A DNA stretch of 64,000 bases. Origin: a virus. Both the position numbers and the translations under genes were made by a program. The notes beneath the pieces are model-generated. The model did not search any database and had not been told where the DNA came from. It was given only the letters and a program-made list of their open reading frames with translations. This document shows, piece after piece, positions 1 to 64,000 of the stretch (its first letter is position 1; the number at the start of each line of letters is the position of its first letter). The DNA is taken from IMG/VR virus record IMGVR_UViG_3300010354_000053, positions 1 through 64,000 of that record; one strand, written 5' to 3'.

Positions 1-188
1 GTTAGAGGATTTTTAGCATTATTCCAAGTGGTTCCAAGAGCCGCTGATAAAGTTGGATATGCAGAGACATCAACTTCTGCACCATTGCATTCCAACCAAC
101 CTGCCGGCGTTGATGTACCGGCATATGGCATAATCATTCCTGCTGGAAAGTCTATAATTGTAAGTCCAGAAATTGCACTGTTAGACAT
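1..188 (-). CDS. Tail-collar domain protein (5' part; runs off the window edge)
   Basis: ATG at 188 reads MSNSAISGLTIIDFPAGMIMPYAGTSTPAGWLECNGAEV..YPTLSAALGTTW, a typical collar motif; not in the ORF track because it is truncated. Confidence 0.85.
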   Translation of the reverse strand, partial: MSNSAISGLTIIDFPAGMIMPYAGTSTPAGWLECNGAEVDVSAYPTLSAALGTTWNNAKNPL

Positions 189-191
189 TTT

Positions 192-995
192 CTACACCTT
201 AATAATATAGTGAACATTTATATTTAAAGGTCTTGTTTCATTATCACCATTACCCACTGTAACACTTTGAGCAGTTGCAGAGCCAGATGCTAATGAAATG
301 TTTGATGTCCCTAATGATTGGCCGCCAGCTGTATATGAAGATCCATGTGAGTGATTTGATGAACCGTATGTATCGACACGATTACCGAGCTGGCTTGACC
401 CATAACTTACTGGCGGAGAATAAACACCATTGCCGCCACCATCGTTCACGGGATTATTGCCAAACCCTAAAATCAATCCATTCATAACAATAGTTCCGCC
501 AGTATGACCGTGGTTTCCGCTAGAATCTGTTGATCCAGACACAGAACTTGCACCGTGACTATGACCAATATTTGTTGTACCGGAAACAGATGAAGATCCA
601 GCTGTTGCTGTCAAACCATTTTTAGCAGTAGCGTTAGTCTGTATACTACCAACATTATTGCCAGTATTACCACCAGTTGCAGCGGCAGTTCTTGCTGTTT
701 TATCTGGATCTCTGCCTGCTGTTCCGTCTACGCCACGCATAAATCGCCCACGAAAATCAGGTAAATTAAAAGTTGTAGAGTTATCGCCATAGCCATGAGC
801 AGTGCCAATTGCCGCAAACAAATTTGCGTAGGTTGTACGACTAATTGCCGAACCATCGCATAACAGCCAACCAGTTGGCGCAGTTCCACCACCAAATGGC
901 AATATAACACCAGATGGCATTAATTGAGCAATAGCGCCTGCAGCTTGCGACGAAGTTTGGTCTCCTATTGTTCCTAATAATGCTGCGTTTGCCAT
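192..995 (-). CDS. Phage tail-collar / short tail fibre protein
   Basis: PSGVILPFGGGTAPTGWLLCDG..YANLFAAIG..FNLPDFRGRF; HxH motifs; C-terminal ETRPLNINVHYIIK. Confidence 0.9.
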   Translation of the reverse strand: MANAALLGTIGDQTSSQAAGAIAQLMPSGVILPFGGGTAPTGWLLCDGSAISRTTYANLFAAIGTAHGYGDNSTTFNLPDFRGRFMRGVDGTAGRDPDKTARTAAATGGNTGNNVGSIQTNATAKNGLTATAGSSSVSGTTNIGHSHGASSVSGSTDSSGNHGHTGGTIVMNGLILGFGNNPVNDGGGNGVYSPPVSYGSSQLGNRVDTYGSSNHSHGSSYTAGGQSLGTSNISLASGSATAQSVTVGNGDNETRPLNINVHYIIKV

Positions 996-1004
996 TAGAT
1001 CCTC

Positions 1005-1724
1005 TTATAACTTAATAATGTAATTAAGAGCTAAAAATGCTGGTGTTGTTTCGATATCACCAGAAATTGTTTGAGCTGGGGTAGTTCCCGAAACAGAAAA
1101 TGTACTGTCATATGTAGTTGTATGGGTGTGATTTGCTGAAATGCCTCCGGTTGAAAGCCAGTGTGAGTGGTCAGTGCTTACACCCCCAGTGTTTGGATTA
1201 TATTGATTTGGCCCAGAATATGATCCTCCAAAAGATATACCCTGCCCACCAAAACCGCTATATACTTGAAATCCAGTGTTTGTGGAGTGAGTGTGGTTTG
1301 CACTAATGCCCCCACTTTGGCCCGAGTGGTAGTGATCCGAGCTAACTGTTCCGCTAGTTCTATCAAATTGATTTCTGTTACCAGAGGAAGATGTTGTAGA
1401 GGTAGAATTAGACAGTCCGTTTTTAGCAGTTTTTTGTCCGCCTTTTGCCGCCAAGACCCCACCAGCTGGTGTATGCCCCGTCACTCCACCATAATTTGCT
1501 GTCCCGTTCGTTCCGGTGCCTCGTGGATAAATACCACGCATATCAGGAACATTAAATGTTGATGAGTTATCGCCAACACCGTATGTAGTAGCAATAACGC
1601 CAAAAAGTTTTGAATATATTGTGCGACTAATAGCAGACCCATCACACAATGCCCAGCCTTCTGGCGCAGTCGAGCCGGCAAATGGTAATACTGTTCCGGT
1701 TGGTGCAATCCCTAAAAATGCCAT
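1005..1724 (-). CDS. Phage tail-collar / short tail fibre protein
   Basis: Collar motif plus four HxH motifs; likely start is the ATG at 1724 overlapping the upstream TAA (TAATG); paralog of 12839..13537. Confidence 0.9.
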   Translation of the reverse strand: MAFLGIAPTGTVLPFAGSTAPEGWALCDGSAISRTIYSKLFGVIATTYGVGDNSSTFNVPDMRGIYPRGTGTNGTANYGGVTGHTPAGGVLAAKGGQKTAKNGLSNSTSTTSSSGNRNQFDRTSGTVSSDHYHSGQSGGISANHTHSTNTGFQVYSGFGGQGISFGGSYSGPNQYNPNTGGVSTDHSHWLSTGGISANHTHTTTYDSTFSVSGTTPAQTISGDIETTPAFLALNYIIKL

Positions 1725-3565
1725 TAGAACATCTCCCAAGATGTACCGTTACTTACTAAATAGCAAGATTCGTTTTGAAATAGGCTAATTGTTAAAGCAC
1801 CATCGATAGTTTCCGAACCATCGGCATCAATTGTCAAAACTTGGCCAGCATTTAGCCTACTTTTTACAATAAAAATTTTACCGGATACAGTCGATGCCAC
1901 AGGCAAATTGATTGTGTAACCAGCTGCGCCCGAAGCTGACACATAATAATCAGAAGGTGTGATTGTGTATGTTCCTGTAACTGCTCTATAATTTGCTACT
2001 ATATTATTTCCGCCAACAGTTAACGGAAATGTTGCGCCAACGGCTGGAGCATTTAATGCAAAATTAACACTTGCATTAGTAAATCCTGCAATATTTGGCA
2101 GTGTGATTTGGATCAAACCCAAAGTAGTGATAGTTATATTAAATCCAAGAGGCGGAACATCGCCCATTGTTTGATAGCCAATTATATAATCAGTGCCCAT
2201 GCCGTTTTTAGCAAACTGGGCCTGAACATAAAAACGATAATCTGTTCCAGCATCTAAATGAACCCAACCAACTAATTCGCCGGCATCATAAGTAGATACT
2301 GTTTGAATTGTTGTTATTGCATTATTAGATAACGAAATTTGTGTTCTAGCGTTTGCGCCGCCAACAACAGAGCCACGCATGTTATAAAAATCTATAGCGG
2401 TCGTTGTGCGAGCAACTCCTACGGGCTTTGAAACTTGCCCAATAACGGAAGGAGCGGTCGTAGTTATTTTACCGGCAGTTGTTGGCGATAAAAAATATGC
2501 TTCACCAGAAATAAGAGCCCCACCACCTTCAATAAGATTTGCTCCTACTGATGCAACTTCGCCTCCTAAACATATATAAAATGTATTTACGTCAATAATT
2601 TCGTAAATAAGACCTGCTACTTCTGCTGTATTTGTTGCATCGGCTTTAGCATATGCGTATGTAGAACCATTTAGATATACCGGTCTTCCAATGTCGGCAG
2701 ATGTAAATCCATGTAATGCTTGAGTTACCTGTGCAATAGTATTTGCTACACCAATTTTAGTTTCTTCGGCGGCGGAATTTTGTGCATAAAGAGCACCGTC
2801 TGGTTTAAAATAAAGCCTTGTATATCCGGCGTTTGGTGAAGATGGTGTTGTTTCGTTGAGCAAATCAAAATAAGCAGTTCCAGCAGTGCCTGTGCCTTTC
2901 AATGTGAGAAAAGTAAATGCTCCGGAACTAGCAGTAGTTGCACCAATAGAAGAAGAGTTAATAGTTTTATTAGTTAAAGCTTCTGCGCCGGCAAGTGTCG
3001 CAAGAGTACCGGATGTTGGTAATGTAACACTTGTTGATGCAGTTGTAGTTAACGTAATATTATTAGAACCGTAACTAAATAAACCGGTATTATTAATTCC
3101 AGTACCGCCTCTTATTGGCGATAATTGTGCCTCACCAGCTAATGAATTAGTAGCACTCCAATATGCAACGTAATTTGCTGTTCCGGTTCCAAGAGCAATC
3201 GAGCCATCTAAATTGGGGATTGTTAAAGTTCTTGAAGTATTATTACTAATTCCAGATAGTTGGAAATATAGTTTTTTAGTGGGGTCTGTTTCATCAACAA
3301 AATATACGGAGCTGTCTTCTAGTGCGGTAGATGTTAATGTTCCACCAGTACCAGTTGTTAAAGCCGGAGCCCATGCAGAAACACTGGATGCATATTTAAT
3401 ATAAAGAGTGCCGTTAGATCGAAGGTATAAAGACCCGGTCGGGACGCCAAGAGAAAGCGTAGTTGGGTCCGCTGACCCTGTTTCAATGTATGCGGCTTCG
3501 CCAAGTTTTAGCTTAGATTTTAATGCCTTGACATAATCGCCATTAAATATAACAGCGCCGCTCAT
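1724..3565 (-). CDS. Mosaic tail fibre / virion protein (613 aa)
   Basis: Thr/Ser/Gly-rich; first ~225 aa highly similar to 13539..15383; contains the shared ~240-aa core domain. Confidence 0.75.
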   Translation of the reverse strand: MSGAVIFNGDYVKALKSKLKLGEAAYIETGSADPTTLSLGVPTGSLYLRSNGTLYIKYASSVSAWAPALTTGTGGTLTSTALEDSSVYFVDETDPTKKLYFQLSGISNNTSRTLTIPNLDGSIALGTGTANYVAYWSATNSLAGEAQLSPIRGGTGINNTGLFSYGSNNITLTTTASTSVTLPTSGTLATLAGAEALTNKTINSSSIGATTASSGAFTFLTLKGTGTAGTAYFDLLNETTPSSPNAGYTRLYFKPDGALYAQNSAAEETKIGVANTIAQVTQALHGFTSADIGRPVYLNGSTYAYAKADATNTAEVAGLIYEIIDVNTFYICLGGEVASVGANLIEGGGALISGEAYFLSPTTAGKITTTAPSVIGQVSKPVGVARTTTAIDFYNMRGSVVGGANARTQISLSNNAITTIQTVSTYDAGELVGWVHLDAGTDYRFYVQAQFAKNGMGTDYIIGYQTMGDVPPLGFNITITTLGLIQITLPNIAGFTNASVNFALNAPAVGATFPLTVGGNNIVANYRAVTGTYTITPSDYYVSASGAAGYTINLPVASTVSGKIFIVKSRLNAGQVLTIDADGSETIDGALTISLFQNESCYLVSNGTSWEMF

Positions 3566-3591
3566 AGTAGTTGCCCTTAGTTATTTTTAAA

Positions 3592-3629
3592 GTGGCTTTC
3601 GCCAGTAATTGCTATTAAATTGTAACACA
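3592..3629 (-). promoter_or_regulatory. Extended -10-like promoter (TGTGTTACAAT) followed by a small TGGC-GAAA-GCCA hairpin
   Basis: Same two elements with identical spacing at 15455..15492, upstream of the paralogous gene. Confidence 0.55.
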
Positions 3630-3637
3630 AGATGTAT

Positions 3638-4324
3638 TTATAACGAATATGCTTTAACTATTATATATATCCATCCAGTTGTTGAAGCACTGTTAACTCC
3701 TGCTAAATCGTAATACAAAGTGCGACCGTTGCATGGAGCTATTACGCTAGACCACCATTGTCCTTGATATGGGGTGAACGTATCACCATCTCCATGATGA
3801 GTCATACAGACTACATTACGAGTACCGATTCCAGCACTAAAATAGGTACTGGGTTGTGTGCCTCGTGGAGCGACCCAGCTTGTTAGACTGCTTATTGCAG
3901 ATCTGCTAAAAGAAAGATTAAAATGATCCGTTAAACTTGCAGTTAAAAAAACATCCGCCAGAATATATCTGGCGTTGTTTGGCACAGATGAAGGATTTAT
4001 TGTAACTGAGCTACTAACGGGCCCAGTAAAAGACCATTCGGTGTATGCTGGTGTAACTTCTACCCAAGAAATAATATTATTACCATTTTGTTGAATATTA
4101 TTCAAAACTGACAAGTTACCAGTTTCTGAAATTGATGTTGTTGTGGTTCCAGATGAATTTTTAATATTTATAGCTGATGCTGTGTTTGCCTGTATTTCGT
4201 TAGTTTTTAAACCATCATTAAATGATTTGTTGCCAGCAAAAGTTTGTTGAGTAATTGATACTAAGCCTGGGCGATCTGTCGTTGATATTCCTTTTGATTC
4301 ATTATCAATAACCGTACTGGACAT
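3638..4324 (-). CDS. Small tail-fibre/adhesin-like protein, paralog of 4332..5027
   Basis: GLVS.T.QTFAGNKSF N-terminal motif; ~210 bp nearly identical to the neighbouring gene. Confidence 0.65.
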   Translation of the reverse strand: MSSTVIDNESKGISTTDRPGLVSITQQTFAGNKSFNDGLKTNEIQANTASAINIKNSSGTTTTSISETGNLSVLNNIQQNGNNIISWVEVTPAYTEWSFTGPVSSSVTINPSSVPNNARYILADVFLTASLTDHFNLSFSRSAISSLTSWVAPRGTQPSTYFSAGIGTRNVVCMTHHGDGDTFTPYQGQWWSSVIAPCNGRTLYYDLAGVNSASTTGWIYIIVKAYSL

Positions 4325-4973
4325 AGATTCCTCAGATTGAATAAGCTTTGATAATTATATAAAGCCATCCGCTGCTTCCGCTATTACCATAATTTCCAAA
4401 ATACATAGTTCTGCCGTCAACTGGTATATTTTGCGATGGATACCATATTCCATAATACGGGCTATATCCATCTGATTCCCCAGAATAAGTTAATAGTACG
4501 GCCTGTCGCGCTAAACCGCTACCAAAAGTAGTGGACGGCTGCTGGCCTCTTGAATTAACCCATGAATATTGATTTGTAAGAGCAGTTCTAGACAAAACAA
4601 AATTTTGGTGATCACCGTAAGTTTGTCCTGGAACTACAGTAGAAGTCGCAAAAACATCTGCAAGAATGTATCTTGTGTTCGCAGGAATAGCTGTGGTCAA
4701 ATTTATTGACTGAGATGTCACACTGCCTGAAAAAGACCACTCTAAATAATAGGGGGTAATTTCTACCCAAGAAATAATATTATTGCCATTTTGTTGAATA
4801 TTATTCAAAACTGACAAGTTACCAGTTTCTGAAATTGTTGCAGTTGTAGTTCCAGATGAATTTTTTATGGCTATTTGCGCAGATGTGTTTGCCTGTATTT
4901 CGTTAGTTTTTAAACCATCATTAAATGATTTGTTACCAGCAAAAGTTTGTTGAGTAGTTGATACTAAACCTGG
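4058..4973. repeat. ~210-bp direct repeat (about 4058-4270 and 4761-4973) in tandem paralogs
   Basis: Both copies encode QTFAGNKSFNDGLKTNEIQANT..IKNSSGTTT..ISETGNLSVLNNIQQNGNNIISWVE with long runs of identical DNA. Confidence 0.9.
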
Positions 4974-5027
4974 CTGAGTGTTTGTCGCTGTGCTTATTTT
5001 TTGTTGAGTTAAATTTGTTGATGACAT
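4332..5027 (-). CDS. Small tail-fibre/adhesin-like protein, paralog of 3638..4324
   Basis: Shared N-terminal region; related but diverged C-terminal domain (RYILADVF..SWV..RG.QPST.F..GW.YII.KAYS). Confidence 0.65.
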   Translation of the reverse strand: MSSTNLTQQKISTATNTQPGLVSTTQQTFAGNKSFNDGLKTNEIQANTSAQIAIKNSSGTTTATISETGNLSVLNNIQQNGNNIISWVEITPYYLEWSFSGSVTSQSINLTTAIPANTRYILADVFATSTVVPGQTYGDHQNFVLSRTALTNQYSWVNSRGQQPSTTFGSGLARQAVLLTYSGESDGYSPYYGIWYPSQNIPVDGRTMYFGNYGNSGSSGWLYIIIKAYSI

Positions 5028-5030
5028 TTT

Positions 5031-5531
5031 TTATCCTAAAATTTCTGTTATAACCATGTTGGATGTACGGTTGGGATGTCCAAAACGACACGTTGTTGAA
5101 CCCGGGGTTCCTATTCCGCTTGCTCTGATCCAAACAGCAAATTGTAAAATTTGTCCGGCTGAATAAGAAACCGGCGATGATCCAAACAAAGTAAAACCAG
5201 ATGAGGTCCACTGATCAGTATCTATATCCGCATAAGATCCTATTCCATGAGAATCACAGGAGGGGCCCATAGCAAAATCGCTCCAAGCGCTTGCGGTAGT
5301 TAGATTTCTAACCATTATTTTAGCAGTAAAACCATAAGTCGCTGCTCGTGAATTTATTAGTGCAGTGCCGCTCACAAGAAATTTAGAGTTAGTTATTATT
5401 GGTGTAATTTGACAAGTCAGGCCAGATATTATATACGTAGCTCCTGATGTTGTAGAATCTGAAATACTCACACTGTTTTGCACAGTTTGCAACACTTGTC
5501 CAGTTTGCGCTAAAAGAGGTGTGTTTGCCAT
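5031..5531 (-). CDS. Putative tail fibre tip / virion protein
   Basis: GQVLQTVQ..SGLTCQITP..SKFLV..MVITEI pattern common in phage fibre C-terminal domains; genomic context. Confidence 0.55.
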   Translation of the reverse strand: MANTPLLAQTGQVLQTVQNSVSISDSTTSGATYIISGLTCQITPIITNSKFLVSGTALINSRAATYGFTAKIMVRNLTTASAWSDFAMGPSCDSHGIGSYADIDTDQWTSSGFTLFGSSPVSYSAGQILQFAVWIRASGIGTPGSTTCRFGHPNRTSNMVITEILG

Positions 5532-5546
5532 AATTTACCCTTTCGA

Positions 5547-6884
5547 TTAATCTGTATAATATGCACCAGCAATGTGAACATTCAAGGTGCCGTTGGTTGC
5601 GTTAATCACACCTGCGGTTCCACCACCGGTCGGCATTGTATGTCCATACAAAAAATTAGAGGGATTAATGAGCCAGCCTGAGCAATAATGGCCTGCAGAC
5701 CAAGTTAAACCATTTCCATATGACATAGTAAATGCTGAATATGTTGCGTTCCATGCATTACCTGCATTTGATGCGGCTCTTGGGTATGGCAGATTACCAA
5801 TTCGCAATTCTCCGGCTGCTCCGGACATTGTGCCATTAAGATTAATAAATAAATAAACAAGTTTACCGATTTTAATGTAATATCCACCGGTTTGCGTTGC
5901 ATTTGGGGTCCATGTTCCGGCAGTAGATGCCCCATAAAAAGATGGTGCAAAAACGCCCTCTTCATAATCATCCAAATTATTTGGATCTGAACTAACAATC
6001 ATTGTTGCTGGAAATTGAATTCCAGCATTTAGTGTTAGTAAGCTTGACTGAATTTGTAAAGGTAACGATGCGCCAACTGCTGGCCCATTTAAACTAAACT
6101 GAGCAATCGCACTGCTGAAACCAGCAATTGATGGCAACGTAACCTGAACTAATCCGCCAGATGTAACAGAAATATTAAATCCAGTTGGACGTGTGTCGCC
6201 AGAAGTTTGATAACTAACCCAATAGTCTGTTCCGTCGCCCTTTTTAGTTATCTGCGCTTTAAAGTGAAAACGATATTTATCGGTCGCATTAATGTAAATC
6301 CAACCAGCAAGTTCTACGCTGTCGTAGGCTGCAGCATTTTGAATTGTGGTTGTATTGTTATTTGTAAGAACAATTTGCGTATAAGTATTTGAGCCACCAA
6401 CCGTGCTGCCGCGCATATTAAAGAAATCTAACGCGGTTGTTGTTCTTGCAATTCCAATTGGTTTTGATATATTCCCAACAACAGTTGGTGATGTTGTTGT
6501 AATTTTACCCGCAGTTGTGGCGGACAAAAAGTAAGCTTCTCCGGCGGTGAGAGTTGCTGATCCGCCTTCAATTAAATTTGCACCAATTGCTGGTATTTCG
6601 CCACCCAAACAAATTTGAAATGTATCTGCATCAACAATTTTATTAATTAAACCTGCAACTTCGGCAGTAGCCTCTAAATCGGCTTTTGCAAATGCATATG
6701 CAGATCCGCTTAAATATAATGGCCTACCAACATCAGCAGCAACAAAGCCGTGTGCAACTTGAGTGACTTGTACAACAGAACCGCCGCCGAACGAAAGTTC
6801 TCGTATATCGGCTCCATTGACGACACCACGTTGTGTTTCTGTTGCAACAGTATACTGAGATGGCTGATAGGTTGAATTAGGCAT
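5547..6884 (-). CDS. Mosaic tail fibre protein (shared core domain plus LDDYEEG-type C-terminal head)
   Basis: Core domain followed by DPNNLDDYEEG.F.P..GYYIKIGKLV..I.NLPY, a common phage fibre tip motif. Confidence 0.75.
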   Translation of the reverse strand: MPNSTYQPSQYTVATETQRGVVNGADIRELSFGGGSVVQVTQVAHGFVAADVGRPLYLSGSAYAFAKADLEATAEVAGLINKIVDADTFQICLGGEIPAIGANLIEGGSATLTAGEAYFLSATTAGKITTTSPTVVGNISKPIGIARTTTALDFFNMRGSTVGGSNTYTQIVLTNNNTTTIQNAAAYDSVELAGWIYINATDKYRFHFKAQITKKGDGTDYWVSYQTSGDTRPTGFNISVTSGGLVQVTLPSIAGFSSAIAQFSLNGPAVGASLPLQIQSSLLTLNAGIQFPATMIVSSDPNNLDDYEEGVFAPSFYGASTAGTWTPNATQTGGYYIKIGKLVYLFINLNGTMSGAAGELRIGNLPYPRAASNAGNAWNATYSAFTMSYGNGLTWSAGHYCSGWLINPSNFLYGHTMPTGGGTAGVINATNGTLNVHIAGAYYTD

Positions 6885-7134
6885 TAGGCGCTACCTGTTC
6901 GTTGTTAGTTAATACCCATCCGTTTGCAATCGCTAGATCGACCATTTCTTCTTTTGATTGAGGAATTTGAATTGATTGTTCTAAGCATTTTGCAACACAA
7001 ATTTGCACAATTTCATCAATCGCAATTCGTGCCCTGTTTTTAACTGCATTATCTGCCCATTCTTGCGGAGATGCGCAAACGGTCTGTAGAGCTTTTTGTT
7101 CAGTTTCTGTAATTTCAATAATTATTGTTGGCAT
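6877..7134 (-). CDS. Small hypothetical protein, possible fibre-associated/chaperone protein
   Basis: AAGGAG RBS before the ATG at 7134; SPQEWADNAVKNRARIAIDEIV motif; lies directly after a C1q gene. Confidence 0.6.
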   Translation of the reverse strand: MPTIIIEITETEQKALQTVCASPQEWADNAVKNRARIAIDEIVQICVAKCLEQSIQIPQSKEEMVDLAIANGWVLTNNEQVAPNA

Positions 7135-7144
7135 ATTTATCTCC

Positions 7145-7669
7145 TTAACCAATTAAATAGCCGTGAAACCATTCATATGAACGATTATTGTATGAAGCGC
7201 ACGTCGAGTCATACACATAAATATCAACGTAATCATTTGCGTTTAAAAATAAAATAGCAGCGCAAGAACCAGACCCATACGTAGATTTTTCATCTAAACG
7301 CAAATGCCTACTGTCAAGTGCTTGTGTGCCATTTACTCTGATACTCTGTCTGTGAACAGAATCTAAAATATTTCCAATTTTAATAGCCGCCCACTCAAAA
7401 TAATATGCTCCTGTAATTGGAGCAGTAAATCTGCTGGTAGCAAGAGAAAATGCTGACCCTATATTTAGATATATAGAATCATATTGTTGTTGAGTGTTAT
7501 TTGATGCACTTAAAGAAGAAGAAACATTAAATACAATTCTATTCGGCGTTAATATTTGTCCATTAAATGTTTTATTACCGGCAAACATTTGCGTCGTAGT
7601 ACTAACTAGCCCGCTTTGAGAATCGGTGGCTAATCCTAGAGATTGTTGGCTAACTATTGATGATGGCAT
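7145..7669 (-). CDS. C1q-like domain virion protein
   Basis: NIGSAF..ATSRFTAPITGAYYF..LNANDYVDI..FHGYLIG is the C1q/TNF-like signature. Confidence 0.8.
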   Translation of the reverse strand: MPSSIVSQQSLGLATDSQSGLVSTTTQMFAGNKTFNGQILTPNRIVFNVSSSLSASNNTQQQYDSIYLNIGSAFSLATSRFTAPITGAYYFEWAAIKIGNILDSVHRQSIRVNGTQALDSRHLRLDEKSTYGSGSCAAILFLNANDYVDIYVYDSTCASYNNRSYEWFHGYLIG

Positions 7670-7679
7670 ATTTTATTTC

Positions 7680-8018
7680 CTATACTGCAGACCAACTGCC
7701 CCAAGTGGTTCCTGATGTACTAACTCTTTTTTGAAATTGATTATCATTTAAAAATGCTAATTGCCACACGGGCCCCCCCGTGAAATCTGTTGTTGTGCCG
7801 TATGGCCTAAAAGTCATTAATCCAACATAACCAGTTCCAGGAGCGCCTGAAATACCAATTGTTGTACCTAATTTAAAATCATATGTAACGCCCGGAATAT
7901 AATCTTGCGGGTTGGTATTTACATTACGCGTATCTGGAGACGCTACACGTTTTACTGTGCCCTCTGTAACCAAATTATCAATCGACGCTTGATTAATTAT
8001 CAAGGGTACGTTAGCCAT
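7680..8018 (-). CDS. Small fibre-tip-like protein
   Basis: DTRNVN..P..FK....G..GYVGLMTFRPY..GG..WQLAF..R....TWGSW motif seen in phage fibres. Confidence 0.55.
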   Translation of the reverse strand: MANVPLIINQASIDNLVTEGTVKRVASPDTRNVNTNPQDYIPGVTYDFKLGTTIGISGAPGTGYVGLMTFRPYGTTTDFTGGPVWQLAFLNDNQFQKRVSTSGTTWGSWSAV

Positions 8019-8033
8019 TGGTAGTTACTCCCT

Positions 8034-9467
8034 TTACGCGATCCGTTTAAAATAAACACGCACACGACTTCCATCAGCCCCATTCAGCGATGGTAAAGTT
8101 GCTGGAAACGAAATATCAACATACTGTTTACCGTCTGCATTAGGCGTACCTCGAATTTGAGCTAACGGCGCATTAACCCCGTTACGCGCATGTCCCGAGC
8201 CTGAAATAAATGTAATTGCGACCGATTCTGATGAATTTGTTGCATATCCAAACATATATGCTGGACCATAACTCCATGTAAATTGATACACCGGCGAGCT
8301 ATTATATGTCGATTGATAGATAAATAGCATATAAACACCAGCTGGCATATTACTGCTATTTGCAATAGGATAATAAGTATTTGCGTTATAAGTTCCACTA
8401 AGTTCTACGGAATATGCATCTGACATACCACCAGTTAATTTAAGACCCGGAAGTGTTTCAATTTGTGTACCTGTGGCGGTTATTAAATTTGTTCCAGTTG
8501 ATGATTTAACTGCAATTCCGCTGGTATCTTTAGCCTGAACCGTGCTAAAGCTAACATTTGTGCTTTCGATTTGAAGTGGAAGGCTTACTCCAACTGCAGG
8601 ACCGTTCAAACTAAATTGCGCAATTGCACTGGTAAATCCAGACATGGATGGCAATGTTACTTGAACTAGTCCGCCAGTTGTTACAGAAATATTAAATCCG
8701 GTTGGTGGTGTATCACCAGATGTTTGATAGCTAATCAGGTAGTCTGTAGCATCGCCTTTTTTAGTTACTTGCGCTTTAAAATGAAAGCGGTATTTAGCCG
8801 TTGCGTTGATATACATCCAGCCAGCAAGTTCAACGCTGTCATAGGCTACAGCGTTTTGAATTGTGGTCGTCGTATTATTTGCTAATGAAATCTGTGTATA
8901 AACATTAGATCCACCAATTGCAGATCCTCGCATATTAAAAAAATCTAACGCTGCGGTTGTTCTTGCAATTCCAAGCGGTTTAGAAATTTGACCAACTATA
9001 GACGGCGCAGCGGCACTAATTTTTCCAGCAGAGGTGGCAGATAAAAAGTAAACTGTACCAGGGACTAAAGAACCGCCGCCCTCAAGTGTGTTTGCGCCGA
9101 CTGCGGCAATTTCGCCACTTAAACATACTTCAAATATATTTGTATCAATAATTTTACTAATTAAGCCTGCAACTTCAGCCGTGGCTTCCAAATCTGCTTT
9201 TGCTAATGTATAAGTTGAACTGTTTAGATAAAGGGGTCTACCTACATCTGCAGCCACAAATCCATGTGATGCTTGAGTAACTTGGACCACAGAACCACCA
9301 GAACCCACTGATGTTTCGGTGCCCGTAGCCGCGCTTAGTGTATATAATTTTCCGTCAGCCTTTGCATAAACTTGCACACCAGTAGCGGGTGCAGATCCTG
9401 GTGTTGTTGTTGGGTTTAAAACAATGCTGTCAGCAAATGTTTGTTTTGCCCAATTAATAGCTGACAT
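8034..9467 (-). CDS. Mosaic tail fibre protein (shared core domain plus unique head)
   Basis: Core domain most similar to the copy in 5547..6884; different C-terminus. Confidence 0.75.
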   Translation of the reverse strand: MSAINWAKQTFADSIVLNPTTTPGSAPATGVQVYAKADGKLYTLSAATGTETSVGSGGSVVQVTQASHGFVAADVGRPLYLNSSTYTLAKADLEATAEVAGLISKIIDTNIFEVCLSGEIAAVGANTLEGGGSLVPGTVYFLSATSAGKISAAAPSIVGQISKPLGIARTTAALDFFNMRGSAIGGSNVYTQISLANNTTTTIQNAVAYDSVELAGWMYINATAKYRFHFKAQVTKKGDATDYLISYQTSGDTPPTGFNISVTTGGLVQVTLPSMSGFTSAIAQFSLNGPAVGVSLPLQIESTNVSFSTVQAKDTSGIAVKSSTGTNLITATGTQIETLPGLKLTGGMSDAYSVELSGTYNANTYYPIANSSNMPAGVYMLFIYQSTYNSSPVYQFTWSYGPAYMFGYATNSSESVAITFISGSGHARNGVNAPLAQIRGTPNADGKQYVDISFPATLPSLNGADGSRVRVYFKRIA

Positions 9468-9529
9468 AGATCAAATTACTCCATAAAATGATAGATTAAT
9501 ATCAAAAAGAAATGCATCCATCATGTTTT

Positions 9530-12109
9530 TTATCCTATAAAAAATGCACCAAATCCACCATAGGGTGTGTTAAAATTCACCGTTCCAAATGCAACCTGTA
9601 CATCTAAATAATCGCCTACGTTTAAATAAACATTTCTAGAAACTGTTTGCCAATAAAAATTTGTGCCACCAAGACCCCGCGCTTCGGCTCTACCTATAGC
9701 GGCTCCATTTTTTCTTATATCAAAATAATAATCAACGCTATTGCCGCCAGTACATGTAACGTAGTACACACCAGCTATTTGCGCTGTAAATCTTCCAGTA
9801 GTTGAATTGTAAAAACTACCAGTATTGGATTCAATGCTTGAAAATAAAACAACATTTGTTGCCGCAACTGAAGAAGGGGCTGTTGCAAAGAATTCGGGGG
9901 TGAATGGGCGTGTTAAAATACCGGCGTTATTAAAAGACGCTATCGTTGTACCTGATGAATTTTTAAATACAATTCCGTTACTGTCTTTAGCTTGTATAGT
10001 ACTAAAACTAGCGCTGGTAACATCAACACCTGTGTTATTAAAAGATGCTATCGTTGTACCTGATGAATTTTTAAACACAATTCCAGAAGCATCTTTTGCC
10101 TGAATAGTATTGAAACTAACATTCGTACTATCAATTTGTAGAGGAAATGTCGCGCCGATTGCGGGTGCATTTAATGAAAAATTAATTTTTGCGGCAATAA
10201 ATCCGGCAACACTCGGAAGCGTTGCTTGAATTAAACCTGCAGATGTAACGGAAAAATTAAACCCACTCGGAGGAACATCACCAACAGTATTAAATGCTAA
10301 TTCGTATGTACCTGCGGCAGTCTTTACAAATTTTGCTTCGATATAAAATCGATAATCGGTAGTTGCATCAATATAAATCCAGCCAGTTAATTCTCCAGCG
10401 TCATACGAACCAACGTTTTGAACTGTTGTGACTGCGTTATTTGTTAATGAAACTTGCGATTGTGCGTTTGTTCCACCAACAACAGAACCACGCATATTAA
10501 AGAAATCAAATGCGGCTGTTGAACGCGCTACACCAATCGGTTTTGTGATATGGCCGATTACAGCAGAAGGTGTAGTCGTGATTTTACCAGCTGTTGTTGC
10601 TGACAAAAAGTAGACTGTGCCCGCTGTTAATGAGCCACCGCCTTCTACTAAGTTTGCACCAACCGAACCGACTTCTCCACCAACGCAAATCTGAAATGTG
10701 TTTGTATCAATAATGCTATAAATAAGGCCGGCAACTTCCGCGGTGGCATCTAAATCAGCTTTTGCGTATGTATATGTAGATCCATTTAGATATAATGGCC
10801 TACCAATATCTGCTGCTAAAAATCCGTGTGATGCTTGAGTAATAGAAATAATAGTATTACCAGCAGCGGCCCAACTTAACGTACCAGAACCATTAGTAAT
10901 CAGCGCTTGCCCATTCGTTCCATCTGTAGATGGCAAAACCCATGCAATATTAGATGTAATTGCATCTGGAGCTTTAAGCGCAATATAATTAGTTCCATTT
11001 GCCGCCAGTTCTCTGAATCTTAATTCACCGGTGTTTCCGGTGGAAGTTCCTGTTGGGCCAAGAACCAAAGCTGTTTCTGCAATACCCGGAAATCTATATT
11101 TATGATTTATTGCGCCTAATACAAATTGATTGCTAGAGGTTGCAACGGCGGCATTTCCAGAACTATCAATTCCGATACACACAGTTCCTGATACACCGGT
11201 TGAACTTGTTTGGATACCAGTCTCTTTACCAATTGCTGTGTTGTTATATGAACCGGCATCGGTATAAGAATCTGCATTTGGTCCAATTAATGTGTGGCCA
11301 CCGCCTTGCGCATAATATCCTGCTCCAGAACCAATGGCCACTGAATTATTAATTGTTCCATACGAACGAAAAGTGTTTCTTCCAACTGCTGTGTTCGAAC
11401 CATTTGAAGATATATATATACCAGCGCCAGATCCAATTAATGTGTTTGATCCACCAGTCGTTATTTGTTGGCCAGCGCTTAACCCTAATACTGTATTTTC
11501 TGAACCAGAAGTTATCGAAACACCGGCAAGATAGCCAATACCTGTATTGTACTGCCCAGTCATTGACGCGTTATAACTATCAACTTCAAAAGTTGATCCG
11601 GTTGTTGGATGGTCTAATCCACCACCAACTTTTTTCTCTGTACCGGCTGAATCTTTTACATATAGCTTGCCATCTGATTTTGCATAAAGCCTGAGTGTGC
11701 TGGTTGCCGGAGATGATGGTGAAGTAATATATGGATAATCGGTATATGTGCTTGCAATTAATCCTAATATTCCTGGTGCATTAACAATCCAAGATCCCGC
11801 CAATGCGTTCCATGTGAATTCAATCCACATTTCGTTTGCATCTAGTAATAAGGATTCATTTGTTGCAAGATTATTAATTTTTTCACCAGATGCGGGTGTT
11901 ACCGTAACGTTATTTGTTAAAAACGTGCCCTTGGCATCTGTGATACGAATTGTTGTTCCGTCAATTCCGATTGGAAGATTAACAGTAATAGTATTAGATG
12001 TTGTATTAAGAATATAATGGCGCCTGCTCTCAGCAGTAATAGGCCCAGACGATGCGTAAACTGACGCCAATCCCGGGACTTGTACTGTTTTTTGCGACCA
12101 TAGAGCCAT
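9530..12109 (-). CDS. Mosaic tail fibre with NTAxG beta-roll repeats, shared core domain and C-terminal C1q domain
   Basis: NTGIG/NTVLG/NTLIG/NTAVG repeats; core domain; TGRFTAQIAGVYY..YLNVGDYL..FGAFFIG. Confidence 0.8.
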   Translation of the reverse strand: MALWSQKTVQVPGLASVYASSGPITAESRRHYILNTTSNTITVNLPIGIDGTTIRITDAKGTFLTNNVTVTPASGEKINNLATNESLLLDANEMWIEFTWNALAGSWIVNAPGILGLIASTYTDYPYITSPSSPATSTLRLYAKSDGKLYVKDSAGTEKKVGGGLDHPTTGSTFEVDSYNASMTGQYNTGIGYLAGVSITSGSENTVLGLSAGQQITTGGSNTLIGSGAGIYISSNGSNTAVGRNTFRSYGTINNSVAIGSGAGYYAQGGGHTLIGPNADSYTDAGSYNNTAIGKETGIQTSSTGVSGTVCIGIDSSGNAAVATSSNQFVLGAINHKYRFPGIAETALVLGPTGTSTGNTGELRFRELAANGTNYIALKAPDAITSNIAWVLPSTDGTNGQALITNGSGTLSWAAAGNTIISITQASHGFLAADIGRPLYLNGSTYTYAKADLDATAEVAGLIYSIIDTNTFQICVGGEVGSVGANLVEGGGSLTAGTVYFLSATTAGKITTTPSAVIGHITKPIGVARSTAAFDFFNMRGSVVGGTNAQSQVSLTNNAVTTVQNVGSYDAGELTGWIYIDATTDYRFYIEAKFVKTAAGTYELAFNTVGDVPPSGFNFSVTSAGLIQATLPSVAGFIAAKINFSLNAPAIGATFPLQIDSTNVSFNTIQAKDASGIVFKNSSGTTIASFNNTGVDVTSASFSTIQAKDSNGIVFKNSSGTTIASFNNAGILTRPFTPEFFATAPSSVAATNVVLFSSIESNTGSFYNSTTGRFTAQIAGVYYVTCTGGNSVDYYFDIRKNGAAIGRAEARGLGGTNFYWQTVSRNVYLNVGDYLDVQVAFGTVNFNTPYGGFGAFFIG
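9925..10120. repeat. Two-copy 108-bp (36-aa) internal tandem repeat
   Basis: TIQAKD..GIVFKNSSGTTIASFNN occurs twice. Confidence 0.85.
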
Positions 12110-12119
12110 TTTAAACCCT

Positions 12120-12842
12120 TTATTTATCGACTAGCGGTATTCCGCATTTATTATATTTTGCATTAAATCCAGAATAAATCCAAGCTACACCCATCGTTCT
12201 AGGCATTTCTTTCGAGCAGGCAAAATCAATTGCTGTATGCCAACAGTTTGATGGAAACATTACTGCCGTATTATATGAATAATAAAAATCTTTATAAATC
12301 TTCCATTGAGAAGAGTCTTTTTGTTTTGGAATGTCTACTGGCGTTTTGGATGTAGCAAAACGCTGGCCGTTTAAGTCTTCACAAAAACACAGCCTTGCAG
12401 ATTGTTCTTGAGGGGTAAAATCAAATATAAATGACCACATTGGATGATTTACATATATGGGTCTGCCATGTTCATCAAAATCGTATCGGCTAAATCTGTC
12501 AATATGGGCGTGTAATTCTGAATGTTTTGGCTGCGTTAATCTTCTAAAATTAATAAAAGATGAGTCAATATACCAAATGTAATCTTGCAAAATACCAGAT
12601 GCTGTACTGGCAATATATTCTAATGTTTTATTTGCATAAAACGGATGAGAAATAATATTATCCCCCACCCAATATCCTGACGATTGATCATATTCTGCTT
12701 CCAAAACCATTTTACGATAAACTTCTGGATTTGGTAAAAAATCTTTAATGATAAAAAATGGAAAATCAACAGATGTATCTTTAGTAACAATCATAAAGAT
12801 CTTTCTTATTAAATTGTTAATTAAAGATACTAGTGTTTTCAT
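12120..12842 (-). CDS. 2OG-Fe(II) oxygenase-like protein
   Basis: IIKDFLPNP..R N-terminus, HxD motif (HAHID), distal His in YNTAVMFPSNCWH, and a following Arg (PRTM); ATGA overlap with the collar gene. Confidence 0.65.
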   Translation of the reverse strand: MKTLVSLINNLIRKIFMIVTKDTSVDFPFFIIKDFLPNPEVYRKMVLEAEYDQSSGYWVGDNIISHPFYANKTLEYIASTASGILQDYIWYIDSSFINFRRLTQPKHSELHAHIDRFSRYDFDEHGRPIYVNHPMWSFIFDFTPQEQSARLCFCEDLNGQRFATSKTPVDIPKQKDSSQWKIYKDFYYSYNTAVMFPSNCWHTAIDFACSKEMPRTMGVAWIYSGFNAKYNKCGIPLVDK

Positions 12843-13537
12843 AGTTTGATAATGTAATTAATCGCCAAAAAGGCGGGTGTTGTTTCGGAATCGCCAGTAT
12901 TTATTGTCACAGTTTGCGCTGGAGTTGTCCCTGATGCAGAAAAAGTTGTTCCGCCAAAATCCCAAGAATGGGAGTGGTTAGCATTCACACCACCTAAAAT
13001 TGCATATCCGGTATTTGTACCATTATGTAGTCCGTGATGAGCGTAGCCACCAGTACCACTGCTGCTACCTGGTATACTATTTCCTCTAGAAAACGCTAAA
13101 TCTTGGCCGGTTGCATGCGCATGCCCATTGTCACCGTGTGCGTGATCAGCGCTCTGGCCTCCGGAAGTACCGTTCATTTGATTTTTTGCACCGCTCACTG
13201 AAGTTGACACTGTCCCAGCACTTGCCGTTAATCCATTCTTAGCAGTCTTTTGCCCGCCTTTAGTGGCTAAAACACCTGCTGCTGGAGTGTGGCCAGTAAC
13301 TCCACCATAGTTTGCAGTTCCGTTTGTGCCAGCGCCCCGTGGATAGACACCACGAAAATCTGGCAAATTAAAAGTAGAAGCTCCGTCACCATTGCCGTAT
13401 GTTGTAGAAATTGCAGCAAATAAACGAGCGTAAGCTGTACGGCTGATTGCCGAACCATCACATAATAACCAACCATCCGGCGCTGTCGGGCCAGCAAATG
13501 TTAATAATGTTCCTGATGGAAATGGTAAATATGCCAT
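12839..13537 (-). CDS. Phage tail-collar / short tail fibre protein
   Basis: Collar motif, HxH motifs; paralog of 1005..1724. Confidence 0.9.
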   Translation of the reverse strand: MAYLPFPSGTLLTFAGPTAPDGWLLCDGSAISRTAYARLFAAISTTYGNGDGASTFNLPDFRGVYPRGAGTNGTANYGGVTGHTPAAGVLATKGGQKTAKNGLTASAGTVSTSVSGAKNQMNGTSGGQSADHAHGDNGHAHATGQDLAFSRGNSIPGSSSGTGGYAHHGLHNGTNTGYAILGGVNANHSHSWDFGGTTFSASGTTPAQTVTINTGDSETTPAFLAINYIIKL

Positions 13538-13538
13538 A

Positions 13539-15383
13539 TTAGAAAATACTCCAATCAGAAGAACCGCGCCAAACTAATTTAACTGATTCATAATTAGATG
13601 TTAACGGCCAAGTGCTAGCACCGTCAATTGTTACACCCGCACCGGGATTAATAGTGACAATTCCAGCCGCTGTAACCCTCTTTATATAAAGAGTAAATCC
13701 GGCGTCATTAGATGTTAAAGTCGGCAAATTCAAAGTGATTGCGGCAGTTGCAATGACAAAATGGTGATATTTATTTAAATTAGCATTAACGGCATAAGAG
13801 TCATAGGAACCTTTAAAACCGCCACTAAGATCTAACGGTGCTTGTGGAGACAGTGTATTAATTCCAACAAATCCTGTATTAGAAATTCTCATACGCTCTA
13901 ATCCATTTGTTTCAAATGCTAGAGCATAATTATCATTAGTACCAATTAATAAATCACTCGCTAAGCTATTTCCGGTATGAGTAACAAATCCATAGGGGGT
14001 GGTTCCGTATGATAATGAACCAGTTATAACCCAAGAAGAAGATGTCGAATCCCATGCGAGTTCAATCCATGAACCATTTATATCCATAATTAATGATTCA
14101 TCTGTCGCTAGATTGTCAATTTTTTGACCCGACGCTGGAGTAACAGTAAAATTATTTAATCCCCATTTTTCTTTTACGTCTAAAAATTTAATTCTAGCGT
14201 TAGCAGCGCCTGATGGTAATGTGGCTGTAACCGCTCCAGATGTAGTATCAACAAAATAATTTACATTATTAGAAGCCGTAAATGATGAGCTTTGATAGAG
14301 TGAGTTGGCATATTGCGCGATAGTATTCCAGTTTGTACCATCGGAATAGTATAAAAATCCACTGGTGTATTTAATAGCACCACTGCCTGCTGCAACAGCA
14401 GAAGATGTGATATTGCCAACTTTAAGGCCGCCAGTAATTGCTAGTGCAACAATATTTGCTGTGCTTAATGAAAGCACACCAGTAAAGGTTTGGTTTCCAT
14501 CTAAAGTTGCAATAGTTGAAGATATATCTGGCGCGGATAGTGTCCTAGATGCTGTTATTGCAGAATAATCAACTGCAAACACTTCATCTGATGCATTTTT
14601 TAAATTTAAAACATCTGCAGTAGCATAGAGCCTTGTGTATCCAGTTGCCGGAGATGTCGGTGCAGATGATTCGTTTAATAAATCAACATAAGAAGTTCCA
14701 GCTGATCCCGTGCCTTTTACTGTTAAAAAGGTGAATGCGCCAGAGCTTGCGGTTGTTGAACCAATAGATGAATCATTAATAGTTTTATTGCTTAAATTTT
14801 CTACGCCCGCAAGAGTTGCTAGCGTTCCAGTAGTTGGGAGAGTAAGAGTTGTTATTCCAGATGTAGTAAATGTAATATTATTAGTGCCATATGTTAATGT
14901 TCCGGTGTTATTGACCCCTGTACCACCTCTTGTAGAGGATAATTGAGCTTCGCCAGTTAATGTATTAGTGGCACTCCAATATGTTACATATCCAGTTGTG
15001 CTAGTTCCGAGCGGAATAGTACCGCTAGTATTTGGAATTGTTAGAGTTATTGATGTATTGTTATCAATCCCAGATAGCTGAAAATACAATTTTTTAGTGG
15101 GGTCGATTTCATCAACAAAATAAACACTACTGTCTTGTAGCTCAGTGCTAGTTAAAGTACCGCCGGTGCCAGTCGTTAAAGCTGGAGCCCATGCGGATGC
15201 AGCTGAATCATATTTAATATAAAGAGTGCCGTTAGATCTAAGATAAAGCGAGCCGGTCGGAGATGTTAACGAAAGCGTAGTAGGATCTGCAGATCCGGTT
15301 TCTATGTACGCGGCATCACTGAGTTTTAGCTTAGGTTTGAGGGCTTTTAAATAATCGCCATTAAAAATAATAGCGCTGCTCAT
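13539..15383 (-). CDS. Mosaic tail fibre / virion protein (614 aa)
   Basis: N-terminus shared with 1724..3565; ERMRISNTGFVGINT.SP..LD fibre motif. Confidence 0.75.
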   Translation of the reverse strand: MSSAIIFNGDYLKALKPKLKLSDAAYIETGSADPTTLSLTSPTGSLYLRSNGTLYIKYDSAASAWAPALTTGTGGTLTSTELQDSSVYFVDEIDPTKKLYFQLSGIDNNTSITLTIPNTSGTIPLGTSTTGYVTYWSATNTLTGEAQLSSTRGGTGVNNTGTLTYGTNNITFTTSGITTLTLPTTGTLATLAGVENLSNKTINDSSIGSTTASSGAFTFLTVKGTGSAGTSYVDLLNESSAPTSPATGYTRLYATADVLNLKNASDEVFAVDYSAITASRTLSAPDISSTIATLDGNQTFTGVLSLSTANIVALAITGGLKVGNITSSAVAAGSGAIKYTSGFLYYSDGTNWNTIAQYANSLYQSSSFTASNNVNYFVDTTSGAVTATLPSGAANARIKFLDVKEKWGLNNFTVTPASGQKIDNLATDESLIMDINGSWIELAWDSTSSSWVITGSLSYGTTPYGFVTHTGNSLASDLLIGTNDNYALAFETNGLERMRISNTGFVGINTLSPQAPLDLSGGFKGSYDSYAVNANLNKYHHFVIATAAITLNLPTLTSNDAGFTLYIKRVTAAGIVTINPGAGVTIDGASTWPLTSNYESVKLVWRGSSDWSIF

Positions 15384-15454
15384 ACGTAATACCTTTGTTA
15401 ATTTCTGGCTAGGAATTACGCTAAAGCACTAATTGCTGGCCAGAAAATCTGTAT

Positions 15455-15492
15455 GTGGCTTTTGCCAGTGACCGCAATTAAATTCTAACACA
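15455..15492 (-). promoter_or_regulatory. Extended -10-like promoter (TGTGTTAGAAT) plus TGGC-AAAA-GCCA hairpin
   Basis: Conserved with 3592..3629. Confidence 0.55.
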
Positions 15493-15512
15493 CAAGCATT
15501 CAAAAACGTTTA

Positions 15513-16025
15513 TTATGAAATTTGATCAAAAAAATCAATTCTTATTGGTGAAAAAAATATTTTAACATTAGGGGTAAGATTGTTTTTTTCTTGATTTTTA
15601 AAAATTTTTATTTTTCGATCATCTATCATCAAAAATAAAAATTTTATTTGACAGTCTTCCAATTCGGCGCTGACAGCTTCTGTAAAAAAAATATTTTTTT
15701 GAGGCAGAAATACATCGTTTGGAATATCAGAAATTATAATTTCAGTACCATCTGGTACAGCGTCGTACCAGGGGTTTAATGAATAGATTGAAATTAAACT
15801 ATTGTTAATTTCATAGATCATTTCAACAGTTTTTTTGTTTTCGAAGCCGGAAATTTTTGCTAAAAATGGCATTTTTAATTTGCTATTATTCATGAAATAA
15901 TCAATTTGGGGGGCAGGTTCTATAAACGACAATGAATTTATTTTAGAATCTGTTGTTGTTGTTGTTGTTGTTGTTGTTTCAGATTCTGGCGTTAATTTTG
16001 ATAAATTATTATTTATGACAATCAT
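15513..16025 (-). CDS. Hypothetical protein with poly-Thr tract
   Basis: 170-aa ORF in operon orientation; AT-rich. Confidence 0.55.
   Translation of the reverse strand: MIVINNNLSKLTPESETTTTTTTTTDSKINSLSFIEPAPQIDYFMNNSKLKMPFLAKISGFENKKTVEMIYEINNSLISIYSLNPWYDAVPDGTEIIISDIPNDVFLPQKNIFFTEAVSAELEDCQIKFLFLMIDDRKIKIFKNQEKNNLTPNVKIFFSPIRIDFFDQIS
15951..15977. repeat. Perfect (TGT)9 / (ACA)9 microsatellite
   Basis: Direct reading; encodes Thr9. Confidence 0.95.
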
Positions 16026-16043
16026 TTATAATAACCTTTTGCT

Positions 16044-16421
16044 TTAATTAAAGAAGTTAATAATTAACTCACTGTTAGTGCCCGGAACGACAGATTCTGG
16101 ACGATAGCAAATACGGGTGGCAGAGTCAATGTTAATCAATCCATACCCACCGCCGCCGGGAATAATTCTAAAAAGAACTATTTCTACACCAGCAGAGCCT
16201 GTTCCTAAAATTTCTACTTCACCGCTTGAACTGAAAATTTCTACCATAGTTACTTTTGCAGCAGAAGAACTAAATAATTCAAGCCATGTAGAAGTGCTTA
16301 CAGTAACAGCTGTAGGAGAATCTAGGTCTTTATATAGCTGGGCAGATCCAGCCCCTTGATGTACAAGGCGAATCGAAGATAGTGCTTTTTTCTTACCGCG
16401 TTCTGTTCCTGAATATGCCAT
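16044..16421 (-). CDS. Hypothetical small virion-associated protein
   Basis: GGAG RBS; beta-rich 125 aa within the structural module. Confidence 0.6.
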   Translation of the reverse strand: MAYSGTERGKKKALSSIRLVHQGAGSAQLYKDLDSPTAVTVSTSTWLELFSSSAAKVTMVEIFSSSGEVEILGTGSAGVEIVLFRIIPGGGGYGLINIDSATRICYRPESVVPGTNSELIINFFN

Positions 16422-16436
16422 TTTATTTATCTCCGA

Positions 16437-19400
16437 TTAAATAATATACCAACGATTTACACCGTCGCTTTGAAGAGTGATCGATTCTCCATCTCTGTCT
16501 AATACATATGGTGTATTAATTGCATTAAATTCTACATATTGATTAGAAGCTGGAGAGATTTGAATAGATCTGCCGGCAACCGACGCATTATTTCCAATGT
16601 CTTTGATAACTAGAAGCCTTTTTGTTGCGGCGGATGGTAGAGTGATTGTACAGCCAGAAACTGAAGTATCTATATTCATAATGACATCTGTTGGTTGCAC
16701 CGTATAAGTTGTTGAAGAAATAGCAGCAGAATTAACAGAAACAGCTCCTAATAACTTAATGGCTGTCGAAGACAATTCTAAAATTGCTGTAGATGCGCCA
16801 TTTCCAACATTAGAATAGGTGTCACTACCAAATTGTAATACATCTGTAAACTCAAACTTATTTGAAACAGAAGAACCGGTTGCAACTTCTTCGTATATTT
16901 TGAAACATAAATCTTGACTAGATGGTGGTAATTGCCATCCTAAAATAGAATCATAGACATATGCAGTACCATCTGTGTATGAACTATCATCATTAGTGAT
17001 TAACCTAATACATGCCTCTGTGGGAACAGTTGAGGGTCCTATTAAATGACCTTCATATGCCCCTGGTATACCATAAGTTTCAAATATTTTAACAGAAATT
17101 GCATACGTACCGGGGGCTAAAATTTGGATTTCTGGAAAAACAAAATCTGTGAAATTTGACTGAAATCCATACGGAAATGTATCTAAAATAAGGGGCAAAG
17201 AAGAGGCAATTGGCATTGGACTTATTACTCCACCAGTTACAGAGTGGAGAAAAATTTTCATCGTTCCAAAAAATGATGGCGCCAATAGAGGGGCGGTTGT
17301 TGCTAGTTGCAAACCAATTTTTTTGATTTTTTTAGAAGCTGAAAGAACAAAAGTTTGTGCAATAGAACCCACTGTAGCAGAAAAAGGCAAGTTAGTTGTC
17401 TCTAGCGCTTGTGGCCCATTAGTTATTAATCCCGTACTAGAAAATAGGGTTTCTTTTGTTCTCAAAGAAATTGCAGAACTGTTTTCGCTGTTGCCGATTT
17501 TAATAGAATCTGTTCCAGATTTACTAATATCTAAAACATAATTTCCAACATTTTGCCCTAAAAATAATCTTAAATGTTCGTTATTCCAAAAGAATTTTAT
17601 ATTATTATCTGTCAAAGTTTTGTCATTGTTAACAAATACGACAGACCCTGCATTAAGGCTTGGAAAAATATATTTATTCGCGTAAACAGCTTCCCATGGC
17701 TTAGAAACAGATCCTAAAGAATAAACTGATGCTTGAGGAATTAAATCAGATACAAAAGAACCGCCGGCAGAAATAGTAGTTGTTACTGTAGAGCCTAAAT
17801 AAATTGAACCATCTGCAAATAACGAATTATAAGAGAATACATTTTTAGAATAAAGATTATTCCATTGATATGAAATAGATCCTAAATCATGGTCGGTATC
17901 TGGAATAATGTTACTTGTGACATAATTATTAAATGATGTTAAAGAATAAATGTTTAATAATGATGTTAAAGTTAACGGATTTCCTAGTGTTGAATTTTCG
18001 TATACAACCAAATCATTAATGTACGCGTTCCATGGATAGGCGCTCGAACCTAACGACACAAATGGAGTATTAGGTAATAATGCGTTTGCATTTACGAACA
18101 AACCAGAAGAAGAGGCCAATAATTCAACATTTGCGCCGTTATTTGATATTTTGAAATAATTCGAATAATAATTCGGACTTGTTAATTTCCAAGAAATTCT
18201 GTCAGAATCTAAAGAAATAGATGCGACTTCGAGAGGATTTGTACAAACTCCTAATCCAATTTCATCAACACTGTTATTAAAAACATTTAGATTGTTTACT
18301 TCAATATAAGAATTTGTACTAACGTTTGTGACTACGAATTGTCCATTGTTTAATGCGTTGACAAATCCAGAAATTGTAACTAAAGAACCTGCAATAATAT
18401 TACCGGTATTTATTGTCGAATATCTTACAATATTCTGAATTTGCCATGTAGGATCTGTAACTTGTAATAATACTGCATCTGACTCTTGAACAAAAAGACC
18501 ACTATTTTGTGCGGTATTATTAGCCCCACCAACATTTAAAGTAAACGATTTATCTTTTACTGTTGATTCAATCGTAGAAGCGACCGAAACAGTGCCGCTC
18601 ATATTAATAATATCTAAAGGGCCACCGATATTAATTGTTGTTTTGCCCGAACCGGTACCAATATTAATTGTTTTAGTTTCTGAGTTAGAACCAATATTGA
18701 CAAACTCTGTATCAGAAGAAACGCCCAAATTTAATATTTTTGAATCATTGGCAGACTCGATAGATCCTTTGACGCCTACAATAGATTCGACAATTAAGCT
18801 AGATCCAGTAGCTTTACTGAACCACGCAGTATCTGTAAGTATACTATTTCCAAAAACACTAAAATTATGGGTTAATACGTTATTAGAATTAATTCCAATA
18901 TTACCAGATATATCGATTGTAATCCCGTTGTTTGAGCCAGTCGTTAGTTTTAATGGAATTGCTACTGACGATTGTAAAGTTGCTACACCAGCATTAAAAC
19001 ACAATGATACTTTATCAGAATTTATGTTGTCGTTTCTGACAACAATTCCGTTTGGCCCTAAATGAATTTGTTTCCATCTATAGTCAAACGTGCCCAAGTC
19101 ATAAAAATTATCAACAAATGGGTTTAGCGGCGATGCAAAACCAGCATTAACAGTTACGATATCTGACGAAGAATCTCCAAGAATAGTATTACCATCAACT
19201 TGTAGATTAGAACCAAGCCATAAAGATCCCCATCTTAATCCCAAAGATCCTAAATCATAAGAATTATCTGTAGATGGAATTAATGAAGATGCAGCTCTTG
19301 CCGTAAAATAAATTAAATCAGCAGAAGAATCACCTAGAGCGGTATTACCATCAACTTGTAGATTAGAACCAAGCCATAAAGATCCCCATTTTAATCCAGA

Positions 19401-20168
19401 AGATCCTAAATCATAAGAATTTGTAAGAACTGGTACTACGGAGGTTGAAACTCTGGCATTTAGAGCTAATGTATTGGCGGCGTTATCTCCAAGAATAGTA
19501 TTACCATCAACTTGTAGATTAGAACCAAGCCATAAAGATCCCCATCTTAATCCCAAAGATCCTAAATCATAAGAATTATCTGTAGATGGAATTAATGAAG
19601 ATGAGATTCTGGCGTTAAAAGTTACTGTATCAGAAGTGTTGTCTCCAAGAATGGCATTGCCGTCAACTTTTAAATCTCCGGTAAACAGACCATCGACCGA
19701 AGTTAGTTTGACGCTCAACCATAGATTTTGCCATCTAAGAGAGTCTTGTCCTAAACTGTATGTATCGGTTGCCGATGGATCTAAATTACTAGAAATTCTT
19801 GCAGTAAATGTAGCCGTATCACTAGTAGAATTACCTACATATAAAGATTGGTCGATTATCAAAGATCCATTTGTCTGTAAAGCATTAGCCGCTGTGCGAT
19901 ATAGATTTATATCAGGGGAAAGAACTCCACCTGAACCCCATTCTAATTTTCCATCGCGATTAATAGAAAATAAAACATTATCTTCTCCTTGAATTCTACT
20001 TTCATAAACTAATGAGTTTGCTGATAATTGGGAAGAAATTAGAGAATTTACAGTAGTTTGCCCAACAACTGATAACGTATTATCAAAATTGACAGCGCCT
20101 AGAACATCTAGGTAAAGGGGGCTGGACGGTGGAATTTTTCCTATACCAACTCTTGACACAATATGCAT
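16437..20168 (-). CDS. Long tail fibre-like protein (1243 aa) with 52-aa repeats
   Basis: Repeated IPSTDNSYDLGS.GLRW motifs; N-terminus paralogous to 20449..22026. Confidence 0.8.
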   Translation of the reverse strand: MHIVSRVGIGKIPPSSPLYLDVLGAVNFDNTLSVVGQTTVNSLISSQLSANSLVYESRIQGEDNVLFSINRDGKLEWGSGGVLSPDINLYRTAANALQTNGSLIIDQSLYVGNSTSDTATFTARISSNLDPSATDTYSLGQDSLRWQNLWLSVKLTSVDGLFTGDLKVDGNAILGDNTSDTVTFNARISSSLIPSTDNSYDLGSLGLRWGSLWLGSNLQVDGNTILGDNAANTLALNARVSTSVVPVLTNSYDLGSSGLKWGSLWLGSNLQVDGNTALGDSSADLIYFTARAASSLIPSTDNSYDLGSLGLRWGSLWLGSNLQVDGNTILGDSSSDIVTVNAGFASPLNPFVDNFYDLGTFDYRWKQIHLGPNGIVVRNDNINSDKVSLCFNAGVATLQSSVAIPLKLTTGSNNGITIDISGNIGINSNNVLTHNFSVFGNSILTDTAWFSKATGSSLIVESIVGVKGSIESANDSKILNLGVSSDTEFVNIGSNSETKTINIGTGSGKTTINIGGPLDIINMSGTVSVASTIESTVKDKSFTLNVGGANNTAQNSGLFVQESDAVLLQVTDPTWQIQNIVRYSTINTGNIIAGSLVTISGFVNALNNGQFVVTNVSTNSYIEVNNLNVFNNSVDEIGLGVCTNPLEVASISLDSDRISWKLTSPNYYSNYFKISNNGANVELLASSSGLFVNANALLPNTPFVSLGSSAYPWNAYINDLVVYENSTLGNPLTLTSLLNIYSLTSFNNYVTSNIIPDTDHDLGSISYQWNNLYSKNVFSYNSLFADGSIYLGSTVTTTISAGGSFVSDLIPQASVYSLGSVSKPWEAVYANKYIFPSLNAGSVVFVNNDKTLTDNNIKFFWNNEHLRLFLGQNVGNYVLDISKSGTDSIKIGNSENSSAISLRTKETLFSSTGLITNGPQALETTNLPFSATVGSIAQTFVLSASKKIKKIGLQLATTAPLLAPSFFGTMKIFLHSVTGGVISPMPIASSLPLILDTFPYGFQSNFTDFVFPEIQILAPGTYAISVKIFETYGIPGAYEGHLIGPSTVPTEACIRLITNDDSSYTDGTAYVYDSILGWQLPPSSQDLCFKIYEEVATGSSVSNKFEFTDVLQFGSDTYSNVGNGASTAILELSSTAIKLLGAVSVNSAAISSTTYTVQPTDVIMNIDTSVSGCTITLPSAATKRLLVIKDIGNNASVAGRSIQISPASNQYVEFNAINTPYVLDRDGESITLQSDGVNRWYII
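19173..19603. repeat. 156-bp-period tandem repeats; 119 bp identical at 19173-19291 and 19485-19603
   Basis: Direct comparison; middle unit is partly diverged. Confidence 0.9.
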
Positions 20169-20209
20169 TTTTTGATACCCTTAACAATATATAAATATAT
20201 TATATATGT

Positions 20210-20452
20210 CTAGACATTAAGATTTATGTTTGCGCCAGTTTCTTTTTCCATTTGTTTTTTTTGAGCATTTAAAAAATCTAAACCAAGAACAACAAAACAT
20301 TTTGACCATTGTGGTATTTCATTCATCGATCCATCTGAATGAAATAACACAATTTTGTCAAGTTCTTTATTATAAGAATGGCCAGATACTTTTATTTTTT
20401 TCCAAAACCAAGAATTTATATGTTTATATTTAATAAAATATTCGTTATTCAT
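20210..20452 (-). CDS. Hypothetical protein (80 aa)
   Basis: ATGA overlap with the upstream fibre gene. Confidence 0.6.
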   Translation of the reverse strand: MNNEYFIKYKHINSWFWKKIKVSGHSYNKELDKIVLFHSDGSMNEIPQWSKCFVVLGLDFLNAQKKQMEKETGANINLNV

Positions 20453-22026
20453 ACTACCCTCATAACATAAATAACATTAAAAAACTGTGGTCTAATATCA
20501 AACGCCGTAGTTGAGCCGGCACCATCTGTTGATGTTCTTGTTCCACCAGTATTCCAATTATTATACGAATTATTTTCGTAATTGTATATATTATTTCCTG
20601 AGTCGTATGGCCCCTTATCATAGGTATTGTGATAGTGGTCATTTTGATAGCCCGCTTGGATTCTTACGTAATCTTTATCATCCCAATTTCCGGCGATCCA
20701 TCCTGCATCAAACCACCAATATGGACCAATTGTTGAATTACCATTGCCAGTTGCAGTGTTCCAAACCATTTTATATTGGCCTATGCCACTTGAATTAGGC
20801 ATACCGATTGAGTGTGTGTGGCCGCCATTAGACCACGTAAACCCGTAATGAGCATGCTGAAAACGATGGGAATGATCCATACCGTGTGAGTGGCTGGGTA
20901 GTTCTGATGTAGACAAAGTTTTACTGTTTGCACCTCCCGTCCCACCTATAGAAGACGCCCCCTGCAAAAATCTAGAATCGGATAAATTAGGTCTATTTCC
21001 TGAAAATGAAGCATTTGATCCAGATGGATATGCACCGCCATCACATAGAGCAAATCCATCTTTAATGCTATTTGATGCAGGAGGCGCCCATGCAGAATTG
21101 TGACCGATTGCAATTACCGCACCTAATGGCACAACACCTCTACCTTCATGTAACGGAGAATTGATATTTAACCACTTTGAGCCATTGCTTACTACGGTAA
21201 GAGTTTCTCCAAAAGTTAACACTTTTGTTGTGGCACTATCAATTAATTGACTACTAGTAGTAGCTACCGTTAAATAATAACCAATTGATAAATCACATTT
21301 AATTGTATATTGTCTTCCAGTTACGCCAACAGCAGTTGGCAGAGTAATCGTATAACTAGTACTTCCTGTGGCGGAAACAATCTGATCAGAAGATGTAATT
21401 GTGGTGGCCGATGAGACAGATCGATGACCAAGCGTTAGAGCTTGAATTTCTGCGTGACCAGTAACTTTTATGACAGTAGATGTAGAACCAAGATTAACAG
21501 TAGAAGCTGCCCCTGCAAAATTAACTGTAGTAGCGGTTGTGTTTAGGAGATTAAATGTAGTTTGATTAGTGGTTAAATCTCCACCTCTTATCTCTAAGTC
21601 ACCAATAAAAACTACGTTTGCGTTATTTACGGTAAAAGTACCAGATGTAGAACCAAGATTAACAGTAGAAGCTGCGGATGTTCCAATATTGATTGTAGAG
21701 GCGGAAACAGATCCAAGATTAAGAATATTGCCATCCGATTCAACAGAACCGTCATTTTTTATAATTAAATTTTTGGAATAAGTATTGTTCCAAAATAATC
21801 CGGAAGAACCAAAATTATTAGAAAGAGTTACAGATGGTTCGACATTTGTATCGATTCGGCCATTTACAGAAATTAAATCTGCCGTCGTATCGCCTAGTTC
21901 TACACCGGCATTAAAAAATGCTGTACTTTGAAAAAATACTTGTGAATCAAAATTAGATGAACCAGTTACATCTAAATGATGACTGGTCGGGTTTTTTCCT
22001 ACGCCTACTCTGCTTACAATTCTCAT
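20449..22026 (-). CDS. Tail fibre with C-terminal collar and His-rich tip
   Basis: VPLGAVIA..FALCDG..PNL..RFLQG..LPSHSH..HSH..HAH..HTH..HYH..RPQFFNVIYVMRV. Confidence 0.85.
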   Translation of the reverse strand: MRIVSRVGVGKNPTSHHLDVTGSSNFDSQVFFQSTAFFNAGVELGDTTADLISVNGRIDTNVEPSVTLSNNFGSSGLFWNNTYSKNLIIKNDGSVESDGNILNLGSVSASTINIGTSAASTVNLGSTSGTFTVNNANVVFIGDLEIRGGDLTTNQTTFNLLNTTATTVNFAGAASTVNLGSTSTVIKVTGHAEIQALTLGHRSVSSATTITSSDQIVSATGSTSYTITLPTAVGVTGRQYTIKCDLSIGYYLTVATTSSQLIDSATTKVLTFGETLTVVSNGSKWLNINSPLHEGRGVVPLGAVIAIGHNSAWAPPASNSIKDGFALCDGGAYPSGSNASFSGNRPNLSDSRFLQGASSIGGTGGANSKTLSTSELPSHSHGMDHSHRFQHAHYGFTWSNGGHTHSIGMPNSSGIGQYKMVWNTATGNGNSTIGPYWWFDAGWIAGNWDDKDYVRIQAGYQNDHYHNTYDKGPYDSGNNIYNYENNSYNNWNTGGTRTSTDGAGSTTAFDIRPQFFNVIYVMRVV

Positions 22027-22030
22027 GTTT

Positions 22031-24313
22031 TCACCTTAAATGTCTTGTAAACATTATAGTTAATGGCTGAGCAGCATCTGGGGTTGAGTCTAAAGTCACA
22101 CCAGTGTTGGATTGTGTTCCACCAATCCACACATTTTGTCCCGTTGATGTAATTCGCGCATTCCACATAAAATCAGTAGTCGACCTTAAAAATCCATGAT
22201 TTACAACGGTTGTCGCAGAAGTGCTTGTCGTCACTCCTGTAATAATTTTAGTTAAATCACGCTGCAAAGCAAGTCCTTCAATTTGGACTACGGAGCCATC
22301 AAAAAACTGGAGGCTAACGACTCCGTTGATTGTTGCTCTTCTGGCAATCAACATAACGTTTTTATTGCGAAGATCTCGTCGTGGGTTTTGCGATGCCGGT
22401 AAAATTTGATAAGTATTATCAGCGGCTCCAAGATTGTAATAATCTACTATACCAGACGTAAGGGTCGCTGGAGTAGATGTAGTCGTATCATCTAATCGTA
22501 CCCATAATCCATCGCCATCATTAGAGAATGATAAAGAAGTGGACGAAATATTAAATGTCTGCCAAGCGTCCGCGTTATTTAAACCAACTTCTACTAAGTT
22601 CGAAGTGCGTCTTTTTTGAATAGTTAGGACGTCAGTATTCAATGAAGACAATACTCCAGATCCATCTATTTGGATACCGTAATCCAATTTAAGAAATAAA
22701 TTAGGGATACTACGAATTGGAGAAGAATCCGCATCTTCCATCAATGGAACTTCTTCTCCTGGTTGCATTACACCATAATTTCGCAATTGAAATAAATCAC
22801 CTTTTCGACGACCAAGAAAGTACAAGTTGATGTCATCAACAGGAAGGATAAGTGGGGAGGTATCTACGCTTTGTACTTTTAAACCCTGAGCATCAGACGT
22901 AACGAATAGATCAGACAGTTGGTATCTAGCCCTAAACCATCTAAACGGTTCCGTAGTCGGTGTATCAATTGGGTATTCTACAATTAGCGCAGTGGTGATT
23001 GCTGTAGCTACACGACCAGTAGTACTGTAAACAATTCCACCTTCAACTAAACCAACAACTCGATTATATTGATAATAATCTTCGCCAAGCTTACGGATAT
23101 AATCGCCAATAGCGACACCAGTGAAATCGCCTTCTTGGCCAGAGACAGTATACTCTTGGAGTGGTGGTGTGGGAATAAGAAGAGTTTCTACGCCCCATTT
23201 AACACTATTTCCACTTGAATCTACCGGAATTTTTTCACGATCTAGTTTTAAAAAGAAGGCGGCATTATCTGGAATAGAGGCAGTAAAATCTGTATTAGTA
23301 AATGCGCGATTAGTAAAGGCATTTACAAATGCTCCACCGATTTCCCATTTTACTGGACCATAGTTCATAGCAAGGCTAAGCGGGTCTGATGAACCGCTTA
23401 GAGAACTACTTTTTAATTGAGTGCCAGTCCATGATAAAGTGCGGCCATCAATTGACGGCACAAAAGATGTTGCGTTAGGATTCAAGAACAAAAGATTTGG
23501 AATGGTTTTTCCGGCAATCGGTGTATACCAACTTGCAGAACCTTTCATTTCTGAAATAATAGTCATTGTGGCATCCATCCAATCTTTAAGATTAGTTAGA
23601 GCCTTATCGTTAATAATACCGTTTGCATCTTGCGTATAATATGGATTTTGTGGCGTAAACTGATTCAAGTAAATGGATTGAGCAGGAAGAGCGTTTTCTA
23701 CTCGATTAGATGACCATGCATACTTTTTGTATGGACTGGGAAGTGCTCCGCCAGAACCTAATCTAAAAAACAAATCGCGAGCATCTGAAATATCAACAAC
23801 GCCCGCACTGCCGGTTCTTAAAATAGCAAGAGGAATTGCATCTACTGAAAATCCTTCGGTATTATATCTAAGTTGCAATTTTACAATAGACTGAAAATCA
23901 ACTGATGCGTTAAACTCTTGGCCGGCTGGGTTTTGGTCATTTGTGTTACTAGGGTCGAAAAAAGCGGCGGTTACAGGAGTTTCTGTAACTCTTTCTAGAA
24001 ACGCCTCCAAGAAAACCTTTTCGGTGCTTGGGGGCACATTAATAATTTCATCAGAAGCATCTGCTAGGCCATAGTAAAAAGAAGCTTCGTTATCTAGAGG
24101 AAAAAGAATAATAGAATTAGCAACTTTTACAGTTACGGTGAACCCGTTCAAAGCAGTAATTTCTAACCCACGAACAACATAGTTTTTTTCAAGGCCATTT
24201 AAGATGTACGAAAAGGCACGTAAATCAAACGCATTGAATGAGTCTGTGGCAATAACATGTTGCAAATCTAATCTTTGTTGAGAAAGATAATTTACTCTAC
24301 TTAAAATTGCCAT
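22031..24313 (-). CDS. Putative baseplate / fibre-attachment protein
   Basis: 760 aa between baseplate and fibre genes; call is from context only. Confidence 0.5.
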   Translation of the reverse strand: MAILSRVNYLSQQRLDLQHVIATDSFNAFDLRAFSYILNGLEKNYVVRGLEITALNGFTVTVKVANSIILFPLDNEASFYYGLADASDEIINVPPSTEKVFLEAFLERVTETPVTAAFFDPSNTNDQNPAGQEFNASVDFQSIVKLQLRYNTEGFSVDAIPLAILRTGSAGVVDISDARDLFFRLGSGGALPSPYKKYAWSSNRVENALPAQSIYLNQFTPQNPYYTQDANGIINDKALTNLKDWMDATMTIISEMKGSASWYTPIAGKTIPNLLFLNPNATSFVPSIDGRTLSWTGTQLKSSSLSGSSDPLSLAMNYGPVKWEIGGAFVNAFTNRAFTNTDFTASIPDNAAFFLKLDREKIPVDSSGNSVKWGVETLLIPTPPLQEYTVSGQEGDFTGVAIGDYIRKLGEDYYQYNRVVGLVEGGIVYSTTGRVATAITTALIVEYPIDTPTTEPFRWFRARYQLSDLFVTSDAQGLKVQSVDTSPLILPVDDINLYFLGRRKGDLFQLRNYGVMQPGEEVPLMEDADSSPIRSIPNLFLKLDYGIQIDGSGVLSSLNTDVLTIQKRRTSNLVEVGLNNADAWQTFNISSTSLSFSNDGDGLWVRLDDTTTSTPATLTSGIVDYYNLGAADNTYQILPASQNPRRDLRNKNVMLIARRATINGVVSLQFFDGSVVQIEGLALQRDLTKIITGVTTSTSATTVVNHGFLRSTTDFMWNARITSTGQNVWIGGTQSNTGVTLDSTPDAAQPLTIMFTRHLR

Positions 24314-24323
24314 TATTTATCAC

Positions 24324-27300
24324 CTATGCTTGAAACGGCGCAATTCCTGGATCATCATATTTTAGATCTGGCAATTGAACCTGTATATTTAATTTTACCC
24401 CAACACTTACAAGCTGCTCTAGAGTCTTTTGAAGAGTCACACGCACTTGAGTTGCACCTGTAATATATACTGGATATTCTTTCCCTGCAATTCCAATAGC
24501 GGGGGGTGTTGGTTGACTAATAACGCGAATAACTGAATGATTTTCATGTGATTGTTTAAAAACATATGCGGGGTCAATTTTTAATTGAGCGGGATTTCCA
24601 TCAATAGCTAAATCATATTTAATTGGACCTTCTTGCCTTGAGTTTCCATAATTAATCATTACAAAACCAGAAGGGGGGAGGTTGTCTATTTCGTCTATGA
24701 GCACAATTCCTGGAGATTCAAACGCAACAATAGGCTGTTCAAGCCGACAAAATTTATCTGAAATCACATATGAAGAATATGTGCCAACTGGATCATACAA
24801 ATATGATCCGACAATATATTGATTTTCCGGAACATTTGCAGAAACTAAATACAGTTTTGAATTTTTGAAAAATGTTTCTCTATTCCATTCAGAAAGAGGT
24901 TTCTGCATATAATATTTAAATTCTTTTCCGCCAAATTCTCCAGACCGTTTACATTTACCATCACGGATAATAAGCCATGTGTTGGGATCAAGAGGGTTGT
25001 AATCTAACGGAATACCAATATTAGATCTAAAATAGACGTATTTACCTTCTTGGCTGTGAACTTGCAAATAAATTGTTTTTAAATACGTTGCAATACCATA
25101 TCGAGATATTGGTATAAAACCAAAATCTAGTAATTTAACAGTTGAACCTTCTTGAAAATTTGCATATCCACGAGAAATTCGATCTGGAAATTCCATGGCA
25201 ATATCAGTTCTGCGCGTTGAATCTGGTCTGAAAATTACGTTAAATCCGTAAATCCACGCACCATCATATTTAACAGGCGCACCAAGAGGTGCATCGTTTG
25301 CTGAAGGTGTTGCTACTTTGTAAACTTTTGGCGTAGAAATACTCGGATAAAATCCGCTTTTAAGACGAAGTTTTGTATTAGAAACAACAGAGGCTACCTC
25401 ACGATTTTGCCCTGTTGCTAAAACTAACAAATCTCCAGGCTGTACCTGTGTTAAAAACTGAGTACCAACCCCTGTTACATTCTTGCCAATCGTAGTAATT
25501 GTTCCAGAACCATAGGGTGCGGGTCCAGTTCCTAAGATTTCAAAAATGAACCTTTCTTCATTAACTACTCGTTTAATTTTATGAGCCTTGTCAATATCTG
25601 CCCTTAAAAGTTTTCCATTAACAGATTCAACTGGATTAAAATAACTAGCCATTAAAAAAATATCTACACGCAAATCTTCAGTGGTATTCATATATTTTAA
25701 TTGAAATTGGGTATCACTTTGAATGCCACCAATATCTGTGAAAAATATACGAGGTCCTTCAAAAATAGAATTTGGAAGAAGACCCATAGTATTTGCTGGC
25801 GTCGGCCTAATTCGAATCTCAGTAATAATGTTTGTTGAGAATAAATTGTGGATAACAGTAATACTGTTTTCACCGGCAGGAGACGCCGGCAAAAGCACAT
25901 TAATAGCAACGGCTCTTGTAAAGTTTGGAAATACGTGTTGATAATCTAAAACATATGTGTTAACATTTGTTAAAGATTGATGCGGTGCAGAAATAAACTT
26001 AACGTTATTTACATCATCAACAATTCTCACACCATGCAGATTAGAATTAGTGTCTGCGTCTGACATCATGAAAGATGTATATTGCGTGTTGAAATTATGT
26101 GTATAAGTAGTTTGTACGTCTGTATTAGGAAACGAATTAGGTCCAATTGATAACGTAACTTCACCGGGAGTAACAGCGGGATTCATAGAGCACATAATTG
26201 CACGAACGAATCTTTCATCGGGCATGGGAATACATTTTAAAATAGTACTATTATCGGCATCTTCGGGATCTGGTTCGTAATTAAAATAATATTTTTCGTT
26301 AGTGTTTTCGTCTGCGAATTGCATATAAAGAAGTTGTGTATCCATTCCATTTTCAAAAGAAACTTCATCTAAATCTGGCGGAATCCTAATATTTTTTATA
26401 GTTTTATGTTTAAAAATTGGTTGATCAAGATTTACATCTTGAAAAACAACTTCTTCAATATTTTCTAAATTGTGGCGCAAGCCAGGCGTATGAATGGATA
26501 ACTCAGAATTATCGACCAACCCACCGATTGGATTAGTCATTTCTGCAGCTTCAAACGCAATTTGACATTCAACCGGAGACAAAAACGGCGTGCTGTTTTG
26601 TATCGAACTATTAATAGATAATGCTTGCGTACTACCTGATGGCTGTTCTTTGTTTGAATAATAATAATATTTTTCAATGAATCCATTCAAAAATTTTGCT
26701 GATTCAAATGCAACCACTCCAGATTCTGGAAATGCATTTGGATATGGGATGATAAGTTTATTAGACTCAATGTCAAGTAATTGAGTTGATTGACTTCTAA
26801 ACCGCGAAACGCCTTCTTGGTTTTTTCTAATAATTGGCGGAATTACTGGAATACTAATATCTACCGTACCAGTAGTGGCTTCTGTGGTATATGCATACTG
26901 ATCATTAGTAAATATCGTTTTAAAGTCTTGGCCAGTAACTGCAAAATTATTACTTGATTGTTGTGACCAAAAAACATCGGTATAAGGAAACTCGAAAGAA
27001 TTGATTTCAAAATAATCGTAACCGCAATTTATAATTTCAAATGTTCCATTTAATTTTGAAAACAAAACCGTCGAAGTGTCTTGCAAGTTGTATAGAGATA
27101 TAAAATCGCCGACGTCAACGGCTGCTAAATTAGGATTTGCGCCGCCAATCCAAGTGAATCTAATAGTTTTAGAATAAGTGGCGTTAGAAAAATGAGATAT
27201 ATTCCATTCTGTCCCTACTAAATTGCAAGAATTTTTATAACCTTGAAATTTAAGTTTATTTTGTACTGCACCGCCAACTACTCTAATCTTTGCGGCAATT

Positions 27301-27872
27301 CCAAACTCCCTGCTTACAACACGCACACTACTACGTCGTGTATTTTTATCGGTGACAATGTCTGCATACAGCTCGGGAACTTGAGCGTTAATCGTGCTGG
27401 CAATTTGAGATGCCGAAAGATTCGTTATATCCGGAAAACGTTCAGCTAAAAACAGAACGCTAAAAATCCCGGATTCAGTTTCAATTATTAATGTGTCACG
27501 ATCTTGAAGATTAAATGGCTCGGACACTGTGCTTGATACAACTGGATGTAAAACTGCTGTGCCATAAAACACTTCGATGATTTTATTAAATGTCGGAATC
27601 GACTGTTTAGGAGCAAAAATAGCCGGAAGGGCTAATTGACGAAAAGAATTCTGATCCAGACCTGAATTAGGGGGGACAGAAAAATTATATCTGTTGGCTA
27701 AATTGGTTAGAAAACTACTCTCCGCAGTGGTTAAAAATAACTGCCTTCTAGCCTGAGATAATAATTCAATAACAAAAGTATCACCAGTAGCAATAGCTTG
27801 TAGCAAGCCTTTTAAAACTATTTGCTCTTCTTTAAGAAAAGAATCTGGCAAAAAATCAAAAAGAGAACTCAC
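24324..27872 (-). CDS. Large baseplate wedge protein (tail protein I / gp7-like position)
   Basis: Follows the J-like gene with ATGA overlap; N-terminal FL.TA...L..LA..Y..FRQLA and C-terminal LEQLVSVGVKLNI patterns. Confidence 0.6.
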   Translation of the reverse strand: MSSLFDFLPDSFLKEEQIVLKGLLQAIATGDTFVIELLSQARRQLFLTTAESSFLTNLANRYNFSVPPNSGLDQNSFRQLALPAIFAPKQSIPTFNKIIEVFYGTAVLHPVVSSTVSEPFNLQDRDTLIIETESGIFSVLFLAERFPDITNLSASQIASTINAQVPELYADIVTDKNTRRSSVRVVSREFGIAAKIRVVGGAVQNKLKFQGYKNSCNLVGTEWNISHFSNATYSKTIRFTWIGGANPNLAAVDVGDFISLYNLQDTSTVLFSKLNGTFEIINCGYDYFEINSFEFPYTDVFWSQQSSNNFAVTGQDFKTIFTNDQYAYTTEATTGTVDISIPVIPPIIRKNQEGVSRFRSQSTQLLDIESNKLIIPYPNAFPESGVVAFESAKFLNGFIEKYYYYSNKEQPSGSTQALSINSSIQNSTPFLSPVECQIAFEAAEMTNPIGGLVDNSELSIHTPGLRHNLENIEEVVFQDVNLDQPIFKHKTIKNIRIPPDLDEVSFENGMDTQLLYMQFADENTNEKYYFNYEPDPEDADNSTILKCIPMPDERFVRAIMCSMNPAVTPGEVTLSIGPNSFPNTDVQTTYTHNFNTQYTSFMMSDADTNSNLHGVRIVDDVNNVKFISAPHQSLTNVNTYVLDYQHVFPNFTRAVAINVLLPASPAGENSITVIHNLFSTNIITEIRIRPTPANTMGLLPNSIFEGPRIFFTDIGGIQSDTQFQLKYMNTTEDLRVDIFLMASYFNPVESVNGKLLRADIDKAHKIKRVVNEERFIFEILGTGPAPYGSGTITTIGKNVTGVGTQFLTQVQPGDLLVLATGQNREVASVVSNTKLRLKSGFYPSISTPKVYKVATPSANDAPLGAPVKYDGAWIYGFNVIFRPDSTRRTDIAMEFPDRISRGYANFQEGSTVKLLDFGFIPISRYGIATYLKTIYLQVHSQEGKYVYFRSNIGIPLDYNPLDPNTWLIIRDGKCKRSGEFGGKEFKYYMQKPLSEWNRETFFKNSKLYLVSANVPENQYIVGSYLYDPVGTYSSYVISDKFCRLEQPIVAFESPGIVLIDEIDNLPPSGFVMINYGNSRQEGPIKYDLAIDGNPAQLKIDPAYVFKQSHENHSVIRVISQPTPPAIGIAGKEYPVYITGATQVRVTLQKTLEQLVSVGVKLNIQVQLPDLKYDDPGIAPFQA

Positions 27873-30800
27873 AGTAAGATATCCTCTGGTTTAGAAATAC
27901 GAGGTACTTCAAAGCTTCCGACTTTAATAACGCCTTCGTTTGCTAACGGCAACGTGTATGTGATTTGAACGCTTTTAACACCAGGTACTTCTTGAATATG
28001 CTTTATAACTTGGCTAATTACAACTTCTTTACCAACACCCAATGAATTGATATATGTCGTGATTGCTGATTTAATTGGATTTTTAATTGTATTTAAAGAA
28101 ATACCATCGCTTGATTCAACAGAAATACCAATTTGAATACTCTTGATTAATGGAGCTAAGATTTCAATCGAAGTACCAGCGGCTCTGACTCCTGGATATG
28201 CAATCGTATTAGAAGGCAAACCATCGAGTACTTTGTGAGCTTCGGCAATTAATTCAGAATAATAATTATATGCATCAACGCCAACTGTTGTTGAAGAATC
28301 AAAATTAAGTTTATGCAGACATTTAATTTGTGTGTTAAATGCTGGACTTAATTTATAGGCAGCAATCTGAGGCATTAGATACAATTCTGCATCCGTTTGA
28401 ATTGTATTATGGTGTGCATAACCTGAAACCCATCTGTAACCCTTATAAGGGACGGCTTCTTCAAAAGCTATTGCATTTTTTGAATTTGCCAAAACAACTT
28501 GTTTAGAAATACTTGTTGCATTAATAATACCCGCCTCAACAAAAACATCAAATTCATTATTAATACCAATTTTGGTAATAGGCCATTTTCCAATTAAAGA
28601 TGTATCAAACCAAGAGGTTGTTCCCACGTTTGGGGTTTTAACAATCAAATTATCATTTTCAAATACAGAATCAATATCCCATATTCTTACATGGCGTTTA
28701 TCTTGAGTGTTTATTGTGTTTGTATCACCGATTGGTCCAACTTGCCAATTAACGTTTCCTCTTGTGTTATCAGAATTAATAATGTCTTCTTTTAAAGAAA
28801 GAATTTCTTCAACAGCTTCATCGTTTTTAATGATAAAAGCGTTCTTGCCATTGTGGGCAATAATTTTGAATCGACCGCGATTTGCAACTGCAAATGCATC
28901 TGAAAACGAAATTAAATCGTCAGAACTTACAGATAGATCGTGTAATTGCATATCATCGTGTGAATCAAATGCAAAATCTACATAAACAAACCCATTTCCT
29001 AAAGGTTTGATTCGGTAGTACACCGATTCATTTGAAGATAATTTCCAAGAAGAAAAATCTTTTGGGGCTCCAGCTTTGTAATTTGTTTTAATATTTTTTT
29101 CATTTTTCAACATCGGGACAAACATGAATTCAGTTGTTTCACGAATAACACCAATACCGTCTTTATTTGTCTCATCATTTGTCGAGTTTAGTCTAGCGGT
29201 TGTTACATAAATGTTTGATGCATCTTTTCCAATTATTCTAGATCTTGCGTTGTTTGAATCGTTTAAAAAACCGGAAACAGAAACAGTATCACCAACAAAA
29301 AAATCAGAAATATTAATTAATGGACCGATTTTGACAAAACCTGTAAAAGAGCCAGATGTTTGATAGATAGCAGACATTGTATTAGAATCTGTTGTTTTTC
29401 TAGCGGAAACTATTTCGGGAACAATATTTGGACCAATTACATAGATAATCTTTTCATCTTCAATATGAACAACTGGATAACCAATATATTGATCTGTCAA
29501 ATCTTCGGTTGGAGTGACACATTGATTATTAGCGTCAAATAATGAAGTATAATCAACCGGATATGGCGAAGAAATATTTTTTGATCCTCTGAGGATCAAC
29601 ATATCACCAACTTTCGTATTAAAAGTACCGGTTCCAGAAGTTATTGCAATTTTTGCAATTGAATTTGTGGGTTTTGTGATTTCAATAGTTTCGTCACCTA
29701 CTAAACCGCTAAGAGATTTTCTGAATACAAATCTGCCTTTATTTGGGGATGGACGTGTGTATGAAACAACCGTTGAAATTTTAAACCAAGTTTCAATATC
29801 GGGTGAGTTTGTAGCAGTAATTTTTGAATCAACAGGCAGGGCGCTTGGTTGTGTACGATATGCTCTATAAATAGGGGCAGTTATTGAATTATTTATTTCT
29901 ACAAAAGATCCACGAGCAAACGACTGAGCAAGAGGAAAATCCGTTCGTATCTTGACAGATGTCCCTTGTTTAGAAGCGGCATTTTTTGCTTTTGCAGTTA
30001 CTGTATTTGCAGTAACTCCAGTGATTTTAACAGCTCCGGCAGCTCCCAAGTTTAATGAATTCAGCTGAATATTTTTTTCATCAGTAATACGAGAAATTTC
30101 AGCCTGGATATTAAGCGGACTAATTGCTGTAAATTTTAACCATTTTTCCAAAGCTTTTGCCGAAGCCGGAATTAAAACGCATTCTTGATCTGAATAAACT
30201 GCACTAAAACCTGTATTCAAAATCTTAGAAGACTCTGGTAATACCGAATCATCTGACTGCACAAGCGCAACGATCTCATTATCAATTGGAGAATAGGTAT
30301 GAATATGTGCAATGCATCCAAATGGGGCACGTGCAGAATGGTAATAGTTACTTTCAGTAAGAGTTGTTAAATTAGTTCTTGCAATTATATTTCCATGAGT
30401 GTGGTATGAAGGAAATTTAATGACGGAGCTTGTATTAGTCGTTGGAGTCGCTTCAATGGTAAATACTGGATTATTTGTATAATATTCGCCAGCTTTAGTG
30501 ATTACATCTTGGATAGTCTTTTGCAAAAGAGTAAATGACTGAATGGGCGCATAATCTGAAATATAGCTAACCGGTGTATAAACAGTTTGGCGAATCCCAG
30601 GTGCAGAAACAACAATTGTGTCTGGATCTGGGGTTTCAATAATTAAAAATGAACCAGAATATGGCTGAGAACCGCCAATATTTAAAATATCATCAATTAA
30701 AAAAGCGCCGGAAAGATTAATTGAAAGGGCGCTAATTGTTAGTTTAACAATTTCTGCGCCAGTTGGGCTGGTGTAATTAGATGGTGTAATTGTATAGGCA

Positions 30801-33800
30801 CCGGTATATTGGGTACCTAAGACTGCTGCGCCTGAACAAAGAGTGCAGTTTACAACCAAAACAGTGCGATCTTCTTCTTGAAAAGATTCATGAGTAAATT
30901 GAATTTGTGATGAATTTGGTTGTAGGGGAAAAGAAAAATTAAATCTAAAATCGTGTGCTGAGCCATACTGAGTGGATCTAATAACTAATGCATCTGATGG
31001 ATTTCCGCCAAACGGCAAACTTGGATACACGGTATGAATGATAGTTGGTTTAAATAAAATATTAAAATCAGTAAAATCAAATGAACGGAATGGGCTATTA
31101 GGTTCAAAGAATGGACGCGGTTCATTTGTTATTAATTTGTCTTCTGGGTCTTTTAAAGTAAAAATAAATTGATTACCAGGACCTGCTCCAAATGGCTGCA
31201 CTACTTCTGTAAGTGCTTTTTTATACATCGGTATATTAGTTGTTTTATTAGTTGAATCTAAATCCATTTGTACAACTAAGCGATCAACTGGAGTCAGAGG
31301 AATATCATTTAATCTTAAAGATAAGTTTGATCGTGTTTCATTTGAGCCGTAAACAGTTTGTGAAAGAGGCGGAATAGTATCTACCCCGCGAACAAACCCT
31401 CCAAATGGAGCGGTTGAATCGTTATTATAAATACGAGAAATAATATTTTCATTACGACCAGTTATAAAAGCTTCTTGCAATCCTTTTGGATAATCAATAA
31501 TATTAGCGGATGCAGCAATTGCTGGGTTTTCGGCATCATTTAAAACTTCAGTTTCGGTTGTTGAAAATCCTAAATAGCCCCGAGTGTTGTAAAAATCTTT
31601 TGGGAGCGTAGGGTCGCCAGTGTTGGCGATATATGGTGCACCGCTTGCAATAAAACCACTTTTTTTGGCGGCGGTGTGTGGCTGAATACTATCTGCAATC
31701 ATTTGACTAAATAGATTATTAGCGGAAGAAATAGAAGCTAAAATAGCTACTGTTGATTTATTTTGATCAAAATTATTTGATCTGATAGCAATTTGTCGCG
31801 GGGATAATTTATACGCAGAAGCCCCAATTAACTGTTTATTAATTTCAGTTACAAGAATATCTGCAGTTTGATAATCGGATGCGGGAATACTTATAATTTG
31901 AGGCACAGCGTTGTCAATTTTAAATGCAGAAAGCATCCCAGAAGTCAAATCGAAAGAAGTCGGAGTTAAAGGACTTAAACCATCAATTGTTGTTTCGCCA
32001 GAAACGGAAGACGCTACCGCAGATACGGGTAGGTCGATATAGAAAGTATCCATAGTCGGAGCGGGCGATGCTTTAACAACAGCCGTAACCGGAAATGATA
32101 ATCCAGGGAAAATAGATTGTGTTAATGCACTTGCATTTGTGATTTGAAATGAATCAAGCTGTAAAAACCCGTGGTTAGGCAACATGACTTTAATAGTGGG
32201 AGAGCCAAGATTTGATTCAATCAATGTATTTGAAAAAACACCAAAAAATGCTTCGCGCTCGATTTTTGAAGTTTCAATGTCAATAAATGTATCTTTAGAA
32301 ACAGAAAAATTAATAGTATTTGGTGTAAAAACTGTGGCAACGCCTGCAATTTGTTTTTTAAATTTAAAAACAGTGCTGCTATCTACCGCAGATACTATGT
32401 GTGTGCCAACAATTTCCGAACTTAAAAAACTTGTACCGGCTGCTAAACTAGCCGCTGTGATTTCAAATGATTGCCCAACAACAAATCTATGATCCTCTGT
32501 TGTTGTAACAGTAAATGTTACATAGCCATTTACATCGGTTGTTGAATATTCGGTTGGAACTAGATTAAAATTTTGATCTACAGTTCTTGTGCAAAGACCT
32601 TTTTTAAGGACTTTCATTACACTATTAGTGCGTCCAGGTAGTCTGTTTGCGACTGAAGAGTTACTATTTAAATAGATGTAATCACCTAGTTGAATACTAG
32701 AATATAACGCAATATCAGAACTGTGTAATCTAACTACTGTAGAGTTAGGCGACAAAATTTCTGGGGTGAGAGAGCTTGCGCCAGTAAGACCAAGAGTTCT
32801 TAATTCAAACTCTCCATCAACACCAACAATAATTTTTGGAGTACCAAGGTTTGTACTACCGGCAGAAAATAAACCACTTGGCGCTGGTTTTGATTGAATT
32901 TCTGCGCGGGTAAATTTCGACGAAACCGTCACATTGTCATTAAGTTGAGGTTCATTTAAAAGTTTAATTTCGCCGCTAATTCTATTTATCTCAAAATCTG
33001 GCGTTGCACCTTTACTTTCTAATACAGCCGAAGATTTAAATAACTTATTAACACCAATCCATGTTGCTGGAGCGCCTGTTGAAGTTGTAGGTTCAATTTT
33101 AACCGAACCGGTAGGACTCAAAGACTGCCATGAAGCAAAAGCTAGTTTTGAACCTACTTGATAAACATTTACACCCGCAACTTTTTTCTTAAAAACAGTA
33201 ATCCAGTCGGATAATTGTGCAGAGGCGATTGTACGACCGAGAGCCAACATGTCATTATTGTCGATTGTAAAAGTTTGTGTTACACCATCAACGGTCATTC
33301 TAACGTTTTGTAAGTCTAAGTCGGTTAATGATAACCATGGAAAATCTGAAGAGTAAACTACTGCAGATAAACCCTTAAAAGATAAAATTTTATTGTTTTT
33401 ATATACATAAATAGGTCTGATCTCATGAACAGGGAGACCTAAAATAGCTTGCAATTCGCTTGGTAAAATTTGCAAAGTTTCTGCTTGTCCAGAAATATCG
33501 AATACAGAAAATGTAGTTCCATCGTTAGCAGTTCTAAAACCTAATGCTGAAGATCCGCTAAGAATTACACCGTTGAATGCTCTGACAATTTCTGATGGAG
33601 AAACTGAAGAAAGATTTGTATATTCGGATTGATTGATTTCAAATCGTGTAGGTATACCATCAATAATAATGTCTAAATACATTCCGTCTTGCAAAGCGTA
33701 AGGCGCAGGCTCAACTCCTACAGCAATACAAGGAGAAATTGGTTTGTTTGAAGTTTTTAAGAAAATTTCTTGACCACTAGAATTTACTAACAATTGTTCA

Positions 33801-34840
33801 AAATCTTGACCACGGTACGATGGCTCTAACCCTGAACCATCATCTATGTATATTTTTGTTGAATCAGTTCTGTTTGTTGGCTCAACAATATTCAAAGATG
33901 TAATTGTTTTTCCACTAACCGGATCTCGCAATCCTTGTAAAGAACTAGAAATAGATTGTTTGGTTCCACGACTGAGTGATGCAATGTAATTTGCAATGCG
34001 GAGTCTCAACGCTTCGTCGCCTTCAGCACTAGCTCCGTTTGTGATTGTAGATGGATTAGAAACAATCGCTCCTGTGAACGGTGGTGTTAAAAATTGTTTA
34101 ATTGCACCAACTGAAACATTTCCGGTTTCTCCAAAAGAACTGCAAGTGACAGATACCCTGATAGTGTCTTCGCCGTCAGCAAGAGTAAATGATCCATCTA
34201 CGGTATACTGAACGGGAACATTTCCGCTAGAGCCAGGTGCAATTACAATAGCTCCTGCAGAAATTTGTCTTGTACCTCCCTGCGACAAAATAGCTGTTTC
34301 GCCATAAGAATGGTTGTTAACCAACGGGGTAGATGAGTTTAAATTTAAAGTCCAAAAAGTGTTGTTATTTTCAATACTTGTATATTGAATTGGCCCTTCT
34401 TCATTTGCGGTATTTCTTCCTAAATAAAACGCACCAGCAGAAGGCCACCCAGAGCAATCTTGAAGATAAACTTTAATACTGCCGGCGTAGGGTGTCGGTT
34501 TACCGATATATACCGATGTAGCCTTTTTAGTAAAGGGCGACGAAATTAAAACTTGTCCACTAGCTCTTTTAGCCGGAAAACGACCGAACCCACCAACACC
34601 ATTCGGTATTTGGGCCTCAATAGCTTTTTCATCCAGCTCACTACCAACTAAAGTTTGAAGATTAGAGCTTTCTAGTACTTTGAGGACGCCGATTTGATTT
34701 TGATAATCTTGAAGAGCGGCTGCTTCTAAAATTGTAGAAGTAATACTTCCTTCACTGACATCTGTAATATCAGTATTGGCAGTCAATTTCCGGATCATAT
34801 CAGCTAAAATCGATTGAACGCTTTTAACTGTAATTGCCAT
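27869..34840 (-). CDS. Giant baseplate J-like wedge protein (2323 aa)
   Basis: N-terminal TDVSEGSITSTILEA..G.ELD..A..GETGNV..GASAEGDEALRLRI..LSRGT and C-terminal AITTYINSLGVGKEVVISQVI..VPGV are baseplate-J hallmarks. Confidence 0.8.
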   Translation of the reverse strand: MAITVKSVQSILADMIRKLTANTDITDVSEGSITSTILEAAALQDYQNQIGVLKVLESSNLQTLVGSELDEKAIEAQIPNGVGGFGRFPAKRASGQVLISSPFTKKATSVYIGKPTPYAGSIKVYLQDCSGWPSAGAFYLGRNTANEEGPIQYTSIENNNTFWTLNLNSSTPLVNNHSYGETAILSQGGTRQISAGAIVIAPGSSGNVPVQYTVDGSFTLADGEDTIRVSVTCSSFGETGNVSVGAIKQFLTPPFTGAIVSNPSTITNGASAEGDEALRLRIANYIASLSRGTKQSISSSLQGLRDPVSGKTITSLNIVEPTNRTDSTKIYIDDGSGLEPSYRGQDFEQLLVNSSGQEIFLKTSNKPISPCIAVGVEPAPYALQDGMYLDIIIDGIPTRFEINQSEYTNLSSVSPSEIVRAFNGVILSGSSALGFRTANDGTTFSVFDISGQAETLQILPSELQAILGLPVHEIRPIYVYKNNKILSFKGLSAVVYSSDFPWLSLTDLDLQNVRMTVDGVTQTFTIDNNDMLALGRTIASAQLSDWITVFKKKVAGVNVYQVGSKLAFASWQSLSPTGSVKIEPTTSTGAPATWIGVNKLFKSSAVLESKGATPDFEINRISGEIKLLNEPQLNDNVTVSSKFTRAEIQSKPAPSGLFSAGSTNLGTPKIIVGVDGEFELRTLGLTGASSLTPEILSPNSTVVRLHSSDIALYSSIQLGDYIYLNSNSSVANRLPGRTNSVMKVLKKGLCTRTVDQNFNLVPTEYSTTDVNGYVTFTVTTTEDHRFVVGQSFEITAASLAAGTSFLSSEIVGTHIVSAVDSSTVFKFKKQIAGVATVFTPNTINFSVSKDTFIDIETSKIEREAFFGVFSNTLIESNLGSPTIKVMLPNHGFLQLDSFQITNASALTQSIFPGLSFPVTAVVKASPAPTMDTFYIDLPVSAVASSVSGETTIDGLSPLTPTSFDLTSGMLSAFKIDNAVPQIISIPASDYQTADILVTEINKQLIGASAYKLSPRQIAIRSNNFDQNKSTVAILASISSANNLFSQMIADSIQPHTAAKKSGFIASGAPYIANTGDPTLPKDFYNTRGYLGFSTTETEVLNDAENPAIAASANIIDYPKGLQEAFITGRNENIISRIYNNDSTAPFGGFVRGVDTIPPLSQTVYGSNETRSNLSLRLNDIPLTPVDRLVVQMDLDSTNKTTNIPMYKKALTEVVQPFGAGPGNQFIFTLKDPEDKLITNEPRPFFEPNSPFRSFDFTDFNILFKPTIIHTVYPSLPFGGNPSDALVIRSTQYGSAHDFRFNFSFPLQPNSSQIQFTHESFQEEDRTVLVVNCTLCSGAAVLGTQYTGAYTITPSNYTSPTGAEIVKLTISALSINLSGAFLIDDILNIGGSQPYSGSFLIIETPDPDTIVVSAPGIRQTVYTPVSYISDYAPIQSFTLLQKTIQDVITKAGEYYTNNPVFTIEATPTTNTSSVIKFPSYHTHGNIIARTNLTTLTESNYYHSARAPFGCIAHIHTYSPIDNEIVALVQSDDSVLPESSKILNTGFSAVYSDQECVLIPASAKALEKWLKFTAISPLNIQAEISRITDEKNIQLNSLNLGAAGAVKITGVTANTVTAKAKNAASKQGTSVKIRTDFPLAQSFARGSFVEINNSITAPIYRAYRTQPSALPVDSKITATNSPDIETWFKISTVVSYTRPSPNKGRFVFRKSLSGLVGDETIEITKPTNSIAKIAITSGTGTFNTKVGDMLILRGSKNISSPYPVDYTSLFDANNQCVTPTEDLTDQYIGYPVVHIEDEKIIYVIGPNIVPEIVSARKTTDSNTMSAIYQTSGSFTGFVKIGPLINISDFFVGDTVSVSGFLNDSNNARSRIIGKDASNIYVTTARLNSTNDETNKDGIGVIRETTEFMFVPMLKNEKNIKTNYKAGAPKDFSSWKLSSNESVYYRIKPLGNGFVYVDFAFDSHDDMQLHDLSVSSDDLISFSDAFAVANRGRFKIIAHNGKNAFIIKNDEAVEEILSLKEDIINSDNTRGNVNWQVGPIGDTNTINTQDKRHVRIWDIDSVFENDNLIVKTPNVGTTSWFDTSLIGKWPITKIGINNEFDVFVEAGIINATSISKQVVLANSKNAIAFEEAVPYKGYRWVSGYAHHNTIQTDAELYLMPQIAAYKLSPAFNTQIKCLHKLNFDSSTTVGVDAYNYYSELIAEAHKVLDGLPSNTIAYPGVRAAGTSIEILAPLIKSIQIGISVESSDGISLNTIKNPIKSAITTYINSLGVGKEVVISQVIKHIQEVPGVKSVQITYTLPLANEGVIKVGSFEVPRISKPEDILL

Positions 34841-34852
34841 TATCGTTCTCCA

Positions 34853-36403
34853 TTATATAACAAAGGCTAATGGTATTAGCTGATTAGATCCCGCTATTGT
34901 AACTAATACAGTCATTCCGATTTTACCATCTGCCGATATCTGTATATCCTTTAGTGTAACAGAAGTAAAACGAGAATCTCGCTTTAAACTTTCTTCTACA
35001 ACCGTTGCTATTTTCGTGGAAGTTGTAGCTCCTTGCAAGGCAAAACCTAAATTATTAGAGATTCCATACTGTCTATGAAGGGGGAGTTGACCTTGTTCTG
35101 TTTTGAGAGTTGTTAAAATAGTCTGTCTAAGATTATTTATTCCAAATTGATACTTTAAATCACCATCGGTTCCGATTAAAAGATCACCAGTAACATCATC
35201 AGTAGCAACATCTACTCCAAATGATAACAAAGCTTTATCAATTTTCTTTAACTCTCCTTCGGAGGGCTCCGGGACATTTTGATTTGGGGCTATCATTGGT
35301 GTTGGTATTTTAACTAAAGAAAAGTCATTTAAGGTTTCTGGCTTGTATACTCTAATGTATGGAACATGATTAATTAATAATTTAGCTAGATCTTGTTTTC
35401 CGCTTAGATAAATAGTGGCTGAGCCATCCCTGTTATCATTGACCTGCTCAACTTTTCTGATTTCTTCGGGTACTAACCGACTACCAATTTTTACTGCTGC
35501 GTTAATTCGAAATTTTTCTTGTTGAGAAATTGGTACTCGTATTGTAGATGCACTGCCACTTTCTAGTAAAACAATTTTCTCGCCATACAAATCTACATAT
35601 GGTGCTTTTAAATTATTAACGGTTACAAGTTCATACCATTTTGCCGCGCTACCTAAATAATCTTGTGCCATTTGATGCAAACTTTTCTCAAACGGTACAA
35701 CCGTATAACTTTTATAAACGTCACTCACTCGTACTGTCGATTTTCCCTCGACTAATTTTTCATTTGCGAACTTTAATAAGTTTGGGCTGATATTTCTTCG
35801 ATATTTAAATTCTATAATTATGCCTTCAATATATTTTTCTAATTCAATTGTAGAATTTAATAAAACTAAATCAGAAATGAAATAGTCTCTTTGTTTTGGT
35901 GAACTTTTCCGTTGTTTAATCTGATCGTAAAATGAGTTACCCAAACCAATAAAATCAAAAGCAATTTCTCTTTGAGCTTTTAAAAAACTCAACATTCCTT
36001 TGAAATCTTCAACATCAAATTGAGTCACCCTTTGAATTTCTTCTTTGACAAACTGAGATTCTGGATCTGTTAAATCGATAGTAGCTATATCAATCAAACT
36101 CAACAGTTCGGACATCTCAGCGAAAGTATTCAAGTCTAAGAATGGGTTAACATTCGCTCCGTTTTCATAAGATTCAATATAATCGTGTAACCTGAGAATC
36201 TGCTGAGTTAAAAACTCGTCCCCATTCGCGTATTTTTCGAATTGAGGTATTACCCTAGACTTGTTTTTAACAAACCATGTCCATCTGTCTGCTGTTAATT
36301 TTGCGAATAGATTTAATCCCAGCTTTCCTCCTGCCTTACTCTGCACGTAAAGCATTAAGTCTGTTTGTATAGAAAAGCGGTCTGTATACTGTTTCGTCCC
36401 CAT
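34853..36403 (-). CDS. Baseplate protein with LysM-like and C-terminal gp25/GPW-like domains
   Basis: SLHQMAQDYLGSAAKWYELVTVNNL (LysM-like); GINNLRQTI..LKTEQGQLPLHRQYG..LKRDSRF (gp25-like); GAGG RBS before the ATG at 36403. Confidence 0.7.
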   Translation of the reverse strand: MGTKQYTDRFSIQTDLMLYVQSKAGGKLGLNLFAKLTADRWTWFVKNKSRVIPQFEKYANGDEFLTQQILRLHDYIESYENGANVNPFLDLNTFAEMSELLSLIDIATIDLTDPESQFVKEEIQRVTQFDVEDFKGMLSFLKAQREIAFDFIGLGNSFYDQIKQRKSSPKQRDYFISDLVLLNSTIELEKYIEGIIIEFKYRRNISPNLLKFANEKLVEGKSTVRVSDVYKSYTVVPFEKSLHQMAQDYLGSAAKWYELVTVNNLKAPYVDLYGEKIVLLESGSASTIRVPISQQEKFRINAAVKIGSRLVPEEIRKVEQVNDNRDGSATIYLSGKQDLAKLLINHVPYIRVYKPETLNDFSLVKIPTPMIAPNQNVPEPSEGELKKIDKALLSFGVDVATDDVTGDLLIGTDGDLKYQFGINNLRQTILTTLKTEQGQLPLHRQYGISNNLGFALQGATTSTKIATVVEESLKRDSRFTSVTLKDIQISADGKIGMTVLVTIAGSNQLIPLAFVI

Positions 36404-36545
36404 GATTCTTCCTCGTTCTAATAATATTACCCCATATTTACATAAAGCCAACTGCTTAAAATAAGGGGAAGAAATACATCCAAATAAAATACCTAACTCA
36501 GGGGAAAAGTTTAATGGTAACTTTTATAAGATTGGAGAACCTGCC

Positions 36546-36809
36546 ATGAAAAATCTCAACGGAGAGCTGATAGCCTTTCTTCAAGCAGTCACGGAGGAGG
36601 AAGACCTGATGGAAATAAGCCACCAGCTCTTAGCCAAAAACTACCGATCAATAAAGCTAATGGAAAACACTCAACCAAGGCGGAATTTTTATAACACAGA
36701 TTTTTTGTTCAATAATCAGCAATACAAAGTTGTAGTAACTAGAAAACTACCGTTATTTCATAACTCTGAAGATGAAATGGACGAAGAACTAGAGGAATAC
36801 GAAGAATGA
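36546..36809 (+). CDS. Hypothetical protein
   Basis: GGAG RBS; coupled to the next ORF. Confidence 0.65.
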   Translation: MKNLNGELIAFLQAVTEEEDLMEISHQLLAKNYRSIKLMENTQPRRNFYNTDFLFNNQQYKVVVTRKLPLFHNSEDEMDEELEEYEE

Positions 36810-37072
36810 TTTACTTATACGAATTGATCAATCCGATGTATCGAGACATATCATTAGAAGATCACGGCCATCCATTTTTTATTATAAATGCACCCGTTTA
36901 TGAACCAGAATCTGTTATGCCATCTATCTCTCTTTCTACAAAAGTCAAGTTTCAACGTCTAGTTGAAAAGTTTGAAACAATGGACCAGCTGGCCGACTAT
37001 GTTATTTCTTGGGATACAAACAATGAGCCGTATAAAAACGCACTGTTAAATGAACTAACAAAAGAAGTATAA
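36806..37072 (+). CDS. Hypothetical protein
   Basis: ATGA overlap; immediately upstream of dnaE. Confidence 0.65.
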   Translation: MIYLYELINPMYRDISLEDHGHPFFIINAPVYEPESVMPSISLSTKVKFQRLVEKFETMDQLADYVISWDTNNEPYKNALLNELTKEV

Positions 37073-37073
37073 A

Positions 37074-40007
37074 ATGTCACATTTTAAGTTGTTTGATTTT
37101 ATTGATCAGCATCCAGAAGAAAAACGTCCGTGGAGTAACCGTTGGAAAAATAAAAAAATTTGCGCAAACCTTCATTGCCACTCTCATTTTTCTCTAGATG
37201 GGGGTTCGACTGTCCAAACTATGGTTGAACGGGCAGTAGAACTAGAATACACGCATTTTACACTTTCCGAACATGGAAACGTCAACAGCGCAGTAGCGTT
37301 ATACCGCGAGGCTGAAAAAATAAACAAAAAAGGGAATAAAATAAAGCTATTTCATTCGGTGGAAGCTTATATCCGACATCCTAAAGATGAAAAATCTACC
37401 CATATCACAATAGGATTTAAAACTAGCGCAGCGTTCCAAAAATACTGCGAGCTAACGCACATACTGTATGACGAGAAGCACATGGAGGTTAAATGGGGTG
37501 ATGTTAAACCCGTTATGACTACCGAGCATCTTGAAGAACTAGCTCCCCTTGGGATTGTCATAGGAACGGGCTGCATCGGTTCGTTCTTTAACTACCCCAT
37601 TTATAAACACGGTAATGTTAAGGAGTCACGTGAGCGCCTTGAGTGGGTTATGAGTTTAGTTGGAAGAGATAACATTTACGACGAGTGGATTGTAGATGAC
37701 CTTAGTAAATATTACGCGCCCGCTAAAGTTGAAGAAGGCAAAATTATCAAAGAAGCAGCGCTTGAGCTTAACGAGTGCTCACCTCACCTCCTGCAGTATG
37801 GGCAGAATACCCCAAACATTGGCAAAGCTGTAAACAATGTGCGCCGTGATCATGTTACAGGCCCATTAAATATTAAGCCGATTGTTTCGCTGGATTCTCA
37901 TTACGCTCGCAAGAAAGATAAAGTAATTCAAGACTCTAAGAATTACGGTTCGGATTGGATTATGTCTAACTTCCAACATATGCGCGGGGCTGAAGAATAT
38001 GCATACGAGGCTAAAAAATACGGTGGGCTGGAAGATAAATTTATTGAAGAACTGCTAGATAATACCGAAGATTATGCAGAACAGTTTAATGGTTACGAAT
38101 TTGGACCTTCCAAAGAATGGATTATGCCAAATTACGAAGATTCAAATTTAAAGTGGATTGTTAATAAGATTAAATCAGAAAAACGTATTAATCTAGATGA
38201 AAAAGATTACGCAGACCGTCTTAATTATGAAATTAAAGTCCTTGGCAACAATGGTGTATTTGATGGCTTGGCATATTTAAGAACAGTTAGTGAGATTTGC
38301 GACGAGGCAGAAAAACGAAATATTCTTGTTAATACCCGTGGTTCGGCTGGTGGTAGTCTTTCTTATTTTGCCGTAGGCGCATCTGTTACAGATCCAATTA
38401 AATATGACTTACAATTTGAGCGGCACATCACACTAGGCCGTATTAAATCTGGTTCCTTGCCGGACTGCGATTTGGATTTCGATGTTAAAGACGAAGCTCT
38501 AGCTATGATTTACGAAATGTATCCAAACAGAGTATTACCTATCTCAGTAAACCAAAACCTTAAACCACGATCTGCTATTAAAGATGCTGAACGATTTATT
38601 CTTGGCGCCGTGCGGCAAGAAACAGAAATCTTGACAAAGTCAATGCCAATTGTTCCACAAGGAAAAGATGAAACTGAATGGCTGTTTGGCTATGAAGACA
38701 TTGAAACTGGTGAGCATATTCAAGGATATTTTGAAACTTCTCAAGAACTGCAAGCATATGCTGCAAAAAATCCAGAAATTTGGATGATGGTTGAACAAAT
38801 GTGCGGAGTTATGCGGCAAAAATCTTCACATCCATGTGGGCTTATTGTTACACCTACCGAAAGTAAATACTGGCTTCCAGTGTGCCGCGTTGGAGGAAAA
38901 AATGGTGCGCTTGTAACTGCATGGTGCCCAAAAGATTTGGAATGGTACAAAGCAGTAAAGTTTGATGTTCTTGGTGTTAAAAAAATGCAAACAATCAAAA
39001 AAACATTTGAACTAATTAAGCAACGCCATGGGATTGATTTAAAATGGGGTGAGTTTGATCACAATGATCAAGTATTTGAAAATATTTACCATACCGGTAA
39101 AACTGATGCGACGTTTCAAACAAATACTTCCGGCATTCGTTCTCTGTGCGTAAGAACTAAGCCAAAAAATATTGTGGATATTTCCAACTTAATTGCTTTG
39201 TATCGTCCATCGACAATTGACTGGCAGATGCATTTGCAGCCATCGGAAGAGCGGCCAAGTGGATTCCATGGCAATGCCATGGAATTTTATGTGCAATGTT
39301 CTGCAGGCAATCAGAGACCTTATTACATTCACCCCTCGCTCGAACCAATTTTTGGTTCTACGTTTGGTGTGCCACTGTTTCAGGAGCAGATTCTAAAACT
39401 AGCTCGAGAAGTTGGTGGTTATTCATTTGAAGAAGCTGAAAACTTACGACGAGGTATTGGTAAAAAAGATAAAAAACTGATTAACGAGATTTTGGACGAT
39501 ATGGAAAAACGTATTATTACAAAAGATTCTTCTTGGGCTGAAAACCAATTGCACGAATTACGCGAGATGGTTATTGCGTCCGCACGTTATGGGTTCAATT
39601 GTGCCCATAGTACATCTTATGGAATTGTTTCTTATGCTACAGCGTGGCTAAAAAATAACTACCCTCTAGAGTTTTGGACTGCAGAACTTAGTGTTGAATA
39701 TGGAGACGAAGACAAATTGAGAGAATATTCTCAACTTATTTCTGACAAACTTTTGCAGCCTTCAGTCCTTCATTCCGATACAACAGATTTTGTCATTGAA
39801 GGGGACAAGATTCGCGTACCTTTGTGTGTTTTAAAAGGAGTTGGGGAAGAAGCCGCAAAAGCCGTCAAAAAACTTATGCATAATAGTTTAGAGGAGATTG
39901 GTTTAACCAAAAAGCCACAAGTGGTCAAAAACTCAAGAGAATCAACTAAACGTGCAAAAGTACTTAGTGACCAAAAATCGGATGATAATTTGTTGTCGCT
40001 CGGGTAA
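37074..40007 (+). CDS. dnaE: DNA polymerase III alpha-like, N-terminal/catalytic part (PHP, palm, thumb, fingers, start of HhH)
   Basis: HCHSHFSLDG, SEHGN, SLDSHY (PHP); RGSAGGSL, FER, PDCDLDF, HPCG, KFDVLG, ALYRP, FQEQ, YGFNCAHSTSY, LKGVGE. Confidence 0.95.
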   Translation: MSHFKLFDFIDQHPEEKRPWSNRWKNKKICANLHCHSHFSLDGGSTVQTMVERAVELEYTHFTLSEHGNVNSAVALYREAEKINKKGNKIKLFHSVEAYIRHPKDEKSTHITIGFKTSAAFQKYCELTHILYDEKHMEVKWGDVKPVMTTEHLEELAPLGIVIGTGCIGSFFNYPIYKHGNVKESRERLEWVMSLVGRDNIYDEWIVDDLSKYYAPAKVEEGKIIKEAALELNECSPHLLQYGQNTPNIGKAVNNVRRDHVTGPLNIKPIVSLDSHYARKKDKVIQDSKNYGSDWIMSNFQHMRGAEEYAYEAKKYGGLEDKFIEELLDNTEDYAEQFNGYEFGPSKEWIMPNYEDSNLKWIVNKIKSEKRINLDEKDYADRLNYEIKVLGNNGVFDGLAYLRTVSEICDEAEKRNILVNTRGSAGGSLSYFAVGASVTDPIKYDLQFERHITLGRIKSGSLPDCDLDFDVKDEALAMIYEMYPNRVLPISVNQNLKPRSAIKDAERFILGAVRQETEILTKSMPIVPQGKDETEWLFGYEDIETGEHIQGYFETSQELQAYAAKNPEIWMMVEQMCGVMRQKSSHPCGLIVTPTESKYWLPVCRVGGKNGALVTAWCPKDLEWYKAVKFDVLGVKKMQTIKKTFELIKQRHGIDLKWGEFDHNDQVFENIYHTGKTDATFQTNTSGIRSLCVRTKPKNIVDISNLIALYRPSTIDWQMHLQPSEERPSGFHGNAMEFYVQCSAGNQRPYYIHPSLEPIFGSTFGVPLFQEQILKLAREVGGYSFEEAENLRRGIGKKDKKLINEILDDMEKRIITKDSSWAENQLHELREMVIASARYGFNCAHSTSYGIVSYATAWLKNNYPLEFWTAELSVEYGDEDKLREYSQLISDKLLQPSVLHSDTTDFVIEGDKIRVPLCVLKGVGEEAAKAVKKLMHNSLEEIGLTKKPQVVKNSRESTKRAKVLSDQKSDDNLLSLG

Positions 40008-40305
40008 GGGCAGGAAACCTAAGTCATACTTTTTATGGTGGCGTTCAAATTTTCCTAGTTGGAATAATATCAAAAAGTATAAAATGCCAACCCGAATAAA
40101 TAAAAAAAATTTACATCACGGCAACCTTGGGTTGCCGCGGTTTTTTTGGGTGATGTTAACAGATTCTAAAGGACAAATTATTTCGTATGAAGAAATAAAA
40201 AAAGAATCTATCTTCGAAACAAATTCAAAGATAGATCTTTTAGAATTCTTAGCGGATAATAAATTTCCGTCACAAATTTTAGATGTTTTTATGTCAAAAC
40301 TCTAA
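39982..40305 (+). CDS. Hypothetical protein (start uncertain)
   Basis: ORF fills the gap between dnaE and the lysis cassette but contains a terminator-like hairpin. Confidence 0.3.
   Translation: MIICCRSGKGRKPKSYFLWWRSNFPSWNNIKKYKMPTRINKKNLHHGNLGLPRFFWVMLTDSKGQIISYEEIKKESIFETNSKIDLLEFLADNKFPSQILDVFMSKL
40119..40147 (+). terminator. Rho-independent terminator candidate downstream of dnaE
   Basis: CGGCAACC-TTG-GGTTGCCG stem followed by CGG and T7. Confidence 0.55.
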
Positions 40306-40848
40306 TTTTAGACCCAGCCCTAAACTTTTATCTTTAAATCCATATCCAGTTTCTAGCCAGAGCGGGCCATATACTCGAAGGCCGAGATTTAACTGAAGGT
40401 TTAATTCTTCGGCTGGTTTTGTTGTTAATAATTTATCAATAGGCTTTTCAGCCATTAATCCAGCAGAATATTTAGATAAATTTTGTTTTTGAATTACTTC
40501 AGTTTCTTTCTTTGTGCTTTCTTTTTCTTTGGTTTCTTTTGATTCTTTTTTATTTTTGTCTGTAGTTTCTTTTTGTTTTTCTTTTGTTTTTGATTCTTCT
40601 TCTGTTATTTCTACAACTTCTCCGTTTGGTTTTGTGACTTTCTTAGTTTTTTTCTTTTCCCATTTTTTTGATTCGTATTCTTTTTTGAGTCGTTCGCGCT
40701 CTTCCGCAATCACCTTTTCTGTTTTTTCTTTATCAACAACTATAACTTCTTTAATTTGAATATCTGGTGCCGGTCGTCGGCCATAACCGATTGCATAGCC
40801 ACCGACTAAACACAAAACTGCTGCAACGATATATTTTTTTTCAAACAT
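40294..40848 (-). CDS. Membrane-anchored protein in the spanin position of the lysis cassette
   Basis: N-terminal hydrophobic helix, Lys/Glu-rich linker, C-terminal amphipathic beta strands ending in Phe; overlaps the endolysin stop. Confidence 0.55.
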   Translation of the reverse strand: MFEKKYIVAAVLCLVGGYAIGYGRRPAPDIQIKEVIVVDKEKTEKVIAEERERLKKEYESKKWEKKKTKKVTKPNGEVVEITEEESKTKEKQKETTDKNKKESKETKEKESTKKETEVIQKQNLSKYSAGLMAEKPIDKLLTTKPAEELNLQLNLGLRVYGPLWLETGYGFKDKSLGLGLKLEF

Positions 40849-41293
40849 ACGGGTTCTTCTTTTGTAGATCTTTCCATGTTAGATTTTGAGGATTATATTC
40901 AAAATGGGCGGTTTCTTTAAATTTCTTCCAATTACCAGCCCACCTTAGACCCTTTGATTCAAGTATAGGCTTTACAAGACTCCAAACTTTACGATAAAGC
41001 TTTTCATCCCAAATAATCGCCCCCTTTTTGTCAACAAAATGAAAATCGCCGGCTAAACGATAATTGTGCGTAGACTGACCGCCTTTTGCATTTGTAACAA
41101 TTTTTCCTGGCTCGGTTCGACCTAGTGCATAAAGCTTGTCTTGATCTTCAGGCGCTCTATAGCCAGAATGACACTGCATGTTTAGCCCATTAGCATATGC
41201 AGTTTCTAGCATTCGAGACATAACTTCTTGGGCGGGCGGAATCAACTCAGCTAGAAGTTTTTTTGTTCTTTTGTCCATTTCCAGCATACTCAA
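40841..41293 (-). CDS. Endolysin, peptidase M15 (L-Ala-D-Glu peptidase-like)
   Basis: SGYR..EDQDKLYALGRT.PG.IVTNAKGGQSTHNY.LAGD..WAGNW..ETAHFE. Confidence 0.9.
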   Translation of the reverse strand: MSMLEMDKRTKKLLAELIPPAQEVMSRMLETAYANGLNMQCHSGYRAPEDQDKLYALGRTEPGKIVTNAKGGQSTHNYRLAGDFHFVDKKGAIIWDEKLYRKVWSLVKPILESKGLRWAGNWKKFKETAHFEYNPQNLTWKDLQKKNPYV

Positions 41294-41486
41294 TATCCTC
41301 TTTCTGGTTCATGCGAGGTTCTTTGTATGCTTTTTCTACACCATTCACAGCAGCCAATGCAATGGCTACAGACGCAATCGAGTTTGCAACATCCACATCA
41401 TTAACAAATCCTAGAATTGCTAAAATTGTGATTGTATAAAACGCAATTGCAGTCCGCCTGCAACCATTAAATGGTGTTAATAACAT
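41247..41486 (-). CDS. Putative holin
   Basis: 79 aa, two hydrophobic segments, charged C-terminal tail, directly upstream of the endolysin. Confidence 0.6.
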   Translation of the reverse strand: MLLTPFNGCRRTAIAFYTITILAILGFVNDVDVANSIASVAIALAAVNGVEKAYKEPRMNQKEDIEYAGNGQKNKKTSS

Positions 41487-41983
41487 TACTTATATTTCTT
41501 CTTTAATAAAGAATGAGCCTTTTTAAGAGCTTCTGCACTTCCAAACCCTTGTTTTTTAACTGGTTTGTCGTTTACAGATTTTTCTTCGCCCATTCTTTCA
41601 GAATAATCACCTATCACATCAGACTCTGGAATTTCTCCGGCGACGGCGCCTTCTTTTGGTTTTTTTGGCAAAGCTGGATTTTTTGTTTGCTCTGCAGATT
41701 TTTCCATATCTTCTGTTTTTGCCATTGCAGTTTGTGATGACGTTTGCACCAAGGCGGGATTAGGTTCCATGCCTGGCATTGAACCGCCGGCTGGCATAGC
41801 CTGTTTTTGTAATTCTGTAGCTTTTTCCATACGTAGTTTATTAAAAACCTGAGCACGATCTTCAGCATCAACTTTTGGGATAACTTCATTAACTTTAGCA
41901 GGGCCTTTAATTTCTTCTACCGCTTGATCAACCGACAATCCTTTGCACATTTTGTGCATTTTTTTAAGATGTTGAACGCTCAT
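41486..41983 (-). CDS. Hypothetical charged, low-complexity protein
   Basis: GGAG RBS before the ATG at 41983; TAATG coupling to the holin. Confidence 0.65.
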   Translation of the reverse strand: MSVQHLKKMHKMCKGLSVDQAVEEIKGPAKVNEVIPKVDAEDRAQVFNKLRMEKATELQKQAMPAGGSMPGMEPNPALVQTSSQTAMAKTEDMEKSAEQTKNPALPKKPKEGAVAGEIPESDVIGDYSERMGEEKSVNDKPVKKQGFGSAEALKKAHSLLKKKYK

Positions 41984-42078
41984 TTTTTTCTCCAAAAAAA
42001 CCTTGACTTTTAATGAAATTAATGCCATTGTCTTATATTAGCAAATCGCTAGTATAAATTATACACTTGGAGTCGCCT

Positions 42079-43002
42079 ATGGCAATTGATTTAAGCAAAA
42101 TGACGTTTGGCGCTGAACTAGAACTTGGCGATGTTGATACAAAAATTATTCTGCCGCTAGGTAATAGATGGTGTGATAAAGATGGATCTATTTGTAATTC
42201 CAATGGAACTGCAAACGATCCGAAAAAAGTTTTTAATCGGTATGGTGGTGAGATTCAAATGAAGCCTGAAAACTCTCCGGAAGAGTTGCTTCGAGCCACT
42301 AAAGAAATCTACGACCTTCTGCCTAAAAAACACTTTAACTTTACCACTAATTTGCATGTTCATATTCGTATTCCCGGACTTAAGGATGACTTAGAGGCCC
42401 TAAAGAAAATTGCTGCGTATCTTCGTAAATATGACGAAGAAATTTATGAACTTATAGACCCAAATCCATTCCCAGAACGACAACTTAAATTTTCCAATCC
42501 TGACTTTTACAACGGCGCAGTCTCGAGATGGCGTCGTCGTAATAAGTCACATAGGTATCGGGTGACAGAAAAAGTTCATAAATTAATGATGAACGCAAAA
42601 TCACCACGCGAGTTCTACGAGGCTCACGCCCCTAAAAATCGTTTTGGACAACCAATGTGGCATGTTGTGGTCAGAGCCGGTGTGAATCTCAAACAAGTAT
42701 TTGAAGATACTGAAACTATTGAGTTTCGGCATTTTACAATGTCACCAGATCTAAATAAGATGTTGTCGGCATATAAGTGGCCTAGGCTTCTTATGGAAGC
42801 AATTTTTGTCACGGGGCACACACCGAAGCAGATTTTAGAAAACAATCCAGACTTGGTATTCCAAAATTTTCATCCGTATGATCACGAACTAGATAAAATC
42901 TTTAGGCAAACCAATGTTTACCATAACAAACGTTCCGAAGTGCGGGAAAACTATAAACGTTTAATTGAGCAGGGCCTAGTTGACGAACAGACTCTTTATT
43001 GA
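42079..43002 (+). CDS. Putative amidoligase (COOH-NH2 ligase-type) enzyme
   Basis: TFGAELE, DGS, GGEI, LHVHI and TIEFRHF motifs. Confidence 0.75.
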   Translation: MAIDLSKMTFGAELELGDVDTKIILPLGNRWCDKDGSICNSNGTANDPKKVFNRYGGEIQMKPENSPEELLRATKEIYDLLPKKHFNFTTNLHVHIRIPGLKDDLEALKKIAAYLRKYDEEIYELIDPNPFPERQLKFSNPDFYNGAVSRWRRRNKSHRYRVTEKVHKLMMNAKSPREFYEAHAPKNRFGQPMWHVVVRAGVNLKQVFEDTETIEFRHFTMSPDLNKMLSAYKWPRLLMEAIFVTGHTPKQILENNPDLVFQNFHPYDHELDKIFRQTNVYHNKRSEVRENYKRLIEQGLVDEQTLY

Positions 43003-43009
43003 GGATTGC

Positions 43010-43462
43010 ATGAAAGTTTTATTTATTTGTACGGGTAACAAGTTTCGTAGTCCAACTGCGGAACATATTATGAAATGCCTAGCCCCGCATTTAGAAGTTA
43101 AATCGGCTGGAACAGCGGAAGGCGCTCATAAAAACTATTTAATGGCCAAAAAAATGCGTCGTTGTTTAATTGAATTAGGTTATCCTGAGCCCGCAATACG
43201 TTCTCAGCATCTGACGGCGGAATTAATGGAGTGGGCAGATATTGTTTTATATATGGCCCCTACACATTTCAACTATATGTACAAAAATCATGTCCAATTT
43301 ATACATAAATGCAGGCCGCTCTACACCGTCCTGCCAGACCTTGATTTAAAACGAATTGAAGACCCTGCTTTTATTAAAAAGCATGAAGATGTTATGGAAG
43401 TAACTAAAATTATTGAAGATTCGATTAAAAAAATACTAAACGATGAAGCAAAACTAATTTAA
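43010..43462 (+). CDS. Low-molecular-weight phosphatase (LMW-PTP/ArsC fold)
   Basis: VLFICTGNKFRSPTAE (CX5R), SAGT, WADIVLYM, IEDP. Confidence 0.9.
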   Translation: MKVLFICTGNKFRSPTAEHIMKCLAPHLEVKSAGTAEGAHKNYLMAKKMRRCLIELGYPEPAIRSQHLTAELMEWADIVLYMAPTHFNYMYKNHVQFIHKCRPLYTVLPDLDLKRIEDPAFIKKHEDVMEVTKIIEDSIKKILNDEAKLI

Positions 43463-43692
43463 ACTTCGGAATTACCGATCTTATTCTTTTGACGAGAACC
43501 TGTTGGAATAGATGTACCCGGAAGTTTAGGAGCTTCTGGCATTTTTATTTCTGAAGTTTTAACTGTAGTTTTTTTAGAAGTAGAAGATACAGAACCGTCA
43601 AGAATTTTGTACATTCTGTCTTGTACAGTTTCTGCAGGTGTGGATTTAGTCATTTTCTTGCACAGTTCGACTATTTCTAACAGTTTGTTCAA
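43459..43692 (-). CDS. Hypothetical protein
   Basis: Last ORF of the minus-strand operon; likely start at 43653. Confidence 0.45.
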   Translation of the reverse strand: MNKLLEIVELCKKMTKSTPAETVQDRMYKILDGSVSSTSKKTTVKTSEIKMPEAPKLPGTSIPTGSRQKNKIGNSEV

Positions 43693-44182
43693 GTTCGGCC
43701 TCTGTTACAATCCAAGGTGGTACGCAAACCATTTTATGCTCTATTTTACCATATTGGATATTAGATAAAAAAGGCTTCATGAGTTCTTGTTCATCTTGAT
43801 GGCGATTTTCTTTAATATAACCAATGTTATCGATATTTTTATCCAGTAATTTAGACATACAAGCCATACAAGGCTGAACACTCACAATAAATTGGTATTT
43901 ATGGATATTGATTGTTTGAATCATCTTTTCCAGAAGATCTGTCTCCGCATGGCGAATTAAGAATTTTTTAGCAGGATTTTTATCAATATTTAACTCGGCA
44001 AGAGCTTTTGAATTTTTTTCAAAAGCAGAAATTATCTTGTTAACGCCATAAGCAATAACAGAATTTGTGGATGTATCTACAGCAATTGCGACTACCTGAA
44101 CTAGAGGATCACTACTTCGTTTTTTAAGAACGTCAAATAGGATCTCGGTACTAACTACAGGGAAGGAGCCGTAGACAAACAT
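43646..44182 (-). CDS. dCMP deaminase-like zinc-dependent deaminase
   Basis: RSSDP..QV, HAE and PCMAC motifs. Confidence 0.8.
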   Translation of the reverse strand: MFVYGSFPVVSTEILFDVLKKRSSDPLVQVVAIAVDTSTNSVIAYGVNKIISAFEKNSKALAELNIDKNPAKKFLIRHAETDLLEKMIQTINIHKYQFIVSVQPCMACMSKLLDKNIDNIGYIKENRHQDEQELMKPFLSNIQYGKIEHKMVCVPPWIVTEAELEQTVRNSRTVQEND

Positions 44183-44793
44183 TCTTTAATTCCTTGTTGT
44201 AGTTTTTGTACTACTTGTTCGGGTGAATCTTCAAAATCTACTTTTACGAGAGTAACAGGAGCGCGACATAAATCCAAGAAATAACCTACGCACATCTTTG
44301 CCCTATCCATAAACACTTGAACATTATTGAATGTCAAGTCAGGAAGTCTTTCTTCAACAATACCAGCATTTTTTCTTCGCAAAGAAAGACGTTCTCTAAT
44401 CTTTTCTACAGTAAAATCGTAGTGTACAACAACGACTTTAATGTCTTCTTTATGGCGATATTCATTAACCATTTCTACCCAACGAGACGTAGACATAACG
44501 CCATCGATAATAACTGTATCTGACAGCTCGAGAGCATCAAAGAAACCTGTTCTAACTAGCGATGGTGTAGTTATGGAATCTGTGCCAGAATTTTTATTAC
44601 CAACCAAAACACAATTATCATATTGAACAATACTATATTTCTGCTCAATTGTAGCTCCCCTGTTGGGCATACGTTTTTTAATAAATTTACCCATTTTAGA
44701 AATTTCTTTGCCATCTCCTTGGCAAAAAGTATTTCTGGTGGTGGTTTTGCCGGTTGCACCTGCGCCCATTAGAAAAATTGCTACTTTAGTCAT
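44155..44793 (-). CDS. P-loop nucleotide kinase, 5-hmdU DNA kinase-like
   Basis: GAGATGKTT Walker A, GTD motif, VIIDG, ERL..RR lid; neighbours an amino-acid:DNA transferase-like gene. Confidence 0.65.
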   Translation of the reverse strand: MTKVAIFLMGAGATGKTTTRNTFCQGDGKEISKMGKFIKKRMPNRGATIEQKYSIVQYDNCVLVGNKNSGTDSITTPSLVRTGFFDALELSDTVIIDGVMSTSRWVEMVNEYRHKEDIKVVVVHYDFTVEKIRERLSLRRKNAGIVEERLPDLTFNNVQVFMDRAKMCVGYFLDLCRAPVTLVKVDFEDSPEQVVQKLQQGIKECLSTAPSL

Positions 44794-45160
44794 GAAAGCC
44801 CTCAATATACTCTTGATTTGTTTTATGGCATTTAAAACAAATTCTGTTTCCGTTTGGTGAAAAGAAAACATTGTTGCATTTTAAACAATTTCTATTTTTT
44901 GCAATGGCAGAACCGTGTTCTGAAAAAAACTTCTCGTCCGCTTTTCGTAGTTCTTCCATAAGCTGTTTGTGTCGCTCTTTACGTCTATTTGACGTTCGCT
45001 CTTTATTCTTTTTTATTTTTTCTGTTAAATCAATCCAGTTTAAATTATGTTGAATAACATAATTTTGCATGAATGATTCATGATTATCAATGGATGGTAC
45101 TGGAATATTGAGAGTTTTGCAAAACATTTTTAATGTAATTTTAGTTTCATTAACAATCAT
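44786..45160 (-). CDS. Hypothetical protein with C-terminal zinc ribbon
   Basis: CLKC..F...NRICFKC. Confidence 0.65.
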   Translation of the reverse strand: MIVNETKITLKMFCKTLNIPVPSIDNHESFMQNYVIQHNLNWIDLTEKIKKNKERTSNRRKERHKQLMEELRKADEKFFSEHGSAIAKNRNCLKCNNVFFSPNGNRICFKCHKTNQEYIEGFHD

Positions 45161-45170
45161 TACTCTGCCC

Positions 45171-45500
45171 TTATTCTAATTCAGCACCCATGTCTACGAT
45201 ACCTTCTTTCTGCAACAACGAAAGGGCTAACACTCGTTTAGAATCTGCAAAATTTCTTGTTTCATTGAAGGCACTGCGAAAAGTTTGCAGAACTTCTTGA
45301 GCAGCTTTAAATTCCGAATTAGCTTCCATTTCTTTCTTTGCCTTCAAAACATGCGCATTCTGTTCTGCAATGATCTGTTTTAGTTTATCGACGTTATAAG
45401 TTTTTAGCATTTGCAATTCATCGTAAGAATAATTCTTTACAAACGCTTTTTCAATATCACTCAGATGGCTGTACTTATTTGACTTACTCTTCTTTCTCAT
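45171..45500 (-). CDS. Hypothetical coiled-coil protein
   Basis: GGAGG RBS; ATGA overlap with the upstream gene. Confidence 0.65.
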   Translation of the reverse strand: MRKKSKSNKYSHLSDIEKAFVKNYSYDELQMLKTYNVDKLKQIIAEQNAHVLKAKKEMEANSEFKAAQEVLQTFRSAFNETRNFADSKRVLALSLLQKEGIVDMGAELE

Positions 45501-46360
45501 TTAACATCCTCCACAAAAAGTAATTGTTTCGTTTTAATGTATGCAGTTTTTTCTTTTACTGAAAAATGGTGTTGTAAAAACTTATGATCAAATTCACATT
45601 CATCTATTAAATTCCAAAATACGTTATCTGAATACAATTCTGGTTTTTTAAGAACTAAAAATTCATTAATGTCATGTCCAACTACATAACTCCCCTTGTG
45701 CAGTATTTTAGGCACTTTACACAAACAGCTTTCTACTTGACCAATCGGCGCGTTCCAAATTTTTGATAAATTCCAACCCAAAGCTTCCCATTCTGGGATT
45801 ATGTCTTTAGTAAATTTTTGATTAATACCATATAGGTAACGAAGTCCAAATACTGGTCCAGTATTTTTGTTAGGATCAGAGCTTTCGATTCCTAACCCAT
45901 TAATACGAAAGCTTTTATATCCAAGCGTTTGATCCATGAGTTCACAAGTTTTATAGCAGGCCCAATCACCAAAATATGGAATAGTCTTGAATAACTCTCT
46001 TCCGCTGTTAAAATCTAACTGCTCTGTTTTAAGCGTTGATTCAACTGTTAACCATCTATCAAAAGCTTTTTCAAAATTTTCAGTTCGTCGCACTTGTGGT
46101 GTTCGACCACGTTCCATTCCAAACTTACTGATTTTTTCAAACATCTGAATGGGTGTTTTACCTTCAGCAATTCCCCGCATGAATAAAACCATGCTTTCGA
46201 TAGAATAGTAATATACGTACATGAAAATTGCGGTTTCGGGGTCAAATTTTTCGTGATTAATAATTGATTTTAGAAAAGGATAAACAGGGTCAACATCTTG
46301 TGTGCGAATTAAAGCTAAGCTAGCCTTCTCGAAATCAGAAAAGTTAAATAGATGTTGCAT
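45497..46360 (-). CDS. Amino acid:DNA transferase-like protein (aGPT-PPlase clade 2; HhH-glycosylase fold)
   Basis: DVDPVY, GMER, FGDWACYKTCE, GP..GL, VESCLCK and Y.VGHDINE match my recollection of the family motif series. Confidence 0.75.
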   Translation of the reverse strand: MQHLFNFSDFEKASLALIRTQDVDPVYPFLKSIINHEKFDPETAIFMYVYYYSIESMVLFMRGIAEGKTPIQMFEKISKFGMERGRTPQVRRTENFEKAFDRWLTVESTLKTEQLDFNSGRELFKTIPYFGDWACYKTCELMDQTLGYKSFRINGLGIESSDPNKNTGPVFGLRYLYGINQKFTKDIIPEWEALGWNLSKIWNAPIGQVESCLCKVPKILHKGSYVVGHDINEFLVLKKPELYSDNVFWNLIDECEFDHKFLQHHFSVKEKTAYIKTKQLLFVEDVK

Positions 46361-47249
46361 ATAAATACTCTTGAACGCCGTCAGCAAGTTCTTTAATGTA
46401 TGTTGGAGCATGGCGTAAGCCGTTTGCAGATTTTGGAGTTACATACATACAATTACCTTCTTGAATAAACGCATGTAAATAGTCTTCCATATAAGCTGGC
46501 CTCCAGCCTGTTTTTGGCTCTCCCGTTATTTCAATACTTACCTGGCCATTGGTTACTTTAGAAATATGCTCAATAATTTTTTGAATTTTATCTTTAATTT
46601 CTAAATCTTTTTGTTCTTTTTGATAAATAAAATGAGTACCAAGATAATAGGCATCGGTAGTGGGTTTTGGATATAGATACGCATTAATAAAACGACCTTC
46701 TTTTGCATTTAAACAAAATCTTGGATAACGATCAAATACTTCTCCGCTTGGCTTGCACTCTACCGACCATCCCCAACGATAATCGGTAGGTTTATATTTA
46801 TGAAAACCATTAGCGTGAATAATAAGGCGATTTGTTGGAGTTTTATTTATGCGAGAAGAAAAGAAAAAATCTTGGGTAAACTGCACAAACGCTTGTACAT
46901 TAACATGCATTGATTGTTTGTTTAAAACTTTAATATTACCTATAGTTTGCACGTACCTGAGTTCTTTAGAATTATTATGATGCGGAATGCTTTTTTGGGT
47001 ATATCCGTAAGGGACAGCTTCTGAAAAAAGAATAATTGGTCTGCGGTCTGTTTGGCTGAACGATTGTAGCCAAAGGTTATAATTAATTGCATCTAGCTCT
47101 TCACCTGATGGGTAAATACACCCAGTACTTGCCTTCCATGCACCGGGTGAATCGTCGTCTTCCCACGAAAACATAATTTTTCTACTAGTAAGCTCCCAAG
47201 CAAGAAGTGAACCAATCAATCCAAAGCCTTTAATATGTACTGTAGACAT
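46344..47249 (-). CDS. FAD-dependent oxidoreductase (glycine oxidase / DAO-like)
   Basis: N-terminal GFGLIGSLLAWEL Rossmann motif, AWKASTG, HANG, GWRP, NGLRHAP. Confidence 0.8.
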   Translation of the reverse strand: MSTVHIKGFGLIGSLLAWELTSRKIMFSWEDDDSPGAWKASTGCIYPSGEELDAINYNLWLQSFSQTDRRPIILFSEAVPYGYTQKSIPHHNNSKELRYVQTIGNIKVLNKQSMHVNVQAFVQFTQDFFFSSRINKTPTNRLIIHANGFHKYKPTDYRWGWSVECKPSGEVFDRYPRFCLNAKEGRFINAYLYPKPTTDAYYLGTHFIYQKEQKDLEIKDKIQKIIEHISKVTNGQVSIEITGEPKTGWRPAYMEDYLHAFIQEGNCMYVTPKSANGLRHAPTYIKELADGVQEYLYATSI

Positions 47250-47265
47250 TTTTTAATTCCCGATT

Positions 47266-47736
47266 TTAGTACGGACCAAATGCTCCTCCGCCTCCGCGGC
47301 GCCGCGATGGCACTGCATTCTGGCGTTGTTGTTCTTCCCACTCCCTCTGCAACTCCTCTTGTGTTGCCGTTAGTACTGGCGACGGCGTGCGTTGATTCGC
47401 CGCCGTTGTCCCGTTTCCCACAGGTTGCTGCTGTTTTGGTGTAGGAGAAGAAAGATTTTGGTTAATTCGTTGCAATACTTCCACTACAGGATTGCTAGAA
47501 ATTTCTTTAAACAGAGCCGCTAGCTTTACTGCCTTTTCTTCTACTTCGGATATTGCTTTAGCCGTTTCTGGATTGTTATTTTCTAGTAATTGCTCCAGCA
47601 CAATGTTTAGGCTTTTTTGAATATGCCCCCAAAGAAATTCTCCGCTAGGAAGGGTCAAAATGCCCTCTTTAAGAGCTTCATTCTCGAGAGCCGATTGAAC
47701 ATCGCTCAGTAATTTAATTTTTTCTTTCTTGTCCAT
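47266..47736 (-). CDS. Hypothetical protein
   Basis: GAGG RBS; lies directly after recA. Confidence 0.65.
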   Translation of the reverse strand: MDKKEKIKLLSDVQSALENEALKEGILTLPSGEFLWGHIQKSLNIVLEQLLENNNPETAKAISEVEEKAVKLAALFKEISSNPVVEVLQRINQNLSSPTPKQQQPVGNGTTAANQRTPSPVLTATQEELQREWEEQQRQNAVPSRRRGGGGAFGPY

Positions 47737-47737
47737 A

Positions 47738-48826
47738 TCATCCCTCGTAAATATCAGCATTCATAGCAATACCCATGTTTTTTGAAGTAAATACTTCTTG
47801 CTTGATTTTGGCGTATAGGTTTTCATCCATTTTGACCAAATCTACAAACTTAGACATATTTCCCCCCTTGATTCCAAGCTCCTCCGGGCCAAAATAAATT
47901 GTGTTTCCTGTTTCTTTTTTATAGAGAACACCGAGATTAAGAGCTAGCTCAACAAGTTCTTCGTATTGGTTAGCTAGTTCGCCACTTTCCATATTTAACC
48001 AGAATTCAGCAGCTTTGCCCTCGACAGTAAGGCGCGTTTTATTAACTTTGCAGCGAACCTTAGAACCGACTGCAATATTCTTGCCTTGGCCGTCTTTGGA
48101 TTCGGAGACCAGCTTGTCCTTCATGCCAGTTGCCTTTTCCAAAAAAATAATAGTCGAGCATAGGTGTTTTAGCCGTTGACCGCCAGTAAGCACCCATGGA
48201 TAGTACTTAGCCATACGGGTATCGAGGTTTGCCATAGCATGGTTAGTAAGCACGACCAACACTTCGCACTCGTTAGCAATACGGTTTAATACGTTTAAGG
48301 CTGGATTGATGCTTTTAGAAATACCACCGTATCCATTAGCAGCACCGCTAACATCGCCTTCTTCCATTGCCCCCTGTTCGCCAAGTGCAGTAAGAGCTTT
48401 AACGGAATCAAGGACAATTGCGCAACAATCCTTGTTTTTTTTGATTTCCTCTTCTGCCTTAGCTAGAGGCTTAATAGCACCTTCAAACGTGTTTGATTGA
48501 ATAACTACCAGACGGTCGAGATCAACACCTAAACTGGCTGCACGTTCGGGGTTAAACGCATATTCTGTGTCGATAAATATGCCGTATTTAGTTGGATTCA
48601 TCCGCTGTTCTTGTGCAAGCAGCTTTAGAGCCATAAGACTTTTACCCGAGCCGGGTGAACCCCACAGCATAACTAGTTCACCGACCGGAATACCACCGCC
48701 TACGGCCCAGTCAAATGAAACCGAACCGGTAGAGCGAACTTGTTTTTGTTTATTAGAAAATTCTTTGGCTACGGCTACTCGCTCCATTTTTAACATTGAC
48801 GATAAATAACTTGGTAGTTTTGACAT
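47738..48826 (-). CDS. recA: RecA/UvsX-like recombinase
   Basis: STGSVSFDWAVGGGIP, GSPGSGKS, FIDTE, LGVD, IVLDSV, TGG.RLKH. Confidence 0.92.
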   Translation of the reverse strand: MSKLPSYLSSMLKMERVAVAKEFSNKQKQVRSTGSVSFDWAVGGGIPVGELVMLWGSPGSGKSLMALKLLAQEQRMNPTKYGIFIDTEYAFNPERAASLGVDLDRLVVIQSNTFEGAIKPLAKAEEEIKKNKDCCAIVLDSVKALTALGEQGAMEEGDVSGAANGYGGISKSINPALNVLNRIANECEVLVVLTNHAMANLDTRMAKYYPWVLTGGQRLKHLCSTIIFLEKATGMKDKLVSESKDGQGKNIAVGSKVRCKVNKTRLTVEGKAAEFWLNMESGELANQYEELVELALNLGVLYKKETGNTIYFGPEELGIKGGNMSKFVDLVKMDENLYAKIKQEVFTSKNMGIAMNADIYEG

Positions 48827-48834
48827 TTATTACC

Positions 48835-49305
48835 TCATGCACGGATGCTGATATTGTTAAAGTTAGTACGGCCATAAATATTTTTCTTAACATCATCTAT
48901 GGAAATTGATAGCACTGAACGGACTGAAGATAAATAAGAATAAACGCTCTCCCAATATGCTTCATCCTCTTGTGCCATTTGATATTCTGGTTGAATACAA
49001 ATAAATGCCTGTTTATCTTTTTCTGTGGGTTTTTGTAGATTTTTTTCAGCCGCCCATTCGGGGAATTTTTCAATTCGTAATACCGATTCAATTCGTTCCT
49101 TTTCAATCTTTGATTTAGACAAAGAGTATTGTGCTTTAGTCATTAGCTCAGAAATGGCAAGCAGTCCTTCACGCATTGACTGTAAAAACACAGGAGCGTC
49201 GTGTTCGCTAACTTGCACAGATTGTTTGCTCTTTGCAATAAAAGGAGCAAGTTGATTAGCGATCATGTTCATTTGATCGCGCTTAGAAACAACTTCTGAT
49301 GCCAT
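48835..49305 (-). CDS. Helical protein, possible UvsY-like recombination mediator
   Basis: Lies between SSB and RecA; long helices with KPTE..K.AFI...PEY. Confidence 0.45.
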   Translation of the reverse strand: MASEVVSKRDQMNMIANQLAPFIAKSKQSVQVSEHDAPVFLQSMREGLLAISELMTKAQYSLSKSKIEKERIESVLRIEKFPEWAAEKNLQKPTEKDKQAFICIQPEYQMAQEDEAYWESVYSYLSSVRSVLSISIDDVKKNIYGRTNFNNISIRA

Positions 49306-49322
49306 ATGTCCACCTAATATAT

Positions 49323-49350
49323 AAAAAAACCGACCAAATGCATGGTCGGT
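49323..49350 (-). terminator. Rho-independent terminator after ssb
   Basis: ACCGACCA-N6-TGGTCGGT stem with a T-run on the minus strand. Confidence 0.75.
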
Positions 49351-49373
49351 CAAAAACAAATTATTGAGTACTA

Positions 49374-50291
49374 TTAGAAGGGATTCCAGTTCTCATCATC
49401 TGTGCTGTCAAAATCAACAGATGCAGAACTTGCAGCCGGCTTACTACTACCTTCTTCTCCACTGTTAGCAGATTTGCGGAGTAAACGTTCAGGAAGTTCT
49501 GTGCCACCAGACGCAACAAATGCAGCCATTTCATCTTCACTCCAAAGGCGAGAAGCAAACATTTGCACTAAATCGATCATCTTTTCTGGATCTTTGAGGC
49601 GATCTTTAACAGAATTAGGGAGTGTTTGCTCATAAAGCATTTCGGTTTTTTGGCGACCAACCATCTTTGATTCAACGCAAAGATCTGCGGAATAACGAGT
49701 GTCGAGCTTTTCTCCAGTTTTATTTAATACCATCCAACCAGTAGGCTCAGAAGGATTGTAAACTTGTGCGTTATAATCTTTAAATTTATGCACAACACCA
49801 CTGATTTTTTTGCCGGCGTCACCAAAGATAGACTTGATCAACGAAGTTTTAGCATCAAGTACCGAAATCTTGTCGTCGCCGCGAAGAACAACAAGAACAG
49901 AGAATCTACGTTTTTGCTCAAAGGATTTAGCAAGCGTAGAGTGGTTCAAGTATTTTTCATGCATCTTATGACCAGGGGCTTTAGCACCCATTTCTTCGAG
50001 CTTGACGGCTTCATCGCGGTGCTTCCAATGAGCATCGCAGATAGAACACGTTTTGCCAACAGAGCGAGGGCATGGAATACGCATGTATTCACCATTCAAA
50101 GTGTATTCATGGAAATGGTTTTCTGCGTATGGACGAGGTTTACCAACATGTTGATTAACAACTACACGCAACGTAAGTGGCCAAGTAGTGTTTTTAGCAC
50201 CGCCAACATAGTTGATTTTTTCGCGTTGTTCTTTTTGTTTACCAACAGAGAAGTCTTCATTTTCAAGAAGTGAATAATCAAAATTTTCCAT
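49374..50291 (-). CDS. gp32-like single-stranded DNA-binding protein
   Basis: H.H..CP....CSIC zinc site, KTGEKLDTRY, acidic tail DFDSTDDENWNPF. Confidence 0.75.
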   Translation of the reverse strand: MENFDYSLLENEDFSVGKQKEQREKINYVGGAKNTTWPLTLRVVVNQHVGKPRPYAENHFHEYTLNGEYMRIPCPRSVGKTCSICDAHWKHRDEAVKLEEMGAKAPGHKMHEKYLNHSTLAKSFEQKRRFSVLVVLRGDDKISVLDAKTSLIKSIFGDAGKKISGVVHKFKDYNAQVYNPSEPTGWMVLNKTGEKLDTRYSADLCVESKMVGRQKTEMLYEQTLPNSVKDRLKDPEKMIDLVQMFASRLWSEDEMAAFVASGGTELPERLLRKSANSGEEGSSKPAASSASVDFDSTDDENWNPF

Positions 50292-50304
50292 TTTACGGCT
50301 CCTT

Positions 50305-50931
50305 TTAACGGTATTGAAATTTAGCTAGCGACGGATTCATTGAATTATTAGCAGCAGCGGTTACTCTTGATAACTCGATGCCTTCTTCGATTGTTTTGAT
50401 CACGGTTGCAATTTTTTCTTCTTGCGACTTTTTACCACCCCCTTTTGGTACGGCAATTACGGTTCTTGACAAACGACTATTAAGTGGTGTGCGTCGAAAT
50501 GTGTAAAATACGTTTGATTGTAGCTCACCAGTTCTAAAAATTTGAGAAACGCTAATGTTATCTTGTTGCAAAGTTAGATCTTCTACGATTCGCATAAAAT
50601 CACGATTGCTTTCAATTTTTTTAGAAACTCGACTCGTATCAGGGGTTCTGCGAAGAGCTGTCGTGCCGGAAAATAATTTAAGGCAATTAGCAAAAAGGAC
50701 GTTCGCTTCAGTTGCAGAAATTTCAAATGGCATCTCTCTACTTAGAGATGCCGCGTATCCTTTTGTTTTCATTTCTTCCGCCATTTGAATTGCGTAATCA
50801 GAAACGTATCCAAGTTGGATGGGTGAATATTTTTCAACACCTTGAATAATAACTTGAGCTTCATCTTCTTTAAGATCTGATAAATCTATGATTACTGGAA
50901 TTGAATAAGAACGGTCGTACATAACGGTCAT
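50305..50931 (-). CDS. Hypothetical protein
   Basis: GGAG RBS, ATGA overlap. Confidence 0.65.
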   Translation of the reverse strand: MTVMYDRSYSIPVIIDLSDLKEDEAQVIIQGVEKYSPIQLGYVSDYAIQMAEEMKTKGYAASLSREMPFEISATEANVLFANCLKLFSGTTALRRTPDTSRVSKKIESNRDFMRIVEDLTLQQDNISVSQIFRTGELQSNVFYTFRRTPLNSRLSRTVIAVPKGGGKKSQEEKIATVIKTIEEGIELSRVTAAANNSMNPSLAKFQYR

Positions 50932-51383
50932 TTTTTTCTCCTAGACGGTTTCTTTGGTTTTCGCCTTGCTTTATTTTCAACAATACTTTTTTGTTTATGA
51001 CAAGGAATACATTTTACGGTTAGTCTTGATAATATGTGTTGTTTGGTTTCATCAGTTATGTTTTCCTCATCAAAAAAATCTATGCCAACAAACATTCGAT
51101 CAACATATGTATTCCAATCTTTCCATCCAGAAATCTCAATTACTGGATCTTCATGATCTACCTGTATTTCTTTATAATCGAAAATTTTATTACAGGAGCA
51201 ACACTTATACTTAACTCTTTTTGCCTTGCTCTCTGTTCCGTCTTTTTTAGATGCTTTATATGGAATTTTGGCATTTTCTAAAACAAGTTTTTTGATTGGA
51301 CTAATAGAAAATAAACGCCGAATTGCAGAAATTAACGACGCTCTTAATACCCACTTACGTTTCTTTTTAGATTTCTTTGCCAT
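50928..51383 (-). CDS. HNH-type endonuclease
   Basis: YKCCSC..IQVDHEDPV..KCIPCHKQKS. Confidence 0.75.
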   Translation of the reverse strand: MAKKSKKKRKWVLRASLISAIRRLFSISPIKKLVLENAKIPYKASKKDGTESKAKRVKYKCCSCNKIFDYKEIQVDHEDPVIEISGWKDWNTYVDRMFVGIDFFDEENITDETKQHILSRLTVKCIPCHKQKSIVENKARRKPKKPSRRKK

Positions 51384-51401
51384 CTATTGATGGTAATAAA
51401 T

Positions 51402-52205
51402 TTAAATTGAAAAGTCGATGATATCTTGTAGATTAAAATATGGTTTTTTCGTAAAACTACTTACGCCAACTTTTCCCACAAATAAACAAAGTTTATGGCG
51501 ATAAGAACCTAGCTTTTTACTTATTTTAGGATCGTATTCAAATACTTTCTTTTTTATACCAGAAACTGGATCATCGACTAGCCGATCTTTTGGCCACATA
51601 CGCACTCGAACATCATCGCTGCCATCAAAGATAGAAACTTCAATAAATTCTTTACCATCATACTTTTTAGTGGCATATCCATTAAAATAACCAAAAAATG
51701 CTTTACGCCACATGCCAGTTTTTACCGAAAATTCAGATATTGTCCCCTTGTAGTTTTTAGCTATTGCTACACGGTCTTCTACTTTCTGGCCATTTTGATC
51801 AATAGTAAATTGGCGAGCGAATGGAAACACTTCGGCAAATTCTTCTTTAGTAGGTTTAAAGCCCAGTTGCTGTAGCGCAGATTGATATACATTACAAAAG
51901 TTAATGGAAAAAATTGGATTAAAATCAGCCAACCACAGCTGACGATCAAAGTCAGACGTGATTTTTTCCATAGGAATGCGTTGGTCTTTGATCTTTGGAA
52001 AACCGGCGGTAGACTTACACGCCTTTTTAAGTTGCTCAACAGCCGCAAATCTCTGGTCTACTGTAAGTGGTTCTGGAAAGCAGTCGTCAAATGCACCACT
52101 CATGATCATAGTTATAATTGGCGAAACCATAATTTTAATTTCGCCGGTTTCATAATTCTGTTTTACGTCCTTAACTTTCGCTAAAAAGTCTTCCCATTTA
52201 CTCAA
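51402..52205 (-). CDS. dnaE: DNA polymerase III alpha C-terminal part (post-HhH helices plus OB fold) encoded as a separate gene
   Basis: WEDFLAKV..MIMSGAFD, then OB-like FFGY..KKYDGKEFIEVSIFDGSDDVRVRMWP..LCLFVGKV; likely TTG start at 52205 with GAGG RBS. Confidence 0.7.
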   Translation of the reverse strand: MSKWEDFLAKVKDVKQNYETGEIKIMVSPIITMIMSGAFDDCFPEPLTVDQRFAAVEQLKKACKSTAGFPKIKDQRIPMEKITSDFDRQLWLADFNPIFSINFCNVYQSALQQLGFKPTKEEFAEVFPFARQFTIDQNGQKVEDRVAIAKNYKGTISEFSVKTGMWRKAFFGYFNGYATKKYDGKEFIEVSIFDGSDDVRVRMWPKDRLVDDPVSGIKKKVFEYDPKISKKLGSYRHKLCLFVGKVGVSSFTKKPYFNLQDIIDFSI

Positions 52206-54195
52206 TGTAAACAACCTCATCAAAGTAGTAATCTTGCGTATGATGCTCAATCATCAGCACAAGCTTACGATCTGAAATTTCTTTAATCGCGCTGATGCAG
52301 ATTTCCTGTGTAGCAAGATCGCAACCTTGCAGGCTTTCATCAAGCATCAAAATCGGGCTATTATACATATCTGATAAAGCTAATTGAAACGCTAAAACCA
52401 AACGGCTAAATTGACCACCAGATAAATCATCTTCATTGAGTGTTTCTAATACTTGTCCATCACATGTTAGCTCTAAATTAATTGCGGAAATTTCTTTATC
52501 TTTAGACTTTAGCTTTCTAGTAGTTTTTAATTCGGCTTTAACTCGACCGTCTAACAGTAGATCTAGCCAATATGTAGCACGGAAATTAATTTCATCGATA
52601 ATACTTTCTAGCGATTCCAACATTGACTTCTGCCAAACTTCGCCAATTTCACTGCAGCCAGAATATAGTTCTTTAGCGTCTTGCTTCTGTTTTGCAATCT
52701 CTACTAAAGATTCTGTTAACGCATTTAATTTTTGCTCGTACTCATTAATTTTATTGCTAATTTCTGCATTTTTATTAATCTGATCAAGCTTTGCTTGCAA
52801 AGCATTCTTCTTAGAAGTTTCTTTGCTTAGTTCATTTGAATATGTTTCTATTTTCATAAACGCAGATTGAATTTTGCTTTCTAGTTCAGCCATTGGAATC
52901 AAATTAGCGTTTGTGTTAATAATTTGGTCAGCTTTTTGTTTCTTTTTCTGTAGTCCCAAAATGTTATTTTCAACATCATCTGATAAAACTTTGTACTTTC
53001 GCATTTCTTTTAAATGATCACCCAATTGGCTTGCGGCCAACTCAAATTTTTGAATATTGTTTTTATGTTTAAGAATTTTTGTATTAATTTCAGATTCAAA
53101 ATTAGTGACTGAAATTGATTCTACAGCATCGTGATGGCTAAGAAACTCTTCACAAATTATTTTTAAATCTAAAATTCTGTCTACAATCTCTGGTTCGCCG
53201 TATAGCTCAATATTCTGTGTGAGATTAAATATTTTGCCCAAAGACAACTGTTTTTGTTCTTGATATCTTTCTAGGTTTTGCATCTGCGAAAGCAGCCATT
53301 CCATTTTGTTTAATTCTTGCTTCAGTTTTTTGGCTTGCTCTAAATATTCGTTTATTTGTTTGCTAACATAATCTTCTTTGAAATCAAGCAGCTTTTCTTT
53401 ATATTCGGCTTGTTTTACTGTTAATTCTTGAAGGTTTTCTTCATATTTAAATAAAAAATCGGAGGCCGATTGAAATACGTTACGTGCTGGATGATTTTTG
53501 TTTTCATTAAATTCATCTCGAGCTTTTTTGAGTTCATCAATCTTACGAGTTAACGTATAAATGTGACCTTCTGTCGCAGTAATTTTTTTCTGTAAATCTT
53601 TTGGCGCACCTTGTACATCAAACATAGTTTCCGACAGAGAGCTGATTGTGTTTTTAGCTTCTTTTATTTTGTCTTGGATGTTTTGTTCTTTGTGTTCTAA
53701 TTGGCTAAGTAAATTACCCACTTCCTTAGTTTTTTCGGTAATTTCTTCTTTTTGTTTAAATGGATCAGAGCCTTTAAACGCAAGCTCGTTAATTAATTCC
53801 ATTTGCTCTGAAGGAGACAAATTAATCAAACTATTCTTTTGATTTTGAGCAACATATGAACAAATATCAAATTCGGTTTTATTCATACGCAAAATATTTT
53901 CAATTTCATTCTGCGCGGTAGATGAACTAAGCCCGTTTACCTTGAGTATGTTTGGGCCACGACCTCTAGTTATTGAGAGATCAAAACCGTCGAATTGTAC
54001 CGATGTAGTTTCTTCATTCCATGTCGTAATCTTATTCTGTTTACCATAAAAAGCGTAGCTAATAGCTTTAAAAACAGACGACTTTCCCACACCGCTGCGC
54101 CCATGAATACGCACCATGCCAGTTTCGGGTAGAGAAAAAGATACGTCGTTATGATTACGGAAGTTTGTCAAAGATAAATTGATACGATTTTTCAA
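52198..54195 (-). CDS. sbcC: SbcC/Rad50/gp46-like ATPase
   Basis: LTNFRNH, GRSGVGKSS, long coiled coil, LSGGQ, LMLDE, IEH. Confidence 0.9.
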   Translation of the reverse strand: MKNRINLSLTNFRNHNDVSFSLPETGMVRIHGRSGVGKSSVFKAISYAFYGKQNKITTWNEETTSVQFDGFDLSITRGRGPNILKVNGLSSSTAQNEIENILRMNKTEFDICSYVAQNQKNSLINLSPSEQMELINELAFKGSDPFKQKEEITEKTKEVGNLLSQLEHKEQNIQDKIKEAKNTISSLSETMFDVQGAPKDLQKKITATEGHIYTLTRKIDELKKARDEFNENKNHPARNVFQSASDFLFKYEENLQELTVKQAEYKEKLLDFKEDYVSKQINEYLEQAKKLKQELNKMEWLLSQMQNLERYQEQKQLSLGKIFNLTQNIELYGEPEIVDRILDLKIICEEFLSHHDAVESISVTNFESEINTKILKHKNNIQKFELAASQLGDHLKEMRKYKVLSDDVENNILGLQKKKQKADQIINTNANLIPMAELESKIQSAFMKIETYSNELSKETSKKNALQAKLDQINKNAEISNKINEYEQKLNALTESLVEIAKQKQDAKELYSGCSEIGEVWQKSMLESLESIIDEINFRATYWLDLLLDGRVKAELKTTRKLKSKDKEISAINLELTCDGQVLETLNEDDLSGGQFSRLVLAFQLALSDMYNSPILMLDESLQGCDLATQEICISAIKEISDRKLVLMIEHHTQDYYFDEVVYIE

Positions 54196-55132
54196 GTTTA
54201 CGTTCCTTCACATAGTCAGAAAAACGTTCGGTAAAACTTTTTGTATTTGCCTGTAACTTGCGCTGTGTTTTTTCTTGATGATCTTCCGCAATGAATTTAA
54301 ACTTAACTTGCTTAGCCAATTTTTTATATTCTTTTGTTTTCTTAAACGCAATAATGTTAAACGATGTATCCTTGATAACAATGCGATATTCGTTTACAGG
54401 ATCAATCTGGAATTTATTGACGTCTTCAATTTTTATTTCACGTGTAACAAACTTTGGCATTTGTAAGTCAATAGCCTGAATAACTTTATAATTTTCATTT
54501 TTAATGTCAATTAAAAAAACAAACTTTTCTTCATCTTCACTAAATCGATGTTGGCATGGAGTTCCGGGGTACCAAATTAAATTTCCTACGGTGTGTTCAC
54601 CATGGATGTGTCCACTAATCACCTTGCACGATGGAAGCTCATCGCCATGTTCACTTTTTAACCCAGCTTCCATCAAACAGCCTTTGAATTCTTGATGAGC
54701 AAACAATAAAGTTTCTCTTCCTGATAACATCTCCATGGCTTTATGGAATGCTCCGGGAGGGCAATAAGGAATAAAACCGACGTGTGTATCATCAATACAA
54801 TCATATATAGGATGATCAACCACAACGTAATTTGGAGTGTTTTTAAATGGCGCAAGAGCATGAAATCTAGGTAAGAAAGTCTTGCTATCGTTCATTTCAT
54901 GGTTGCCAAGAATATGGACAATCTTTACATGGCTGTTTGCGCTTAAAAACTCAGAAAAAATAGTGAGGCAATCATTACGAACAATATCGTGCTCGTCAAA
55001 CACGTCACCTAGTAAAACTACCATCTCAGGGTTAACTGAAGATATAGTTTCAGTTAACCGAGATAACAGCAACTCTGAACGCTTTAATCTGCGGTGTGTT
55101 AGATGGATGTCCCCGACTACTAAACAATTCAT
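54155..55132 (-). CDS. sbcD: SbcD/Mre11/gp47-like nuclease
   Basis: GDIH, LGDVFD, GNHE, AHQE, SGHIH, YPGTP. Confidence 0.9.
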   Translation of the reverse strand: MNCLVVGDIHLTHRRLKRSELLLSRLTETISSVNPEMVVLLGDVFDEHDIVRNDCLTIFSEFLSANSHVKIVHILGNHEMNDSKTFLPRFHALAPFKNTPNYVVVDHPIYDCIDDTHVGFIPYCPPGAFHKAMEMLSGRETLLFAHQEFKGCLMEAGLKSEHGDELPSCKVISGHIHGEHTVGNLIWYPGTPCQHRFSEDEEKFVFLIDIKNENYKVIQAIDLQMPKFVTREIKIEDVNKFQIDPVNEYRIVIKDTSFNIIAFKKTKEYKKLAKQVKFKFIAEDHQEKTQRKLQANTKSFTERFSDYVKERKLEKSYQFIFDKLP

Positions 55133-55267
55133 AGCACCTCACTTTAAAGCTAGCGTACCAAAATTAATAAAATTGAAAACAAAAAAGTTCAGTTGTCATC
55201 CGATAGGTGTTTTCTTATTTCTACGATTGTGGTTTTATTTAAAAACAAACCCAAAAAAGAAGACGCT

Positions 55268-57193
55268 ATGGCAAAAGCGCAAAATATATATTTTCCATTC
55301 TTTGTCAGAAGACGATGGGAAAAAGATACACAAATCATTCCATACTTTAAAATCAATAATCTTTTTCTTGATCAAAACAAAGATAAAGATAAAAAATATC
55401 TAGTTTTTTATAATAAGAAAAACATTGAAAAAATCAAACAGATAAAAACTAATCGATACATACCGTTTGTGCAGCCGACGAATGACTTTTTGCCACAAAC
55501 TACATTTGTGATTGATTTCGATTTAAAAGAACATTTGCCAGAAATCACGCAAAAAATTGTGAATGGTTTTTCTAAACTTAATTCAATTTTAAACGGTAAA
55601 TGTCTGTTAGTCAACAGCTCTAGTGGTGTCGGCTGGCATATTATTTTTGTAGCGAACGGAAATATAGAACCTAAAAACTATCAACAGTTACAAAAAGATA
55701 TAATACAAAGTTTATTTAACGATATTCAAGATTATATTGATTTCAACGCATCGTTATCTAAAAAACAAGGTTTTTATCATCTTGCGTATTTTCCAGAGTG
55801 GATTGAGAATGGATATATTAATATCACTAAACGAGAGCAGGGAAGAAATAGAAACTTTTGGACTTCGAAGATTGCGCTTGATTCTTTTGAAATCCATTCT
55901 TTGCAAGATAATTTAATCCCATTTGAAAAACGCGATTTCTATAGATTAGATAATGATCTGAAAAAAACTATAGAATTTATAGAACGAGCATCAACATTTA
56001 ATAATCAAACTGTAAAAAACCAATATGCGAGTAGATTTATTAATATTATTGGTTGTATTTCTCAGTCTTCAAATTTTCAAATTAGATCTTTGCTTAGTAA
56101 GCATAATGTTTCAAATATTCGAAAAACCCATCCACTAAGTGCAGATTTTTTATCGAAGGCTGCTCTATCTATTTCTAGATACACTCAATATTATAGAGAG
56201 TTTGATAGTTTTCTAAATCCAGAAGAACAAATTGAACCCGTTGAAGACTTCAGCCGGTTAATACTCTTATCTAAAGAGATCAATTTTAATAAATCGGTAA
56301 ACAAATATTTTGGGACTGGGAAAATAGATAAGGCGTTTTATTTTGAATCGGAAATCAAATTCTTAGATAATCTTTTTATTGATTGTCTACAAATTTCATT
56401 AATCAAAAATCCAGAAAAATGCCTACAGATTTTAGAAAAAAACATTCAACTTATTGATGAAAAACAGATTGTTGTTGAGGCTCAAACAATTAAGCGATTC
56501 ATTAAATTTGTGTTTGAAATAAAACAACTTGAGAAAAAAATTCATACTCAAAAAAATAATTTTATTCTGAATGATGAATTGGTTGAAGATTTTCTGAAAA
56601 AAGTTTTTGAAAATGATTACAAAAACCTTTCTATTTCTAAACAAAACGAACAAACTTTAAAAAAAATCTGGCGTGTAGAAAAAGAATGGCTAATGAAAGG
56701 TTTTAAACAACTTTTAGCGTTTATTTTACATTTAAAAATGGCCGAAAATAATCTTTTTATTGATATTGGTCTAGAAGATTTTAAACAATTTTGGAATACA
56801 CATGAAAGAAAAGCCACTGCGTTACGCCAATTGCTTATGCCTAGCCTATCAAAAGATATTAATGAGTATAAAGCACACTGGAAACGCCGGGGTTTCATGA
56901 TTGATTGGAAGTTGATAGAAAATTTCTGCTCTACGGGATTTGTTTTTACACCGCAATATCTAGCAACAAGATTAGGCAATGGTAACACGTGGAGTATCAT
57001 TCGCGTTTATGCTAAACCCTTAGTTATCAATCACGGTTTACATGAAGCTTGCAAAATATTTAATGAGGCTTTATGGTTATCAGAGGCAAAGAATAAAAAA
57101 CAGCGGATCAGAGAATTTGCTCTTTTCGCTAGAAAAATATCTAGGCAATTACAGGAACAGCGATGCAAATCACAAGTGCAGACGGCAGAATAG
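55268..57193 (+). CDS. Large protein with N-terminal AEP (primase-polymerase)-like motifs
   Basis: VIDFD and SSSGVGWH (AEP motifs I and II), plus a later D (YIDFN); divergent from sbcD; very AT-rich. Confidence 0.55.
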   Translation: MAKAQNIYFPFFVRRRWEKDTQIIPYFKINNLFLDQNKDKDKKYLVFYNKKNIEKIKQIKTNRYIPFVQPTNDFLPQTTFVIDFDLKEHLPEITQKIVNGFSKLNSILNGKCLLVNSSSGVGWHIIFVANGNIEPKNYQQLQKDIIQSLFNDIQDYIDFNASLSKKQGFYHLAYFPEWIENGYINITKREQGRNRNFWTSKIALDSFEIHSLQDNLIPFEKRDFYRLDNDLKKTIEFIERASTFNNQTVKNQYASRFINIIGCISQSSNFQIRSLLSKHNVSNIRKTHPLSADFLSKAALSISRYTQYYREFDSFLNPEEQIEPVEDFSRLILLSKEINFNKSVNKYFGTGKIDKAFYFESEIKFLDNLFIDCLQISLIKNPEKCLQILEKNIQLIDEKQIVVEAQTIKRFIKFVFEIKQLEKKIHTQKNNFILNDELVEDFLKKVFENDYKNLSISKQNEQTLKKIWRVEKEWLMKGFKQLLAFILHLKMAENNLFIDIGLEDFKQFWNTHERKATALRQLLMPSLSKDINEYKAHWKRRGFMIDWKLIENFCSTGFVFTPQYLATRLGNGNTWSIIRVYAKPLVINHGLHEACKIFNEALWLSEAKNKKQRIREFALFARKISRQLQEQRCKSQVQTAE

Positions 57194-57861
57194 TGATAAT
57201 GATCACGGACGATATTTATAATAAAAGCATTTATCCGCAGTGCGATTTTAGCATCATTGAATTGCCCCTTGAGTCCAAAGACGCTAAAAAAATGTACCAG
57301 CAGCTGTATAAAACTCAAAAAAATAACCATATTTCCCTTCAATACAGCAGACTTCCAAAAAAACTGCGCCTCAAAGCTATGAGCAATGTTTATTTGGGCG
57401 ATGAAATTGGTTTTAAATTTTATGATTATATAACAATTGTTTCGCAGCAGCCGTGTAGGCAGCCTCCTAATCATTTATCCCCACTTGGAGAAGTCGGCAT
57501 CTTATTTACTAAGAACGAAGAGCCGAATACTAAAACAACCAACTGGTTTAATCCCGAAATTGGCGATTGCACAAACGTTTGGGATGTTAGTTTTCAGCCA
57601 AAAGAGGGAAGCGGGCAGACTGTATCAAAAAAATTTGCGTGGGAGATAGGTTATCTTTTAGCAAATTTAGCGAGTCCGCTCATTTGTAGAAAATTTTTAA
57701 TACTGGGTCTGCCTGAGTTGTCAATGGCAAGGTTTGCATTACATTCAAACTTGCAAATGTATGCAATAACTTCAGATGAGTTTACGGCTAATAAAATTAT
57801 CAAAGATTATGATAAGGCGTGTAAAAGCGAGGTACAGGATAAATCATGGCAAAAGAAATAA
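57163..57861 (+). CDS. Hypothetical protein, degenerate DNA amino-methyltransferase-like
   Basis: E..ILFTK, TNVWDV and F..EI..LL layout resembles beta-class MTases, but DPPY and FxGxG are absent. Confidence 0.35.
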   Translation: MQITSADGRIVIMITDDIYNKSIYPQCDFSIIELPLESKDAKKMYQQLYKTQKNNHISLQYSRLPKKLRLKAMSNVYLGDEIGFKFYDYITIVSQQPCRQPPNHLSPLGEVGILFTKNEEPNTKTTNWFNPEIGDCTNVWDVSFQPKEGSGQTVSKKFAWEIGYLLANLASPLICRKFLILGLPELSMARFALHSNLQMYAITSDEFTANKIIKDYDKACKSEVQDKSWQKK

Positions 57862-59456
57862 AATATGGACACGAGGCAAGAAATAAAGCCGTTCAAGCAT
57901 TGGAAGAAATTTCCTATATTGTTGGCAGTACTCTTGGGCCTGGTGGTAAAACTGTTCTTTTAAGTCGTCGTAATTCTGCCGATGAAATTTCTGTTTCTCA
58001 TACTAAAGACGGGTTTAATGTATTAAACAGTTTGCGTTATACCGATCCGGTATTTGACGCCGTGCATAAACTTTGCCTACAGGCTAGTGCAAACTCGGTT
58101 GTGTCATCCGGAGACGGCACAACTTCAACTATTGTAATGGCTGCAGCTTTTGCTAAGGCTCTGGTCAATAGTGGAAATAATCCACAGGCGGCAGCTCGAA
58201 AGTTTCGCAAAGAAATTCAAAATGCTATAGAGGCTATTAAAAGCGAAGCTGTGGCTAGTGATGAAGCAGTTTATAAAGTGGCGCTTACTAGTGCTAACGG
58301 AGATGAGGAGCTTACTAAGTTTGTAATGGATGCAGTATCTCAAAGCTCAGCTTATGGAACTGTAATTGTAGAAAAGAACCCTATGTCTAAAGATCCTTAT
58401 AGGATTGATAAGGAATACGGTTACCAAGCTGGCACAGGATACAGCTATTATCTGCCATTTGCGCAAAGCATTCGACCAAACTTAGCAAATAATGCCGAGT
58501 TTACTCTTAAAAAATGCCATGTATTGCCATATAACGGCGACCTAATGATGATGTCTCAAGTTAAGCCAATGCTGGAGTCTTTAGCAAGAAATGCAACCGG
58601 TGGATGGAACTTATTGATTATTTGTCATCAGATTGCTGAAGATTTGGCTGCAAATTTGGCATTTTTTAATCGACAAAACCCTAATGCAAAAGTGTTTGTT
58701 GTAAGAACCACGCCCTCGGCAGAGCTGAATGGGCAGGTCCAACAACTTAATGATATTGCCTCGTATACTGGGGCAAAAGTTATGGATGGGGGCAGTTTAA
58801 CTCACTTGGTGATAGAAGATTTTGGCGACTGCCAGTCAGTTCGGATTGGACCACATAAAACTTTCATCTTAGGCAAATCTGAACGTAATTGGATTATTGA
58901 GCGAGCAGAACAAAATGAAGAATCGGCTCGCCTAGCACCAAGCCAAATGGATCGTGACATCATTCATTCCCGTAATGCATCGCTGACTGGTGGTTGTGTC
59001 AAGCTTATTATTGGCGGTTCGTTAATGAGTGATCTACAAGAACGAGCCGACCGTGCTGATGACGCTATTAAAGCTTCGCAAGCTTGTTCACGCTCAGGAG
59101 CTCTGCCGGGCTGCGGTGCATCGTACATGCGAGCGGGGCAGCAAGCTAAGGTTTCTGAATCCGTACAGACAGCGCTTGCGAGCATTCATAATGTGATTAT
59201 GACAAATTTTGGCGAAACGCCTATGAAGCATTTTGATAAAAATCAAACATATTATATTACCGACAATGATATCCAAAAGGTCGAAAACTTTTTAGACCAT
59301 GGAGTTGCTGATAGTTTTGAAACTATTCGGTCAGTTATCACAAACGCCTTTGAACTAGGTTTGTTGGTGACAAATTTAGGTGGATATAGCCTTGAAGCAG
59401 ATTTAGATCAAATGGAGCAGGCGGCAAGGGCTAAAGAAATTTTAAGAGGCGTATAG
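57846..59456 (+). CDS. groEL: Phage GroEL-like chaperonin
   Basis: AKEIKYG..AR, TLGPGG, TKDG, GDGTTS, SANGD, ERADRADDA, LPGCG. Confidence 0.9.
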   Translation: MAKEIKYGHEARNKAVQALEEISYIVGSTLGPGGKTVLLSRRNSADEISVSHTKDGFNVLNSLRYTDPVFDAVHKLCLQASANSVVSSGDGTTSTIVMAAAFAKALVNSGNNPQAAARKFRKEIQNAIEAIKSEAVASDEAVYKVALTSANGDEELTKFVMDAVSQSSAYGTVIVEKNPMSKDPYRIDKEYGYQAGTGYSYYLPFAQSIRPNLANNAEFTLKKCHVLPYNGDLMMMSQVKPMLESLARNATGGWNLLIICHQIAEDLAANLAFFNRQNPNAKVFVVRTTPSAELNGQVQQLNDIASYTGAKVMDGGSLTHLVIEDFGDCQSVRIGPHKTFILGKSERNWIIERAEQNEESARLAPSQMDRDIIHSRNASLTGGCVKLIIGGSLMSDLQERADRADDAIKASQACSRSGALPGCGASYMRAGQQAKVSESVQTALASIHNVIMTNFGETPMKHFDKNQTYYITDNDIQKVENFLDHGVADSFETIRSVITNAFELGLLVTNLGGYSLEADLDQMEQAARAKEILRGV

Positions 59457-59463
59457 TATTATA

Positions 59464-59715
59464 ATGAAAAAGAAATTTTCTGCAAAAATTGAGTTTTTGT
59501 TACCAGATGATTTTGAAGGCTCGTACCTTGAAGCGTTGAGAGAATATGTTGGGTATTTAGAGAAGAACGGATCGGAGGAAACAAACATTCCACAGTTTCT
59601 GCCAGAAGATTGGCACTTTGCGTTTTCATTAGGGCAGGGAAAGAAATCCTGCCATAGCTATTCAATAGAATTATTCGGAGTAGATGTTCAGGAATTAGAA
59701 GAATATCTCGATTAA
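59464..59715 (+). CDS. Hypothetical protein
   Basis: 83 aa directly after groEL; no GroES motifs recognised. Confidence 0.55.
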   Translation: MKKKFSAKIEFLLPDDFEGSYLEALREYVGYLEKNGSEETNIPQFLPEDWHFAFSLGQGKKSCHSYSIELFGVDVQELEEYLD

Positions 59716-59727
59716 TTAATAAAAAGA

Positions 59728-59738
59728 TGTGATATACT
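59728..59738 (+). promoter_or_regulatory. Extended -10-like element TGTGATATACT
   Basis: Matches TRTGnTAnnnT, 40 nt upstream of a gene with an AAGGAG RBS. Confidence 0.45.
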
Positions 59739-59778
59739 TTTATAGTGTTTTTTCACACACACAAAGGAGTATTTTGTT

Positions 59779-61626
59779 ATGCAGATTAAAAAGAAGTTTA
59801 TTAAGAATAATGCAGTTGATGGTGCGAAACTGCTTCTTCTTAACGATCAATCCGTTCGCGCCCTAGACGCTAGCGATAACGTTGTTGAGCTCATGAAGCT
59901 AGATGCTTCTGGCGATCTTCGTATGCTAGTTCTTCCAAAGGCATCCGTTGACCCTTCAGATGCAGAGCATCTAGCTCGTAAAGGCTATGTTGATACCGAA
60001 GTTTCTGGTGCGTTAAGCTCCGCAAACAGCTATACAGATGCACAGATTGCAGCAACTGTTGGTGCAGCTCCTGATCTTCTAAATACATTGCAAGAACTTT
60101 CAGCAGCTCTTGGCGATGATGAAAACTTTGCTTCAACAATCGCAAGCCAAATTAGTGCTCTTGATGGCAGACTAGATACACTAGAAGGCGACGAAAGCGT
60201 TGCTGACTCTGTTGAGCAACGAATTTCTGAGCGTCTTAACCCATCTGATTCACGCAGATTCCTCTATGTAGACCTTACTGCTCCCGGCGGTTGGCATAAA
60301 GAATCTGAAAGTCTTTCATATACGCCAGATGGTACTGTTTTTAAGCCATTCAATACCATCCAAGCCGCTATTAACCATGGCTATACTCAACTAGATGACA
60401 TGACTTACGGAAATAGTGATGCAAATCATGACTTCGTAGTCGTTATTCGTGCGCTTGCTGCTGGAGATAGCACTGGTGCAAACGTAAGTATGCAAACTGG
60501 TAATAACGCTAGACCTCTTAGTATTAGTATTGACCCAGATGCAATTCGTACTGCGGCTGGCCTGAATGCTCTTTCTGCTGCTGGCGGCGGAAAATGTACA
60601 ATCATGGTCGAAGATGGTTTAATTAACGGTATTATTCCAATTAAACTAGTTGGTACAATCACAATTGCTGGTGCAAATACTACTCGTATTAAAATGAAGA
60701 ATATCTTCATTGAAGCTCCGGGCGGTGTTAATAATACAGTGCTAACTATCAACGGTACTGCTGGTCGCCACTATTTCGAAAATTGCGGTTTTTCTGGTAC
60801 CGTCCAATTTTCTGGTGCATGGCGCCGTTGGCATGATTTCACAAATGGCTACCACTATGGTCTAAAAATGCAAGGTACTCCTGCAGCAGACCAGAGTGTT
60901 TCGTTGAATCAAGAACAAGCTCTTGCTCAACAGCTTGTAGACTGCGGTACTCTTGTAGTTAATAACTGTGAAAGAATCCACTCTGTTGTTCATAATGCGG
61001 GTATTGTTTCTATTGCAAAATCTGCATTTACAAACGTTGCTGGTTTGGTGTCTTCGGCTGCAAGCCCTGGTGCTCTCTACCTAAGAGACGTTATGTTACA
61101 TAACGGAGCTGCTTATTGTGCATTAACAAAAACCGGTTCTGCTCCTTATTTGTTCACCAACGTCACAAGATCAGCCGCTGCAGAAAATGTTGCCGCTGGT
61201 ACGCGAATGGCTCTTGGTGCATCTGCAGGCGACTTTAAATTCGTTCCAGCTTCTGTTGGCGATTGGACAGTTGCAGCGGGCGGAGAAGCTTCTGTTAAGT
61301 CTGCACTTGATGAGCTAAAATCCCAAGTTGTTTCTTCGTTGAATCAATTGGCAGATATTACGTGGGTTTCAGGAAGCTTTGAAATCACTGCACAAATGAT
61401 TGCTGATGGATATGTTGATTTAGGATTTGGCGCAGAATATGCAGAGGGCTCTCTAGTAGCGTTTATAGACAGACTAGCTATCCATGAAGGCGATGATTTT
61501 TCTTTGATCAATCTTGGCGACAATTGGAGAATGGCGTTTGATGGAAGTTTACTACCCGGTGGCGAGGAAGCACTTGCTGAGGGCGATAAAATTCGCATTA
61601 AATACCAGACCAGATCTGTTATCTAA
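59779..61626 (+). CDS. Virion fibre/decoration-like protein
   Basis: ARKGYVD and GAAPDLLNTLQELSAALGDDENFA fibre motifs; central beta-helix-like region. Confidence 0.65.
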   Translation: MQIKKKFIKNNAVDGAKLLLLNDQSVRALDASDNVVELMKLDASGDLRMLVLPKASVDPSDAEHLARKGYVDTEVSGALSSANSYTDAQIAATVGAAPDLLNTLQELSAALGDDENFASTIASQISALDGRLDTLEGDESVADSVEQRISERLNPSDSRRFLYVDLTAPGGWHKESESLSYTPDGTVFKPFNTIQAAINHGYTQLDDMTYGNSDANHDFVVVIRALAAGDSTGANVSMQTGNNARPLSISIDPDAIRTAAGLNALSAAGGGKCTIMVEDGLINGIIPIKLVGTITIAGANTTRIKMKNIFIEAPGGVNNTVLTINGTAGRHYFENCGFSGTVQFSGAWRRWHDFTNGYHYGLKMQGTPAADQSVSLNQEQALAQQLVDCGTLVVNNCERIHSVVHNAGIVSIAKSAFTNVAGLVSSAASPGALYLRDVMLHNGAAYCALTKTGSAPYLFTNVTRSAAAENVAAGTRMALGASAGDFKFVPASVGDWTVAAGGEASVKSALDELKSQVVSSLNQLADITWVSGSFEITAQMIADGYVDLGFGAEYAEGSLVAFIDRLAIHEGDDFSLINLGDNWRMAFDGSLLPGGEEALAEGDKIRIKYQTRSVI

Positions 61627-61637
61627 TTCGGTATAGT

Positions 61638-61675
61638 AAAAAAAAACCCCACCAAGAAATTGGTGGGGTTTTTTT
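61638..61675. terminator. Bidirectional rho-independent terminator
   Basis: A9-CCCCACCAA-GAAA-TTGGTGGGG-T7 between convergent genes. Confidence 0.9.
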
Positions 61676-61694
61676 GTTTATGAAACACTTCAAA

Positions 61695-62849
61695 TTAGCT
61701 GGCTGAAATCAAGTCAATCGAAAAACAAGAATCCGGCATCATTTTAATAAGATGCGCCCCTTCCGATCTCATTTGAATCGAAATCGTCCCGGCGGATGTT
61801 ATTCTAAAAACACCATCGCCTATAACCAAAAAATTTGTGTTTGCAGCTGGCGCTGATTGAGAAACAACGTTTGTTGTTAAACCTGTTTGGTCATAAGAAA
61901 ATGTACTATTTGTTCCGTCGGCAGCTTGTGAAATATTCCAGAACGCGAAGCAGGTAGAAATACCCGCATCTGTTCCGTCAATACGCACACCAACGCCATT
62001 TGTTGCTGTGCTGCTCTGCATCAATCCCCAGAATTTAAATTTATACAGACCTATTGGCAAACTAGCAGAAGTCAATTCGCTGATCGAGCTGTAAGATGTT
62101 GAAGATGTAGTAATTTCGGTATTCAAAAAATAATTATAACGTTGCCCGAATCCAGTACCACCAACTTTGTTATCTACATAGGCTTTAATGGCATCAACAG
62201 ATGGAGACTGATCTGTTTCGTTACCAGAAGTTGAATTCACAACAACCGCTTCGGTTGCCCTGGTAGCAGAGAAGTACAAATTAGTATCGCCTTCTGAAAT
62301 ATTATCTGTATTAATAGATACGTTATTACTTACCGGCAATACGTTATTTACACTTTTTACTACATCGACATCATTAGCTTTTAAAGCTAGAGCGTCAAAG
62401 ACTGCGTTTTGCGACGGGGCAATATTAGTTACGCCGTCAGTGATACTATCTGATATTGCGGTATCTCCGGTGGCAATTATTACATCTCCGGTCAGTCCGT
62501 TTACAGAAGTTACTGGTGCGGATGGATATGGAGGAAGTTGTTCTACGGGTACAAAGCCTGTTGAATCCAGTGTAGCTACACCATTTGCAACTCCCTTTTC
62601 ACTTGCTTGAACTGTTCCGTCAGCAGTATTTAGGCGCTGCCACTCTGTTCCACTAAAAATAATCCAATCCCCAACCTCCCAATTTGATTCATTATCTATA
62701 GAGGTTGAGCCGGCTTGAGAAACTATGTAATAATTTCCTTTTTTCCCAATTCCCGATGTTAACTCTGGATTATTAGATGAGGCGTCCCAAGTCCCTTTAA
62801 AATCAAAAACTCCAAGTTTATTTGCTCCAAATTTTTGAATAAAACTCAT
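61695..62849 (-). CDS. Virion structural / fibre-like protein
   Basis: FKGTWDAS.N.P..G.YY.VS.AG..W.VGDW; KGVANGVATLD; VTSVNG.TG.V; TDNISEG.TNLYF. Confidence 0.7.
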   Translation of the reverse strand: MSFIQKFGANKLGVFDFKGTWDASSNNPELTSGIGKKGNYYIVSQAGSTSIDNESNWEVGDWIIFSGTEWQRLNTADGTVQASEKGVANGVATLDSTGFVPVEQLPPYPSAPVTSVNGLTGDVIIATGDTAISDSITDGVTNIAPSQNAVFDALALKANDVDVVKSVNNVLPVSNNVSINTDNISEGDTNLYFSATRATEAVVVNSTSGNETDQSPSVDAIKAYVDNKVGGTGFGQRYNYFLNTEITTSSTSYSSISELTSASLPIGLYKFKFWGLMQSSTATNGVGVRIDGTDAGISTCFAFWNISQAADGTNSTFSYDQTGLTTNVVSQSAPAANTNFLVIGDGVFRITSAGTISIQMRSEGAHLIKMMPDSCFSIDLISAS

Positions 62850-62930
62850 TTTTTGCCTCTTATCATGTTACTAAAATATAAATATCATAAATATGATATC
62901 ATTAAATAATAAAAAAAAGGATTTACTGAA

Positions 62931-63335
62931 ATGTTTGGAATCCAACCAATTGAGTATTTTAGCAACATAAATGATTTTACTTTCATAAAAAGTTGGGAAG
63001 TATCTAGTGGTAGTCCGACCACTTTATACTTCATTTTAACAAAAACCGACGGTTTAGGGAATAGAAGATTTATTATAGACAATTCAACGACAGTCAACGT
63101 TGCGTTTTTACGATCTAGGCCGGCAAAAAGCGGGGAAACCGCTAAAACTATTTCAAAAACTGCAACCGTAGTATCACCTAATGATAAATCGTTATTTCAA
63201 ATAACTTTATCTGCAGATGACGCGGCTACTATTCTTTCGGGTTCTGTACAGTTAATTGTGACAATCGGTGGCGCTCAAAACAAGAGTAGTGTGCCGTATA
63301 TTGTGAAAAAGAGCATTTCTTCCCCAGGATTTTAG
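62931..63335 (+). CDS. Hypothetical protein, probably virion-associated
   Basis: AAGGA RBS; beta-rich 134 aa. Confidence 0.6.
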   Translation: MFGIQPIEYFSNINDFTFIKSWEVSSGSPTTLYFILTKTDGLGNRRFIIDNSTTVNVAFLRSRPAKSGETAKTISKTATVVSPNDKSLFQITLSADDAATILSGSVQLIVTIGGAQNKSSVPYIVKKSISSPGF

Positions 63336-63385
63336 TGTATAATTTTTTGTAGTTTAACACTCTTTCTTTACAGAGGTATTTTAAT

Positions 63386-63913
63386 ATGGCTAGTCCACGT
63401 TTTTCCAAAGTTGCTAAACAGCTCGAAGACAATCTAAAAAACCTTGGCTATTCAAAAGCTAAGGCTAAAGTTGTTTCTCTTGATTCTGATGGCAATGTTA
63501 TTGCTTGGTTGAATCTTTCTTCTGCAGGTTCAGCGGCTGGTGATCTTCAATGCTTCCTCCGTTTCAAGGCTTGGGAAGTTGCTGGTCTTCAATGGCCGGA
63601 TTCAATGAAAACTCAACTCCATGCTGCTGGCCAATTTGCTGAAGGTGCTGCTTTAGTTGAACTCATCGTTGAATCTCCAGCGGCAACGCCTGCTGCTGGT
63701 GGACTTCATAAGTTCCTTCCAGATGTACTTCATGTTCTTCGCGGCCAAAACGGCGCTGCAGTTAAGTTAAAACAAACTGCTGCCGGAACTGCTCCTGCTC
63801 TTGCTCCAAGTGGAGCCCTTGCAACTGCTGCCGCAACATGGGATGCTGCAGGTGTTGAAGTCGGTGTGCTTATGCCTTATGGCCGCGGCACTGCTCCTGG
63901 TTCTTTGGCCTAA
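63386..63913 (+). CDS. Hypothetical Ala-rich protein, probably highly expressed
   Basis: GAGG RBS; strong GCT/GGT/CTT codon bias; own promoter-like and terminator-like flanks. Confidence 0.7.
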   Translation: MASPRFSKVAKQLEDNLKNLGYSKAKAKVVSLDSDGNVIAWLNLSSAGSAAGDLQCFLRFKAWEVAGLQWPDSMKTQLHAAGQFAEGAALVELIVESPAATPAAGGLHKFLPDVLHVLRGQNGAAVKLKQTAAGTAPALAPSGALATAAATWDAAGVEVGVLMPYGRGTAPGSLA

Positions 63914-63916
63914 TTT

Positions 63917-63943
63917 AGTGGGCCGAAAGGCCCATTTATTTTT
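63917..63943 (+). terminator. Terminator-like hairpin
   Basis: TGGGCC-GAAA-GGCCCA followed by TTTATTTTT. Confidence 0.65.
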
Positions 63944-63963
63944 AAAACATGAGGTAGATAAGC

Positions 63964-64000
63964 ATGGCTCTTTTAACCCCTGAAGTAAAAAAACTTCTAA
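63964..64000 (+). CDS. Start of a CDS running off the window
   Basis: GAGG RBS then MALLTPEVKKLL. Confidence 0.5.
   Translation, partial: MALLTPEVKKLL

Follow-up and report, generated by a model that had tools for sequence, protein, structure and literature searches.

An intein-free split of the DnaE polymerase in a clade of uncultured phages

The viral DNA considered here (hereafter the window, that is, the whole stretch of 64,000 nucleotides that was analysed) encodes two ORFs that an earlier note had read as the halves of a split DnaE, and both are present as that note had it (Table 1). The catalytic gene stands on the plus strand, while the small gene is part of a minus-strand string of genes, bounded at one end by genes for SbcD- and SbcC-like proteins and at the other by a recA-like gene.

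Table 1. Features of the window discussed in the text, in order of position
Feature	Position	Strand	Remarks
dnaE catalytic subunit	37074..40007	+	977 aa; PHP, palm/thumb, fingers, first HhH, then charged tail
Terminator-like GC hairpin and T-run	40119..40147	+	~110 nt past dnaE stop codon; consensus scan
recA-like recombinase	47738..48826	-	Pfam RecA, E 1e-24; far end of conserved gene string; synteny
Terminator-like hairpin	49351-49328	-	Separates SSB-like gene from recA
SSB-like protein	49374..50291	-	phrog_1607, E 2.6e-5 (weak match)
HNH-like protein	50928..51383	-	phrog_1985, E 4e-12; directly downstream of small subunit
Small subunit	51402..52205	-	267 aa from TTG 52205; second HhH, helical linker region, OB fold
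sbcC-like ATPase	52198..54195	-	Pfam AAA_23, SMC_N; stop codon overlaps small-subunit start
sbcD-like nuclease	54155..55132	-	Pfam Metallophos; synteny

The domain content of the large chain is that of a C-family polymerase up to the first HhH. Pfam identifies PHP (PF02811, E 6e-23, residues 33-202), the palm (DNA_pol3_alpha, PF07733, E 9e-37), the fingers (DNA_pol3_finger, PF17657, E 2e-34) and a partial HHH_6 for the first HhH (PF14579, positions 4-42 of 90, at 22.5 bits under the 25.6 cut-off), and positions 40-888 of the 1190 in phrog_405 are matched. When the large chain is aligned with solved DnaE chains (E 2e-61 against 3E0D/2HPI), the alignments end at residue 909 of 1220 in T. aquaticus and 849 of 1160 in E. 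coli, beyond which there is a tail of ~45 mostly charged residues, in agreement with the earlier claim that this chain stops before the GAFD helix and the OB fold. All 9 PHP metal ligands (H34, H36, D42, H67, E97, H110, C167, D274 and H276) are invariant across 26 relatives, as are the palm aspartates D464/D466. The large chain is thus, to judge by its motif content, catalytically complete, with a PHP exonuclease domain that has a full metal-ligand set. The hairpin downstream of the gene, which is a pattern match only, has an 8-bp stem, 6 pairs of which are GC, and a T7 run behind it.

The small protein begins L-SKWEDFLAKV...IMSGAFD, and its TTG start, with a GAGG 9 nt upstream, overlaps the sbcC stop codon (52198-52200), as had been noticed earlier. 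This junction context is kept in three relatives; an in-frame ATG at 52220 is also conserved, so the gene starts at either 52205 or 52220. At the junction of the two chains, 'SLEEIGL' and 'WEDFLAK' may represent a short duplicated helix, which is ambiguous. The small protein belongs to a family of 49 stand-alone relatives (representatives at the 50% identity level), and its AlphaFold2 model (pLDDT 92) comprises a helical half and an OB barrel (residues ~155-282) whose best VIA Z-scores, 8-9, are against SSB, PriB and RPA type folds, so the OB-like C-terminus proposed from the sequence is borne out. The chain stops at the last OB strand of this model, with no tau-binding C-terminal domain after the OB fold. 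Where a clamp motif would be expected, no canonical QxxLF is evident; a conserved W...NP...F motif stands there.

Searches with the small protein by itself reveal little of its origin. The single sequence has no significant match in Pfam or PHROG, no match among PDB sequences even at E 10, none by tblastn in 50,697 phage records and none by BLASTP in the DnaE of Myxococcus phage Mx1. Whole-model structure searches return generic OB folds rather than anything specific to DnaE. When the helical half is folded by itself (pLDDT 93.8), it has no Foldseek match and a best VIA Z of 4.9 with unrelated helical proteins, which is noise level, as is its match to M. tuberculosis DnaE1 (5lew 885-933; Z 4.3, rank 16); this speaks neither for nor against a DnaE origin.

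It is at the level of family profiles that the relationship emerges. Against the C-termini of 78 single-chain bacterial-type DnaEs, the small-family profile aligns strongly (hhalign, 97.5%, E 8e-12), with residues 18-282 of P0002 beginning ~8 residues past the break and the alignment ending at template column 227 of 323, and this places the second HhH ('LIMSGAFD') in the small chain; the DnaE HhH/OB homology on which the earlier reading hinged is therefore there. In the PDB, the same profile has a non-significant (E 2.2) but rightly placed match at residues 871-907 of E. coli alpha, and 8 of 50 family members match PF01336, the Pfam family matching the DnaE OB fold. Further evidence comes from phage DnaEs that are fused, in which the small-family HMM picks out, at E 1e-34 to 1e-36, the residues that follow immediately on the catalytic part: in L019, the catalytic HMM covers 11-928 and the small-subunit HMM 934-1192 (E 8e-36), while in L012 they cover 17-937 and 942-1200 (E 1e-34). 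In the single-chain relative P0072, residues 6-914 align with residues 27-931 of the large chain (P0001), and residues 934-1115 with the small-protein family (hhalign, 93.6%, E 2e-7). Together, the two products cover these fused relatives contiguously and without overlap, which is what the earlier note had proposed to check. The tandem HhH that follows the fingers is present only across both chains, the first motif in the large one and the second in the small one, and the OB fold C-terminal to it is on the small chain; a hallmark of DnaE that is missing is a single polypeptide, the two ORFs being 11.4 kb apart on opposite strands. There is therefore strong support for the product of 51402-52205 being the detached HhH/OB C-terminal module of DnaE.

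Related phages display the stages through which this arrangement arose. The dnaE gene is fused in G003, G004, G006, G007 and P0072, split with adjacent halves in G005 and G009, and dispersed in the others, with halves that are 11-15 kb apart and on opposite strands in the window phage (G000), G010, G008 and G002; in G001 they are 62 kb apart. Wherever dnaE is fused or split with adjacent halves, all of it is flanked by sbcC on one side and by the same downstream genes on the other, and the order sbcD-sbcC-[dnaE]-small-HNH-...-SSB-like-recA is maintained throughout; only the neighbours of the catalytic gene differ. The sbcC gene neighbours the small gene in all the split genomes examined but G002 (no match in the stretch searched), and the HNH-like gene is kept in all of them (G001, G002, G005, G008, G009 and G010, by tblastn), with no tblastn match in the fused G007. 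The SSB-like gene is syntenic in all relatives examined, but the 'SSB' of the earlier note is no more than a weak PHROG match. In the tree, truncated DnaEs all fall in one clade (support 0.996); the dispersed forms make up a monophyletic group (support 1.0), and the sister group is fused. Gene order went from fused to an adjacent split, after which the catalytic gene moved and the small gene was left behind sbcC. One fused lineage, L019/L012, falls within the split clade, but weakly (support 0.61), so that fission may have occurred once or several times. The small gene thus inherited its place beside SbcCD, SSB and RecA, it being the catalytic gene that moved, and that place is not evidence of the coupling to recombination that the earlier note had suggested.

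The most likely explanation, and one that we regard as probable, is that DnaE underwent fission between its two HhH motifs and that the two chains associate non-covalently. A phage replicative C-family polymerase would have been broken inside its DNA-binding domain, first in place, in a dnaE gene that originally lay, whole, between sbcC and the HNH-like, SSB-like and recA genes. The catalytic gene would later have been relocated and inverted, with the small gene staying where it was, translationally coupled to sbcC. It is reasonable to infer a heterodimer, whose interface would restore the tandem HhH unit and in which the OB fold of the small chain would lie close to the template strand, as it does in the single-chain enzyme. 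Two genes on opposite strands and that far apart cannot be joined by an intein, an intron or a frameshift. As for the rest of the replication apparatus, the search for family B and A polymerases (PF00136 and PF00476) came up empty in G000, G010 and G001, and none passes the Pfam cut-off in the complete G010 and G001 or in the 98%-complete G002, where there is a sub-threshold PolB-like match (14.7 bits); it must therefore be the split DnaE that replicates the genome, for which the small chain would presumably be needed.

An alternative view is that the small HhH/OB protein has become an independent DNA-binding accessory of SbcCD, SSB and RecA, leaving the truncated DnaE to work alone or with host factors. 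Its OB fold does resemble those of ssDNA binders of the SSB, PriB and RPA type, and its gene is translationally coupled to sbcC within a string of recombination genes, but this spot is ancestral for the whole dnaE rather than newly gained. The complete catalytic and PHP motifs of the large chain are consistent with self-sufficiency and, as E. coli alpha cut short at residue 917 retains polymerase activity, the large chain might work without a partner. However, the phage break falls inside the tandem HhH and gives each piece only one half, both genes are retained in every split genome examined, and the small protein has kept the DnaE-specific 'GAFD' HhH helix under strong purifying selection. 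We consider this alternative unlikely.

A more elaborate, and distinctly doubtful, proposition is that the HhH/OB module has become a separately regulated, exchangeable subunit, expressed from the SbcCD/SSB operon as opposed to a terminator-bounded catalytic unit. If true, the phage could set the timing or stoichiometry of its DNA-handling subunit, for example to switch its sole polymerase from origin-dependent replication to the recombination-dependent mode and back, or to have it docked onto the clamp or SSB of the host.

Rejoining of the two products by a cryptic split intein or a trans-splicing RNA, as in cyanobacterial DnaE, merits attention because this polymerase clade is rich in inteins, with PF14890 in many relatives, and one relative (G002) carries a genuine split intein in its own dnaE. 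That intein, which served as a positive control (PF14890, E 1e-5, '...VAHN|C'), sits at another site, GFN..HS|C, and is additional to the intein-free split. Pfam detects no intein domain in either the large or the small product, and the end of the large chain is a variable charged tail that lacks a Cys/Ser plus intein block A/B. On the other side of the break, distant homologues of the small protein start 1-5 residues ahead of the conserved W, too short a stretch to hold a ~35-aa C-intein ending in HN, and the sequence upstream of the small gene codes for sbcC. Rfam finds no intron in the window. Rejoining is accordingly very improbable, and the intein-free split proposed at the outset is borne out by profile homology, contiguous coverage and synteny, with neither intein nor intron. 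Programmed frameshifting was also considered as a means of joining the halves, and is ruled out by their location on opposite strands in the window.

Both genes are intact and under strong purifying selection (pN/pS ~0.04-0.12). In the small gene, pN is 0.03-0.09 while pS, which is saturated, stands at 0.71-0.75, and the catalytic gene gives the same picture. Although the source record is a metagenome-assembled contig, estimated to be 64% complete, this selection, the existence of ~40 clusters of truncated DnaE and of 49 small-protein representatives, and the recurrence of the split in six independent assemblies from different samples (L002, L003/L008, L004/L007, L014, L009 and L010), contrary to the misassembly envisaged in the earlier note, leave a negligible chance that the genuine dnaE is contiguous or that the small ORF is a decaying pseudogene fragment.

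How does this polymerase compare with known systems? Single-chain DnaE, or Pol III alpha, has the architecture PHP-Pol-HhH-OB(-CTD) (PMC12926913), for which our references were E. coli 2HNH/5FKU, T. aquaticus 2HPI/3E0D and M. tuberculosis DnaE1 5LEW/7PU7. The phage pair has all domains from PHP to OB in the same order, catalytic residues included, and its closest unsplit relatives are phage DnaEs (33-39% identity), but it is cut between the HhH motifs, near residue 850 in E. coli numbering, and encoded by two opposite-strand genes; unlike the DnaE1 type, it is devoid of the tau-binding C-terminal domain. Cyanobacterial dnaE-n and dnaE-c, joined by a natural split intein (for 'fractured genes' with split inteins, see Dassa et al., 2009, PMC2677866), similarly yield a replicative DnaE from two distant opposite-strand genes, but there the break is in the fingers, whereas in the phage it is in the HhH domain and, in the absence of an intein, two chains remain. 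Group 2.2 jumbo phages have a split 'minimal' Pol III alpha consisting of the catalytic core only, which is split within the nucleotidyltransferase module and found beside a family B polymerase (Iyer et al., 2021, Viruses 13:63, PMC7824862). This too is an intein-free Pol III alpha homologue of large phages, made of stand-alone proteins from distant genes, but in our case the large chain is a complete PHP-palm-fingers, the break is in the HhH and a family A/B polymerase is undetected. Finally, actinophages such as Gordonia phage Suzy (gp64/gp65) have a DnaE annotated as two adjacent genes without an intein; unlike in the window phage, the break is between a ~320-aa N-terminal part and the polymerase core, and the adjacent genes are on one strand.

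DnaE is usually regarded as a single-chain enzyme, and its best-known natural split, in cyanobacteria, is mended by an intein. Here, in a whole clade of uncultured phages with genomes of ~145-190 kb, the sole DNA polymerase that can be detected is kept in two chains. With the fused, adjacent-split and dispersed stages all extant, this is a clear instance from nature of a gene that was split and then partly relocated. There is an immediate consequence for annotation, since the small subunit is now an unnamed 'hypothetical protein' without a Pfam or PHROG family. More broadly, the split DnaE is a testable system for the role of the HhH/OB region of C-family polymerases in (i) DNA binding, (ii) processivity and (iii) partner docking, and, if the polymerase does assemble non-covalently across a split HhH, it would serve naturally as a model of how C-family replicases can be modular.

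The large DnaE chain (P0001) contains the Pfam domains PHP (residues 33-202), DNA_pol3_alpha (375-634) and DNA_pol3_finger (638-814), after which only model positions 4-42 of the 90 in HHH_6 are matched (residues 893-932). It covers only positions 40-888 of the 1190 in PHROG 405 ('DNA polymerase'), and its alignment with solved structures ends at residue 909 of 1220 in T. aquaticus alpha and at 849 of 1160 in E. coli alpha. Past LKGVGEEAAKAVKKLM the chain runs on for ~45 residues, most of them charged, before it stops. The chain nevertheless looks catalytically complete, because aligning 26 relatives shows no variation at nine PHP positions (H34, H36, D42, H67, E97, H110, C167, D274 and H276), which we take to be the metal-binding residues of an active PHP exonuclease, or at the palm aspartates D464 and D466. 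The tail varies, being basic among near relatives and acidic in others. Where the two genes are dispersed, DnaE tails conserve an 'LE.LGL..KP' motif just 3' of the first helix-hairpin-helix (HhH; window 39900-40004, relatives P0053-P0092), and some more distant truncated DnaEs end in acidic tips ('FDEYD', 'DAVE' or 'NEVE') that recall SSB-type acidic tails; both could be docking peptides.

Alone, the small protein (P0002, numbered from TTG 52250) matches no Pfam or PHROG family, no PDB sequence and no cultured-phage genome. Searched exhaustively with phmmer, 1.8 billion representative proteins gave 49 relatives, all stand-alone (128-348 aa), and the resulting 50-member alignment (A1, the window's own protein included) has the consensus W..FL.K...(HhH)...GAFD, then KALGS.A...LWR...NP...F, then a beta-rich C-terminal half in which WP is conserved. 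PF01336, the OB domain that Pfam also places in full-length DnaE, is hit by eight of these 50 proteins. It is the relatives of the large chain that settle the identity of the small protein. At identities down to ~33%, almost every one has a length of 930-1000 aa and no OB domain, the longer ones being intein carriers; one relative, P0072, has 1131 aa in a single chain. P0001 27-931 aligns with P0072 residues 6-914 (38% identity) and the A1 profile with 934-1115 (hhalign 93.6%, E 2e-7). Against the C-terminal regions of 78 DnaEs of full length (MAFFT alignment, cut at the equivalent of P0001 residue 931), A1 scores 97.5% (E 8e-12, 205 columns), P0002 residue 18 falling ~8 residues past the cut. 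The two products thus cover DnaE contiguously and without overlap, the outcome that the earlier note had named as a check. The DnaE homology proposed there is borne out, and the small protein is the missing DnaE C-terminus.

The AF2 model of P0002, of high confidence (pLDDT 92, pTM 0.84), comprises a helical half (19-140) and, as anticipated from sequence, a terminal OB barrel (~155-282). In structure searches its matches are OB folds of the generic ssDNA-binding kind (Z 8-9), with M. tuberculosis DnaE1 and the OB domain of PolC lower in the lists. The helical half folded separately (pLDDT 93.8) has no significant structure match; it falls at the expected place in the chain of M. tuberculosis DnaE1 (5lew 885-933, 22% identity) with a noise-level score (Z 4.3). 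Because the OB matches are generic and the helical half is without a significant match, it is sequence profiles and comparative genomics, more than any fold search, that carry the DnaE assignment; the fold searches themselves do not.

A scan of IMG/VR for catalytic-chain relatives gave 80 loci, whose states were called by HMM searches on their ORFs together with A1 profile searches of whole records. Three arrangements emerged (see table). In two fused proteins, catalytic and small-subunit HMMs match 11-928 and 934-1192 (L019, E 8e-36 for the small-subunit HMM) and 17-937 and 942-1200 (L012, likewise E 1e-34). Misassembly as the source of the split is ruled out because the records that carry it stem from different samples; the record holding the window (G000) has 104,757 bases and is an estimated 64% complete.

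Features of the window and dnaE arrangements in related IMG/VR records
Feature	Position or spacing	Strand	Evidence or remark
Very long ORF, 1243 aa	16437-20168	-	structural region upstream of baseplate-like gene
Very long ORF, 2323 aa	27869-34840	-	structural region upstream of baseplate-like gene
Baseplate-like gene	34853-36451		phrog_975
Large dnaE chain, 977 aa	37074-40007	+	Pfam, PHROG, solved-structure alignments
Terminator-like hairpin 3' of dnaE	40119-40137		pattern match
Terminator-like hairpin between SSB-like gene and o48835/recA	49328-49351	-	9-bp stem + T-run
HNH-like gene, directly 3' of small gene	50928-51383	-	phrog_1985, E 4e-12
Small-protein ORF	51402-52250, open from TTG 52250	-	ORF call
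GroEL-like chaperonin	57846-59456	+	phrog_5725, E 1e-71
Fused single ORF, 1123-1436 aa: most loci, incl. G007/L019, L012, G006, G004, G003			small-subunit HMM match directly 3' of catalytic part
Split, adjacent: G005/L017	14-nt gene overlap	same	
Split, adjacent: G009/L053	~100-nt gap	same	
Split, dispersed: G010	15 kb apart	opposite	88% identity
Split, dispersed: G008	14 kb apart	opposite	
Split, dispersed: G002	15 kb apart	opposite	
Split, dispersed: G001	62 kb apart	same	
Split, dispersed: this window (G000)	11.4 kb apart	opposite	
G002 split-intein pieces, in order	L010 9953-12772, 12729-13754, 13726-14226		

Gene order, compared by tblastn of the window's proteins against 20-kb stretches of related records, shows how this came about. 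Fused G007 reads sbcD-sbcC-dnaE-...-SSB-like-o48835-recA, the adjacent forms G005 and G009 sbcD-sbcC-dnaE_N-small-HNH-like-...-SSB-like-recA, and the dispersed G001, G008, G010 and the window sbcD-sbcC-small-HNH-like-o50305-SSB-like-(o48835)-recA; the stretch searched in dispersed G002 matches only small, HNH-like, o50305, SSB-like and recA, with no sbcC or sbcD match. The small gene therefore stayed at the ancestral place and the catalytic gene moved off, in agreement with the varying neighbours of the latter (baseplate-like gene in G000, G010 and G002; o55193/o57163/GroEL group in G008 and G001). Since the position of the small gene is inherited, its co-location with SbcCD, SSB and RecA lends no specific support to the coupling to recombination-dependent replication put forward earlier, and the hairpin beyond the SSB-like gene means that small subunit and recA may lie on separate transcripts. 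In a FastTree built from 110 sequences of the catalytic part, with intein inserts taken out, one clade holds all truncated forms (support 0.996), with fused L011/P0072 as sister group; dispersed forms are monophyletic (support 1.0) and adjacent ones lie in the other subclade. A single fission is the simplest reading, although not proven because the fused pair L019/L012 nests within the split clade with weak support (0.61).

Within the block from dnaE_N to sbcD (window 36546-55132), gene order agrees between G000/G010 and G008 (L014/L098), but the flanks are swapped (baseplate-like gene versus o55193/o57163/GroEL group); between these phages, therefore, the block is inverted with respect to the remaining genome. 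All split genomes examined keep the HNH-like gene, at 28-37% identity (80% in the near-identical G010), and none was detected in fused G007; it behaves like a conserved resident, not a mobile homing endonuclease. The GroEL-like chaperonin is 55-86% identical in G010, G008 and G001, the three relatives with the gene inside the searched loci, and has a 35% match in fused G007.

Could the halves be rejoined? The cyanobacterial dnaE-n/dnaE-c pair and 'fractured genes' use split inteins (PMC2677866). Here, Pfam finds no intein domain in either product, the homologues of the small subunit are too short at the start to accommodate a C-intein and Rfam has no match within the window, all as expected of the intein-free split described at the outset. 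The split intein in the G002 polymerase serves as an internal positive control: piece 1 ends ...GFNRSHS|CVFS...TSDHRVW... (intein blocks) at the GFN..HS|C site, the first ~38 aa of piece 2 run up to ...VAHN|C (PF14890, E 1e-5), and between them lies a 341-aa ORF with no Pfam match. Counting its intein-free small subunit, G002 thus has a three-piece DnaE with an intein at only one of two breaks, a layout resembling the 'fractured gene' of Dassa et al. (2009).

Purifying selection on both genes is strong; between orthologues of 86-94% amino-acid identity, pN is 0.03-0.09 (small) and 0.07 (catalytic), synonymous sites being saturated (pS 0.71-0.75). Homologues of the small protein start at P0002 residue 17-19. 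The GAGG 9 nt 5' of TTG 52205, a start overlapping the sbcC stop codon (52198-52200), was correctly noticed earlier and is kept in three relatives along with an in-frame ATG at 52220, and the true start is therefore 52205 or 52220. The split DnaE is the only detectable polymerase, because whole-record searches of G000, G010, G001, G008 and G002 (G010 and G001 complete, G002 98%) gave no family A or family B polymerase above the Pfam cut-off, with only a sub-threshold PolB-like match in G002 (14.7 bits, E 6e-4). G000 also encodes a DnaB-like helicase outside the window (66153-66872). No DnaN clamp (PF00712) was found in G000, G010, G001, G007 or G005; on this gene content, the split DnaE must either borrow the clamp of its host or do without, and the replisome as a whole seems to depend on a clamp and loader from the host, or on neither.

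Known splits differ from this one. In jumbo phages that carry a family B polymerase besides, a minimal core of Pol III alpha is cut without intein inside the catalytic module (Iyer et al., 2021; PMC7824862). Actinophage DnaE annotated as two adjacent genes, as in Gordonia phage Suzy, is cut after the N-terminal ~320 aa. A 2026 survey of bacterial polymerases draws DnaE as PHP-Pol-HhH-OB(-CTD), and among those of its passages retrieved on split, truncated, phage and HhH forms none describes an HhH/OB split (PMC12926913); a full-text literature search, of less than exhaustive coverage, found no description of a breakpoint between HhH motifs.

In conclusion, the split noticed earlier is real: DnaE has undergone an intein-free fission between the two HhH motifs, one that is stable across a phage clade, and a heterodimer of the two chains is probably the working form of this polymerase.

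Follow-up and report, generated by a model that had tools for sequence, protein, structure and literature searches.

The window analysed here, a 64,000-nucleotide stretch from a freshwater phage, carries at positions 43646-47249 an overlapping operon whose six open reading frames, all on the minus strand, were confirmed at the coordinates proposed in the initial annotation. The operon encodes a FAD-type flavoenzyme of 301 aa (46344..47249), an amino-acid:DNA transferase (AADT) of 287 aa (45497..46360), a conserved helical protein of 109 aa (o109, 45171..45500), a 124-aa protein ending in a zinc ribbon (44786..45160), a P-loop kinase of 212 aa (44155..44793) and a divergent CDA-fold zinc deaminase of 178 aa (43646..44182). 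The flavoenzyme and AADT genes overlap by 17 nt, with an AADT start at 46360 backed by homologues of 284-288 aa; AADT and o109 overlap by 4 nt, the zinc-ribbon and kinase genes by 8 nt (with a kinase start at 44793 backed by 212-aa homologues) and the kinase and deaminase genes by 28 nt, while o109 and the zinc-ribbon gene are separated by 10 nt. A small minus-strand ORF of 77 aa (o77, 43459..43692) stands at the end of the operon and is kept after the deaminase in the related genomes G002 (90% identity) and L007 (36%). Collinear relatives keep the cassette block gene for gene. The virus itself, a DnaE-encoding myovirus, has a ~165-kb genome of ~37% GC, about 64% of which is covered by the contig. 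The system extends beyond the limits first drawn around it: the genes within them are real, but the boundary at 43646 was placed too early, and a convergent plus-strand pair encoding an Amidoligase_2-family enzyme (42079..43002) and a low-molecular-weight (LMW) phosphatase (42980..43462) abuts the cassette.

Structure, profiles and active-site residues all assign the AADT to clade 2 of the aGPT-PPlases (PF18724 family). PF18724 is matched by 16 of 19 members of its family, the window protein itself falling under the 26.2-bit cut-off (13.7 bits, E 0.054), and the AADT profile matches PDB 8z2m (E 5.7e-6). The AF2 model (pLDDT 93.9) aligns with the crystal structure of PaMx11 gp46/PUGT at a VIA Z of 16.7, with an rmsd of 3.1 Å over 234 residues. 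Residues D24, E83, W133, K137 and E210 correspond to D24, E92, W146, K150 and E243 of PUGT, and S211, C214, D230 and E233 to T244, C247, D262 and E265; the Glu and Cys of catalysis and the Asp, Trp and Lys that bind glycine, whose roles in PUGT have been described (PMC11472151, PMC8989533), are thus all kept. The best database matches, at 25-28% identity, lie in Gordonia and Rhodococcus phage systems. HhH glycosylases reach VIA Z values of at most 7.5, far below the 16.7 for PUGT. The proposal that this gene encodes an AADT-like protein and not an ordinary repair glycosylase is therefore upheld, and we predict that it acts as a 5-phosphomethyl-pyrimidine glycinyltransferase.

The flavoenzyme, which has no Pfam, PHROG or NCBIfam match, carries a GxGxxG motif and adopts a D-amino-acid-oxidase/glycine-oxidase (GR2) fold. 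Comparison of its AF2 model (pLDDT 89.6) using Foldseek and VIA yields a Z of 22 to D-amino acid oxidase and of 19-20 to glycine oxidase, sarcosine oxidase and the FAD domain of MnmC, in agreement with its original description as a glycine-oxidase-like enzyme. It shares fold and FAD-binding motif with the MnmC oxidase domain, the glycine oxidase ThiO and D-amino acid oxidase, but identity to these proteins is 12-15%, and the window enzyme is compact, stand-alone and predicted to act on a base in duplex DNA. MnmC turns cmnm5U into nm5U in tRNA, the RNA counterpart of the step predicted here. The protein shares 28-30% identity with gene 5 in Gordonia phages and 27.5% with gene 8 in the Rhodococcus phage Tonitrus; these genes lie in TET-AADT-kinase cassettes. 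Members of the family always adjoin an AADT in L007, L009, L010 and L011, and the adjacency recurs in five independent lineages, TET/ParB thymine-dioxygenase cassettes among them. Orthology to PaMx11 gp47 was rejected, as the hhalign match covers only the N-terminal Rossmann part (60%), and phrog_16743 is not matched. The flavoenzyme is hence a predicted N-alpha-glycyl-thymidine oxidase/lyase, analogous but not orthologous to gp47.

The P-loop kinase falls within the 5-hmdU DNA kinase (5-HMUDK) family as a remote member. It carries a Walker A motif and an SGTDS motif, whose G-x-D aspartate is invariant in 36 family members and present in validated 5-hmdU DNA kinases, and it shares with those enzymes the Walker A, G-T-D, hhhDG and RR motifs. 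Its family profile (A3) aligns by hhalign with PaMx11 gp49 (97.3%, E 2.6e-11) and M6 gp54 (97.1%), both biochemically validated 5-hmdU DNA kinases, bearing out its initial designation as a kinase with a GTD motif. Its sole PHROG match, phrog_800, is weak (E 6e-5 to 8e-4); the same group takes in PaMx11 gp49 (5e-30) as well as Wooper gp4 and Tonitrus gp7, which are annotated as kinase genes. The protein could instead be an hm-dNMP kinase supplying precursors together with the deaminase, with the AADT using some other activated intermediate. The 28-nt overlap with the deaminase gene would suit such a role, as would the naming of one cluster member as an 'adenylate kinase family enzyme' by one source and the weak matches of PaMx11 gp49 itself to thymidylate-kinase PHROGs. 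The profile matches to two validated DNA kinases, the restriction of the window protein to phrog_800, the fusion of its homologues to ADDT, PLP, GNAT and DSP-phosphatase domains, and the adjacency of AADT and kinase in G007 and in actinophages make this role highly improbable.

Two small proteins separate the AADT from the kinase. The first, o109, has no family match or Atlas lead, but close relatives keep it at 91-96% identity and L007 at 42%, in every case between AADT and kinase, and it is a probable accessory subunit. The second, in which the zinc ribbon noticed previously is a C-terminal CxxC...CxxC motif, has no family match, and is kept in G001 and G002 and absent from L007.

The convergent amidoligase belongs to the glutamine-synthetase-like COOH-NH2 ligases, with visible ExE, HxH and EFR motifs, an Atlas feature score of 0.97 to amidoligase clusters and a match to PF12224 (E 7e-4) under the cut-off. 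It is 27% identical (E 3e-18) to an amidoligase-like gene of G005 that sits beside a PanD-like gene and one for an Asn-type hydroxymethylase, in a genome also endowed with an AADT and kinases. Amidoligase genes recur in hypermodification clusters (PMC8989533), as in G005, and we predict a tailoring role for this enzyme, likely the last step of the pathway and overlooked by the initial annotation. The adjoining phosphatase (160 aa) matches PF01451 (E 5.5e-15) and phrog_12429 and contains the CX5R-S loop CTGNKFRS; DSP phosphatases occur fused to homologues of the cassette kinase. Both genes are conserved in G001 and G002, the amidoligase at 87-95%. L007 lacks them, and they run on the strand opposite the cassette, so they may have been added in this lineage alone or have no connection with the cassette. 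Elsewhere, the contig encodes a stand-alone HMUDK_hel (formerly aGPT-PPlase1) protein between the terminase genes (85182-86105 of the contig), homologous to PaMx11 gp50 and M6 gp55, and an alliinase-type PLP enzyme (101534-102589). The earlier observation of a single AADT and no PLP enzyme consequently holds for the window, but not for the contig.

The deaminase scores 30.5 bits to PF00383 (E 3.5e-7), above the cut-off of 25, with invariant HAE and PCxxC motifs, and its place beside the kinase is kept even in L007, where identity is 40%. Its annotation as a dCMP deaminase is accurate as to fold, but the protein is divergent, and we infer that it acts on hm-dCMP or dCMP. This distinction bears on the origin of the starting base, the point on which the proposed thymidine pathway is partly called into question. 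The contig contains no thymidylate-synthase (TS)-family gene and no hydroxymethylase, for dUMP or otherwise. In collinear relatives a TS-family gene lies just past the contig's left end, among tail genes, and the complete relative G001 has a single such gene, which resembles T4 gp42 and carries Asp where E. coli TS has N177. The relatives' enzyme (235-244 aa) aligns best with T4 dCMP hydroxymethylase, of similar length and about 29% identical, and with the CMP hydroxymethylase MilA; it keeps the Cys nucleophile and the equivalent of Asp179 of the T4 enzyme. Given Asp at the cytosine-selecting position, it is probably not a dUMP hydroxymethylase, and either an unusual route leads to hmdU or 5-hmC is the substrate.

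One such route would have the Asp-type enzyme make hm-dCMP and the cassette deaminase convert it to hm-dUMP for incorporation. We put this forward tentatively, at somewhat below even chances, given that the Asp-type gene is the only TS-family gene in G001, that the deaminase is retained in the operon at 40% identity, that G001 has a second CDA-family gene elsewhere, and that human cells are known to deaminate hmdCMP to hmdUMP. A more conventional supply, in which an ordinary dCMP deaminase feeds dUMP to the Asp-type enzyme, or hmU comes from another source, would leave later steps unchanged. Phages with hmU-DNA (SPO1-type) commonly encode dCMP deaminase, and the trimeric dUTPase of G001 would yield dUMP. 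hmU could also be formed from T in DNA by a 2OG-Fe(II)-oxygenase-like protein (HxD...H) that is conserved in G001 and G007 and, in G007, encoded beside the TS-family gene. Yet this protein has no detectable similarity to TET/JBP, Pfam, PDB or any deposited phage; Asn/Asp is an established dUMP/dCMP switch in the TS family (the PDB includes a T4 D179N mutant entry), with Asn in the dUMP hydroxymethylases of PaMx11, M6 and G005; and hydroxymethylase and deaminase would be rivals for dCMP. We consider conventional supply unlikely.

The Asp-type hydroxymethylase is equally compatible with the deaminase route and with a T4-like 5-hmC genome. The module might accordingly hypermodify 5-hmC: as in T4, the gp42-like enzyme would fill the DNA with this base, from which kinase, AADT and flavoenzyme would produce an aminomethyl-cytosine derivative, and a deaminase similar to T4 cd would do no more than provide dUMP for making dTTP, the genome being AT-rich (about 37% GC). 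The affinity of the hydroxymethylase to the T4 enzyme and MilA, with Asp at the D179 position, speaks for such a substrate; the unrelated lineage G007 also pairs adjacent AADT and kinase genes with an Asp-type enzyme, and cytosine, too, can chemically undergo Cys attack at C6. In T4 the hmC is glucosylated; the relatives' gene co-occurs with kinase and AADT machinery otherwise tied to hmU. Against a cytosine substrate, no MazG-type dCTPase was found in G001. The metal held by E243/T244 of PUGT binds thymine O4, and this pair is conserved as E210/S211 in the window AADT, which supports hmU over hmC, as a C4 amino group would not bind the cation. The closest AADT-flavoenzyme pairs of known context accompany ParB-type thymine dioxygenases (PMC13229309), and amino-acid-derived cytosine hypermodification is not on record in the literature searched. 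A cytosine substrate is thus doubtful, at perhaps one chance in a handful.

Structure, profiles, catalytic residues, domain fusions and synteny support a pathway built on kinase, AADT and flavin enzyme, and the cassette is very probably a post-replicative pyrimidine hypermodification module of the thymidine-hypermodification type, a confidence that attaches to the identity of the module. Whereas the gene identities are observed, the chemical steps, amino acid, substrate base and end product are deduced from them. The kinase would phosphorylate the 5-hydroxymethyl group of hmU in phage DNA. Cys214 of the AADT would then attack C6, the phosphate would depart and the alpha-amine of glycine would join the exocyclic methylene, giving N-alpha-glycylthymidine. 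By comparison with PaMx11 gp47 and MnmC, the flavoenzyme would oxidise the N-C-alpha bond and release glyoxylate, leaving 5-aminomethyl-dU. The amidoligase may couple a carboxylate to the 5-aminomethyl amine with ATP, in place of the PaMx11 acetyltransferase, and the LMW phosphatase may strip phosphate from unsubstituted 5-phosphomethyl sites. With the amidoligase replacing the acetyltransferase, the pathway would end in a so far undescribed N-acyl-aminomethyl-uracil, an outcome we regard as possible but somewhat short of probable.

Two known systems provide context for this reading. The 5-AcNmdU pathway of Pseudomonas phage PaMx11 consists of gp46 (PUGT), gp47 (NGTO), gp48 (acetyltransferase), gp49 (5-HMUDK), gp50 (HMUDK_hel) and gp51 (dUMP hydroxymethylase) (PMC8989533, PMC11472151). 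The window and its relatives share with it the P-loop DNA kinase, a clade-2 AADT whose residues for catalysis and glycine binding are identical, a GR2-fold flavoenzyme beside the AADT, the HMUDK_hel protein and a TS-family hydroxymethylase (here in relatives). They differ in that the flavoenzyme stems from another, unannotated DAO-fold family, the hydroxymethylase is Asp-type (gp42-like) instead of Asn-type, a deaminase and two small proteins are part of the operon, HMUDK_hel is encoded 38 kb from the cassette, and the virus is a ~165-kb DnaE-encoding myovirus instead of a 60-kb siphovirus. The five-gene thymine hypermodification system of Gordonia (Sourvirus) phages and Tonitrus comprises ParB, Tet/JBP, aGPT-Pplase2, a 5-hmU DNA kinase plus one hypothetical protein (PMC11955845). 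It holds the best database matches of the window AADT (25-28%) and flavoenzyme (27-30%), with AADT, kinase and flavoenzyme likewise contiguous, and its hypothetical protein is a member of the window's flavoenzyme family. Those phages, however, make hmU after replication via a thymine dioxygenase that depends on ParB, whereas no homologue of TET/JBP or ParB was found in this phage, and their systems are devoid of deaminase, amidoligase and phosphatase.

The window has no GNAT acetyltransferase, a lack that points, as initially suggested, to an end product different from that of PaMx11, and carries an amidoligase and LMW phosphatase instead. The cassette resembles the known PaMx11-type pathway from glycine to aminomethyl-uracil but ends in other finishing enzymes, and the final base in this phage may be new.

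The window forms the first 64 kb of an IMG/VR viral contig of 104,757 bp, estimated with CheckV to be about 64% complete, AT-rich (~37% GC) and encoding DnaE, a UvsX/RecA recombinase, ribonucleotide reductase, a DnaB helicase, a primase and contractile-tail genes. The contig is collinear with a complete relative of 169,059 bp (G001), which it matches over positions 153.8-169 kb and 1-99.1 kb, and the intervening stretch of G001 (99.1-153.8 kb) has no counterpart in it. Within that missing part, G001 encodes a Mom-family protein (115262-115906, plus strand; PF25680, E 3e-32), which suggests a second, adenine-directed DNA modification. Elsewhere, the window holds a phage GroEL-type chaperonin (57846-59456, plus strand; Cpn60_TCP1, E 1e-28), and positions 73747-74805 of the contig (minus strand) encode an enzyme of the GMP reductase/IMPDH family (E 4e-71). 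The sequence of the cassette analyzed here turned up in metagenomes of aquatic and freshwater origin belonging to 12 studies, making this phage family a recurrent one in freshwater metagenomes; no RNA datasets figured among the sequencing runs listed for it, and a megablast search of deposited phages with the locus returned no match.

The cassette comprises six minus-strand open reading frames (ORF) at 43646-47249, encoding a flavoenzyme, an amino-acid:DNA transferase (AADT), a 109-aa protein, a zinc-ribbon protein, a kinase and a deaminase. All six were found at the positions given in the initial annotation, tightly packed, with overlaps of 17, 4, 8 and 28 nt and a single gap of 10 nt. The shorter of the candidate starts is backed by homologues both for the AADT (46360; homologues of 284-288 aa) and for the kinase (44793; homologues of 212 aa). 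The system extends further than had been proposed, since the block continues past the deaminase into a conserved 77-aa ORF at its end, followed by a previously overlooked plus-strand pair, a putative amidoligase (42079-43002) with a low-molecular-weight phosphatase (42980-43462), that lies tail to tail with the cassette. Gene content differs at a variable insertion point beside the modification locus: where the window has a 180-aa ORF (41486-42028), two large genes of 715 and 791 aa (30566-35088, minus strand), the latter with a lysostaphin-N-like segment, adjoin the amidoligase gene of G001. Atlas yielded nothing of use for the 109-aa protein. Systems of this kind are already known from the 5-hmdU DNA kinase (5-HMUDK)/AADT thymidine hypermodification of phages PaMx11, M6 and ViI; the feature is real and was correctly observed, and its reading as thymidine hypermodification is largely right.

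The 287-aa AADT (45497-46360) scores 13.7 bits (E 0.054) against the Pfam family PF18724, 'Amino acid:DNA transferase', below the gathering cut-off of 26.2, while 16 of 19 members of its own family match PF18724 at E <= 1 (best 8.8e-7) and five homologues carry precomputed PF18724 annotation. Searches with tblastn retrieved the 'aGPT-Pplase2 domain protein' of Gordonia, Rhodococcus and Mycobacterium phages, and the family profile matched the crystal-structure sequence of PaMx11 gp46 (8z2m), here termed PUGT, with an E-value of 5.7e-6. An AlphaFold model of the protein (pLDDT 93.9) superimposes on 8z2m with Z 16.7 and an rmsd of 3.1 A over 234 aligned residues (VIA). The possibility that this gene encodes an ordinary repair glycosylase, which the initial annotation had named as a refuting outcome, was rejected, the best helix-hairpin-helix (HhH) glycosylase reaching only Z 7.5.

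The catalytic apparatus of PUGT is retained as well. In gp46, the base is clamped by Cys247 and Trp146, a metal on thymine O4 is held by Glu243 and Thr244, glycine is bound by Asp24, Trp146 and Lys150, and the phosphate pocket is lined by Asp262 and Glu265 (PMC11472151). Residues E210, S211, C214, D24, W133 and K137 of the AADT align with PUGT E243, T244, C247, D24, W146 and K150, D230 and E233 are the counterparts of Asp262 and Glu265, and all eight are invariant in 18 family members. The E-x-x-x-C motif supplying the nucleophilic Cys and the Glu, both essential in M6 gp51 and ViI gp247 (PMC8989533), is thus kept together with the glycine-holding Asp, Trp and Lys. On the basis of the fold match and these conserved residues, we therefore predict that the enzyme transfers glycine or a similarly small alpha-amino acid.

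Encoded in the same operon, the 212-aa P-loop kinase (44155-44793) is rare, with 70 representatives among 1.84 billion proteins, and yielded no tblastn match in deposited phages and no PDB match by sequence. The only PHROG it matches, phrog_800, also takes in the validated 5-hmdU DNA kinase PaMx11 gp49 (5e-30) along with two genes annotated as kinases in actinophages, Wooper gp4 (2e-28) and Tonitrus gp7 (2e-23). Comparison with 5-hmdU DNA kinases, suggested by the initial annotation, upheld the assignment: a profile of 36 sequences aligned by hhalign over ~135 columns with PaMx11 gp49 (97.3% probability, E 2.6e-11) and M6 gp54 (97.1%, E 5.4e-11). Walker A, G-x-D, hhhD/EG and RR motifs are common to this kinase and those of PaMx11, M6, Wooper and Tonitrus, with G15, K16, D72 and R139 invariant across the 36 sequences; the 'GTD' motif already pointed out is a family signature, its Asp being invariant and present in all known kinases. 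Homologues fused to ADDT, PLP (PALP), GNAT acetyltransferase and dual-specificity phosphatase (DSPc) domains tie the family to DNA tailoring and make a phosphatase a recurrent partner. Judged from these comparisons, the protein is a distant member of the 5-HMUDK family, predicted to phosphorylate hmU within DNA. The label 'terminase small subunit' carried by phrog_800 is a misnomer, given that a validated 5-hmdU DNA kinase lies inside it; GenBank likewise names PaMx11 gp49 and M6 gp54 terminase small subunits, a misannotation that is propagating.

The 301-aa flavoenzyme (46344-47249) has no match in Pfam, PHROGs or NCBIfam, and its profile has none in a sequence search of the PDB. Its model (pLDDT 89.6) adopts the two-domain, FAD-binding GR2/DAO fold of D-amino-acid oxidase (DAAO), with Z 22 to DAAO and Z 19-20 to glycine, sarcosine and iminodiacetate oxidases and the FAD domain of MnmC. 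Orthology with the flavin enzyme of PaMx11 (gp47, or NGTO) was considered and rejected: gp47 falls in phrog_16743 at 1e-170 and the flavoenzyme in no PHROG, and only the N-terminal, dinucleotide-binding Rossmann part of the two proteins aligns by BLASTP and hhalign. Among the 50 VIA matches listed for the model gp47 does not figure, which by itself decides nothing. The gene adjoins the AADT in all lineages examined, including a more distant cassette (L007), a 327-kb jumbo phage (L009/L010) and a further locus (L011). Because its fold and its adjacency to the AADT fit and its sequence does not, we regard the protein as NGTO-like in role without filing it as a member of that family. Oxidative cleavage of this kind has been demonstrated with gp47 and, on tRNA, with MnmC; by analogy, the flavoenzyme would cleave the glycyl N-C-alpha bond oxidatively to yield 5-aminomethyl-dU. 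The unnamed last gene of actinophage ParB-TET-AADT-kinase cassettes, still entered as hypothetical (PMC11955845), belongs to the same family (27-30% identity), providing a predicted role for the fifth gene of these 'five-gene' systems.

In PaMx11, the pathway to 5-AcNmdU ends with an acetyltransferase, in whose place the present locus has the amidoligase and phosphatase pair. The 307-aa putative amidoligase scores 19.9 bits against Amidoligase_2 (PF12224; cut-off 22), has an Atlas score of 0.97 to amidoligase clusters and contains AELE, HVH and EFR motifs; no PDB match was obtained by sequence. It shares 27% identity with an amidoligase-like gene on another hypermodification contig (G005), whose neighbours there are an Asn-type hydroxymethylase gene and a PanD-like one; G005 also encodes an AADT, a gp47-type flavoenzyme, an HMUDK_hel protein and two kinase-like proteins. 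That cluster (L012:1039-3584; L008), in which the PanD-like product resembles an aspartate decarboxylase, may yield a base that contains beta-alanine. Amidoligase domains have been recorded on 5-HMUDK/AADT contigs with no function given (PMC8989533); here, the enzyme could acylate the unmasked amine, substituting for the acetyltransferase of PaMx11. The phosphatase (PF01451, 56.3 bits; cut-off 23.2) has an intact CX5R(S/T) loop, 'CTGNKFRS', and a D-P motif. In G001 and in the closest relative (G002), both genes show 61-95% conservation; L007 lacks them. Outside the window, the contig encodes a stand-alone 307-aa HMUDK_hel protein (85182-86105, minus strand, L025:1182-2105; PF18723, E 1.8e-21), homologous to PaMx11 gp50 and M6 gp55, between the large and small terminase genes, and an alliinase/TAA1-type fold-type-I PLP enzyme (101534-102589, plus strand, L025:17534-18589; Alliinase_C, E 5.6e-30) unrelated to the M6 PLP decarboxylase, which is of threonine-dehydratase type. 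Searches of the contig and G001 with tblastn gave no match to the acetyltransferase and HD hydrolase of PaMx11, to the PLP and radical-SAM enzymes of M6, or to an SPO1-type dNMP kinase or PanD.

The initial annotation had looked to a dUMP hydroxymethylase for the starting base, an expectation that probably does not hold. The thymidylate synthase (TS) family (PF00303) has no match in the ~64% complete contig; in both G002 and the complete G001, one TS-family gene lies among tail genes ~4 kb left of the contig's start, and this gene and its neighbours are missing from the contig because it ends there. The best solved relatives of this enzyme are T4 dCMP hydroxymethylase and the CMP hydroxymethylase MilA, and the Asp of its 'GVPYD' motif aligns with D179 of T4 gp42, at the position of E. 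coli TS N177. An Asn at this position, present in the dUMP hydroxymethylases PaMx11 gp51 and M6 gp58 and in the G005 enzyme, is taken as the mark of uracil specificity. The relatives' enzyme is accordingly predicted not to be the expected dUMP hydroxymethylase. An unrelated jumbo phage (G007) also combines adjacent AADT and kinase genes with an Asp-type TS-family enzyme.

The most coherent reading, which we put forward tentatively, is a supply route from dCMP through hm-dCMP to hm-dUMP, because it accommodates the Asp-type enzyme, a retained deaminase, the precedent of hm-dCMP deamination to hm-dUMP in human cells and the conservation of the O4-metal site in the AADT. The cassette deaminase (PF00383, 30.5 bits; cut-off 25) keeps its zinc ligands, H-A-E and P-C-x-x-C, with both motifs invariant in four orthologues, and, though divergent, still lies beside the kinase in L007 (40% identity). 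G001 contains two CDA-family genes, this one and another that has no PDB or phage matches. G001 also has a trimeric dUTPase; searches of G000, G001 and G002 for the MazG (dCTPase) and HD (hydrolase) families found no member. A gp42-like hydroxymethylase would equally suit a T4-like 5-hmC genome with hmC as the substrate, which we consider unlikely; that the kinase, AADT and flavoenzyme all act on 5-hydroxymethylcytosine from such an enzyme appears somewhat less likely still.

Alternatively, hmU could come from another source, such as a 2OG-Fe(II)-oxygenase-like protein with HxD...H...R motifs encoded in G001 (133997-134860, minus strand; L021:13997-14860) and G007 (L036:18-821). It is 40% identical between these two unrelated phages, both of which have an Asp-type TS-family gene, an AADT and a kinase, and its gene adjoins the TS-family gene in G007. 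The protein has no match in Pfam, the PDB or deposited phages; the PF12851 profile matched neither the ~64% complete contig nor the control, so that neither this nor the PF00303 result proves absence, and tblastn found no TET/JBP or ParB of actinophages and jumbo phages in the contig and G001.

The locus departs from known systems in a second, non-orthologous family of flavoenzymes paired with AADTs, in the amidoligase and phosphatase that stand where an acetyltransferase would be, in a deaminase that lies inside the operon together with a cytosine-type hydroxymethylase, and in a dispersed HMUDK_hel gene; 5-HMUDK/AADT pathways combined with flavin enzymes and amidoligases are already on record from metavirome surveys. 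The end product is a prediction, and the amidoligase and phosphatase tailoring pair predicts a not-yet-described amide-linked base. The system may represent an alternative route to hmdU, or a chemistry used on cytosine; were 5-hmC the substrate, this would be the first amino-acid-derived (aminomethyl/acyl-aminomethyl) cytosine hypermodification, and 5-HMUDK/AADT chemistry would not be confined to uracil. Hypermodified bases shield phage DNA from nucleases, restriction enzymes among them, and are a reservoir of enzymes for writing chemistry onto DNA.
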